NCBI RefSeq assembly: GCF_964355755.1
Contig: NC_092677.1
Coordinates: forward strand, 5,540,101 to 5,604,100
Direction of reading: 5' to 3'
Source: Antedon mediterranea
Lineage: Eukaryota; Animalia; Echinodermata
DNA: 64,000 nt
Shown here one piece after another: positions 1-64,000 of the stretch; position 1 is the stretch's first letter; every line of letters begins with the position of its first letter. The position numbers were made by a program, and so were the translations under genes. Below the pieces are notes generated by a model that worked only from the letters and a program-made list of their open reading frames with translations, was not told where the DNA came from and did no database searches.

Positions 1-28
1 TATGCTCGTGTCGGAAGTTTTTTTTTAC

Positions 29-3000
29 CTGTATTTATTTTACAAAGCGCTGGTAATGTCTCTTGACTACAAGGTATGTCATCCGAGAATATATCAGTGT
101 TGCTGATGATAAGTTTGCGACAAAATTCGGTGAAGTCTGCAGACAGCAAAATTATTTTTAATAGCAATTAATATTTAGATTGCATTAATGTGACAAAAAA
201 AATATTTTAACATACAATAAATATTGTAATTTTGATTTGATGTCCAGTAACTAATAATTTATTTGATGTTTGCATAGTTAATAGCATTTTATATTTGGAT
301 TATATTAATGTGACAAAGAAAATAATTTAACATAACAGTACATATTGTAATTAGGATTTTATGTCCAGCAACTGATAATGTATGTGATGGTTGCATAATG
401 GTTTTAACCGAATACATACCTGAATATTGGATTGAAATAGTAAAGAAATCGGCTTCTTTGATGTTTTCAGCTGCAAAAATAAAATATCGAAATTACACTG
501 TATCCTATTGAGATGACAAAATTATAATTGATGCTTGGACTCGAAGTGATTTTAAACTCGTAATTCGTATTGCGGCAGGCCGAAATAAATGTTTAGGCTG
601 AAATTACTAGATGCTATGGGCCTCTTAACGAAGGGCTGTTAGTAGAATTTCTAGAACATCAGTTTAGAAAACCGATCAAGTACTGTGATATACGAAATAC
701 CATATGTAAACAGGTACAATATCTATACCTGATATGTTTTTATCTTGTATAAATATGTTTTTAAATAAATCAATATAAATATTGTCCCTACCACATCCTA
801 CCATTGTACTCGTGAACATGGTGAGTAAAAAGACAACAATAAAAATATGCTAGCCTCCTGGAGCCAACAAATGGTGCCTCGTGAATAGGGGTTGGATGTA
901 GAGTTTTCTCTCTTTTTTTTCTCGTGAAAGTGTGCCAATGACGGCGATTCGGCTTAATATTCACAAAGAACAACATTGGAAAAAGAGAGAAACAGTAAAG
1001 AGATTCTCGCTTTTCACTGGGAAACTTACAGAATATCATGATTTCACAGATGGTAAGATAAGTGTTAAGTATTTCCACCGACACATATTGGCCACGTATA
1101 GCAGGGAATTCTAGATCAATTTGAGGTCCATTTGCAACTTGCTCAGATGTGACTACTGTCCACACTGCGTTTAAGGTATGGGTCGCGTTTAATCCAACAC
1201 GAATAACTGCTCCAACCATCCGCTGTTCACAACAATCTACCAGATACAATCGGGATAAAATTACTTTACGGATACATTTATCAAAATAGGCCTACTTGTC
1301 AGTGTTTTATTTAAGGAAAGTCGCTGCAACCTGTCAGTGTAACAAGCGCCTTTGAGATTTAACGTCACCAATATAGATTTTCTTTAAACGGGTATGGTAT
1401 GTTGGTAAGCCAACTGGATAGCAGAAGCTCATAAATCAAAAGATCAATTAAACCCACTATTAGTTACTAATGTGTCATACATTGGCCTACTGGGTGATTG
1501 GTTCGCCGCCAATATATAATTCTTACCTCCTCTGTTATAAATTGTTATTGCCGTTACACGATATACCTCTTCTAAGTCAATTTTCCACCATTGACTTCCT
1601 AAAAACAAATTGGATAGACGCTAATAATTAAACAAATCGAAAGTAATACACACACTGTATAACTATTCGATGATGTTATAAAAACTTGGCATAATGTTCG
1701 AAAAGAATGGGATTGTCTCCCGGTGTCACAAAATAAACATGAATATTCATTAGTCATATCAATAAGGTGTGCAGGCCCGTAGCCAGAATGCATCAGAGGG
1801 GGCTTTTCTTGACACCAAGTATTTTGCGAGCGCAGTGAGCAACTGTAGGCTGGTGGCCAGGGGGCCGCCAAGGGCCCCCGGTCGGGCTCTCAGAGCAATT
1901 TCGGTTGTTTTAATAAGCTTACAGAGACATTTTTTACCTACTAAAATCTGAGTTATGCAGAGAAATTATATAGTACAGTATTATGGAAGTTAGTAGTACT
2001 GATCATGAAATACAGCTTTATTGTTGCAAAAAAGTATATTATATTAGGCCCTTAAATAATTTCTTATCCTATAAACATAAAAAACAAATAGTACCGTATA
2101 TTTCGGTGTACAAGTCGCACCTGTGTATAAGACGCACCCATAAAACGGAGACTGAAATATTAGTATTTTTTATGTAGTCGATGCATAAGACGCACTTATT
2201 TCTAGGCCGAAATTTTAACATTTTACAATCAAAACAATGGTATTTTAATAATAAAACAACGATATTTGAGACATATTTATTAGAATCAAATGATATAATT
2301 TTGTTTGATTGCCTTTATTACATCGTAATCAGTCTCTACTTCAACTGAACGTTCAATGAAAAGGGAAATCCCCATATTGTTTCAGTTACGATGCACTGTG
2401 TGGGTAGGGCTAGCCTATGTCTATTTAAGTAACTTTAATTTCATATTATTTAAATATATACCTTCTTATTGTGTGTATGACCATTATAAAATCAATCCAA
2501 ATGATGTTCAGTTTTTTGGGCTGATAATGAACCAGTAATATCATGTTGGGTAGGCCTATATGAAAATCTTTCCTATTTCCATGCATGCATTACTGCAATA
2601 TGAGGAGAGGAGAGCACTAACCATGTGCTCCTTGCCTGGTGGCCAGCACTGTTGGCCATATACACTATGAGATTAGGGGAAGCTACTTAACACAATAACA
2701 ACACACTCTTTTAGATATCGCTTGACATACGAACTATTGCCTACATGATTATAAAATTATGTGATTGTTGACATAGAGATGTAATAAAAATAAACCACCG
2801 TGATCAAGGGAAATAGTTATTGTGTAATTAAAATGTGACACCACCGTAATTAATGGACTCTTCCATAAATGTGTTGCGCTGTGATGATGCTGCATGCTGC
2901 TAGAATACACACCCGCGAGTTCAGAGAGTATTACTAGGCCTGGGTAGAATATCTAATGCGTACTGTAATATTAATTAATACAGTTGAGGATGACAATTTA

Positions 3001-6000
3001 CCTTAACTAAAAATTCAATAAACTTGTTACCACACTGTGGTTAGACAGGAGTGAATAACTAGCTAGGCCTACATTGCAGAGTAGTACACTATTTTTAATT
3101 AATTTAAATATTAGTAGGTAATTAAATTAATTAGGGTAACATTTAGAGGTCAAATTTGCGTGTCAAAAGTGCGTCTTATACACCGAAATATACGGTAGGC
3201 CTACGTACACGTACCAATTTAACTCAGCACCATTTTTATTCAAGTTTACACAGTGAAATTCTTTGGTTTAATGAAAAATATTTCCAGGAAAAAAATAAAA
3301 ATCCCCAAAAAGATTGAACTGAACTGAACGTGATCTTGTGCGTTCCGAAAAGCCCGGCCGAAGCACGCGATTGGTCAGTCCATTTTTCTGTCATATTTAT
3401 AATCATCATCTCTCAACAATCTCTCGATCTCACGCTCAGCAGTGACTTTGACATCGGATAATCTGTATATTCGATCGATTTAAACATAGTCAATAGAAGT
3501 AAAATGACTAAAAAATCTGATATAATTGATAATTAATTGCACGATTTTGGAAGTGGGGCCTTTGTTTTTCAAGGGGGGGGGGGGGGGGGGGTTCGCGCAA
3601 AAGGGCCTGGTGTGACGTAAGAATTAAGCTAACTACAATTCGCTAATGCAAACGATTTCTGTCGAGCCGTCTGTGTAGTCGAGTGGATAAGACTATGGAC
3701 TTTACATGTCGATGTATGGGGTTCGATTCCTATGAGTTATTTCTTTTACTTTATAGTGAGAGACAGATTATTAATAGGGTTAGGTTTAGTTATATTTAGG
3801 AAGTAGTTCGGCTATCTTTCACATGGGGTCCCCAACTTATGTACGAAAAAATAAAATCGCGATCAGGACCGTTCTCTGAGCCCTCTAAGAGAACAGTCTA
3901 CCGAAGAGGTCAGCCAGTATAAAGAAGAAATAAAATCATCTTCCCTGCCTTTTAAGAAGTGAAATTAATACTTCTATTGTTTAATGCATATCATTGATTA
4001 AAGGCAAAGTACTGGAAAATAACAAAGCTCTGGGCTGAGTCTCAATGGAAATACAAATATTAAAGAAAACAACTAAATCAAACAGTCAGACAGAAAGAAA
4101 GTGCAAAACTTCTGGAAAACACTTATCCTTCGTCAAGGATAAATGAGAGTACTTGGGGATAAATATAAAATAATTCATAATATCAATATTAATATGACTA
4201 ATCTTAGGGAACGTTTTTTGTTTCTAAATATTGGCCAGCATAACAAAATAATGTTTACCACCAGATTGTGTGTGCGTGCAACTACCTCCCGAAGAAAACG
4301 CTGTAGCCGTGTTTCCGTCTATAGCACGTTCAGCAGATGCACTATTAAGCTGACTTGACTGTGAAACTGGTTTTCCTTGTAAATCTATCTCGTTATCACC
4401 TGAAATTGGTTATAGCACGTATTTAAGAAAGGATGGAAGGGTAAATTATTATATTTTGTTCTTTTTTTCTCTCTCCTTGTGTTGTACGTTCAGCCCTTCA
4501 TGCCAATTACACATTATGTATGTAAACATTTTCATGTGATTTTCGAATAATGTAGTTACATAATTTGTTTATATTTTTTAGATGATATCTTAGAAACCAA
4601 TTATAGTAGTGAGAGTCCCAAATTTAGCTTCGAAGATATTTTTTTATGCTGAAGATGAGAGCTTATTATTAAAGGACCTCATTGGAATTAAAGGACCCCA
4701 TTGGAATTAAGCTGATTTTTCTTTCGACTTTATGGGCTATCCTTGGTTTCTTATGTTATGTATTTGCTTGTAAATTGTTTGTATTATATTGTCTTGTAAT
4801 ATTATGTTGAAACCGAATTAAAATCAAATCAAATCACTCAGTTGTGCCCCCTGCTGCCTCTCCTACTCATTGATAGTTGCTGAAATACGTTTTTGAGTGT
4901 TTTTTATTTGTAAAGGGTGTTAAACTCGACTAGAGATCTATTTTTAAAAACTATTTCCATACGTTGTTTTTGTTTTTATTTAACAAGTAGATAGTCTCCG
5001 AATACTGATATTCAGATGTGGAATTTCTGACTGTGTGGAATATTAGATTAAATTATGTTAATATCTATATTCTGGAACAAATATGTAATTAATTTTGTGT
5101 ATAATTACCATCTCCCCAAGCTTCCGAAGTGTCTGAAAGGCTGTACATGAAACACGGGTAGGCATCGCAGTCTTCCCAATCGCATCGTGCAGTATCACGT
5201 GTTCTTACAACAAACCATCCAGTGTCAACTTCACAGCCACCGTAGTATTTACTGATGAACCAACTTCTCTCTACCCATCTGTATACAAAATCAAACAAGG
5301 GCAACTATTGTTAAAAAAAGATTTAGTATTATGGCTTGTAAAATAGCATATGCTAGCAAACTTTACCAAATCTCTGTTTGCAAACTCCAAGTTTCCATAG
5401 TTTGAACAGGTTTTTAAAGATTACAATCCCTGTTACTGTAAGCTTTCACTTTGTCATACTGCCCATAACTGCCCACACAGACTGTCATTTGTTTCGTTAA
5501 GCTAACTATAAGTTTGTCAAGAAGGTGCATGACCTAACTTACAGTATGCAGATTAGTTTTCTGCAATTTGCCGAACTTTGTCAACTGGTCAACAAATTTT
5601 AGAAAAAGTTTATTGAAATGAAAAAGAAAATGCAGAGATGATTTTGAGGTACTCCGTAACGTGTGTATGCTGTTTTCTTGATTTCTTATGAAAGATCAGG
5701 TCGCTTTTGCCATAACGTCTATTTCAATATTAAGTTCTTATTGAAGAATAGACCCGTGTATGTAATGTGCGTAAAAGTGTCTTTTTGAATGCATTAGGGA
5801 GTGATGTTGAGTTGACACCAGTCTTTAATAGCGCGAAAAGCAAACCCAGCGGTCCAATTTATGACGCAAGTAATACATAGTTTTTTTTTGCTATAAAACA
5901 GTTTTTGTCGGTTATTTTTATCATATTCGTAATAAAAAAACTTATTACGTAGGAATAATCATAAAATAATCAAAGAACCTACGAATTGACGTAGTGACCT

Positions 6001-7302
6001 TCGACACTGAAATAGTTTGTTTCAGAATGTTGTAAGTCCGTCCAAGGAGAGCTTACTAAGTTTTGTTTCTGGAAAAAGCTCTTGTAATCTGAACCAACAC
6101 CATTAAATGTGAGTGCAGTTTGCCCTTTGTCGTCGTATAGGGCTACCTTTACCTAAAAGCAACAAATACCAATTAATTAACATAATTAAAACATCTATTA
6201 AACATTATTATTCTAGTAGATTTACATTATATGTAGCTTAATCGACGAATCTCAAAATCGGAAAAAAAAACCGCTGAATCGGAAAAACGGCGATATTGAC
6301 GAAGCACCGAAATCGAAAAAGCACTTAATCGGAAAAGAAGCGCCGAATCGGTAGTAAACGGCGAAATTGACGAAGCGCCGAATTTGAAAAACGGCTTAAT
6401 TGACAAAGCTCCAAATCGAAAAAAACAGCGAAATTGACGAAGCGCTGAATCGGAAAAACGACGAAATTAAGGCAGCACCGAAAGGAAAAATAGCGCTGCG
6501 ATCGAATAAGCAATGCAGTGATAACAGATCGTGTTTACTATACCTTTTTTATACCGATTGTATTCCAGTTTTGGAGCAAAGGGTTTACAAAACTTCGCCT
6601 ATGTGCTAGGTCTAAGCTCATTGCCTCGTATTCACCATCTCTATACCCTTCACTTGATTCGTAAAGCTCAGTAAAATTTGAAGTCACTTGAGAAACTGCC
6701 TTAAAAATGAGTTCCCATTCTGATGATTATACAAATAATGACGATTATATAAATAAATATATTAATATTATATAAAGTACAAAGTGAAACACAAAGTTAA
6801 CATTAAAAGTTACTCAATTATTGCGTTTACACAAACGTGTGTTGTTTTTAGGAGGCTTTTGATTTGCTACGACTGACGACGACCTAACTAGGTCAGGTAA
6901 ATCAATGTGTCGTCAGTCGTCGTCTGTACCTAGAAACCATCACAACTGTGTAGAGGTGTGGCAAGTGAAGAAACACGTCCAAATATCCCCGCATGCGCAA
7001 AATAAAATGTCTTAAATAGTTCGGTCTTCGTTTGTCGCAAATCGAAAATAATCGTAATTGGTTCTTGTTGCATTTTCCTCCTTTATTAGCATTATCAGGA
7101 TGATTACCTGAATAGTAGCTGGCCCATATAGCTGAAACATCTTGTGAAAAGAATTCTTCCACATAACTATCAATATTGTTTTCATATCCGTCGAGTAAAG
7201 CCCCTCCTAGCATGTCACAGCCGGCGAAGGCTTTCTCCCATGACATAGTATATCCCTGAAGATTACCATAAATTGTTTGATTAGACTTTATCCATTTTGA
7301 AT
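29..7302 (-). CDS. Gene A nested module copy 2: CTLD-N 7108-7302; unknown domain 6544-6719, 5983-6152, 5109-5278; F-type lectin 4259-4399, 1527-1598, 1030-1236; last strand 420-470; CTLD-C 29-136
   Basis: Same exon order and phases as copy 1; the F-type lectin carries H-X26-R-G-D-C-C-E-Q-R. Confidence 0.85.
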
Positions 7303-10300
7303 CTGTAAAAACAACAAAAGAAAATTCCTTTCATCTAATAACCTATATTTAACTGCTACGTCTGTATATAATTGTCAGCTTACAGATGTTGCTGCTTGTA
7401 AACGGAGACCAAGAGAAGTTTACAATCAATATGGCCACCAGATTAAAGTAACACATAGAATAATGGAGTACACGTTTTATCTGAGATTCTAATAATCTAT
7501 GAAACCGAAAGAAAGAAGAAAGTTGTATTATTAGTATTACAGCATGCAGTTTTGAAGTTAATTGGAAGTGAAACATGTTTGATACTTACAGTAGCATCCA
7601 ATGATCTCAAATCGCAAAGCTATGGCATTATGCCAAGAAACTGGGTGCAGGCGTACATATCGTGTAAGTGTAGCATTTGGAATTATATTGGTTACTGGAG
7701 TGTCAGCATCAGTATTGCCTTCAAACACCTGTGGTATGAAATATATATTTTTTTAAATACCTGTACTCTTATTCTTATATCAAACGGTACTGGAAGGACA
7801 TTTGAAAGAACAAATGAATATAAAAAGCTAAACAATGCAAATCATTGTTAGCAATTCAGTCGGAACAGACATCTCGAGTAATAGGAACGTAGGAAAAAAC
7901 CCGGCAGCATAACAAAACGTCAGATATGGCACAGTAGGAAAGCAGATATGGCAGATATGAAGATGGCAGATAAGAAGACGGCAGTTGTGGCACATACCTG
8001 TACGAAGACGACAGTTATTCCACATAGTACGGCAGATATTACACAAAGAAGACTGCAGATAATAAATAAGACAACATATTATATTGTACAGAATTAGACG
8101 ACATCTGCAGTTATGGCACATACGAAGACGGCATATATGGCACATAAGAACACTGCAGATAATAAGACAACATATATTGCACAGGATATGACGGTAGCCG
8201 CAGCTATGACACATACGCCAGATATGGCAGGTAAGAAGACGATAATAGGCAGCTTTCGAAACACACGACGCGGCGAATATCGAGACGCAACAGATCGTGA
8301 AATCCTACTGCCCATGCGGGAGCAAAGCCAATTTGTTCGGCCTGCTCATCGCGAGACGGGATTCGGCTGATTTGGCGTTGCCTGGAAGACGCGATTTGTT
8401 ATGGACCTTCTATGAGTATGTTTACAGTTTATATATCTATATAAGAGTACAGATACAATCTGTACTGATTTTATTTTATTTAGAAAGATATTTAAGAACT
8501 TCTGTGTGAAATTAGGCCTCGACCTAGGCCCTAGTAGGGAAATGCGGTTACATGACCGCATTTTCATAAATCGAAACAGCTTATAATTCGTGACGCGAAA
8601 GTCATGCAACGGTATTCATGGTTGACTGACTTCTGCGTCTCCCCCTCCCCGCGTCGCCACTTCGAAAGCTCACTAGTAATGCCACATAAGAAGACGTCAG
8701 ACATGGCGCTCATAAGAAGAAGGCAGATACATCACATAAGAAGACGTCCGATATGGCACATAAGACGAAAGTAATAGCACATAAGAATACGTCGGCACAG
8801 AAGAAAACGGCAGATAAGAAGACAGATATAGCACTTAAGAAGATGGTAAATACGTCACATAAAAAAAAAACAGCATACAGAAGACGACGTATATGGAACA
8901 GACGAAGACGTCAAGCACGATAGCATAACACATTATTGCCCAAACCTTTGAATTCCCTTCATTGTCTAAAATGGCGTCCCATTCGATTCCATTCATGCTG
9001 AACAAGATCTCAAACTCAGTAACCCATTTATTTCCGCCATGTTTTCCTTGGGTCACTACCCCAGTAATAACTTTAAGCCAGCCCAAATTGACTTGAATCC
9101 ATTGATTTGAGTTACTGTTTAGAGGCTGCCATCCTCCCTGTGCATTTTCTATTTGTTGTGAGTTCAGGCGCGCGCGATGCTGATTTGTCCCAAGTTGTTG
9201 AACAGAAGAAGCCTGTATGGAATAGTCTTGTATTTCGTAAGATTCCATTCCCATTGGTTCCTCACAAGTTATGACGTTAATAACTTGGTTTTCTGAAACT
9301 AAAACAGGCAAAAATAACTATAGCCAATATTTGTTATTGTTATGTACTTAGCAACAGGCGATATTTTACAAGCATATTTTTTAATCTTGTACAGATTAGG
9401 GTAAAGATTAAACATTGTCTTACTTTGTGTCGAGGTAGGTGGTAGACTTGTGGATTCTTCAGATGTAAGAGCTGCAATATGAAAACAGAGCAATGCAATA
9501 TCTATCGAAAATATTGAAATAACTGGCTAGTACCTAGTATCATGGAATTTAATCGCCTTAGAATCACAGTGCTTTAGGTTAAAGCCAACTTGGCCAGATA
9601 TTTGCGAGAATCGAACATTTCTTGGTCACAAAAGGTATATGAAAATATGAGTAAGCATGCGCATTAGCCAACACTTTCGATTCGGAGTTCTCACTAGGTT
9701 GTAATGCAGCTAAGGCAATAAATGTGTACATAATGTAAAATTTGCAAAATTGATAAACTTAAGAGGTGGATAATACTCTACCATTAGACGTCGTCGTGGT
9801 TTCTTCTGGAGGAAGTTGCGTAGTTTGAATTTGAGTTGATGACTCTTCAGTAGATGGGACTATGACTATGAAAGCAAATAAATAACATGCATTGCTTAAG
9901 AACGTTTATAGCGACTTTCTAACGACTTGGTTAGCTTAAGAATGTTGAACTACAATCTTAAAACGGAAAAACTCAGTCAATCCATCAGTCGATCGGTATT
10001 CACACAAAGTACAAATTACAGTTATTCGCTTTAGATAGTCTTACAATTTTGGCCCGTCTTTTTTCATTTGTTTAAAAGAACTACTACATAACCACAAATT
10101 GCCATTTTTGTCATTAAAAAATTACTATTAAATGAATTTAGTTCAGTCGTTTACAACAAGTTTTGTATCAGAACAATAATTTATAGTTGGTTATATTTTT
10201 CAAAACTGTTGAATGATAAAACTCTTACCACATGTCAAGTTATCAAACCCGATAACCATTTGTTCTGGGCATGTGCAGACCGCTTTTCCTGACTGAACAA

Positions 10301-13300
10301 TGCAAGTATGGCTACAGTAACCATTCAAAACGCTGCAGTCTTAAAGAAATAAAAAGCATCGACATATTATAATTAAAATAATAATAATTAATGTGATGTA
10401 CAATATTATTATAAGCAGAGCAGTAATATAGTGAAATTGAGTTTTTTTATTTATTTATCTACGATTGTAATTTTTGTTTATGCCATATAATAGTTACCTG
10501 CGTTTATTTTACAAATTGCTGGTAACATTTCTTGACTGCATGGTATGTCGTCAGAAAAAACTTCATAGTTGTCGCTGATTTTAAGTTTACGACAAAACTG
10601 CGTGTGATCTGATAAAAACGGTGTCGTATAGTAATGTATAAAGATAACGTATAGCGATGTAAGAAATTAATTTTAAAAACTAATTTTACTTATTGTTATC
10701 ACATTTTTGTGATCATTCAATTAAATTTCATTCTAATAACTAAATTGAAAACGGAGGAAGTATTGACGAAATTAAATAAGTATACATACCTGAATACTGT
10801 ATGGAAACAGTAAAGAAATCGGCTTTATGTTGAGGCGTAGCTGCACAAATAAATAGTAAATAGGCTAATTATTAATAGTTGAAACAAACTGCTATATTAT
10901 AAACATGTATTATTTGAGAGCTTAAGAGCATAACTTATACCAATGTTGTACGTAATGTTGGGAGGGTAAATCGATTGTTGGCACAGTTCCGTGGACACAG
11001 TCGTCAACTACTGTTGTTCCACCGTGTCATTTTGGGAGGGTACAAGATGCATCGATGGCACAGTTCCGTGGACACAGCCGTCAACTACTGTTGTTTCACC
11101 GTGTCATGTTGAGAGGGTAAAGAGATGCATCGATGCCACAGTTCTGTGGACACAACCGTCAACTAGTGTTGTTCCACCGTGTCATGTTGAGAGGGTAAAG
11201 AGATGCATCGATGCCACAGTTCTGTAGACACAACCGTCAACTACTGTTGTTCCACCGTGTCATGTTGAGAGGGTAAAGAGATGCATCGATGGCACAGTTC
11301 CGTGGACACAGCCGTCAACTACTGTTGTTCCACCGTTCCACACATTACACATTTATTGAGCTTAAGATTTAGCACATTAAAATAATATATCTTAACTGGA
11401 ATGAAAATAAAAATTACCTATTATTATAACTTCACACAAGGTAAGTATAGTGTTTTCTGTTGTTACAGACACATATTGGCCAGGTACATAAGGACATTGA
11501 ATGTCAATCTCTGGTTCATTTGTAACATGGTCAGATGTAACTGTCGAACATACTGTGTTCAAGTTATTGTCTTCGTTCATTCCGACACGAATAACTGCTC
11601 CAATCAACCGGTCTGAACAACAATCTGCAGGAAAAAATGTATTCAGAAGATGCTATTTCAAATCCGCCTAATTTTGCTGATGTTTTGTAAGATTACAAGG
11701 AGGATCAATATCTTCGACTGTGTAAGCCTTTGTGACGCTTGTGTATACATACTATTCTGCAGCTTCAAATACTTTTACCACTCGGAAAGCGCAGTGTCGT
11801 GGTGCGACGTGATATAATTTCTTAATAAATAGAAAATAACAGAATGTCCCTACTAAAAGTTGAACAAGTTTCAGTTATTTACCATCTCTGTTATATATTT
11901 TTACTGTTGTTATTACGTATTTGTCGTGCAAATCGATTTTCCACCAATTTTCACCAACTCCATCTGAATAAACAAAACAATTATGTACTATATGTAGTAA
12001 AGAAATGTTGTAAACCCATTATAAAAAAAGAGTGCTGACCACACTGAGTAAATTAACGGTAATTGGTTGACGTCGACTGAACGACTAAAGCCTTGTTCAC
12101 ACTGGACTTGAAAGTAAATTCAACCACCGTAGCTTTACCGAATGTCACCAGAAGATTTTACCATCGTTCGCACTTGCATATTTTTACGCAGTTAGTTGTC
12201 TTGGTTACTTTAGCCGGCGACTCGGTTAATTTTACCAATTGCGTCAAGTGCGACCGAGGCTTAAGTTTGAACTGGCCCATAATGTAAATTTTCATCTAAA
12301 AAGGTCGAAAATAAGATTAAAGGCATGTACCTGATGAGTACGTTTGTATTACCCTCTGTTATGTATACGTACCTGTAGCTGTACAACTTCCCTGGGTAAA
12401 CACGGTGTTGTGGTCACCATCTATAGCAAGATCAGGCACACCACCGAAGCTAACACTAGACTGTGACACTGTCTTTCCATTCAAATTTATCGTTTCACCT
12501 TCTGAAATTAATAATGTTATATTTGTATTTCGACTGGTATCTCCACGAGCTTCTCTACCTCTAATATGATTTTCTCGCACTGGTGGTCGAACTACTGTTT
12601 AACCGACCAGTGTTCGTAAATCCTGTTTTCCTGGAAGAATTTGAATTCGGGAGAGTAGTATATTTCAGGCTTTGTTTTATGGTATCGCCATGAAATGTTC
12701 TGTAGGCCTACTCTCATTAGGAGACGTGTTTAGGACCATCGAGTCGGTCCCGGAGTTGTTGTTGACATTGTCTATGTTTCTACATCACTTAAAGTAATAC
12801 TTATGCGTAATGATAGTCTAATCATACGATTGGAAATGTTTACAATATTTATTTTCAGAATTTTGATTTTTAAAAATCAATACATTAAATTTATAATAAT
12901 ACAAATACAAATCACTATACAGTGAAAAAAACCAATACAAATTCAGATACCGTCTTTCCAATTCTCAACAATGTCTGAGGTGCTGTATATAAAACATGGG
13001 AAAACGCCGCAATCCTCCCACGGACAGTATGAATAGTAGGGCTTAACGACAAACCAGCCTAGGTCGTCTTGACAATCTCCATACTGTTTGTTGATGAACC
13101 ACAGTCTTCCCATACCCCTGTACAGTACAAGTGGAATGAAAGGTCGTTTCAGTGTTCAGTGAACATCGCAAAAAAAATTAAATTTAAAAAAAAAAAAATT
13201 TAAGGCTGCTACACACTAGGACAATAGCAATAGACGATAAATTAATAGATAATCATATATTTTCTTACAAAAAAAAACAAAAGAAATTTATGAAAGTTTT

Positions 13301-16300
13301 TACTATAGAAAATGATAACCAATTATGTTGTCTTTTTTAAATCCAATCAATGACGTCATGATCAATATAGAACAATAAAACCGCCGTATCATCACAATAT
13401 TATTGCTCTTACTGATACTGAATGGACGTGAAAATATTATTTTCATCAGAGACAGAAACACGTTCTAGAATAAATATTTTCTATTTTATGTCTTAAATAA
13501 AAAATGCATGTCGAATTATTAGTTACATATCGTTTTCATCCTAGTATAAACAGGCCTTTTCTTAGTTTCTAATAGAGAAAAAATGATAGTAGATAGTTGT
13601 ATTGTAAACATGAGTAAACATTATTTATGAGTGCAAAGGCACAAATAACAACAGATAACATTATAGATGCTAACATTTTAGTATGTACTTACAAATGGCC
13701 GTCTGCACTAAAATAATTTGTTGAAGTAGTTTCTAAATCCGTCCACGGAGATGTTAATAAGTTTTGTTTCTGAAAAAAACTTTTGTAGTCCGACTCAACA
13801 CCATTAAATACAAGTGCAGTCTCTCCAAGCTCATCATACAACGCCACTTTTACCTAGTATGGTTTTAAACAAACAAATTGACAATGACTGATCTAAAATA
13901 TTTCCTTTATTGTTCGACAGATATGTAAGGTTGATTATAAGATCCTCAGCTTGTTATGAATAGACAAGTAAGACCCGATTCTGCAGCTGTCACTAAATAC
14001 ATCCTAACTGACTTTCGCAGGTCATTAAGATACAAATCTAGGTGTAGCCTAGTACACTCACTATTCTTACTCTCACTATACGTATGTATTACCTTCTCTA
14101 TACCAATGTCATTCCAGTTTTCCAGCAAAGGGTTTACAAAACCTCGCCTATGTGCTAGGTCTAGGCTCATTGCCTCGTATTCGCCATCTCTATACCCTTC
14201 ACCTGATTCGTATAACTCAGTAAAATTTGAAGTCACTTCAGAAACTGCCTTGAAAATGAGTTCCCATTCTGTGTAATATAAAATATACCAATTTACAGAC
14301 TTATTAAACTATAGTTATAGACTTAATAAACTAGTTACAGACTTATTAAACTATTTATATACTTATTAACTAATTTATTCTGGCTGTTTTATTTAGCTTT
14401 TTGCTTAATATTATCTCTATTGTGATCCATCCACTGATACCCATAGCATTGCCATTGTTTTAGTAATTTGCATTTGGATTTATACTTAATAACTTAGTTC
14501 TATACCTGTTCAAAATATTTATATACTTATTAAACAAGTTATATATACGCTTATTAAGTTCTAAACACATTTTAGTTATTTTAAACTACCATAAATTTGG
14601 TATTTAAATGTTTTACCCGAGGAGTGGCTGCCCCATATAGCAGGCATGTTCTGTGTAAAGTATACGTCTAAGTGCCTAAATAAGTCGACCTCGTTGCCTT
14701 CCGGTAGAGTACCGCCTAGCGATTGACATTCCGCAGATGTCACATTCCATGGAGCACTAAGTCCCATATTACCATATATGATTTCTTCAGACTTCATCCA
14801 TTGTGAATCTGTACAAGAAAATCAATTCAATGGAGTAGATGTTTAATATCCACATTAATAATGTGTTTCCTTATTTTTTGTGTTGTAGGCCTACACATTC
14901 AATGTTACGTTGCCTATCGAGAGTTTGCTCCTTCAGATGACATGGGAAACCATTAGCAATGCAGGAACTAGCAAATTCCTAGGCCTAATTGATCTGATCT
15001 TTATATAAGTACTTTAGACGTTTTTTTTTTTCATTTTTTATATATGCGTTACAATGGCTGTTCACACGTATTTATCTGAGTTAAAACAATCGATTGGTTT
15101 AACTTGTTACGTTTTCAAACGTGTGTGAAGTAATGTTAGTTCGAATGTATATCTGAAATCAGTCGGAGGTGGTTAGGCCCACATCATCAGATGTTTTACC
15201 GATTTAACGAGAGGGATGTAAGAGAGTTATAACCAATTACAGGACCACCTTACTTATGTCGGTTTTTACTCTGATTCGGATCAGCTTAAATCCGTTCTAT
15301 GAAGATTAGTTCAGGGCATGTAAACATTTTTTTTTAAAGATAAAAATACTTTTTACAAGCAAACTTAGTTACTACTTACTGTCACACCCAAGAACCTCAA
15401 AACGCAAGGATATGCCGAAGTCATTTCCAGTGAATTGATGAAATTTCACGTATCGTGTTAGAGCCAATTTTGGAAATATGTTAGTTACTGCAGTATCACT
15501 GTCACTGTTACCCACAAACACCTGTTAATGCAAATATGTTTTTTTTAATAAATGCGTGTAATTGTTGATAAATTTTGGAATTCGTAGTTTATCCTATGGT
15601 ACTGGTGGAATCTAGATACAGTATCGGTAATGAAGTTTGTAATATCTTTTTAATGGAAAATTGACATTTAGTGATTCTATGTTCAATGAACAATTTGAGG
15701 TGTTTATGTGAGATAATACAAAAAGCAAACTCTTTTCGCGTCCACAATCGAGTTCCGCCTTTTTAGCCATAGCCCAGTCTTAAATTAAAAATAGAAACTT
15801 CTGGCTTGCGTTGATAAATAACAACAAGTTGGTGTTTTATAAAACAATTGAATGCTTTGTAAAATTTGTAAAATGTGCTGTTCCTTTATACCTCTAGACA
15901 TTTATTATCTGATTATTAATTAACACATATAGTTGTCCACACCTTTGGATTTCCGTGAATGTCTAAAATGGCTTCCCAATCATTGCCATTCATACTCAAC
16001 AAAACCTCGAAGGTAGTGACCCATCTGTTTCCATTTTGTCTCCCTTTCGTAATTACTCCAGTAACCGGTTTAATCCAGTTATCCAATTGTACTTGGATCC
16101 ATGGATTTGTATCACTGTTTTGTGGTCGCCATCCGCTTTCATTCATTCGAGCATACTGCTCGATGGCTCCTGTTCGGGAACTTGATGCCTGTATAAACTC
16201 GTCCGGTATTTTCCTTGATTCCATACCAAACGGTTCATCGCATAAATCTAAAACAAAATCATTCTGACAATAACTATTTGCCAATTTATGTTTATATTTT

Positions 16301-19300
16301 TTATGTATATTTTACTTTATTTATCAAATGGAGATGCAATTAATTTTGTGATTTAAAATTATAGTTGGTCTACATATTTCAGCTAGAATAAGTTTGCTTC
16401 GACACATTGATTCTTGTATACACACTTACTTGGTTCTTGTGTTAGTTGGCTTGTGGTTGATTCTTCAGTGGTAGTGGTAGTTGTAGCAGTGGTTGTAGTG
16501 CTAGCAACAGTGGTAACTACAGCAGCTGTGAAATCATACAAACATTCAGATCATCAGAAAAAGTGTCTCTACATTATCAACCTAGTTTGACAAAAATGTG
16601 TGATGCTCCAATTATGGAGTGATATGACATCATCATGTCCACATTTTTTTGTCACATAAAGTTTGATAGTGTAGACAGGGCTTTAGTTTTGTTTTTTAAA
16701 CTTCATAATGTATTTCTGGTTTTCCAAGCTTGTTCCTACTAAACGAAGTTGCACGTACGTGAACTAAAATCATGTTTATCGCGAATAGCGTGCGCGACGC
16801 ATGATGGGAAAGAAATGAGTGGCACACGTCACGTATGTACGGGATTTCCTTCATTTCCTTCCCATAAACACATTATTAATGTTATTGAAACCAAGGTAGG
16901 AAAAGTGTATACGAACAATTGCTAATATTTCGCGGTAAATGTTTGTGATCATACATACAGGATGTAGTGTCAGACGATTTTAAAAAAATGCTAAACCAAC
17001 GACAAACGCATGCGCACAATAGATCAACTGGCGTCAAATGTCAGCGCAATTCGATAGAGCCTTTATAACACAAACTTGTATTTATGACTTACCATCGCAT
17101 CCAAGAATTTCAAATCTGAGACATACGTGACTTATCCAAGTAAGTGGATTTATACGAACGTATTGAGCATTTACGGCAGACGGTAGCATATTCGTAACTT
17201 CGGTGTGTTGATCTGAATTGCCATTAAAAATCTTTAAGAAAACGAAATTCATTTAGATAAAACATTGGCTAAACCTAGTGTTGACAAAAAAAATCAAAAT
17301 AGTGATGTGCCATCATCGTGTCCATATGTGGGCACATCGCATTTTTTGTAACAAAATTTGTTAGAGTATCAGCCATTTCTTGTTGATATCTATTTTTGCT
17401 TGACAATAAAGATGAATCATGCGTTAATAATTTGAAATATATTGTTGAACAACGGCAATGATATCTGTCAGGTACCAAGCAGCATACGAGTTGTTGGGCA
17501 ATTTGTGTGATAATCTGTAGATAATAATTATCTCCTTTGTGCTTTACTTAACCCTTAGTAGAAAGTCAATTTTCATTTACTGATGACGTAGTTCATTGAC
17601 AATGTGAAGAATTATCACCTTCGTTTAAAATGATATACAGTAAATAACTTACAATCACTGCATCATTGTCATCAGTTATATCTACAAAGTTGGTGCCGTC
17701 AACGCTATAAAGAACTCCGTACGTCTTCACATATTTATTTCTATCACTTCGACCCTGCGTGATGACGCCGCTTATTTGTTTCAGAACACCAAAGTCAACC
17801 TGTATCCATTGGTTTGCATTGTTGTCACCTGAACACCAGGCACCATCGCCTTCACTGTCCGCTTGTGTATTTAATCTTCCACGTTCAGGTCTGTACTCAC
17901 TGGCGAAATAACCAGAAGATGACAAGTCTTGAGAAGGTATTGTGCCATCTTCAACTCCAAGTTTACTCGTGCAGGAATCTACTTTGATAACAATCGTATA
18001 AAATATTAAACATACTGTAATGTATTGATATAGATCTATAATTGATGAATCAACCTTAGTATCATATATTGTTTGAAGGTTTGCATGGCGAAATCAAATG
18101 TTGATATAAAGTTTGCGGTACACCACGTGTATTAATTCGGAAAAGAACTATTGAGTTTCTCGACGTTTCGATCAATATACTTTGATCGTCCTCAGAGTAT
18201 CACAATTCAATTGAGTTCACCAGTTTGCCCCAGAAAGGTCCATAGAAGAAAATGTCCAGATGTTTTAATGTCCATTAGGCAAAATAATTAGTTCTCCAAA
18301 GAAAACTATTAGAGATTGTCACTTTTTAAGCACAGATTACTTTTAAATTCTGCCGTTTAATGTCATCACAGGATCCAATAATTATTGATAATCTATCTAA
18401 ATATATTTATCATGCTTATAAGTTAATGATATATGTTTTGCTTAGAGAACAAAATTAACTAATTCATTTATCTTGTGACCATAAATTGCTTTATTTTTCA
18501 ATGTAATTATTATTTTGTTAATTACTAGGGGCCAGAGGCCTAAAGTCAATAAAGTCAATGAATGATTTGACAGGGCCAATTCATCATTGTAACCCAGATA
18601 CAATCCCTCCAAAATGTACCTGGATAAACTTAGGACCAATAGTTACGCTCAGAGATGATATAATGACACACCTTGCCGACAGTTCTTCAGAAGCACATCT
18701 ACAGCCACGCCTCACTTACAGCATCATTTATACTTTGTTCATGTTTCCTTATTATCGTATTATCCTGTATCATTCCTGAATTTGTATTATATTGTGTATT
18801 ACACCGTATTACTGAATAAACAACTGTGATATTCAATCAACCAAGCGAGTGGAGTCTTTAATACAGTAAAACCTTACACATTATAGTCCGGTGGCAGGAG
18901 GGGGGAATCACCACCCGAAAGGGGACAAATTGCCATCCAACTTTTCTAGACCAGAATTTTCCGTAGATCACGAATCTGGAAGGTAATCGATCAGGATAGG
19001 AAGCGAGATATAAGGGGTCAAAGTTCAAAATTGACCAATTTATTATATTTTACCAATGTATTATATATATTTTGTATTATAACCAATATATTTAAGTTTA
19101 ATTTGGTCTTTTAATACATTTGTTTGGTCATAGGTATCTATTCAGTCAAATGTCAATATTGATAAATCACAAAATTTGCCTATAAAACCAAATAAAAACT
19201 AACTAACTGTTTTTCATTCTGTTATATTAGGACATCAATCAATCATATACAATCAAAAGAGCACATTAATCATTAAACCAGTTGACATAGGTCAAAGGCC

Positions 19301-22300
19301 AACATTTTAACAAGTGATATACTAAATAATGCAAAGTTAGCCAAACTATGAGATCGATAGTCATAAATGTAATCACATTATTTGATCAGTAAAGTAATAT
19401 GGTATTTCTGATATTTTTTCCTAGTGCGCATTATTTTAAATGTATTATAATACTGTAAAATAAATAATAAAATTAATATTATGACTGTTAAAATGTTACG
19501 CTGACATTTAATGATTTTTCACAACACATTTGCATTTATTAGGGCTACAATATTCGTTTTTGGGCAATAAACTAGTATTCATCAGAATTAGAGAATAGCA
19601 GTTCATTCACAGGATAGAGCATAGGCAGATCCAAGTGGCCCAGCCCAGCCCACCCCATCCCCCACCTTTATTTTCGACAATGAAAAAGTAGGTTAACTTC
19701 ACCAATTCAATTCATAATTTCTAGGACTCCACATCTCTTTCTATTAAATGATCTTGGATTCGTCACTGTATGGTTTATAAACCGCAGAGAGGACACAAGC
19801 AATGTTGAAGCTTGTACAATTGTTTCGAAGAATAATTTTGTTTTTTCATTATTAAGTTCTGCAAATACTGTATGTTTCAAATGTTTTGATTACCTTTCAT
19901 AAGGGACCACCAGGATTTATTTCCCTTTTTAAAAGATAATATTGCCGGTTTCTATCAAGGACATATCGTTTGTATGAGCCTCAATATGGTTGATAGCCAC
20001 AGATAGTTTTTCTGTACAACTAATATAAGATATTATCTTCTTAAACACATTTTCCTGTGCATACTGTAGTAGAAAACCTGTTTATAATAAGGTCCATCTT
20101 TCCGAAGGTTTCATATAAAGTATACTGTTCAAAGTTAGCAGTATCATGTCAGGAGAATAAACTGTGACTCTCTTCTTTATGCGTCTAACGAACGTAAACA
20201 CCTAAATATTTTCTTTACAATTCAAGCTTATTCATAACATTAAATAATATTAGAAACAATAGACTAAAGTATAAAATGATTGAACATCAAAAATCATTAT
20301 TAGCAGTGGCAAGGGTCTGAGACTAATAGAACCAAGTCAATGCCAACTAATATAAAAAAGCACTGCTTGGAATGATTGTGATCACTGTAAATGATTAAGT
20401 CTATTCCTTTTTTCGAAAGAGGAGTCATGAATCAATCCTGGTTGTCAAATCCTGGTGGTCACATATAGAGATAATCAAAACTTTTTTGCAGAACTAGGCA
20501 ATGACCAAACTCTTCACAGAATAGTGTCTGGAAGAGAAATCATCTCATTTAGAATCATTTTAATGACAGCAATGCATATGCCCTGTTGGTGCACAGGCTA
20601 GTGTTCGGATAGTCCAGATAATCATGGACATGTGTTCCAGATTTATCTATTCACTATGGGTTGGTATGTACATATTCTGAATACTACTATGTTCTGATTG
20701 CAATGGGGATGAAAAAAGTGATAACCAATAATATAGTAATATTTGTTAGACGCTTATCCACCAAAGTGCTCAAGGCGCCTGTGAAAGACCAATGGAAACA
20801 ATCCGTAAACTTTAAAAAACTACCAAATCTAGACAAAAACCACATAATTGCATTCTGTTTACCAGTTAAGGTGCACAGACTGGCTAGTACATAAATAGGT
20901 ATTCTCAGTTTTCCGAGTATTTATAAACCAAAAGTATATAGCCAACATAAAGAAGCATATCAAATCATGAATGAATATTGCATATTACTCTGACAAATTT
21001 TTGCGAAATGAATTTTTAAAGGGTTTGCTTTAACCATTTATTTTATTTAAGGTCAGCGTAACATTTCACCTGTCTGATTTGATTAATTAGAGTATTATAT
21101 TAGTCAAATGTATAATGAAATAAAATAACTTTACTGATCAAATAATTTGATTACTTGTAAAACCATCGATATCATAGTTTGAACAAGTTTATTTGGTATC
21201 GGTAACTACTTAATATGCATATTAAAATTTTGACATTTGACCTTATGTCAACTGATGAAATGATGTATGTGCTCTTTTACATTAGTATTGATTAACAGGA
21301 TGAGAAAACATCAAATTTTATGTTAATTGTTAGTTACGTGATCTTTCAGAATGAAAAGATCCCCTGTTATTATTGTTATTATTATTATTCTCCTCCTTTA
21401 TTTCTTTCTGTACAGATTTTGTGTAACAGATATCTCAAAAACTTAACTTGCAATGATCATCAAATTTTCACAATATCTTTCAAATAATAAAATATTCTAA
21501 AAATAAGCTTTTCAGCGTGATCACTCATCCGTGAAGTCATTTATACGCCATTTTGTGAAATCACATTATTAGTCATATCTCTCTCATAACTTTTCATCAC
21601 ATATCAGTTAAATTCAATGTCAAGGGTAAAACTACGGTATTAAAAATAAAAATGTGCGCATAGACAAAGTTAAAATTTCTTAAAATAACATAAATGGTAC
21701 GGCTTTTATACGTGCTCCCTCTACATTTGTTTATACCAAATTATATAATTACTCTATTGGATATCATACACAATAATAATCATAGAAATAATGTTCAATT
21801 ATACAAAAAAAATGTATTGACTGGATTGCGGTTCTCCGCTAATAATAGATAGTTGACGTTTTCGCAAACGATCTGCTATAATTAGCCAATACGCCTCAAC
21901 TAAAGTTTCTATGCATCGGAATATTAGCGGTTGATATACCGGTATAACACCCTCCTTTGAATAGGCCCACAGTGGGCTTATTTTGAAGAACGGAAACACG
22001 TACAGATTTGGCAGGTCATCCAATTACTTTATTTACATTTAGTTGACTACAGTAAAAAATAGGAATGTACGGTTTTTAAAAGTGTTTGGTAAAATACTTA
22101 CTAGTTTCACAATTAGTGCCAGAGTACCCAGGTACACAAGAGCAAGTGTATGTTCCTACGCCATCTGTACACGCACCGCCATTTTGACATGGTGACAGAT
22201 AACTGCAATGGTCAATATCTGGAAGTAATGTTTAAATTAAATGTTTAAAAAGTACACAATAAACAAGAACCTTTGATGGGGATATTACCGGTATATTAAC

Positions 22301-24920
22301 GGGATATTTGATTGTTTAGTGGGAAATGTTAATTGTTAAAGTGTTATGACAGATTTTTTTAAATATCGTATTTTCATATATTGAGTATTGGTAAAATAAA
22401 AGACGAATGATTTAAATTATTAATATGCACTTATATATTTAAACTTTACAATAACACAAATATGTAAGCATAATACTTATGAATAAATTTAATTACAAGC
22501 CACACGTTTTGCATTTTTAATATCTTAAAGTTAAATTTACTTTTTAGAAAAAGAGTTATACTCTGTTTTTTTTTATTGTGTTATTAATGCATGTGTCGGG
22601 GGCGTTTATTCGAGGAAATAAATAAACGCCCCGCCACATGCATTAATAGTAATAACACTTTTTTTTACAATAAGTAAATCAATTTTATTATTTTTATGAC
22701 TTATTTCTAAGTAATATTGTGCCTCAATAATCCACAGTAAAAATAAAATACCGTAGACCATGGAGAAAAACACAATTATGGAAAGTTTGTTACATGTTGT
22801 GTAACTTCTACAATTTTAGAATTTCAATGGTTATACCTTTTTCGTTTCAAAGAGAGTGGCAGTTTGGATTAGTAAGTTTCTATGCATATCGGCATATTAG
22901 CGGTCGATATACTGTACGCTCAGCAGACATTGAAAAAGAAATGATAAATGTCTGCAAACCCGCGCCAATTGCACCACAATGTGACATTTACGTTACCCAC
23001 GACTTTCGTTTCAAAGAGAGTGGCAGTTTGGGTTAGTAACATTACACATAAATAGTAATTCTTAAATAATGAACTTTTACAATGTCCTCTGATGGTGTCT
23101 GTCAGTACAGTAATAACAAATACAACATATGTTGATGAAACTGCCGCCTTTTTAGTCGCGTGGACGCGACTCAATAGTTCACTATGTCGGTCGGTCTGTC
23201 TGTCGATCCGGTATCACTATGCGTTTTATCGCTTTTCTGTACTTTTTGAACTGTTTTTATGTTTTTTCTGAGAGCACGCGACTTATGGCTGTTGGCCTTG
23301 TTACTTCTATTTCTACTACGGTAACTATACTTTTGATCCATATTTTGTTCACTAGGAAGAGAGAGTTTTTCGTGTTTACCGTCTAAGAATTATACGTTAT
23401 AAGTTTCTTTTTACTTCGCTAAAATGAACTAATCGATCTCATCATGTTAACTATGCATGTAACTATAATCAATAACAGTATAATATATATTTTTTAAACA
23501 TAGTTCATCCGTTTTTCCATATTATGTTTTTTTATAATGTTTATATGAGGGCCTCTTGATTGTCAGCATATGCTGTTTCGAGTCACCCTCACTAAATAAG
23601 GTTTAATAAAAAATTAAAATAAAATAAATAATTAATTAAAAAAGAGTATAATAAACGCCACCAACACCCCCCAACGCCCCGGGACGTTTATTCGAACACA
23701 AAACGGTATACATTTCAACTTCATAACATCGACAAAATTACCCATGTTTGGTACGAATAAATTAGTATATATTAATTATATATAATTATATTGAAATAAA
23801 AAAAGTGGGAACAATCTTACCACAAGTAACCCCCACATCCTCTCCATGATCGCAGTTATTATTCCCCCATCCTGGTGTAGAGCAGTGCCACAGGTGGCTC
23901 TCATGACCAACACAGTTGACATCATCTAACCAAATAGGACCACTCCCAGCGCCAAAATGTGCAGAACTCCACACATGCGAAGCTCCAACGTAACCCATTG
24001 AGCGACACGCAACGTTCGCGTCGTTCATGTCAAAATAATCATCGCATACAGTTCCCCATTCCCATCTATCTTCACAATAAAGCCAGCAACCAGATGTGTA
24101 CCACCATATCTCCAGCCGTCCTTCATAATAGTAATTGCCACCCGACATCGTTATATTCTCTATAACACAATCAAAATAACCATCAATGAAGAACTTTACA
24201 AGAATAATAAGCTCTGTCTACACCATCAAACTTTATGTGACAAAAATGCGATGTACCAAAATGATATGCTTAAATTATGGTAGTGATATGACATCATCAT
24301 GTCCATATATGGGCACATGACATTTTTTTGTGACATAAAGTTTGATAGTGTGGACAGAGCTTAATACCAAAGCAAACAAGAACTCAATTTCTCTATAGAT
24401 ATCCGATTACCATTTCATTCAATTTCAGTACAGGTTCACTAATGTTCTAATTCACTATTATATTCACATTATGACACCAAAAATGTTATATAATGTGTGC
24501 AAGAATAAAACATGCGAGGAGGCATTGAACGAGAACCAAGAGTCCAACTAGTCAAGTATAATATAATAGTCAGTATTAAGGATCCAATACGATACGAGGA
24601 AAGTTTTTGCAATCTCCAATAAAACATTTAAAAATTGAAGTTTAACAAAAATATGAAAATATATAAACATTGTACGTAAAAAAATATAGGGAAAAATATA
24701 TCTCTTCAACATAATTAATATAAAAATACATGTTATTTACAAATACGGGACATCAAAAAAGAAAACGACAAAATAAAGTAGTTAGTTCAGGGCACCCCGG
24801 CCCATATTGAATAACAAAGACAATTAATTCAAATACAATATAAATAATATAAAACTTACGTGAGTTAGTAGACCCGATACAGATGAGAACTAAAATACAA
24901 AAACCTAATATATCAGTCAT
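29..24920 (-). CDS. Gene A (3' end beyond left edge): secreted mosaic lectin-like protein, SP-SRCR-EGF-F5/8C-Thr linker-[F5/8C-nested CTLD/unknown/F-type lectin module-EGF-linker]-[F5/8C-nested module...], >1600 aa
   Basis: Exons read by hand with GT-AG boundaries and consistent phases: 24860-24920, 23821-24159, 22102-22218, 17653-17978, 17093-17231, 16430-16525, 15943-16247, 15380-15521, 14617-14808, 14093-14268, 13693-13853, 12951-13117, 12373-12501, 11883-11963, 11418-11624, 10790-10840, 10498-10608, 10229-10339, 9782-9865, 9424-9471, 8946-9298, 7590-7728, 7108-7302, 6544-6719, 5983-6152, 5109-5278, 4259-4399, 1527-1598, 1030-1236, 420-470, 29-136 (4825 nt in total). Confidence 0.85.
2094..3195. 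mobile_element. Non-autonomous Tc1/mariner-superfamily (pogo/Tc2-like) element
   Basis: TIRs CCGTATATTTCGGTGTACAAGTCGCAC / GTGCGTCTTATACACCGAAATATACGG with TA on both flanks; no ORF. Confidence 0.85.
3664..3735 (+). mobile_element. tRNA-derived fragment (SINE head or tRNA pseudogene)
   Basis: A-box-like TAGTCGAGTGG and B-box GGTTCGATTCC at tRNA spacing; no intact cloverleaf. Confidence 0.5.
6250..6510. repeat. Degenerate intronic minisatellite (aatcggaaaaacggcgaaattgacgaagcgccg-like)
   Basis: Several imperfect copies visible directly. Confidence 0.8.
7590..9298 (-). CDS. Gene A F5/8 type C domain 3; exons 8946-9298 and 7590-7728
   Basis: CEEPMGMES...ARLN...GGWQP...QWIQVNLG...TGVVTQG / VFEGNTD...[22 protein letters not shown]. 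Confidence 0.93.
7920..8930. repeat. Degenerate minisatellite (atggcacataagaagacggcag-like), interrupted by a MITE
   Basis: Repeated motif; orthologous array in gene B at ~38065-38610. Source of spurious Cys/Leu-rich ORFs. Confidence 0.8.
8247..8674. mobile_element. MITE inserted in the minisatellite of gene A, absent from gene B
   Basis: Imperfect TIRs AG..AGCTTTCGAA....CGACGCGG / CCGCGTCG....TTCGAAAGCT..CT. Confidence 0.7.
10498..14808 (-). CDS. Gene A nested module copy 1: CTLD N-half (14617-14808), unknown domain (14093-14268, 13693-13853, 12951-13117), F-type lectin (12373-12501, 11883-11963, 11418-11624), unknown-domain last strand (10790-10840), CTLD C-half (10498-10608)
   Basis: W..C.SLGGTL...AIWGS; WELIFKA...VKVALY...FNG...SPWTDL...NYFS...[17 protein letters not shown]; VSQSS...AIDG...SCTAT...WWKIDL...IYNRDDCCSDR...LTLCEV; ADFFTVSI; FCRKL...DDIPC...PAICK. 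Confidence 0.82.
10955..11336. repeat. 78-bp tandem repeat, about 5 copies
   Basis: gagagggtaa recurs at 11111, 11189 and 11267; units are nearly identical. Confidence 0.92.
15380..16247 (-). CDS. Gene A F5/8 type C domain 2; exons 15943-16247 and 15380-15521
   Basis: CDEPFGMES...PWIQVQL...VTGVITKGR...WVTTFEV / [14 protein letters not shown]...SLRFEVLGC. Confidence 0.92.
17093..17978 (-). CDS. Gene A F5/8 type C (discoidin) domain 1; exons 17653-17978 and 17093-17231
   Basis: [10 protein letters not shown]...RGRLN...GAWC...NQWIQVDFG...SGVITQGR / IFNGNSD...YVRINPLTW...CLRFEILGC. Confidence 0.93.
18153..18198 (-). ncRNA. Penelope-type minimal hammerhead ribozyme motif, copy 1 (stem I degenerate)
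   Basis: Minus strand reads act-CTGAGGA-c-GATCAA-agtata-TTGATC-GAAAC-GTC-gag. Confidence 0.6.
18588..18878 (+). mobile_element. Probable solo LTR
   Basis: TGTAA...TTACA termini, internal AATAAA near 18815, flanks catcat / cattat as a near-perfect TSD; 291 bp. Confidence 0.6.
22102..22218 (-). CDS. Gene A calcium-binding-type EGF exon
   Basis: [39 protein letters not shown]; 117-nt phase 1-1 exon. Confidence 0.9.
23821..24159 (-). CDS. Gene A SRCR (scavenger receptor cysteine-rich) domain exon
   Basis: EGRLEI...[22 protein letters not shown]...[25 protein letters not shown]...[16 protein letters not shown]; 339-nt phase 1-1 exon. Confidence 0.95.
24210..24361. mobile_element. ~150-bp palindromic MITE family (PIF/Harbinger-like); other copies near 16563-16683, 26030-26154, 39858-39920, 40390-40460
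   Basis: AGCTCTGTCTACACCATCAAACTTTATGTGACAAAAA ... TTTTTGTGACATAAAGTTTGATAGTGTGGACAGAGCT. Confidence 0.8.
24860..24920 (-). CDS. Gene A signal-peptide exon ([20 protein letters not shown])
   Basis: ATG at 24920, hydrophobic core, phase-1 donor C|gtaagt that matches the SRCR exon acceptor. Confidence 0.75.
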
Positions 24921-25019
24921 TTTTAATGATTCTTTTACAAAATCACGAAGTGTCGTATCTTCGAGAGCAAATTGCGTAATGGTAATCGTTATATTCAATC
25001 GAACCTGTCGTATACGCAA

Positions 25020-25880
25020 GGTATTGCGGATAACCCTTGTTAATGTCAGGATCTTTTTTTTTCATCTTCTTTATTCTTCTTTCTTTCAGCGATTTTTGTG
25101 CACAGCCTATCTCAAAAAATTGTAATCATAACATTTTGTAACTTTACCAAAATTTAAACCTTTATCTGAAGATTTCGTAATAAGATTTTCGTTAGCGCCA
25201 GAGTTGCGCAGCGTAATGTACGTGTGATTTATGAAATTCTACGATTGATCATAAATTTAGAACGATAAGTCATTTTTTATTGAATCTTCATAAAATCATA
25301 ATTTGTATAAGGGGTCAACTTTGTATGGAATAAAAATGGCTTATTGCACAAGAAATTATGCGCTCACGTGCAATTAAAATTGTATATTGCGAAAAATCAA
25401 TTTCTATGTGTTTCAGGTCATTTTGAGTATTTACAATTTTTTTTTACGTTGCGCGCGCACATTTGCGTACGCAGCTCGTAAGCAGCATAAAAAGGCCATT
25501 TTTGCAATTGATTTTTGGTTTTTATATCTTCTGTATTAGATTGCATTAATTTTGATGAACTTTAATGTTTTCACTTATAAAACGACAAAATAAAAATGGT
25601 TAAATTAAATCAAAAACCCAATTTGACGATTTTTTGTTTTAAATTTCAGTTTTTTTTCAGGTAAATATTTTTTTAAATCCAATTTTTGGTCAAAGTGGAT
25701 AACTATTATGTGACATATAAAATGGCATATTAAAAAAAAATGTAGGAATTTTTTTTAGGGGGACAATCAATGATATTATAGCCTTCGGCTTAGTACATCT
25801 TTTTAAATTAAATTGTTTACTTATGGCAATGTTAACAATATCTTCAGCGTTCTTACTATCTTCAGTTCCTATTATTTCTG
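25020..25880. mobile_element. Probable non-autonomous Helentron-like interspersed repeat just upstream of the gene A SRCR-linked start
   Basis: Short hairpin followed by a (TTC)-rich tract and a body resembling such elements; a related element lies at ~21330-21780. Boundaries are approximate. Confidence 0.4.
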
Positions 25881-26167
25881 TACTGTCTTCATACTTTGCT
25901 TATCGAGGCTGTAAAACCAATGATTCCTTATTGGAAGACGGCGTGCGTTTAAAATGATGTCGTTATCATCTATTTTTATTAATCTGAGTGTTGGTTTTGT
26001 ACAATTTTTTAAATTTAAAACTTTTTCTTCACTATCAAACTTTATGTGACAAAATGTGATGTGCCTATAATATGGATATGATGATGTCATATCACATATT
26101 TGGGCATATCACACTTTTTTTTGTCAAACTAGTTTGATAGTGTAAACAGAGCTTAATATCAACTTAC

Positions 26168-26649
26168 CAGATGCAACTGTGACGTAAATGCACGTCCACG
26201 ATAGCAGGTCTGTTGAGATAAAACAAATTAATTGAAATGCAGATGTGTTTGACAATTTATTGTGACAGTAGTTTGTACACTCACTCAATATAATCCATAT
26301 ATTCATAACTTGTTTTCCCTTTTTTTAATTTCTGGGAAGTCAAAACAATGGTATGGTAGGCCTATATCAAACTGTGATATAGTAATTCTGTATTTGAACA
26401 TTTTTTATCTTGTTTTGAGCATCTTTGACTTATATTATAAATATGCAATTTGGAACTAAATTGAAACTTGAACCTATAAAACGTTGTCTATAATCGTTGA
26501 AACTAACACATTTTCATTTTAATTACGTCTACACATCAGGCCATATATCGATTTTCTTTAGATAATATGTAATTATACTATATAATGTTATACTATAATC
26601 CAGTATACTTACATGTAGGCCTATAAGCAATAAACATACTAAATCCCAT
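26168..26649 (-). CDS. Upstream alternative (or relic) signal-peptide exon pair of gene A: 26613-26649 and 26168-26209
   Basis: Splices to MGFSMFIAYRPTYLLSWTCIYVTVAS with gtaagt donors, ending in phase 1. Homologous in sequence and position to the first two exons of gene B. Confidence 0.55.
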
Positions 26650-28499
26650 GATATGTCTTCTCTGGTAAATTACTCTAACGTTTTGTCTTTTAATTATAGC
26701 GAACCTATCTATGTAAACGTATATGTATATTGATAATCGTTACAATATACCATCTATAATAAAGGGCATTGATCGATAATATATTTCGTAGATATCACTG
26801 TATCAATAGGTTGTGCAGAAAGTGTATTCACCGTAAAACATGCATACATAATTGTACTACACATGCTGTTTTTCTTATCTGTTGATAATATTTGATACCA
26901 ACACACTATTGATTGTTTGATTGATTGAGCTTAATAAAGAAATTTAATCCATATACTTAAAGACACGCATTTCAAAAGTCAGCTTTCGAATTATAACTTG
27001 TTATTTATTATATTATGTAAAAAATTTAAATATTTAATTTCCTTGTTTATTTTTACTTTTATTTTAGTTTTTTTTTAATGTTATGTTGTATTGTTTGTAT
27101 TTATGCTGCATTATGAATGCACCACCATTTGAGCCAATAATTATGAGTGTTCTCAATAATAACTGAGTTCAGTAGGCGTAAACTTTAATTTAGTTTAATT
27201 TTAAATAGTTTAAGGAATTAATAGTAAGAGCCTAATACTAGTTAATGTTAGGCCTATTATTTATTTATTTATTATTTTTTATATATTTATTTTTCTTATA
27301 TAAGGTTACTTTTATCCTAAACGTATCATGTTTTTTATCATGATTATTGATCATGAACTGGTGCGCGTATGCTGTAATCAATTATAACGGCAATGCATTT
27401 CCATTGGCTGATTCGATCGTTTACGATTTACCATTTCGATTTTTTATTTATCCAAAAATTAATTGGGTTGTTTTGTAGGTGAGTGCGTGGGTGTGAATGA
27501 GGTATTAAAGTGTTTTTTTTATTTTAACGTGTATTATGGGAATAAGTCAATGATTTATTCTCTCATGGCATTATAGTGTTTACAAACAGCGAATTGATTT
27601 CTTCTGAATGTGTACACTTACAGATGACCAGTAATGTGTCTGTCACAATCTGGTAGGACATTAAACATAAGTTTTGATTTTGGAAAACTTGTAAAATGCA
27701 CCTGATTCCCAGTGCTGTATCTCCACATACTATCTAGGCCTATTTCTGAAGTATCATAGGAATATTTGGTAATACAGCATCTTATTTATATCACATGTAG
27801 TAGTGCCTGATATCATGTATGTTAAGGTTTATATCATTACTGAAACATATGTGATGTTGTATTACCAAATATTTCTCAATAAATCTCATTTCTTTTCATA
27901 AACACTGTATTATATTTAATTAAGTTTCTCTTTTGTATATTTTGATTAAAACAGGACCACAATGTAAAACAGATACACTGTTATCTGATTGTTTTATCCT
28001 GTATAAATATATTATTTATTTATTTATTTATTATTATAAATAGATACAATTAATAGCGAGATTCGGCTGGAAAAATGAAATATCGGAAGGTTTTTAAGAA
28101 ACTATAGATGGCGCTATAATAGGTGTATAATAGGTGTATTTTAAATTGTGTAACACAGTAATACCAATTAATTAAATTTTTTATATATTCTGTATATTTT
28201 ATATTCATTTTTAACTTGTATTAAGTTGTATGTTACAGGGGTTGCGGACACAAATGTGTTATGGCGCTCTGTTGCTGTCGCAACCCCTGGACCGCTTGTT
28301 GTCGAATAAAGAAATGAAAAAATGAAATGAAATATACCAAATAAAAGAGGGCACCTCTGTAAAATCTAAAGATATCTGTATTTTAATGCTGTATGTAACA
28401 TGGGTATGTATGGCGTGCTAAATTATTGTTTCATAAACAACGCATGATTAAACATCTTACGGATCGATGTGAAGTGCTCTTATCAATTTCTAGAATAGT

Positions 28500-28920
28500 A
28501 AACATTATGATGATACATATCGGGAGATTTTGTTGGTTAATCCGAAAAATTGCATTTTTATCGAGAAACTCCCGCCATTATCAGGTGAGTTAAGAGGTCT
28601 GCCGTCCCCAAAAGATCCTGCTAACCAAACTAAATTAACCAGGAGAGTACAACTATAAGCAGATGAACCATTAATGTACTTGCAATTTTACAACATAACG
28701 GATGGTTAATTCTGAAAAGAAACAATTTCGGTATTTCTGCTTCTACTGTCGTCACACCACCTGGAGATCAATATGTGAAGTACACGTACCTTAACTTTGT
28801 TTACACGGATGATGGCAGGGACTCTACTCAACCGGAATGGCTTTCACTCTCAAATAGAGAAATATAATGTCACCTTACCAGGAGGTAAGTTGTCAACTGA
28901 ATCATGTAAATAGTGCTCGT
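28500..28920. repeat. Dispersed repeat fragment, also at ~48510-48740 next to a hammerhead motif (possible Penelope-like relic)
   Basis: Shared gtcgtcacaccacc...atcaatatgtgaa...cggatgatg.cagggactctactcaaccggaatgg...ccaggaggtaagtt. Confidence 0.65.
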
Positions 28921-29890
28921 CGGCGAGTCATACAATATAAGAGAGATGGAAAAATAAACTTTGTAGGCCGGCCTACTGTTCCTTAACTAAAACTTTATTC
29001 ATAATATGGAACATTACCGTAATTTATCTCAGCATTATGATACACACAATTAAACAGGCTTCTTATACAAAACAAAAATAATAATAAACTTTTGTTAACG
29101 TTGTTATTTTAATACTAATAGTGATGAAGTACCATATTTAAAAAGTTTTTTCGTTGTTTTCGTCCTGTTCATAATTTTGTTAAATATCAAGGTCTGTCAT
29201 AGCAAAGATATTTAGTCTCCACCAGTAGTGGATGTCAGCATTATTAAACTGAAACGTCATTATTATTTATACTAGTCTTGGCGCAAGATCGAGTAAATAT
29301 TGACATTAAGAAGATGATACATTATGTTTGGTACATGTGAGTACACTTTTATTTACATATTTTAATGATTAGTACAGAAATCTCAAATAAATGAGAACAG
29401 TGTCATAGGTATTATTAAGAATTTATACAAAATCAAGAAATAAGTTTATTTACTTTATCAAACATGGTTAAGTCACGCTTTATCGGTGACCGTTTGACCT
29501 TAGGCGTAATGCCATTTTTAGAATCAGCATCCTTAAAGTAGTTTTTATTATTTTTTAATTTTTTAAAAGTACTTTACTTTTTATCCTATAGATCTTAAAT
29601 CATCATTACAATTGGTCTGATCATTGTATTCAATATGCTAATTATATTAAAATGTAAGGGTAATTTCAGTTGTTTACCTACTAAATTTGACCAGGATCCG
29701 TCACTTAATAATAATTGCCATTTAAGAATCCTATAAATCATATCTGCACCTTTTGTACGATAAATACATCCTTCTGGGTTTCTAGAATACTTCGCTTTGT
29801 ATCGGAGGTTTCAGTCAAAAATTGAGTCATATTGTGTACCGAAGAACCCCTATTAAAGGACCACCCTCAGAACCACACAAAGTGCATTAT

Positions 29891-30195
29891 TATACAAATA
29901 ATGAATGTTTATGAGTGCAATGGTACAAATAATGGCACGAGGTGAATGATGAAAGGTTATATCAACGAGGCAAAGCCGAGTTGATATAACCTTTCATCAT
30001 TCACCAAGTGCCATTATTTGTACCATTACACGAATACAAAACATTCATTATTTGTTTTATATAACATCTAAATAACAAACAAAAATGTTTCAAAAAGTAC
30101 TATTTAACGATCGTTGAATAGTGCGTACTATTGCACGCCATGTGACCCACATTCGTCCAATCAAATGACAGGAATTTATATAGGTGTTATATAAT
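29891..30195. mobile_element. Non-autonomous element with a near-perfect ~165-bp hairpin at 29891-30060
   Basis: aaataatgaatgttt...gtgaatgatgaaaggttatatcaac / gttgatataacctttcatcattcac...aaacattcattattt. Confidence 0.75.
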
Positions 30196-30759
30196 AATAG
30201 ATATATCCTGAATAAGGTTCGTTCCAAATGAAGGTAGTCTACTGTTTTGGTGACCTGTGAATATACGAATTAGTCTGGAAAGAAAAGATGAGAAAAACAC
30301 AAAACAAAACCCAAACAAAAGAAACATTTTCCATTTTGAGAATGTATGAAATTTTTCATATAAATGATATTATTACATGTAAAGAAACTCAAAAACATAC
30401 ATATTTGGGGATTGACCAGAACATGCAACACATATTGAACGAAAACATGATTTATATTAAGATCCGCCCCATCATCACATTATTATCGACTGGCAAATGG
30501 TTGTTCCACGTGCTTCTTTTAATACAAAAGAAACAGAGCTTACATGATACTAAATAAAAATTTGTAATCATCGGAACCATAGAGATATTATAGTTCACTA
30601 TAATATCTCTATGTCGGAACCCATACAATTAGTTAGGTTTATCGCCAATAGAGTGAGCGATGCATGATGGGAAGGAATTGGGAGCAATTTCAATTCCTTT
30701 CCATCATATCGCTCACGCTATTTGCGATACACAATATTGAAAACTTGAAAAGTTCTTAC

Positions 30760-31268
30760 CGCACGTAATTCCATCAGGCTGAAGTAACAATTCCCCCGGG
30801 CATCTACAGACTGGTTCTCCAGATTGCATTGCGCAATCATGACTGCAAAGGCCAACAGCAAGGTTACACTCTACAGATTAGAAAGAGAGCCATATAATGG
30901 TATTCGTTTGTAAAAACGGGCATCTTCACCTAGGCCTAGTATCAGATCAGGAAAGGTCTACCACTCATAGCTCCTATATGGTCATATCACTATCATATTT
31001 GGGCTCATCACACTTGTTTTTCAAACTATTTGATAGTGCATGAAGTAAAGAATAGAATCTCTACTCCATGGATAGTGTAGAAAATAATATTTTAATTATG
31101 AATTATATCAGACATAAAAGTAAGCTTGGTGAGTTAAAGTATCCAAACAAACTTTACCACATGTCAAGTTATCGTGTCCGATTTTCATTGGTTCTGGGCA
31201 TGTGCAGACCGCTTCTCCGGACAGAGCAACGCAGCCATGGCTACAGTAACCATTCATAATGCTGCAGT
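30760..31268 (-). CDS. Gene B two EGF-like exons (31158-31268, 30760-30870)
   Basis: CSIMNGYCSHGCVALSGEAVCTCPEPMKIGHDNLTC and CNLAVGLCSHDCAMQSGEPVCRCPGELLLQPDGITC; 111 nt each, phase 1-1. Confidence 0.88.
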
Positions 31269-33888
31269 CTGAAAGAAAGTCAATACTTTTATTTACTTTA
31301 TTATTAATGTTAAATACCGGTAAATTGAACTTGATATATACTTCTTCGATTTCGATTTTATTTTGTTTGAATTCGATTAAAATAATGATATTACTATCTT
31401 AAAATTAACAGGAATAATGTTTTTACCTGTGTTTATTTTACAAATCGCTGGTAATGTCTCTTGACTACAAGGTACGTCATCCGAAAATATATCAGTATTG
31501 CTCATTATAAGTTTGCGACAAAATTCGGTGTAGTCTGCAGATAACAAAAACATTTAGGCCTATAGTAATTTATATTCAGAACATTTAATATAACGTCAAT
31601 AGTAATATCATTACTGTAGCAATATTTTCATATTTTGGGGAGGAAATTAAAAGTTGTCTCGTTGTTGTCCCTAACTGATAATAAACTGTAAAGTTAACTT
31701 CTTGTTGAGTTATTTGTAACTTAAACTTGATATCAAGTAATGATACTCTTATTAAAGCTCGGTTAGTTTTGTGATAAATTATATTTGTTTAAATGTTAAA
31801 ATAAATAAAAGAAATTGTCCAAAAATCTCGACAACACATATTTCTTTAAAATAGTCAAATTTAGTAAATTTCTGTTATAAAAACCCGTGAAACTTTAATA
31901 AAATGTATTTATTGATCTTATTACAGTATGCCTCTCTATTTATAACTACAAAATAATTGTGATTTTATTTGAACTATCGTTAACTGATAAGAAAATAAGT
32001 AGGCCTACTTTACAAACATCGTGTAACAAAACAAAATTTAAAAACAACCAAAATATTATACAGAGGAAACTATAAAACAATAATAATTATTAATAATAAT
32101 TATAATTATTGGAATGTATAATCAATAGACATTTTTGCCCGCACCTGCTCTTTAAGGGACACCCACGGACCCTAGGGGTGTACTCTTAATATGGGCTGAC
32201 GTTTCACGGGAAACTAGAAGTGTACCAAATAAAAAGAGTTTTTATACCTGAATACTGAATTGATACAGTGAAGAAATCGGCTTCTCTGATGTTTTGAACT
32301 GCAAACGTAAATATATAAATTAGTTTTTCCTACTACGCTATAACAACTCTATATACATTATATTTGATCGTACATAATGCTGTGGAGAATTGGAACGATT
32401 TGACCTCTCGTGTACCAACAGAAATTGATTTTGTTATGGTGTTTGTAGTTTGTTTGTTTGTTTGTGACAAGCAGTAAGGCAAATTTAAAGTAATGTTTAT
32501 TTGTGTTTAATAAATCAATTGAACTGGATTGATAACAGACTAGTTGTCTACTGTATTTAAGCATTAGACTAAAACAGAGAAGATTGACGTAATAAATACA
32601 ATAGGGGGTAAACCAAATAAGTTACCGAATATTTGGATTTCACAGATGGTGACTGTTTCTACCGACACATATTGGCCACGTATAGCAGGGAATTCTAGAT
32701 CAATTTGAGGTCCATTTGCAACTTGCTCAGATGTTACTTCTGTCCACACTGCGTTTAAGGTATGGTCTGCGTTTAATCCAACACGAATAACTGCTCCAAC
32801 CATCCGCTGTTCACAACAATCTACCAGATACAGTAGAATTTTGTGTGTAAATAATTGATAAATGTATTAGTAGCCAACAAAATACAATGTCTTACTAATA
32901 CAATTCTTATTCTTTTGCCATCAATTTAGTAGGGTTGTCCGTGGTCAGACCGGTAAGGTTAATGAAAATCCCAATAATTTTATTGTGTCATACCTTGGTC
33001 CGTAGTATAATTAAGTAAAATAGCGTTTTATTCAACACAACCCAAATATTTCTTATTGTAATTATGAGAGGGATGAGGGATATTCCATTTTATTGTACAT
33101 GGGATATTCCAGTAGCTGGGATAAGAAATATCCCATTGTGTGGGGATGAGGTTACTCCAGTATGTGGGGTGAGAAATATCCCATTGTGTGGGATAAGATA
33201 TGGGATGTGGAATATTCTATATTATGTGTTACTGATATACTGCTTACGGTAAAAGAACCAATCGATAGGCCTACGTACCGTTTCTGTTATAAATTGTTAT
33301 TGCCGTTAATCGATAGACCTCTTCCAAGTCAATTTTCCACCAATCAATCCCTAGATATTGATAATAGATTGATAACGTCAAAGAGATATAAATTTAAAAT
33401 GTAGTGTTGTATGTTCATTAATTTAATTACCATCATTACCGCCATCATACCAATACCAGCCTAGCACCTCCAGCACCCCCACCCCAGCACGCATACACTC
33501 GTGAGGTAACTGATTTCCCCGACGGAAAATGGTCTACGCTTGCGGACGCACCCCTCCCGACCCCACAAATAAAGGCAAAAGGGTCTCTAGGCCCGATGTT
33601 TTCAACGTATAAGTGAAATTTTTGAAGACCTGCAGTTCTAGTTTTCAAAATCATCTTAGTTCAGCCCCAACCATATTGCTGGTACTTATACATTTCATTT
33701 CATATTTTGAAGTACAATAAGTGCATTTTCCGAGGACCTAACAGCTCTATTTTTCAAAAATGTCTTAGCTCAGTCCCAACCATGATAGGGACTTATATAT
33801 TTTGCTTCATGTTTCGAAGTATAATAAGTCCAATTTCAGGGACCTCCAACTCTATTTTTCTGAATTTTCTTAGCTCCATCCCAACAAC

Positions 33889-33920
<32 letters not shown>

Positions 33921-36900
33921 GATTTTTATAGCGCACATACCACTCCAGAGTGCTCAAGGCACTCAACCACGGTTGTCTGGTTCTGTAGACTTGTAATTTC
34001 GTTTCATATATCAATCAATGTAAAATTGCAATTTCCCGGGACCTAGCAGCTCTATTTTTCAAAAATGTCCTTACAGATCAGCCCAAGGCGCGCATTTACA
34101 TTTTTGCACCCAGACAGCAACCAGCCTACGTTCGCGTATATTTTTTATGCTACAATTTACCCGATAAATGTAGGCATATTTTGAACTTTAAAGGTCCTTC
34201 ATTTTTAAAATTTAAAGATGGATTGACACAGTCATCGCATCGGACCGGACCTCGTGCAATGTGTTTTCACGCAGTATTTTATTTATATGTTATAAAATAT
34301 GGAAAAAATGGCTACCCTAAATCTGATTAAAATGGCCTCTGATTAAAATGACGCTAGAACGCATTGCTTCCGGGGGATTCTCCCTCTGGACTCCCACCGG
34401 GGCCGCCTGGTCCCCCAGCCTAGTAATGCTCGCTTCGCTCGTATAGCCTCTTCGTTGGGGAATTTAGCCCCCGCGTCGAGAAGATCCTGGCACCACCGCT
34501 TTTAATTCAAATGTAATGCTTACCGCTTGATGTATGCGTGCAACTTCCCGAGTTATATGCTGTAGCCGTGTTGCCGTCTATGGCACGTTCAGGTGAACCT
34601 CCAGAAGCTATACTTGACTGTGAAACTGGTTTTCCTTGTAGATTCAACTCGATATTACCTGACATTGATTATAACACGTATTTAAAAAAGGATACATAAC
34701 AATGGCCAATTGTGTTTGTAACTGTTTGTTCTTAATTGTTGTCTCTTCGTTTATTTTGTAGGCCCAGTCCTTCATCTCTCGTTTACATAATGGGTAACTC
34801 AGTCTCAGTCTGTCAGTAAAAGTACAAATCATTCTCATGCTAAAGCGCACGGACGCAACTCAAAAACGCAAGCCCAGCACAAGTAATTGATCAATCACGA
34901 CGAAGCCTAATGGTACGTATCATATCATATTATTGACTTGATCTAAGTTCGTAACGCACTGTATCTACGATAGGCCTACAATGTTTTTCCGAAGTATGGC
35001 ACACCATTCGTGCCAAATTCTTAACTGATTGCAAAGTATAGTTTTATTTTTTTGTGTAGGCCTAATCATTACATGTATGTGGCAATGTCTATGAATTGAA
35101 TAAATTTGCAATTACTGATGCATTTAGTAACTCTATGTCCCATGTTTTTAAAATGATAGGACTATTGTTTCTGTACATGCAATGGAAATATAATTATCAC
35201 TATATATGATGCATGGAAAAATTTTATGGAGCTCCAAAGTTGCTTAATCCTGTAATTATACATACAATACAAACTGCCTCATAATATTACAAAAACTAAA
35301 GTCCTCTCAACCGTTCCTGGATATTTCAAAAGTTTAAAGGCTCTCTCAACAAAGATCTAAGAGCTAAACTCCTACACTACTAGGGCCTACAAGTTCGAAA
35401 CCTGACTGACTGTTAAAGGGAAATCCATCGTTATAAGCTTACAGGCTTTTGACAGATAGATCAGTGGTAGTCTCCTGCAGATAATATCAGAATACAGCTT
35501 TTGACTGATAAGCCTAATTCCTCACAGTAGGCCTATCTCTGCAGGAAAAATGCAAACTTGTTGTATATTTACCATTTCCCCAATTCTCGGAAGTTTCTGA
35601 GCTGCTGTACATAAAACACGGGTAAATATCGCAGCGTTCCCAATCGCAAGGCATAATATCAATTGTTCTTACAACAAACCATCCATTGACAACGTTACAG
35701 CCACCGTAGTTTTTATTGATGAACCATCGTCTGTCGGCAAAGCTGTATGCGGAAGTAAACAAAGTCATCTATATTGTTTAAAAATCGTAAATCAATGATT
35801 TTTGTCTTACAGACATACTGTATCTATGACTTGAGAGTTGCTTAAAGCGATGAGATAACATTCGTGATAGAACAGGCACCACATGACTTGTGATACTAGA
35901 TTGTTGTTGTATACATCGCTGGAATCGGGTACTGAATAAACCATGGCTATAACACTGTTTTGTAGGATGATTAAAGGTATTTTACTGTAGAATAGTGTAA
36001 TTCTGTCTATGTAATTTTCACATAAAGCTTAGTTTGAGAATATATTAAATAAATCAATTGTACTTACGAGTTAACGTGACCGTCTACGCTAAAATAGTTT
36101 GTTTCAGAATCTGGTAGGTCATTCCAGGGCGAGCTTAATAACCTTTCTTTCTGGAAAAAGCTCTTGTAATCCGAACCAGCGCCATTAAAATAGAGTGCAG
36201 TTTGCCCCGAATCATCATATAGTGCTACCTTTACCTAAAAATAAAACAGACCACTAACTTTAAACTTCATTTAAATGAGTGGCCAAGCGGTTAAGACAGT
36301 GGAATCGTAATACCTTGCAAGGGCAAGGGTTCGAGTCTCACTCTCTCCATGGTTCTGGTGGTAGAACGAGTCTTATCGGATAAGGACTATAAACCGTAGG
36401 TCCAGTGTACACATCTGGCTCAAGTGCACTTTAAAGAACCTAGTATTTGTCAGAAATTTGTATGATTTATTTCTTTTTTATTTTTAAATGCGCCTTGAGC
36501 ACTCTGGAGTGGTATGTGCGCTATAAAAATCTTATTATTATTATTATTATTATTATTACATCTTTCGAGCACCAAATTTGAGAGTCTCCAAAAGCTCAGT
36601 GGAAGACAAGCGCTGTGATCTTATAAAAGCTTGTTTACCTGAACGACAACGAATGATGACAAATGAAAATATATATACGTTTTCAAAAGAAAACAAAAGC
36701 AACCTCAACATAAAATTATACTGTCTTCAATAAAAATTGTATTTTAATTCGTCGATCAGTAAGAACAATAACATTGATATAATACAACAATTTGTTCTCA
36801 GGTCATGGCGTCATTTGAGTGGACTTTTGAATTTAATATATGTAGTAATTATTAATTGTGTTGCCAAACCTTTTGTATACCGGTTGAATTCCAGTTTCCG

Positions 36901-39900
36901 AGCAAAGGGTTTACAAAACCTCGCCTATGTGCTAGGTCTAGGCTCATTGCCTCGTATTCGCCATCTCTATACGCTTTACCTGATTCGTAAAGCTCAGTAA
37001 TATTTGAAGTCACTTGAGAAACTGCTTTAAAAATGAGTTCCCATTCTGATGATTATACAAATAATGAAGATTATATAACTGAAATATGAAAATTATCTAA
37101 ATAAATTGCAAAACACAAAGTTAGAGTTTAAGGTTACACAAATTTGTGTCAATATGCCTATTAAGTCGGCCCTAAACCATCTTGGCCAAAGTCAAGTCAG
37201 CCCCATTAGGCCTATGTGATTATTTTTCTTGTTATTACCTGAAGAGTAGCTGCCCCATATAGCGGAAACATCTTGTGAAAAGAATTCTTCCAAATAACTA
37301 TCAATATTGTTTTCATATCCATCGAGTAGAGCCCCTCCTAGCATGTCACAGCCGGTGAAGGCTTTTCCCCATGACATAGTATATCCCTGAAGATTACCAT
37401 AAATTGTTTGATTAGACTTCTTCCATTTTGAATCTGTGAAAAAAAAGCTTTTCATCTAGTCGAGTGTTTGTAGTGTTGTAGCTATGCAATTAATACCGGT
37501 CAATGAACTCTTTTTCTTTCGGATTAAATACTTAAATCGGAGGTCCAGTGTATGCATAATCATGGCTAGTGTAGACATAGAACCCGAAATATCTTTCGAA
37601 AGAGTACGAGTTTACCCCGGTTTACCGGTTCATCTCAGCCCATGTCGTTATGGACAGACAAACAGCATTATAATTCTTCAGTTCATGAAAACGAAAGATA
37701 AGTTGTAGGCCTATTATTAGTAGAATTTGTAACATGCAGTTGTTGAAGATAATTGAAGAAGTGAAGCATGTTTGATACTTACAGTAGCATCCAATGATCT
37801 CAAATCGCAAAGCCATGGCATTATGCCAAGAAACTGGGTGAATGCGTACATATCGTGTAAGAGTAGCATTTGGAATTATATTTGTTACTGGAGTGTCAGC
37901 GTCAGTATTGCCTTCAAACACCTGTGGTATGAAGTATAATTATTTTTAAAATACATCTTTTACTGATATTTGAAAGAACAAATGAATATTAAAGCTGAAC
38001 AATGCAAATCCTTGTTAGCATTTCAATCAGAACAGAGACATCTTGAGAAGTAAGAGAATAAAAAAGACGGCAGATTAACACGTATATGGCATAAGAGGAC
38101 GAAAGTTAAACCACAAGGACAGTAAATATGGCAGATATAAAGATGGCAGATATTGCACATATACAAAGACGGCAGTTATGGCACATATACGAAGACAATA
38201 GCTATGCCACACAAGACGGCAGATATGACCCGTAAGAAGACTGCCAATATGTCCCATGAGAAGACGGCAGATAAGAAGACAACATATATTGCACAGAATA
38301 AGACGGAAGCCGCAGTTATGGGACAAATGAGGACGGCAAATATGGCACGTAAGAAGAAGATAGTTATGGCACATATTATGATTATTCTTATTAAGAAGAC
38401 GTCGGCACAGAAGCAAACGGAAAATAAGAGGACAGCATATATGACATAGAAGAAGACAGCAGATAATGCACATAAGAAGACGGCAAATAATAGCACATAA
38501 GAAGACGGCAAATAATAGCACATAAGGAGACGACAAACATAGCACACAAAAAGGCAGCAGATATGGCACAGAATAGGACCACATATGGCACAAAAGAAGA
38601 CATCAGACACGATAGTATAACAGAATTGTCCAAACCTTTGAATTCCCTTCATTGTCGAAAATGGCGTCCCATTCGATTCCATTCATGCTGAACAAGATCT
38701 CAAACTCAGTAACCCATTTATTTCCGTCATGTTTTCCTTGTGTCACCACCCCAGTAATAACTTTAAGCCAGCCCAAATTGACTTGAATCCATTGATTTGT
38801 GTTACTGTTTAGAGGCTGCCATCCTCCCTCTGCATTTTCTATATTCTGTGAGTTCAGGCGCGCGCGATGCTGATTTGTCCCAAGCTGTTTAACAGAAGAA
38901 GCCTGTATGGAATAGTCTTGTATTTCGTAAGATTCCATTCCCATTGGTTCCTCACAAGTTATGACGTTAATAACTTGGTTTTCTGAAACTAAAACAGGCA
39001 AAAATAACTATAGCCAATATTTGTTATTGTTATGTACCTAGCACTATTAAAAAAAAACTCGCCTTACAATTTCAGTGTTTTGGGTTAAAGCCTACTAGGC
39101 CAGATATTCAGGAGAATCAAACATTTCTGATTTTTAAGTAGCTGTGAGAACATAGCTCTCGCTAGGTTGTAATAGCTAAGTATGAAGGTAATGCATGTAC
39201 ATTTGTGTGTAATTTGCCAAATTGATAGAAGTGGATAATACTCTACACCATTAGATGGCGTCGTGACGTCTTCTGGAGGAAGTTGCGTAGCTTTAATTTA
39301 AGTAGATGATTCCATTCGGTTTATATGTTTACTTTATTTTTCAAATTAAATTTGTGATTTCAAATTATGGCTGCACACTGATTCTTGAATACACACTTAC
39401 TTGGTTCTTGTGTTAGTTGGATTGTGGTTGATTCTTTGGTGGTGGGGTTAGTGGTGGTCTTGGTGGTGCTGCTGGTAGTTGTAGCAGTCGTTGTAGGAGC
39501 AGTAGTTGTAGCAGTGGTTGTAGGAGCAGTAATTGTAGCAGTGGTTGTAGGAGCAGTAGTTGTAGCAGTGGTTGTAGCAGTGGTTGTAGGAGCAGTAGTT
39601 GTAGCAGTGGTTGTAGGAGCAGTAGTTGTAGCAGTCGTTGTACGAATAGTAGTAGTGCTAGCAACAGTAGTAGCCACAGCTGTTCATTACAAATATTCAA
39701 ATCATCAGATAAAGTAAATTTTGTTTTTTAAACTTCATAATGCATCTCTGGTTTTTCTAAGCTGGTTCCTACTCAATGAAGCAAAATGATATTATTATTG
39801 CAAATATCACACGCGACTTATTATATGAACGTTTACTAATATTTTGTAACATCTAAAACTCTGTCTACATACATGTCTGTAATACATATATACATAAAGT

Positions 39901-42900
39901 TTGATAGTGTAAACAGAACTTAACACTGCGTGCAGCATTTAACAGTACCCACCAATCACCGCTGAAAGTATTTCGCGGCAATGACGATTTACCGTACACA
40001 CACAAATTGCGCATTGTTTGTGATACATAATTATAGAATCTAGTGTCTGACGCCGATATAAAAAAAAAAACCAAACCAAACTCATAGGCATGCGCACAAT
40101 AAATAAACTGACACCATACTTCATTGCAATTCAAAAGCTCCTTAATATTGTACTTATGACTTACCATCGCATCCAAGAATTTCAAATCTGAGACATATGT
40201 GACTTCGCCAAGTAAGTGGATTTATACGAACGTATTGGGCATTTACGGCCGACGGTAGCATATTCGTAACTTCAGTGTTTCGATCTGAATTGCCATTGAA
40301 AATCTTTAAGAAAACGTAATTCATTTAGATAAAAGCAAAACTAATTTAGACTATATAAGTTCGAAAAAATATCGTCAAAATATATAAGTGGTATGACAAC
40401 ATCGTGTCCATAATTATGTGGGCACACAACATTTTTTTTGTCACACAAAGTTTGATAGTGTTTTGTCATATTTTGTTGATATTTATTTTTAGTCTCACTA
40501 TGTCGGTCGGTTGGTTGGTTGGTCGGTCTGTCTGTCAGCTGGTCGGTCGGTAAACACTAACTCAAATTTGTGCACCCGTCTGCAGCCATGTTTATGGCCT
40601 TGTTGCTTGATAATAAAGGTGAATGCATACATGAACCATGGGTTAACTATTTGAAAGTTGAATTACGGTAATGATGTTTGTCAGGTACCAATCAGAAGAA
40701 TACGAGTTGTTTGGCAATTTGTTTATCACTCTGTGGATAATAATTATTTCTTTACCTAACCTGTAGTAGAAGTGTACTAGTAGTGGTGACGTAGTTCAGT
40801 GACAATGTGCAGGATTGCCACTTTCTGCTACTTTGTCAATTCCCGTTAAAATTATATAAAGTAAATAACTTACAATCACTGCATCATTGTCATCAGTTAT
40901 ATCTACAAAGTTGGTGCCGTCAACGCTATAAAGAACTCCGTACGTCTTCACATATTTATTTCTATCACTTCTACCTTGTGTGATGACGCCGCTTATTTGT
41001 TTCAGAACACCAAAGTCAACCTGTATCCATTGGTTTGTGCTTGCGACACCTGAACACCAGGCACCATCGCCTTCACTGTCCGCTTGTGTATTTAATCTTC
41101 CACGTTCAGTTCTGTATTCACTGGCGTATTCACCAGATGATGATAAGTCTTGTGAAGGTATTGTGCCATCTTCAACTCCAAGTTTACTTGTGCAAGAACC
41201 TAAAAAAGAAACATGATTATATATCAGTTATATAAGCCTATGTCAACTAATATTACCTTTGTAGCACTTTAGATGTTTCTCATTCGGAGGATATTCGTGA
41301 AAATAACTAAAACAATATAGTATTATTAGATGTTCTTGATCCTGGAGCATGGATTACGTTTAAGTTTTATGCTTACGTTTTTAAAAACCTTGTTTTTTAT
41401 GTTTTCCTGTTTTTTTATGTTTTCCTGTTTTTTACGTGTTTCTTAAAAATTTCTTAACAAATTGAACCAGTAGCTAATAATCAACAGGTTACATAATAAA
41501 GAAGATTGGATGCTTTAGTTGGATATGAGCCGAGCTTTCGATGACTGGGCCGATTCTGTATTTCACTGACTAAGTTTAGTATTTTGATCTAGAACCAATG
41601 TGCCTAGGATTTATAGTTTCTAATAATAATACAAAAATTAACACAATAATCAAGCACTGTTACTGGTGTCTCAGCGCTAAAAGACCAAAATAGTTATTGA
41701 AATAAGTGAGGTCTTCGAAGTTGCTTAAGGGATTGACTGGTGTTTAGCAAAAACGCATTTGGATTAGATGAAAGGATTTTGGAAAAGCCCGTAAAGAGCA
41801 TCTATTTCAGAGCGTCGTTCACCATTTTGTGTTGGGATAAAATTAGATAATATCATTTAGACTTTGTAATGATGCTGCGTCATTTTTTAGTCGCGTGCAA
41901 CGTGACTTTACAGCTCACTATGTCGGTCGGTTGGTCGGTAAACACTAAACACGCGACTGCAGCCATGTACATGGCCTTGTTTCAATGGTTTCAATGTGTA
42001 CCTGCACAATTTGCACCTGGTTCTCCTACGTCACATAACTCCCATCTAAGATTGCTATCAGTAGTATAACACCATGCGGTTGGCTCTCCATCTGGATTTC
42101 GACATGAATTGTGAGCGCCTAAGCCTGTTCCGGGGTAGTTCTGCTCGGTTATCGAGTGCGAGTGTGGATACGCGACGTCCCATGCTTGACATGTTCTGCC
42201 GTTTATTGTTGTGCTTACAGAACCTCTGTAATCCGAAGCATCTTAGTAGAGCAGTTAAGGCCATAAAAATAGCCAAGTTGTGCACTTTATTACCAAAGCA
42301 TGAAACTTGCCACAAAGTTTCTTTGATGTATATAGATTCAAAATATCGGGGGGGTGCCAAGTGTCCAACGTCCGGTATGGCGGCCATCTTGATTTCAAAA
42401 TGGCCACCATAAAAACAAAAAGTGTTCATATCTTGGCAACTATAAACAGTAGAGACTTGATTCTGGTGTTAAATTGTTCACAAACCACATATTTCTATTT
42501 GCCCTAATGAAAAGTTTCGTCAAAAAATGACCGGAAATGACGTTTCTTCCAGTTCGACCTTTGACCTCTTATCTGTATTTCTCAGTAACTACTGATCATT
42601 TTCAATCGATTTTGGTGTCATTTTGTTCAGAATAGAGACATTTATATTTGTAGTAATGAAACATTTTCACATAAAATGACTGGAAATACAATTTATAACC
42701 TTTGACATATTTAATTATGTGAACATACTGTATGTGGTTTACATTGGTATAAATGCACCTAATTTGTTTTACCGAAATAAATGACACTTAATGCAAAAAT
42801 GACCAGGAATTTATTATTCTGAATTTTTGACTTTTGATGTGATAGGATAGGCGTAAAGTATGACAGATCACTGAGAAACAGCAATCACTGAGCTCATGCC

Positions 42901-45900
42901 GACTTGTTTGCTATAAACTGTGATGTGTCAATCGTTATATAAAAGTGTTGGTCCTCTCTCCTTCATCTTTTCTTTTTTTTTGTAATGTATTATACCATAT
43001 GGACAATTGTCTGAAATAAAAGTTGAATTGAATTGTTAGATGCCATTTGGAAATATTTTTGATGTAAAGTAGCATTCTTTCGTTGGCCTCTTTGATGTTG
43101 CATATGAGACAAGTTCGGAAAGTTCTCATTTTCATGAGTTAAGAGAACACCGTCTTTCAAAGTACTTACTACAGTAGACCTACTTTCATTAGTCAGAAAC
43201 TCAGATAATTCTTGGTCATTTTCGTTGCATCTAAACAAATGTACTCAATTTTTATGGTAATAGCCTTTGCTGTAAACCATCTGAATCCTTTTCCTCGATT
43301 TTCTCTAGTCATTGATTTTTTAGCAAAATCCGAACCAAATCAATTCGTAAAAGGCATCTCAATATAATTATTCAAGTAATCCTCAAATTAGTGACATGGA
43401 CCTACAATATACTGTTCTGTACAAGACCTTTTTAGGCATCCACCTGTGGACTTTCACTTTGAAGGTCTTCATGGTCTCCTAATCATACAAGAAACAATGT
43501 CTGATTTAATCAATCAAAGTAGTGGGTCCAGACCATCCACAGTCAAAGAAGGGGTATAAGACCATCCACAGACAAAGAAGGGGGTGTAAGACCATCCACA
43601 CACAAAGAAGGGGGTATAAGACCATCCACAGACAAAGAAAGGGGAAGGCCATCTACAGAAAAAGAAGGGGGTGTAGGACCATCCACAGACAAAGAAGGGG
43701 GTGTAAGACCATCCACAGACAAAGAAGGGGGTATAGGACCACTTACAGACAAAGAAGGGGGTATAAGACCATCCACAGAAAAAGAAGGGGGGGGGGGTGT
43801 AAGACCATCCACAGACAAAGAAGGTGGTGTAAGACCATCCACACACAAAGAAGGGGGTATAAGACCATCCACAGACAAAGAAAGGGGTGTAAGGCCATCT
43901 ACAGACAAAGAAGGGGGTGTAGGACCATCCACAGACAAAGAAGGGGGTGTAAGACCATCCACAGACAAAGAAGGGGGTGTAAGACCATCCACAGACAAAG
44001 AAGGGGGCGTAGGACCCTCCACAGACAAAGAAGGGGGTGTAAGACCATTCACTGACAAAGAAGGGGGTATAGAACCACTTACAGACAAAGAAGGGGGTAT
44101 AAGACCATCCACAGACAAAGAAGGTGGTGTAGGACCATCCACAGACAAAGAAGGGGGTTTAGGACCATCCACAGACAAACAAGGGGATGTAGGACCATCC
44201 ACAGACAAAGAAGGGGGTATAAGACCATCCACAGACAAAGAAGGGGTATAAGACCATCGACAGAGAAAGAAGGGGGTGTAACTGTAAGACCATCCACAGA
44301 CAAAGAAGGGGTGCAAGACCATCCACACACAAAGAAAAAGGTGTAAGACCATCCACACACAAAAAAAGGGTGTAATACCATCAACAGGCAAAGAAGGGGG
44401 TATAATACCGTCCACAGATAAAGAAAGGGGTGTAAGACCATCCACAGACAAAGAAGGGGGTGTAGGACCGTCCACAGACAAAGAAGGGGGTGTAAGACCA
44501 TCCACTGACAAAGAAAGGGTATAGGACCACTTACAGACAAAGAAGGGGGTTTAAGACCATCCACAGACAATTAGAAGGGGGTGTAGGACCATCCACAGAC
44601 AAAGAAGGAAGTGTAGGACCATCCACAGACAAAGAAGGGGTGGAAGACCATCTACATACAAAGAAAGGGGTGTAAGACCATCCACACACAAAGAAAGGGG
44701 TGTAATACCATCAACACGCACAGAAGGGGGTGTAAGACCATCCACAGACAAAGAAGGGGGTATAAGACCATCCACAGACAAAGAATGGGGTATAAGACCA
44801 TCCACAGACAAAGAATGGGGTATAAGACCATCTACAGACAAAGAAGAAGGAGTAGGACCATATTAACCGAGGAAGCATACAAAAAGAAGATACAATCAAA
44901 ATACCACTTGGAAAACAATAAATTGTAGAATAACTGAGGCTTGATTGTTGAAATATAAAGGGTTCTTTGTAAGGTCATTAATAATATATTGATATAAACA
45001 CGATCATCATACTTTTCATTTGACATTCAAATACAGTCTATCTCGAAAAGAAGCTCATACTATCACCTTTTCGAGGTTTTACGGTATTCCATAACATGTA
45101 TGTTATTTCCTCTGTCAAACTATTAAAACTTTTAGCGAATCAGAAGGTGCCAACATCATTGAACTAATGGTACCACCAAGCACAATGTTTACCAATTTTA
45201 TGTACTATATACAATTTAAGTCCATTAATCATTTAATATAATTACGCCTATCAGGTCAAAGTTCAAAGACCAACAAAAACCACATACAGTATATTCACCT
45301 AATTAAAAATCAATAAATAAATGTCAAACGTCATAAATTGTATTTCCGATCATTTTATGTGAAAATGTTTCATTACTACAAATATAAATGTATTTATTCT
45401 GAACAAAATGACACCAAAATCGATTGAAAATGACCAGTAGTTACAGAGATATACAAATACGAGGTCAAAGGTCAAACTGAAAGAAACGTCATTTCCGGTC
45501 ATTTTTGGACGAAAATTTTTATTAGAGCAAATAGAAATATATAGTTTGTGAACAATTTGAGACCATAATTAAGTCTCTAATGTGTATAGTTGCCAAGATA
45601 TGAACATTTTTTGTTTTTATGGTGGCCATTTTGAATTCAAGATGGCCGCCATACCGGACGTTGGACGCTTGGCACCTCCCGATATTTTGAATCTAAATAC
45701 ATTAAAGAAACTTTGTGCCAAGTTTCATGCTTTGGTAATAAAATGCACAGCTCATGTCATTAACTGCTCTACTATCTCCCGTGTAGTAGCATTCTGAATG
45801 AGCAGATAGGTGAAAGATATATAACTTATATTAATCTATTTTTACCTATTCTTTCTTTTCATTGATAACGTTGAGATTCCAATGGAATTCATCAAGTTAA

Positions 45901-46826
45901 CAAGTCTAGGAGCCTAAATCTAAGCGACGACTATGAATTTGATGAATACGTGCCGGATCAAAATGCTTAGGCCTATATTCCTATTTTTCTTTGAGTATTT
46001 GTACTAGGTAGTAGGTAGTAGGCCTAGGTACTAGTTATTTCAACTTACCGGATGGCAGGTCCTGTCCAAATGTGACATAAGCGTACGTACAGTATACCAA
46101 GTCTGTTTAAAAGAGAAATTAAATTAAGCCTAAATTAAAATCTTTAAATTGTAAACCAAAATTAGTTTCAGCAGTGTTTTTCTGGCATCGTGTGACTATG
46201 TTGTTTTCTATTGCTTTAATATTAATAACAATAAACCTATTTTCTTTTTTCTTCTTTTTTTTCAAATCATTTTCAATGTTACAACGTTCTTATGGTTATT
46301 TTTAAAGATATAATTGAGAGGTTTTATTAGTTGCTTTATTAGGCTAATTAGCAATAGTTTTAATAACTTGATTATTATGTCGAATGGTTTTTTTTTATTA
46401 AATAAAAATTTCTAACTATAAACCTATTTTCTTTTTTCTTCTTTTTTTTTCAAATCATTGTCAATGTTACAACGTTCTTATGGTTGTTTTTAAAAGATAA
46501 AAATTAAAGATTTTATTAACTGCTTTATTAAGCTAATTTACAACAGTTTTAATAACTTGGTAATTATGTCGAATGGATTTTTAAAACATTTTCAATGTTA
46601 CAACGTTTTTATGGTTATTATTACAGATATAATTGAGAGCTTTTATTTATTATTAGGTTTATTAACAATAGTTTTAATAGCTTGATAATTATGTCAAACG
46701 GTTTTTTCTTTTAAATAAAATTTCCAACTATAAGCAGTTAGAAAGTTGGACATCGTTAACAAAAAGTAAATAAAACCAAAGTAATTATAAAGATAAATAA
46801 TACTTACATATATAAGTGAAAAACAT
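30760..46826 (-). CDS. Gene B, tandem paralog of gene A: SP-F5/8C-Thr-rich linker-F5/8C-nested CTLD/unknown/F-type lectin module-EGF-EGF (~930 aa, terminal exon unresolved)
   Basis: Exons: 46808-46826, 46049-46102 (MFFTYIYLVYCTYAYVTFGQDLPS), 40874-41199, 40165-40303, 39401-39679, 38636-38988, 37783-37921, 37239-37433, 36870-37045, 36068-36234, 35573-35742, 34524-34658, 33279-33350, 32626-32820, 32248-32298, 31427-31534, 31158-31268, 30760-30870. All GT-AG and phase-consistent. Candidate terminal acceptors near 30515 and 30275. Confidence 0.83.
36277..36445 (+). mobile_element. tRNA-head SINE with a Deu/Nin-domain-like core; partial relatives at ~37505-37645 and ~58890-59045
   Basis: A box TGGCCAAGCGG and B box GGTTCGAGTCT, then tcggataaggactataaaccgtaggtccagtgt...ttaaagaacc, which resembles the DeuSINE core as I recall it. 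Confidence 0.7.
36489..36558 (+). mobile_element. L2/SINE-type 3' tail with (ATT)n; near-identical inverted copy at 33887-33962
   Basis: gcgccttgagcactctggagtggtatgtgcgctataaaaatc(tta)n. Confidence 0.7.
38065..38610. repeat. Degenerate minisatellite orthologous to 7920-8930
   Basis: Repeated atggcaca/taagaagacggca motifs in the equivalent intron. Confidence 0.8.
39249..39313 (-). pseudogene. Truncated remnant of the linker exon homologous to gene A 9782-9865
   Basis: cttctggaggaagttgcgtag is shared with 9803-9823, but the exon start and original acceptor are missing. A cryptic in-frame AG at 39291-39292 could still give a 42-nt exon. Confidence 0.6.
39401..39679 (-). CDS. Gene B Thr-rich mucin-like linker exon (TTAPTTTA repeats)
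   Basis: 279-nt phase 1-1 exon; both ends match the 96-nt exon 16430-16525 of gene A. Confidence 0.85.
42244..45774. mobile_element. Academ-type DNA transposon derivative with long (~500 bp) TIRs
   Basis: Ends TAGTAGAGCAGTTAA / TTAACTGCTCTACTA, 3-bp TSD TCT (42241-43 and 45775-77), inverted arms ~42244-42780 vs ~45250-45774. TAG termini with a 3-bp TSD fit Academ. Confidence 0.82.
43529..44860. repeat. 30-bp minisatellite (aagaccatccacagacaaagaagggggtgt), about 44 copies, inside the Academ-type element
   Basis: Direct inspection; consecutive 60-nt lines are in register. Confidence 0.97.
46225..46735. repeat. ~165-190-bp unit, three tandem copies, in gene B intron 1
   Basis: tcaatgttacaacgtt.ttatggtt...taattatgtc.aa recurs at ~46272, ~46461 and ~46591. 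Confidence 0.85.
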
Positions 46827-48049
46827 ACTAAATTCTATTACATGTCTTCCCAGGTAAACTAACGTTTTACCTTTACTATAACTTTAGTGAACATGGCTCT
46901 ACAAGGTATCTATAATTGATATTCATTACGATATGAAATCTATATAAAAAAAGTCAATAACATCGTTAAGTTATTTATGATACCACTATGTAGTGTTTTC
47001 AGTTTAATTACCGTAAAGCCAGAAAGAAGTTCAATAATTGTCTACCCACGTACAATGATTTAATATTGTTTGAATTTTCCGTAGAAAGAAGATAATTTAA
47101 TTAAAACTTATTTCACCATGCTCCCCTATCACAATACTTACTATTGATTGATTGATTGCATTTATTTTAGGAAGAAAATCTAGATATGCACAGTAACTTA
47201 AAGACACGTTAGCCTTGTTCCTACTATAAAACAATTACGTAAGTGCAACGCAATGGAGTTGACCAATCGATAGTTCGAATGATACATCGTTTTTGATTGG
47301 TCAAATCGTTACACTTACGTCCATGCGTTGGATTTCTAGTGACAAGCGACAGTTAGTTCGCATAATTCATTACTTGTGATTGATGTTTTGCACTTACATC
47401 CTTGCCTTAGGTTTTTAGCGACAATCAACAGTTCGAATACTCCATCGCTTGTAATTGATGCGTTGCGCAATAAAATCAATCAATCGTTCGATTCATATAG
47501 CGCCATTTAAACACGTCAATTAAAGATAACATATATGAATAAGAATTAAAGTTCTTCTCGGCCATTGTTCATTACAACATATGTACTGCATCACTTACCT
47601 CCTCCTCCCCCCCCCCCCGCCCACCCCGAATATATCTGACTTACAGATATATTATATATGATGATTTTCTGATATCTGATTCTCAGTCTATTACTGTATT
47701 TTTTCCAGTATTATATCCAACATCTTTCTATTATACAAAACATAATATGTAGCATAAGTCTAACCAACTCTTCATTTAAACAATTTACTTGGAATTAATG
47801 TTATAATTTAACTTTCTATTTGAGTACATATAAGTGTTTTTGTTTTAAAAGTAAAGTATACTGTATAGTGTATCGATGTTTATTTAATGTAAGAATACAA
47901 ACGGAAGTCGAACTAGTCTAATGTTTCCTGAACCACTCTTGTACTGTTTCCTGTGCCACATCATGTCAATTGGTATTCTTTTCTACACTTTCACTACATT
48001 ACAACGGAACTGCTGCATCGGCAAAACATTATGGCATTCTAAGACCAAA

Positions 48050-51000
48050 ATGTATGCTCGCGCATTGGCTTTGCTATCTATCCCGTGTATTTTCGGTAAG
48101 TCGCCGGCAAATGTATTATATGTGTACAATATATGTGTAAAATAGTGTGTAAGGAATTAACAGTAGGCCTACGTAAACTTACATATTATCCACTATTTTG
48201 TAACTACGGTAGAAGGCCTGAATAGGCCTAATGTCAATTTTCACCTTTTCTTTCATTGATGTTTTGATGTTTACTTGATACATATGTACATTAGTAGGCC
48301 TACTTGTTCTCGTGGGAGTATTCGGTACACCACTATATAGTTTTGAAAAAAACTGTTGAGTTTCTCGACGTTTCGATCAATATTCTTTGATCGTCCTCAG
48401 GAGTGAGAATATGTTGGTACATATTACAACACAAATTCTGTATCTTAAGTCAGTGTATTAACATCTGATAGCACATTGCACAAAAGTCTCAATTCAACAA
48501 AAAGACAAAACTCCATGAAAAGATCCTAAGCTAACCAAGTAGCGCATGATAAATTAATTAAGAAACAAGTTGGGTATTTTCAGCATCTACGGTCGTCACA
48601 CCACCTTTCAATCAATATGTGAAATACAACCTTCAACTTATTTGTACGGATGATGACAGGGACTCTACTCAACCGGAATGGATTTCACCCTCAAATACAA
48701 AAATAGATACATTTAAGTCACCAGGAGGTAAGTTATGAAAGGGATCACGTAAGTGTGTTAACAAGCAACAACAACAGGAGGCTGAGCTCAGGAGATCAAA
48801 GGGTATATCTGTGGCTGCGACACGATCAATTCCACGCCCCTTAACAGACACCACTCGCCGTGCACATAGTAGTACTGTTGGTATTTGTCGCAGCCAGACA
48901 TAAAATCAAAGGACTGTTACGAGTTCCTATATTGTCAAGGCGAGCTCAGTGTCCTTGGAACGTCGAAGGTACATAACTGTACCCGATCGCATGTGATGCA
49001 ATTTATTATTATGATTAAATAATAATAAGAAAAAAAAACACAGGATTTAACAGGATAATAATAATAATGATATAATACGCACAGTCCTTGTGCAAAACAT
49101 TATATTATTATTGTTCCGGGGTACAAACATTTTAATACACCATAGTTAGGGCATATTTCAATTCAAGATGAAAAGTGTGGTTTATTATGATATTGTTTAT
49201 AATGTTTATCATATTTATTTTGTAGCTAATTGTGATAATACAGCAGCCTGTAATGCCGAATTTGGTCATTACTGTGAAAATGCATTTGCTGATTGTGTTG
49301 ATGGACATTGTATCTGCCAGCAGTTTGGAATTGACCCATGTTCTTGTTTAGGTATTGTATTATTATTATTACTATCAATTCAATTCAATTCAAATAAACA
49401 TTTATTTCTTTCATTCATATTTGAGTAAAAAACATTATAATTTCTGATATTTTATATATAAATATTTTTTTTAGAGATATAATACATTAAATCATAATGT
49501 ATAAAAAAAAAAAAAAAAAACTATCGTCGATTTAAATACACGTAGCAGGAAGGTGTAATGTTTTATGTGATTATTTTCAATTGTAATAAACTATTTCTAG
49601 AGGGGTGTATTAGTTAGTAGAAGTTATTTCAGTAAAGACATACCGGGAATAATCTCCTCTTCAGTAACAACAGTAATGACGAAGAAATAAATTTGCCATT
49701 TCACAAATGTCATAGGCCCTAATGCAGATACTTATGTTTTTTATTCTACATGAGTTATACTTAAAAGCAAAAGTACTGTTAAAAAAATATCTCATTATAT
49801 TCGAGGTAATCCAACAACAGGATGCTCAGCTCCGGAGATCAAAGGTGTTATATGTGGCTGCGACACGATCAGTTAAGTTCCACGCCTCATAGCAGACACC
49901 GCGCGCCGCGAAGAATATGTACATTACAGTACTGGTTGGTATTTGTCGCAGCCAGACAACTGATCAAATGACTGTTACGAGTTCCTATCTTGGCACGGCG
50001 AGCTCAGTATCGTGTTGTTAGACTGTCTTGCTATATTGAACGTGTTTTCAAAGTGAATTATCGAATGGGTGTAAGAGGCTTCGATTGGTGAACTTTTCTA
50101 TGATATATGTTTTTTTAATGTGTCTAATTTTGTATTTCAGTTTCACTTAATGATTGCTCTATGGTAAGAGGAAACGATGGAACAATTTCTGTCGCTACTT
50201 CGGTTAATACTGAGCCTATCCAGTACACAAGCTGTAGATCTGAGACTTCAGCAGTTACTGAGGTCTACATCATAGCAATGGTGTATGGAATTGCATCTCC
50301 AAGCTTCACGAACGTTAATGTCAACATATTAAACCGAAACAACCGTACAGATAAAGAGATTGTAATCGTTTTGGTTTCGGATCGACTCGTGTTTTGGAGA
50401 GTAAATATTAACAATAATGAGACGATACATAGGTTGGTGCATGTATGTACACATTCAACTATTTTTAGAAACATGATTTCTAAAACCCCTCCTGAAATAA
50501 AATAAAAACAATCTATACACATTACTGAGACTTTAGAACAAGCAGAAACTGCAATCAAAATTGTATTGTACTTGGGAACAAAACAATAATGAACACCAAA
50601 CAAATGTTTATTATAAAAAAGTAATTGACATTCACAGTTGAATTAATAAATATAAGTACCACGTATTCATTCAAAAAAGTGAAAAACTTCTCCTTAAAAT
50701 TTAAACATTCTTACATGCAAATGAGTACCACATGGAGAATGTGTCATCATTTTATGTTCCTATGTTAAGATTAGTTAGATAACTTTTTAATAACATTCAA
50801 CCAATTGATTTATTTGCAATATCCAGCTTTCAAGATATCAAGATGAAAATAATTTTGAAATCCACGGTCAGGTTACCGCTATTCACAAGCCAAAGGGTGC
50901 ACCATACGGGATCGGAGACGATGCAATATATGGTGGGAAAACAGTCGATATGCTGCTTTACCTAAAAGAAAACTACGGTCACGTGTCCTCCTTCACAGGA

Positions 51001-54000
51001 ACTTCCACAGCTACCTCGTGGGACATTTCCATAGACTTGGCAAGAACTAGACAGTCTCGAAATGGAAATAATCCTACAGGTCTGATATTGCTTAAGTTAT
51101 TTGAAGTGGAGGTCTACACTTAACGATAACAGAATTAAGTGTTGATTTTGTGACTGATTCTGAGAGAAGTTTTATATTGTAAAATGTTTTTATTTTCCAG
51201 TTGTTTTTACTGAAAATGTATTCCCGTGGAAAACGAAGCTGACGATAGTTGGATTACGGGAGCCCAAAGATTATGGCAATTACACTTGCAGAGGCAAGAA
51301 CTCCCAAAGCAATGTGCAAATAATTAAAAAAGGTAACCATTTTCAATATTTGTTTTATATAAGAAAATAAGATTCCAGGTTCTCATAAACATAACTTATT
51401 AATATATTACTGTACACACTATTCAAAATATATTTTTCAAACAATTATTGTAGGAAGTGTCTATATATAAAAGTATGTAAAATCAAATCAGTAATCCATA
51501 TAATATCAGTATAATATAGATTGTTTTTTATTCATTATTGGTTAATTTGGTTACTTGCATTAAACTTTTCCTAGCCAATATATCCTATATATATATAATT
51601 AATTATGCGATAATAAACCTGGAATAAAAAATAATTTATCATATTTTTTGTTTAATGTTAGAAAGTACAGTGGTAGAAGCACCACATCGACAGAATCTTA
51701 ATTTTGGAGAAGATGGAATTATAATGTGTAATGTTACCGGTATTCCAAAACCAACGGTATCATGGACATTCAATGGAAACTTAATCAGTGAATCAGGTAA
51801 AAACCATATGTCAATTATATCATTTAATATGTTTGATTGGATTACATACTTCCCACTACGTGATAACTTGCTTTTTACGCATTAAAGTTTATATTTCATT
51901 TATGTAGAACAATATACAATACTATCAGAAGGCTCTTTGAAGATTACCAAGGTGGACAAAGATGACTCTGGCACTTACGAGTGTCGAGGAGTTCAGTCGG
52001 AAAATGATCCAAGTTGTGAAGAAACAATCCAAGTTACACTTACACAATATAGTAAGTTTAGTTGTCATTGTAGAATAATAACATTTCTTGATCAATCTCA
52101 ATTGATAATAAATATATTTACTTACTGGACCTGACTTTGCCGGTGGTTTCTTTTTTTTTCTTTTTAGTCGCGTGGAAGCGACTCTATAGTTCACTATGTC
52201 GGTCGGTCGGTCTGTCTGTCGGTCGGTCTGTCTGTCGGTCTGTCTGTCTGTCTGTCGGTCCGGTATCACTATGCGTTTTATCGCTTTCTGACCTTATCTT
52301 GATATCAGTTTAATCTAGCTAGGTCAATTTTTCACAGTATATTCCTTATGGCCAGGAATCAATGTGGTTATGTTTTCACGGTGCGCAATAAAAAATTACG
52401 CGGTCTACGCACGATTTAACGAAATCACGTTTGTAATCATATCTTCACAACCATGAATCACAATTAAATAAATTTTGTACTCATAAATTTCAGGGCATAA
52501 ATCATCATATGACAATACAATTACGTGCGTAGCGCATGTAACGCATGCGTACGCGCGCTTAACATTTTCAAAATTTATTTTCGATGAAATAAGAGTACAT
52601 TTCAGGCAATTTTAAGCGTTTACAAAATTGCCATGAGTGCGCATATTTTTGCGCGCGCACTGCGCGTTAAATGTTATTGCGCACTCTTTTTGCCCGATTT
52701 CTGTTTTCTTGACTTACTTTTCAACTCGAAATTACGTTATACGAGCACGTCGAAAGTGACAGGCTACGCACGTGTAAATTTAAAAAAAATAAATGTTTTT
52801 AAACATTTCAACATTTTTAAACATGTTCAGTAATTTCGGTCAGTATAGTTCACTATGTCGGTCGGTCGGTCTCTCTGTCTGTCTGTCTGTCGGTCTGTCG
52901 GTCTGTCTGTCGGTCTGTCGGTCTGTCTGTCGGTCCGGTATCACTATGCATTGTAGCACGCGACTTAATGGCTGTTGGCCTTGTTTGTTATTAGTTTATT
53001 TTTTTTCGTTTTTTCCCTTTTTAGTCGCGTGGAAGCGACTCTATAGTTCACTAAGTCGGTCGGTCGGTCTGTCTGTCTGTCGGTCTGTCTGTCGGTCTGT
53101 ATGTCGGTCTGTCTGTCTGTCTGTCGGTCCGGTATCACTATGCGTTTTGTCGCTTTATGACCTTATCTTGATATCAGTTTAATCTAGCTAAGTCAATTTT
53201 TCACAGAATATTCCTTATGACCAGGAATCGATGTGGTTATGTTTTCACGGTGCGCAATAAAAAATTACGCGGTCTACGCACGATTTAACGAAATCACGTT
53301 TGTAATCATATCTTAACAACCATGAATCACAATTAAATAAAATTTGGTACTCATAAATTTCAGGGCATAAATCATCATATGGCAATACAATTACGTGCGT
53401 AGCGCATGTAACGCATGCGTACGCGCGCCTAAAATTTTCAAAATTTATTTTCGATGAAATAAGAGTACGTTTCAGGCAATTTTAAGCGTTTACAAAATTG
53501 CCATGAGTGCGCAGATTTTTGCGCGCGCACTGCGCGTTAAATGTTATTGTGCACACTTTTTGCCCGATTTCTGTTTTCTTGACTTAATTTTCAACTCGAA
53601 ATTACGTTATACGAGCACGTCAAATGTGACAGGCTACGCACGTGTAAATTAAAAAAATATAAATGTTTTTAAACATTTCAACATTTTTAAACATGTTCAG
53701 TAATTTCGGTCAGTATAGTTCACTATGTCGGTCAGTCCGTCTGTCTGTCGGTCTGTCTGTCTGTCAGTCTGTTTGTCTGTCGGTCCGGTATCACTATGCA
53801 TTGTAGCACGCGACTTAATGGCTGTTGGCCTTGTTTCAATTTGTTTTTCTTTTCTTTTCTTTTTTCGTTTTTTCTTCATTTAATGTTTATCCTATTTGTA
53901 GCTAATTGTGATAATACAGCAGCCTGTAATGCCGAATTTGGTCATTACTGTGAAAATGCATTTGCTGATTGTGTTGATGGACATTGTATCTGCCAGCAGT

Positions 54001-55761
54001 TGGGAATTGACCCATGTTCTTGCTTAGGTATTGTATTATAAAATTATTGCAGTCGTCGATTTAAGGAAGGAAGGTATAATGTTTTATGTTCTTGTTTTCA
54101 ATTTAATAAACTATTTCTAGAGGGGTGTATTAGTTAGTATAAGTTATTTCAGTAAAGACATACCGGAAATAGTCTCCTCTTCAGTAACAACAGTAATGAT
54201 GAAGAAATAAATTGTTTTAAAGGCAATTTCACAAATATCCGTCATAATTCATTTTCTTGTTTTTTTTTGTTTTCTTTTTTCTAGGTTTTTTTTTTCTATT
54301 TTTCTTTTCTTCTTTGTTTAATTTTTTTTCCTTTTTTTTTTATTTTTTCTTTCTTTTTTCCTTTGTATTTTTTTATTTTTTATCTTTTTTTCCCTTCATT
54401 TTTTAAAATGTTATTTTTATTTTCTTCTTTTTTTCTTTCATTCTTTATTTCTTTCTTTTTTTCTTTTTGTTTTTAATTTTGTTTATTCCTTCTGTTTCTT
54501 TCCTTTTTTTTTTCTTTTTTTAAAAAATATATTAAACGTTTATTATTTTTTCAGAAAGAAGTATCAAACAAGTTGACATAAACACCCCAACAAAACTAGT
54601 TAAGGTGAAATGCAGTGCCAAGCTCTGTTTCAGAAAATGTGTTGTTTTGAATATTGACAGTTTTCCGTTCAAAGGTGAAGTATAACAAATTAGTATTACA
54701 TAAGAAGTTCAATTAATCTGAGAATTATTTCATCAATTGTTATGGAAGTTTTGTATCATATTTTTTTATATTCAATACTGGTCAGTTTTGTTTGAAGATA
54801 CATGTATTTATTCTATGTACTATAATAAAAAAAGTTGAATTAAAATTAAAGATATTAAATAAAAAAACAAAATGAATGGTTGAAATATCCAAACTAGAAA
54901 GTAAAACTTGCCTTATTAGGATATTTTGTTAATTAAGTAAAGAAAGACAACACATAAATAAAATAATAATCTTTCATAAAGAATAAGTTTAATCAAGTTA
55001 GAACGATAATGCAATATATTTATCTTTCTTTGTTTTAACACAGGCTATAATACTACACGTTTCCTGTTTACAAATTGCACTCAAGCTACTAACAGGACAT
55101 TTAAATGCTCTGGGTTTAAATGTTACAATAGTGATATATATTCAAACATTCCTGTAACAATTAAGGTACGTCTTGTTAGTACCTAGACGAACAGCCATAT
55201 GATAGATACAGATGTTTCTCCTTTAAGAAAAAATGAACATAACTGATCATTTTAAGTTATTAATAAATTTATCAATATTTGACGACTTATCACCATATCC
55301 ATCGAACAATGCTCACTCGACGAATCGTAATGACATTCGTTTTCATATGTGTGCGCACACACATACCCGATTTTTACTCATGCGTACAACTGCACATTTG
55401 GACATGGATACTTAAGTTTGACATTTTATATCGTTTTCTCCTTTACAATTATAGTTTATGAAAGAAACCAATATGTAGGGTATTGAATGCACAAAGTTGT
55501 AGGATCATAGACATTTATTTAATTATTCAATAAGTAAAAACAATATTTTTAATTTCATTTCAGTTTCAATCAAATGTTTGCACAAGCATATGGTTTGATA
55601 GAAAAACTCAAACGCAAGGGCCTAATATTTTCGTACGTGTTTCAGGTGGCCAGAACAAATTAAATGGTACCAAGAATACTATATCCAATGTTATCCAAAA
55701 GAATCAATCCAATGGTACTACCGACAACAATGAATCAAATGACACCCGCAAGAACAATTAA
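48050..55761 (+). CDS. Gene C: secreted chimeric protein, SP-Cys-rich module-unknown domain-half Ig-Ig-duplicated Cys-rich module-tentative C-terminal exons
   Basis: Exons 48050-48095 (MYARALALLSIPCIF), 49226-49351, 50141-50442, 50827-51079, 51201-51332 (KLTIVGL...DYGNYTC), 51662-51796 plus 51908-52051 (Ig: C-NVTGIPKPTVSW...LKITKVDKDDSGTYEC), 53902-54027. Weaker: 55044-55165 and 55564-55761 (stop). Phases are compatible; the 3' part is uncertain. Confidence 0.65.
48364..48403 (-). ncRNA. Penelope-type minimal hammerhead ribozyme motif, copy 2
   Basis: Minus strand reads CTC-CTGAGGA-c-GATCAA-agaata-TTGATC-GAAAC-GTC-GAG: CUGANGA and GAAA cores, 6-bp stem II, CUC/GAG stem I, GUC cleavage triplet. 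Confidence 0.72.
48772..48952. repeat. ~180-bp repeat with internal inverted repeats; second copy at ~49812-50010
   Basis: ctgagctc...tggctgcgaca...tgtcgcagcca...gagctcag; both copies are in gene C introns. Confidence 0.75.
52161..53835. mobile_element. Two tandem, near-identical Helentron/HINE (DINE-1-like) elements, 52161-52985 and 53018-53835; short copies at ~23148-23302, ~40487-40603, ~41883-41981
   Basis: T-rich insertion sites, subterminal inverted repeat AGTCGCGTG / CACGCGACT, (GTCG/GTCT)n microsatellites, 3' ggctgttggcc hairpin, no TSD. Confidence 0.78.
53881..54235 (+). repeat. Recent segmental copy of ~49200-49710, including the Cys-rich exon
   Basis: The exon differs at 2 of 126 nt; downstream intron sequence (ctatttctagaggggtgtattagttag...) is also shared. 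Confidence 0.92.
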
Positions 55762-56276
55762 AGGGTTAGGCCTAGCAAAAACAAAACATCAATTTGTTGA
55801 AAAAACGTTGAGTGATGATCACCTAGAAAGCTCAATCAATCATGTGCACACCACGCACATTTTTTAGTCTTACGCAAATAATCAAATTTCGCTAGATTTC
55901 ATTCCTACCAATAAATATGCTTTAAACTCCATTAAAAAAAATGAATTACTCTCAAAACCTATGTTCATCATTTATTTATGCTTGTATCACGTTAAATTTG
56001 TAATATTTAGTAACATGTGTACGAAAATCAACGTACTTCTTCAAAACGTTCCTAAGTATACTGCCCTCTATTGGAATTATAATTTTGATCAAATTCTTGC
56101 ATTGTTCAAACTTTTACGAATTTCCTGATAATGTTCACGTATATGTATATTTTTTTAATGACATAATAAATATATTCATACTACAGTTGTGTTTATTTCT
56201 CTGACATACATGGACAAAATAACAAACACATAGTAGTAATAGGCCGAATTTAAAATTATGCAGCGTTGCTACTCTA

Positions 56277-56373
56277 TGACGTGAAGTACTATACTTCCGG
56301 CAAATTTCATACATTAGTTTAAAACCCCCGTTACGGAAGTGTGCAAGTTAGTGTCAAGAAGAGAAGCACGTCA
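56277..56373 (+). promoter_or_regulatory. Candidate proximal promoter of gene D
   Basis: TGACGT (56277), ACTTCCGG (56293), CGGAAGT (56334) and CACGTCA (56367): paired CRE-half and ETS motifs 120-220 bp upstream of the ATG. Confidence 0.45.
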
Positions 56374-56494
56374 CACAGTGTCACAATAGTGCTTACTATA
56401 TCAAAGAATATCACATATTGTGTAAATGTGAATTTCAAAAGGAATTCAATGCGGCATTGTTTTGCCAAACGGAGTAAGATATTCTCATCCTACT

Positions 56495-59400
56495 ATGGCG
56501 AATAAATCTTACATTTTGCTTGGATTTTTAATTGTGCAAGGTAAGAAAATCCACGTTATTTTAAACGCAACAATGATTCATAAGCCATATCATAATTATT
56601 CAACAGTATATGTAGGCCTACTTTTATACCACTGTCTATACGTGATAATAGGTGGGTACACATGTGTATAACCCTATAGCTATAGATTCTGGTAATTTCA
56701 ATAATGATCGTCTTTCAACTTAAGATTCTGTGAACAGAAAATAAGTACCATGTGAATGGAACAGCAACGTAACTTATTGTTGAAGTAGTTAGCCTAATTT
56801 ACATACACATAGTATCATACTGTTGTTACATTTGCGGCACCTAGAATATTAAGATAAGTTAATAATAATAATAGCATACCTACGATATATACACGGTCTA
56901 CATTGATTATTGTAGTGTGGTAATTCAAGGAATGTAATGTTATAGTAGGTTTGCCTTGGGATTTTACCAATTGAATACTAACAAATCTAGGCCTACTGAG
57001 TAGTGTATCTGTAATGTAAGGCTAAAAGAAGCACTATGACCCCCGAAAACAGCTCTCTGTCTCAACTGGGTAGGCCCTATGGATGTTTTGGAAGAGGTCC
57101 ACCTCCTCGAAGCGATATATGATGTTTATTGTCACTTTCAAAGATTACCTAGGCTGGAGTTTTTATCCAAAGGAATGGATTTTGTCATCTAAGATGTAAA
57201 TGGAAAAATACGTAAACATTTACTCAGGTTATTTTGAGAACTGAGCAAAATCTCAGAGTTATAATTTTTGTTTTGCTAAAAAAGTTTTTTTTTAAATTGG
57301 CCACATGGTTAGTGTAACATAATTTTAACGAACTTAAAGACGTTGTTTTGGGGGTTAGGGAAACATTGCCAATCTGCTGTTATTATCAAATTTATTACAT
57401 TGACATTGGTATTTGTATGTGATGGAAACAGATTAACATTTTATAATAATCTATAGTCCCTCTCATGTATACTTTACTAAACTACAAACCTGCCAAACAT
57501 ACAATGTATACAAAAAAATAGAGATACCGATTCCGGACACGCGCTTCCTGCTGCAGACAAGTTAAAATTATTAGTCATGATAATAAGACAAATTTGGAAA
57601 GGACTTGCTCACAGATGACAAGACAACATCATGACACATAAACATGGTGGATCCTCATTGTATCTATGGTAGAAAACAGGTTCATGTGCTTCAGTCAAAT
57701 TAGGTATTGAAATCATGGTAATGAGTTTACCTGATTTTACACATTTTTTTTTATCTTGAATAAAAAATAATAATTGTAACGCCTAGAAGACCTCTTCTCT
57801 AAATTGTCACCTTCTTTATAACACATTCCACTACCATGACTAATCAAATTAAATGTACGGTATGCTATATATATATATAGATTAGACGGGTTACGTCATT
57901 TCACCTATTCTCACAAGATCTAGAAACTCCTAGGTTTGATACAAAAGAAACCCTCCGAGCAAACCATCGAGGGCAATGAATAGTATCTTAACACTATGTG
58001 AACATTTTGGTAGATCCCGACGTTGCCTCCTTTAATATGACTATATACTAATTGATAAAACCATTGAGGTAAAACATTGTTTAGACAAATATTATTTTTC
58101 CTCCGTAATAAAACAAAATGCTTTCTTTGTCGATATAGGTCTTGGTTGTGCACTTTCACAATCAGTTGATGTTACAGCTAATCAGCGAGTGGTCAAAGGT
58201 CAACGAGTTAGTATCACGTGTCGGATAACCAGTAGAAATCTACAATACGATGTCCGATGGTCACTTGGTGATCAGTTAGTAAGTAGTTAGTTGTCGTGCC
58301 TAATTTACCTGGAAAAACCAAACGTAGTCATCGCTCTCTCCGGGAAGATGATAATGATACAAAAAGTGTCTTGATCAACCCTTCGCCATAATAGATTAAT
58401 CCGTTCAAAGACTACCATCACCACTGTTGGTTTGTGTAATTTAGATGAAATCAATACCAAAAATATTGTCAATGATCTAACCACTTCACAATTTAAAAAT
58501 CAAAGCATATAATAGAAAAATAAAAATAAGGATAAGTAAGGATACAATTATGTGTATTATTAAATTATTATTTTTCTATAAATAGATTACTAACAATACA
58601 ATAGTAACGTTTAAGGAGCGTAGCAACCGTTATCAAGTTATACACCAAAGTATTGGCATTTGGGAATTAGTAATCCATAGTGCTCGACTTGATGATAGTG
58701 GCAAGTGGAGATGTACGAAGATGTCATCAAAACCTCCAATATCCGACTCCATGGAGTTGAGTGTCAATGGTCCAGGAGGTACGTATGTAAATGAAGATGA
58801 GAACAAAATAGATTGTATTCGAATGACTGAGGCAAACCGTGGACATACAATCAGCACAGAACAAGGCTCTCCTCGACCGTAGGTTTGGTTTTAGAACAAG
58901 TCTACTTAACACTGGAGGTCCAGTGTATACTTGCTCGTGAGCACACTTCCACTTTTAAGAACGCAGTGCATGTCTCAGAAAAGATAGGTGTTTACCCCGG
59001 TGTACTTACAGTAGCCAATCATCCCTGTTGGCCGTGGTTCCATGGAGGGTATAATCCGAATTTTCTCAGTTTACAGTTAATCTTGATGACAATTATTATA
59101 ATTAAACTTAAAAGAAATCAAAAGTGTCTCTAAAATGTGTATTCCTGCTACAAAATAAGTATTTATTTGTTCTTTAGTGGCTCCAGTGATCAAGTGGATC
59201 ACACCCACACAGAATGTCAAAGTTGGAGATTACGTTCGCTTAGAGTGCAATGCAACAGGAGATCCATACCCAACAATAATGTGGTACAGTCCATCAAGAC
59301 AAGTCTTGCCAACAAACATTATCTCTTTTACTGGTGAAGTATACCAGTTTGTTGTTGACCGTGTTGACATTATTGACATCATCACCTGCTTTGCCAAAAA

Positions 59401-59880
59401 CACCATTGGAAATATGTCAAAGACTGTTCGTATTAATGTACTGTGTAAGTTTTACTGAATCAATAAAGGATCGTATCAATATTAGCCTACTGCAGTTACT
59501 GCAGTATTTATTTGCTGTAATATTGCAGTTGCTTTGTTTATTTGATAGTTTGGTTTACTTATTATATTAAGATGGTTTTAATTCTTTTTCAGCTAAACCA
59601 TTTCTCAGGTCTAAGGAAAGCAGTCGATTTTTAATACCAACGTGGGCTCTACTGAACACTACCCTCACTTGTAAATTTGGTGGACATCCAAAAGTGACCA
59701 TAACATGGCTTCGATGGAACGGCACTCTATTTGAGTCGGTTCCAATTAAATCTACACAAATATTATCAATAAGTACTATAACCGTTCCTGTCAAAACAGT
59801 GACGGATTTTACCAGATACCAATGCAGAGCTGAAAATCAACTAGGAGTTGCTCAGCACACAATGAGACTTGTTCCGGGTG
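56495..59880 (+). CDS. Gene D: three-Ig-domain protein, IgLON/lachesin/amalgam-like
   Basis: Exons 56495-56540 (MANKSYILLGFLIVQ), 58139-58278 plus 58586-58778 (Ig1: VSITC...VRW...WELVIHSARLDDSGKWRC), 59178-59444 (Ig2: VRLECNATGDPYPTIMW...ITCFAKN), 59593-59880 (Ig3: LTCKFGGHPKVTITW...DFTRYQCRAENQLG). Possible last exon 61268-61320 (weak). Confidence 0.82.
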
Positions 59881-60174
59881 GTAAGAATTTCACATTTTCT
59901 TTCTTTCGTATAACAACTTTGATAGACTACAGATCGTGTACCAACCGCGATTTGATACTCGTTCCAGTCGGTACCTCTCCTTTGGGTAAACTTATTCCAA
60001 AGATTGAAAGACATTACCAGGTTTTGAAAAACTATTACGTTAATGTGATAAATCAACAGATGAGGAACTTTGTTATAGTATTATATAATATGCCTCTCTG
60101 ATTGAATAAATAGACTTATTTATTATCATTAAATAATTATTATAATATAATAATTATGTAATGATAATAAATAG

Positions 60175-60650
60175 GGAGAGGGGATGTAAGGACACGAGGA
60201 AGGAAATTACCAAAATGTCAATGATACAACTTTACATATCATTTTTTTAATTTATTTTTATTACATTTTAAGGCTGGAGTATGGATGTATGTATCGGTGT
60301 AACCTTGGAATTTATTATTACTAGCATGAAATAGCATTAATAGCTTTGTTGTTCATTTGTATCATGATAATTATGTTGTCACAAAATTGTTGAAGTGACT
60401 ATTATAAATTATATTTTATTATTATAAGTATTATAATATAATTTTTATGATAGTCACTTTAACAATTTTTTGACAATATAGTTATCATGATACAAACGAA
60501 CAACACAGTTATTAAAGCCATCGTCATAACTGGCAAGGTTACACAGATACATACTACATACTGCAGTCATAAAATGTAATATTTGTTAAAATGATATGTA
60601 TCATTGAAATTCTGGTAATTTCCTTACTCGTGTCCTTACATCCCTCTCTC
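60175..60650. mobile_element. ~475-bp whole-length imperfect palindrome (foldback/MITE)
   Basis: gagaggggatgtaaggacacgaggaaggaaattacca / tggtaatttccttactcgtgtccttacatccctctctc; symmetry continues to a centre near 60420. Confidence 0.85.
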
Positions 60651-62954
60651 TTAAGTTGGATAATTATAGACTTTTGTAGATTAATTAGAGATAAAGGATT
60701 TTTGTAGTAGGGGAAGCCACATGCATCCTGTAGAGAATTCTCTTACCCTTCGGATTCTATGAATTGTCAATTCATAGTCTATTTTGGTTTCATAATGGGA
60801 ATCCAGTAGGCTACTTTTAATAGCATTCTTTTGTTTTAACATCGATGCGCGCGTGCATTTTTTAAGTGGAAGTCGAGGACTAAACTTTTCATAAGTTTTG
60901 ACCTTGCCTTTCGCACGAATAAAATACGTTAGTTACACGAAAAATACATATAAATACATCAGTACCCGCTGTATATATTTGACAATATTTATAATTTTGC
61001 ATTTATTACATTGTTGAAAAAAAGTTGTTGCTATCAATGAGTGAGATCAATCTTTCAAAATTCTTCTAAAACAAATTCTAACCATTGTACCATTTGTTGC
61101 GACAAAATTAGTGATGTTGGTTAAAAATCTTAAATCGTTCGTTTTCTTAGAAGCCATTTATTCCTAATCAATATATTATTATTATGTGTATGCTTTTGTT
61201 GAATTTGGTTTTGCATGGCTGTAGCACTGCTGCATTGGTGTTTTATTAAAATATACAATTTGTTCAGATACCAAATGTTATCAGTTCCAACACCCGCAAA
61301 CCAAATATAATTTTAATTAATTTGAAATCTACGGAAACGATCGACTCTTATTGGAGAGCAGGTCGAACGATGGCTAATCCAAAATGCTTAAACGGTCATA
61401 GATGATAAACAGGTACTGAATGAATTATTTTTGATTTTTACATTTTAACTTTTCTATTGTTATGGCCTATAATTTTTGCGCAAATTGTCTTTATTTAGTT
61501 TTTAATTTAGTACAGAAGTTTCATGTAAAATTTATATTTGGTTCATTTCAAACAATTACAAATCTGAAAATTTACAACCATTGCCAACTAAAAGTGAACC
61601 TAAAACGTGCTGTACTAAAATTTACTAACATGTAGGCTAAACCTGTTGTGTTATGCACGCACGTAATTATATATTGTAGTATTAGGCTTATTTATTGTTT
61701 TAACGATTTTATTCGAAATTATAGAATCATAGTATTGAAGTCTATCACAATAATTAAACTAGTCTATTAAAAAATGTACAACTTCCGTTAAAATAGTTCA
61801 ATTGGTTGAATTATGCACGCAATGGGGGTAATTACGGGGTATTAATAACAGCATACAAAAAGAATGAAACACATTATCTACTGTCTTTCGTTTTTTTACA
61901 TTTATTTGTACTTGAAGGTCGCATTGATAAAGCCCTTAATTAGCACTTCCGATTTTTACTTGTTACCGCCTTTTCGTGCCAACTTGTTCAAGAGTAAGAG
62001 ATTGTACTTGCGTATACAAAATTAATAATATTCATAAATGCCTATAATAGGTATCAACCCGGTGAGAGTGCATGTATAACAATGATTTAGAAAACTTGTA
62101 AAGCTGTAGGCCTAAGAAAGTGACCGATCATTTAATTCTTCAAGCATAGAACAGTACTACATTAGTAGAAGTCTCTCCCCCGGGATACTATGTTATTCAG
62201 GGGTACCATTATCTGTTAACACTTTCTCTTGAAATGAACGAGAGAACTCATATGTATTTGTTAACACTACGGCTAACCTCTTTTAAGGAACACTTTTAAT
62301 AATTGGTAACTTGGTTGCTGAAGGTATCCCCTTAATTGTACTGGAATTCCAAATTATTTAAGACCACCAACTTGATTGCTTCAATTAAACATAAGTAATT
62401 ACAACCGCAATTGCCGTTACCAATTGACATTTAACTGAAACAGATAAAATCAATTTCTTATTTGCTGTACTTTCTATTCAGAAAATTGTTGTTGTGCGTT
62501 GAATGTAATGTAGTCTACTTTTGAGGTGCATGTTGGGAAATACAGTGTAAGAAAATACATATTGAAATACTGTACCCCATATGTATATGTGACGTGTTGG
62601 TGCATTCGTGTATTTTGTACAATGCAGTACCCCACACTAGGCCTTCTATACAAAATGTTCGGACGTTAGACAAATATTATTGAGGATAACACCCCAGGAT
62701 ACAATTTGCATATATTAATTTTTGACAGCTAAATTATTATAATTTTAACGCTGAGCTTTGAATCATCAGTTCTTGTTCATGTAAACAAATAGTATCCTTT
62801 AATATTAATTATAAATTGAATAGGCTAGAATTTTAGTCTAAATAAATAATTACGTCGTTATTTTTTATGTTATTTAAACCCCACTTTGTAATGATAACAG
62901 TTTACCCACACTAATGTTTTAAAAATAGTTTGATTAGTGATATCATTCTTATAG

Positions 62955-63290
62955 CTCTGTTCACACTTGGACGCAACGCAATAACCTGACGTAAACGCAC
63001 AGTGAAGCGTGGTTCCCACTAGCGACGCAACGCAATGACGTAACGCAACGCAAGTGAATTGACCAATCACAAGCGATGGCTTATTCGATTGTGATTGCGA
63101 ACTGTCTATAACTAAGTTTGTCATTGGTTAAAACGCTTGCGTTGCGTTTACGTCCTTGCGTTACGTTCTAGTGGGAACCAAGCTTTAGTAATTTGAGCAA
63201 TCACAACGACACGCGGATCATCTGAAACACTGCTTACGTTGCGTCTGCGTATCGTTGTATTGAGTTCAAGCATGGGAACCAAGCTTTATT
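62955..63290. mobile_element. Nested palindromic MITEs with (acgca)n motifs; relatives near 47210-47345 and 34845-34900
   Basis: agcgtggttcccactagcgacgcaacgcaa / ttgcgttacgttctagtgggaaccaagct. Confidence 0.7.
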
Positions 63291-64000
63291 TAAATGTATT
63301 TAATATAACGTAGCGTACGTACATTTTACTTCCACAAGTGTAAGTTTATTTATATTTTCGATACACTGTATCTTTATAGGATGTCTGGTAATTAATTGCT
63401 TCCAATTATGATATTAGAAAATTTGATTAAGACCAGAATGACGGTTATTCATTAAACAGTTTTCAAATTTTCAAAAATATTTAGATTTACTTTTTAAATG
63501 ACAGCTTATAACTTAACATCGCGGAACACTGGATAAAAATATTTAGAAAACTGATTGATCTTGAAAAAAAAAGCGTTACTTAAAATGATCGCTAATTCTT
63601 TCAATTTAAATTGTTTCCGCATTCCACATACCAAGTTATTTATGGAAAAGGTATAAACGTTGAGACCACGGTAAACAAAAGTCAATTTTAACCACTGTAA
63701 TGACATATTGTCCTTCAGAACTGTGTAGAAACATTACTATTTTTTATATAAATTCCCAGCCATGGGGTTTTAATTTAACCATATTTTTTTTTTTTTTTTA
63801 TCTTTTGTGGTTAACTACCACCTTTATTCAACAATTACAGGATCTCATATATATATTTACATTATTTTCTTCATATTTTTTTGTTATGTTATCTATTACA
63901 AAATATATTGCATGTTTAATGAAAAAAGTTGTTTAGTTATGACACGTTTGTTAACTTATTTATCATAATTTGTGTATCTTTCAGTTTATATATTTGTATT

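Follow-up and report, generated by a model that had tools for sequence, protein, structure and literature searches.

A candidate doubly nested lectin module in crinoids: an F-type lectin inside a probably fibrinogen-like domain inside a putative split C-type lectin-like domain

The window, that is, the whole 64,000-nucleotide stretch of the Antedon mediterranea genome that was analyzed, contains three copies of a module of nine exons, all on the minus strand, at 14808-10498 (copy B), 7302-29 (copy C) and 37433-31427 (copy A) (Table 1). Each copy begins with the putative N-half of a degenerate C-type lectin-like domain, followed by three exons of an unnamed domain (UD), three exons of an F-type lectin, a 51-nt exon (exon 8) and the putative C-half of the C-type domain. 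All 27 exons in the three copies have AG/GT splice ends, and the spliced reading frames of 424 (B), 429 (C) and 422 (A) amino acids are free of stops. In all three copies the four nesting boundaries are phase 1, as are both outer ends, whereas the UD itself is interrupted by one phase-0 and one phase-2 intron. The RefSeq protein XP_071958874.1 (A. mediterranea) contains copies B and C without a single difference, at residues 527-950 and 1197-1625; copy A falls outside that model and lies farther upstream, in a duplicated series of exons (kringle, two F5/8, module, two EGF). The whole module is also found in the same order in Anneissia japonica XP_033126065.1 (residues 151-572), which has one module as against two in XP_071958874.1 and aligns to it with 52% identity. 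Among the copies, dN/dS is below 0.6 for every part of the module; given this and the recurrence of the order in Anneissia, the exon series is beyond chance, and its three copies are confirmed as real. An earlier note on this DNA had reported the series at these three places with phase-1 introns at every nesting boundary, and on both points it was right. The segment separating the two C-type halves measures 324/329/322 aa (copies B/C/A), shorter than its estimate of about 340 aa, and the peptide it quoted for the 51-nt exon, the ISI form, belongs to copy C, while copy B reads differently (11 protein letters, not shown).

Table 1. Positions in the window of the copy B exons, the other two modules and neighboring features
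Feature	Position	Strand	Remarks
Copy B exon 1: putative N-half of degenerate C-type lectin-like domain (one Cys, C1; stops at WIGL-equivalent strand)	14617..14808	-	one spliced contig spans exactly this exon
Copy B exon 2: UD first exon	14093..14268	-	
Copy B exon 3: UD second exon	13693..13853	-	
Copy B exon 4: UD third exon, ends ahead of last strand	12951..13117	-	
Copy B exon 5: F-type lectin first exon (cation motif kept; Ala at the position of the motif His)	12373..12501	-	
Copy B exon 6: F-type lectin second exon	11883..11963	-	
Copy B exon 7: F-type lectin third exon (completes R-x-D-CC-x-x-R)	11418..11624	-	includes spliced contig
Copy B exon 8 (51 nt): UD last beta-strand	10790..10840	-	
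Copy B exon 9: putative C-half of C-type lectin-like domain (C2, C3, C4)	10498..10608	-	
EGF-like exon after copy B	10229..10339	-	
F5/8 type C (discoidin) domain ahead of copy B	15380..16247	-	two exons: 16247-15943, 15521-15380
Copy C module, complete fucose triad, on the RefSeq protein that also carries copy B	29..7302	-	exons 7302-7108, 6719-6544, 6152-5983, 5278-5109, 4399-4259, 1598-1527, 1236-1030, 470-420, 136-29
Copy A module, outside XP_071958874.1	31427..37433	-	exons 37433-37239, 37045-36870, 36234-36068, 35742-35573, 34658-34524, 33350-33279, 32820-32626, 32298-32248, 31534-31427
SRCR exon near N-terminus of protein carrying copies B and C	23822..24160	-	
Short exon, hydrophobic signal-peptide-like reading	24861..24920	-	read by eye; approximate limits

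The innermost domain has the F-type (AAA/FBP32) jelly-roll fold, as shown with the Anneissia ortholog: residues 382-525 of XP_033126065.1 recover FBP32 with E=4.6e-31 for the whole chain and the eel lectin 1k12 with E=1.2e-17, and fold searches with a structure model gave 1k12 as the top Foldseek match (E=6.7e-6) and a VIA match of Z 10.4 (rmsd 2.6, 111 aligned). The window's own F-type exons match PF22633 below the cut-off, and residues 1457-1557 of XP_071958874.1 match the same family. Across the four modules the domain has four or six cysteines and keeps the cation motif h2DGx as AIDGD or AIDGN; between the Antedon copies its dN/dS is 0.49-0.56. The fucose triad H...RxDx4(R/K) is complete in copies A, C and Anneissia, with H-to-R spacings of 25, 26 and 26; a spacing of 26 is familiar from other F-type work. 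The excerpted text of PMC5712786 gives 24 for the F-type fucose motif. In copy B the motif His is replaced by Ala and RxDx4R is kept, making fucose binding doubtful for this copy. Thus, the proposal of the earlier note that the module displays a fucose-binding domain holds, as a prediction from the motif, for copies C and A but is doubtful for copy B, which it had singled out.

The UD is not covered by any Pfam family, and its profile found no match among PDB sequences. It has 349 representatives at E up to 0.001. A structure model of an uninterrupted homolog from Asterias (pLDDT 87.8) gave VIA matches all under Z 8, including intelectin-1 (Z 5.8, rmsd 4.3, 160 aligned), Angptl3 (Z 5.0) and the tied TLDc (Z 5.2), and a weak best Foldseek match (E=0.017). 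Identity to the fibrinogen/intelectin matches is 5-14%, a very distant relationship. Moreover, a fibrinogen-type [YF]CDM...GGW segment precedes the UD in 14 of 94 domains with an intact start; in the crinoid module, however, the fibrinogen A-subdomain segment before the GGW strand is absent and the C-type N-half stands in front of the UD. Together, this weak fold match and the N-terminal segment of some members suggest that the UD is probably a widespread domain distantly related to the fibrinogen/intelectin fold.

The UD of the module ends short of its last strand, which is supplied by exon 8 on the far side of the F-type lectin. With a profile built from 98 uninterrupted UDs, exon 8 was the top window of 177, 177, 171 and 175 for completing the domain in the four modules, adding 15.7/19.4/18.5/9.8 bits, where the best window elsewhere added 8.2/7.7/6.8/4.5 and the native continuation 1.5-3.5 bits. 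The last strand is carried directly by 120 of the 183 UD matches that extend to the domain end. Exon 8 was also considered as part of the F-type barrel and rejected, given that the profile ranking fits the UD and that the barrel of the Anneissia model (~381-525 in 50/50 rows) ends ahead of the exon-8 strand. The higher pLDDT at this strand (70 and 85 for 521-540) does not count as independent support since the row set was picked after nine local trial alignments, six of which put the last strand of the homologs on exon 8 and three did not. A gene model from the brittle star Amphiura (XP_072017377.1) has a different domain, a 156-aa discoidin, inserted at the same site of the UD, and a phase-1 intron ahead of the last strand was seen at two intron-bearing loci among six metagenome loci. 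The insertion of the F-type lectin before the UD last strand, which the earlier note had proposed by comparison with invertebrate homologs, is hence well supported.

As for the outer insertion, in all four modules the N-half has one cysteine, the C-half three and the UD four, and the halves are collinear with the N- and C-terminal parts of the C-type profile, with C1 and C2-C4 in register. Missing from the joined halves are 29 profile columns of the long loop, EPN included, which agrees with the earlier identification of the missing segment as the loop with the EPN/QPD site. None of the four modules has EPN/QPD and the WND position reads FSDD or FLDD, so that a canonical Ca2+-dependent C-type lectin was rejected. 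The cysteine spacings of the joined halves (42/18/9, 42/17/9, 42/17/9 and 39/15/9) are close to those of a contiguous loop-less C-type domain in another Anneissia protein, XP_033122895.1 (residues 1140-1219; 39/15/8); a C3-C4 spacing of 9 occurs in 2 of 45 reference rows and of 8 in 34. This loop-less domain scores 23.2 bits with Pfam Lectin_C, above the cut-off of 22.6, and is matched by the joined-halves profile at 12.7 bits, a score reached by 0 of 1000 shuffles.

Against a loop-deleted C-type profile, which was cut where the hypothesis requires and has 43 bacterial rows out of 46, the joined halves score 7.0/14.6/15.8/8.4 bits (B/C/A/Anneissia), equalled by 1/0/0/1 of 500 shuffles and, with substitute C-halves, by 9/2/0 of 802 and 0 of 274. 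A scan of bacterial genomes aligned mainly with the fibrinogen-type part of the query, and its sole use was to obtain C-type domains for a profile. The full-length C-type profile gives only 3.3-8.0 bits, scores that 65, 180 and 26 out of 802 controls, and 10 out of 274, also attain, and the hhalign probability is 42% with the loop-deleted profile and 4.6% without it. A significant profile match was obtained with the loop-deleted version alone. Pfam Lectin_C was detected in one of the three N-halves (copy C, E=0.055), in none of the three C-halves and in neither full module protein, in line with the expectation of the earlier note that HMM annotation would likely name the F-type lectin alone. 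Searched against PDB, the C-half alone returned 11 unrelated matches and no C-type lectin, and the best match of the N-half was afifavidin, which is unrelated (E=0.12), with PLA2R behind it at E=0.21. The joined-halves profile missed the three canonical C-type domains among 151 proteins; profiles of single halves, run across complete proteins, scored no domain higher than 2.2 bits. All Atlas matches stayed below 0.9 and were taken as leads only; those bearing on the C-type fold were at 0.89 and 0.88, Lectin_C being present in 11% of members. An AlphaFold2 model of the whole of XP_033126065.1 had low confidence (mean pLDDT 51.6) and did not place the halves in one fold (~37-56); however, a known discoidin domain failed too (26-43), making the model uninformative on co-folding, and fold searches with it were filled by jelly-roll domains, with no C-type or fibrinogen row, an outcome that carries no information on those parts. 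The C-type assignment of the halves is thus statistically modest, and it is likely, judging from the cysteine register, purifying selection and the match to the loop-less Anneissia domain, that they refold into one loop-less C-type lectin domain.

One could instead hold that only the inner insertion is real and that the flanking exons are degenerate remnants of two different C-type domains left by a deletion in a tandem array, acting as linkers or small units that do not co-fold. The weak profile scores of each half and the lack of a co-folded AlphaFold2 model speak for this, and the tandem of a C-type domain and UD in XP_033122895.1 is a possible source. Yet the halves are complementary, without overlap or missing core; their odd cysteine counts (one and three) are kept in 4/4 modules, which offer no other free partner; both were duplicated as a single unit three times; and they are under purifying selection as strong as that on the UD (dN/dS 0.22-0.28, compared with 0.49-0.56 for the F-type tip; C-half 0.08-0.22), by which decayed sequence was rejected. 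We therefore regard the remnant scenario as unlikely.

We consider it probable that the module is an F-type lectin inside a fibrinogen-like UD inside a split loop-less C-type domain, the last being a non-sugar-binding pedestal for a predicted glycan-binding tip in a probably secreted protein. The C-type fold has its entry and exit at one pole, so that the insert would branch off sideways from the SRCR-EGF-discoidin-Thr-rich chain instead of sitting in line like a bead. The chain would enter at the C-type N-half and leave at the beta2-beta3 turn; the UD would fold except for its last strand, then the F-type jelly-roll would form. On its return, the 51-nt exon would complete the UD and the C-half would close the C-type fold, with a C1-C4 disulfide spanning the insert and a local C2-C3 disulfide clamping the pedestal. 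The tip of copies C and A is predicted to bind fucosylated glycans and that of copy B to have altered or lost this binding, and the likely role would be multivalent glycan recognition in innate immunity or matrix adhesion.

The earlier note had required that transcripts link the exons in this order. Spliced contigs are presumed to be RNA-derived, and this origin is a guess, yet they skip the introns; spliced-chain lengths fit them exactly (138/138 and 447/447 nt), and one spliced run goes unbranched from the N-half to the UD and from the UD on through the F-type exons. The contigs back part of the exon chain, the joints UD1-UD2 and last F-type exon-exon 8-C-half being deduced from depth sums in a repeat-crowded joint table, and they agree with the RefSeq model on the order. 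All boundaries being phase 1, the insert or the F-type exons could be skipped in frame, leaving a compact C-type domain or an intact UD that would resemble natural contiguous domains, with the nested form as one isoform. Such a splicing cassette is quite improbable in light of the unbranched run, with the caveat that contigs drop rare forms, and of the inclusion of all exons in both RefSeq models. We give little credence to a C-type fold formed between neighboring modules or chains, as in the domain-swapped dimers of snake C-type lectin-related proteins (snaclecs), giving oligomers or filaments in place of an intramolecular pedestal: the beta2-beta3 loop is a swapping element in snaclecs in the excerpted account of PMC6468738, and XP_071958874.1 has two modules, but the Anneissia model has a single one, and both inserted domains would bring the chain back to its start, favoring closure in cis. 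That prediction strung unrelated exons together is largely refuted, for while RefSeq models are predictions and two joints are not directly listed, there are three copies, a second species, exact-length spliced contigs and purifying selection.

The nested arrangement has partial parallels. In the accessible portion of PMC6468738, the beta2-beta3 loop is the variable element of C-type folds, being ~30 residues, short, helix-replaced, missing or swap-extended; compact folds (link domain, intimin, invasin) and snaclecs keep C1-C4 and C2-C3 while non-lectin forms lack EPN/QPD, whereas the crinoid site bears two whole predicted folded domains (322-329 aa). Mosaic F-type lectins, e.g., Drosophila CG9095/furrowed and sea urchin SpCRL, likewise join F-type with C-type and other extracellular modules, and CG9095 also pairs a C-type domain without sugar-binding residues with F-type motif substitutions; however, the sections of PMC5712786 at hand describe domain combinations and tandem arrays, and not an F-type inside a domain inside a split C-type domain. 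A further parallel is XP_033122895.1 from the same animal class, with the same two domain types and near-identical cysteine spacing, in which a loop-less C-type domain and the UD follow each other in contiguous tandem, not nested and without the F-type insert. Because such a domain exists in a crinoid, the loop may have been gone from the host by the time of the insertion; this weakens the claim in the earlier note that the insert replaced the loop, while the absence of the long loop itself stands. The module may have started from a tandem like that of XP_033122895.1 and arisen by exon shuffling of class 1-1, with phase-1 introns inside domains as landing sites. As in the class 1-1 shuffling of extracellular metazoan proteins, the modules are phase-1-bounded; in the available part of PMC8001218 they are joined at domain boundaries, whereas here the landing introns would lie inside domains, twice.

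The module is known from two crinoid species only. Word-based homolog searches (1/290, 0/111 and 0/6 candidates) missed even XP_033126065.1 and therefore do not bound its distribution. Domain insertion and exon shuffling are known phenomena; no description of a double insertion with a C-type outer host was found in the literature searched, which was mostly titles and starts of abstracts, with subscription literature beyond reach. On balance, we lean toward a broader view, in which a loop-less C-type domain offers, at its beta2-beta3 turn, a natural docking point for a branch of two domains and 320 residues, making this the first doubly nested lectin module. On the same view, profile annotation of invertebrates would pass over C-type domains that are split or lack the loop as well as a widespread fibrinogen-like UD, and the phase-1 intron ahead of the last strand of the UD would have captured jelly-rolls on separate occasions, an F-type in crinoids and a discoidin in a brittle star. 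Lectin repertoires counted with Pfam would then omit split and loop-less C-type domains, and the UD is here defined as a domain with 349 representatives and still without a family model. The module would also be a clean, exon-resolved case of shuffling into intra-domain introns, and the inner site would have taken up an insert separately in a second class of echinoderms. If the reading is true, the normal Ca2+/sugar-binding site of the C-type fold tolerates two folded domains, and the fold would thus be a natural display scaffold.

The earlier note had described one exon series occurring three times with phase-1 nesting boundaries, and this was confirmed. Nine minus-strand exons encode the N-half of a C-type lectin domain, an unnamed domain (UD; three exons), an F-type lectin (three), a 51-nt exon (exon 8) and the C-half. 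All 27 module exons have AG/GT ends, the three joined frames are open, and the N-half/UD, UD/F-type, F-type/exon 8 and exon 8/C-half boundaries are in phase 1 in 3/3 copies. The window is AT-rich animal DNA (GC 27-40% per 2 kb). The second UD exon, used as a query, recovered one protein from 290 candidates, Antedon mediterranea XP_071958874.1, whose residues 527-950 and 1197-1625 are identical to the letter to copies B and C. Its domains run SRCR, EGF, discoidin (F5/8), a Thr-rich stretch, a second discoidin, module B, EGF, another Thr-rich stretch, a third discoidin, module C and finally two EGF. As had been anticipated of HMM annotation, the C-type part is overlooked: Pfam gives this protein no Lectin_C at E up to 1. 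Copy A, 81% identical to copy C, sits in an upstream duplicated exon run headed by a kringle exon; a signal-peptide exon was looked for in this run and not found. The C-terminus of XP_071958874.1 may be incomplete, because its EGF exon matching the last one of the upstream run continues into similar intron-like sequence. Elsewhere, the 28.7 kb member of a plus-strand exon-like pair carries a frame break and may be a stray duplicate from a plus-strand Ig-domain gene (48.5-58.3 kb) and may mark an edge of the tandem duplication.

Module copies and neighboring features
Feature	Position	Strand	Description
Copy A	37433-31427	minus	nine exons, joined frame 422 aa, stop-free
Copy B	14808-10498	minus	nine exons, joined frame 424 aa, stop-free
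Copy C	7302-29	minus	nine exons, joined frame 429 aa, stop-free
Kringle exon	41994-42242	minus	heads upstream run, where downstream gene has SRCR + EGF
Last EGF exon, upstream run	30760-30870	minus	phase-1 donor at end; further splicing could follow
Exon-like pair	28717-28909/48560-48752	plus	80% identical; terminal donor site
Minisatellite	43515-44861		about 1.3 kb; open frames on both strands; probably non-coding
Tandem repeat	10952-11336		77-78 bp, about five copies; intron between F-type lectin and 51-nt exon
Direct duplication	52147-53874		870 bp, 91%; probably repeat element
Inverted pair	42244-42748/45269-45774		510 bp, 87%; probably repeat elements

Transcript support comes from X1, one run of one study, taken by guess to be RNA, with intron-skipping contigs. 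A 960-nt contig has 138 nt between 16247-15939 and 14808-14617, exactly the length predicted by the intervening exon, and 143 more nt compatible with the first UD exon; the length of another, 447 nt, equals 207+81+129+30, the three F-type exons and an overlap with the UD. A depth of 17.7 is common to the variants of UD exons 2 and 3, and one of 13.6 to those of the C-half and EGF. Where the last F-type exon ends, the depth is 32.7, more than 14.8+13.6, and the difference is of intron level. These lengths and shared depths back most of the joints, those from the first to the second UD exon and from the last F-type exon through exon 8 to the C-half only indirectly.

We are highly confident that the F-type lectin is inserted in the UD ahead of its last strand. 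Of the 183 UD matches that extend to the end of the domain, 120 pass straight into a final strand of the AD-x-x-x-[IV]-F-V type; 53 stop within 60 residues, mostly short fragments resembling single exons read into intron, and 10 run on otherwise. A profile built on 98 uninterrupted UDs ends in the module at the start of the F-type domain. When each downstream 17-residue window was appended to the UD and scored against this profile, exon 8 ranked first in 4/4 modules (copies A-C and Anneissia japonica XP_033126065.1), gaining 9.8-19.4 bits versus 4.5-8.2 for the best elsewhere. The jelly-roll of the predicted Anneissia model covers about 381-525 in 50/50 structural matches, placing the strand at 526-537 outside it. 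Exon 8 thus behaves as the last UD strand, as originally proposed. Predicted models from Amphiura filiformis differ at this pre-terminal site: XP_072017377.1 holds a discoidin domain of 156 aa there, XP_072017518.1 has three discoidin domains after it with no final strand in the model, and in XP_072017681.1 the UD is uninterrupted. The Amphiura insertion is apparently independent of the crinoid one. Of six metagenome loci, L061 carries a phase-1 intron right before the strand; L058 and L059, nearly identical to it, read through at that point, and L060 likewise has a phase-1 donor there.

The UD is probably a distant fibrinogen/intelectin-like domain, as suggested by predicted folds and neighboring segments. 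An uninterrupted sea-star homolog was modeled confidently (pLDDT 87.8); its best ten Foldseek rows are all fibrinogen-like domains, none of them reaching E 0.001, and VIA gave intelectin-1 (Z 5.8), TLDc (5.2) and Angptl3 (5.0). Of the 94 domains whose start is intact, 14 have a fibrinogen-type segment ahead of the UD; this segment is matched by Pfam Fibrinogen_C in P0007, P0049, P0082, P0083 and P0106. These five are intronless and bacterial-looking, with the UD, often repeated, after that segment. The UD occurs in molluscs, echinoderms, one hemichordate and amphioxus; adhesion GPCR models of Antedon mediterranea (P0156/P0110) carry it intact in the ectodomain. A profile of the third UD exon yielded 349 representatives (E up to 0.001), and among the best 150 of these XP_033126065.1 has the full module, flanked by discoidin and EGF domains. 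Split C-type halves were found in two crinoid proteins only, this one and XP_071958874.1, among 151 proteins.

That the two halves co-fold into one C-type lectin domain is likely, if less secure than the inner insertion. When aligned to a profile built from 46 C-type domains (43 bacterial), the N-halves fall in columns 13-61 and the C-halves in columns 92-119, with their Cys matching those of the profile; joined halves score no higher than controls on the full profile. With 29 long-loop columns deleted, a cut made to suit the split-domain hypothesis, they reach 7.0-15.8 bits, matched by 0-1/500 shuffles and by 0-9/802 and 0/274 substitute C-halves. Two arguments are independent of this fitted profile. 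First, in 4/4 modules the N-half has one Cys, the C-half three, and the UD and F-type domain even numbers. Second, in Anneissia XP_033122895.1 a UD is directly preceded by an unsplit loop-less C-type domain (residues about 1140-1219), which is above the Pfam cut-off if excised and missed in the whole protein (E=0.044). Its Cys spacing of 39/15/8 agrees with that of the joined halves (39/15/9 in Anneissia, 42/17-18/9 in Antedon), and the joined-halves profile scores it at 12.7 bits, reached by 0/1000 shuffles. Other results count against co-folding: in the PDB the N-half matched C-type lectins weakly and the C-half matched none, and the halves do not form a C-type fold in an AlphaFold2 model, although a known discoidin domain failed in it as well. 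The nested reading of the earlier note was largely right, its C-type fold from two halves being likely rather than proven.

In the C-type fold the disulfides are C1-C4 and C2-C3, the termini are adjacent, and the Ca2+/sugar site lies in the beta2-beta3 loop and strand beta4 (PMC6468738). As the module lacks EPN/QPD and has an altered WND, its C-type part is, judging from sequence, most likely a non-binding pedestal, from which the UD and F-type domain would project as a side branch. The tandem loop-less C-type domain and UD of XP_033122895.1 suggest that the loop may have been lost before insertion, rather than replaced by it as first proposed. The simplest origin would be class 1-1 exon shuffling (PMC8001218) into introns lying within domains. 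Neither the component parts nor the process is novel in kind; what appears new is the double nesting inside a C-type host, no such architecture having been found in the literature searched, mostly at title and abstract level.

By the motifs defined in PMC5712786, the F-type cation motif is kept in 4/4 modules and the fucose triad in copies A, C and Anneissia, so the predicted fucose binding would hold for these and is doubtful for copy B, with Ala for His. Rough dN/dS values among the three window copies (simple counting, few codons) are highest in the F-type domain (0.49-0.56), against 0.22-0.28 in the halves, 0.18-0.39 in the UD and 0.13-0.32 in exon 8. A signal-peptide-like exon was noted by eye; the protein C-terminus lies beyond the window. 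Together, the slower-evolving base and faster-evolving tip would fit a probably secreted protein that recognizes glycans multivalently.
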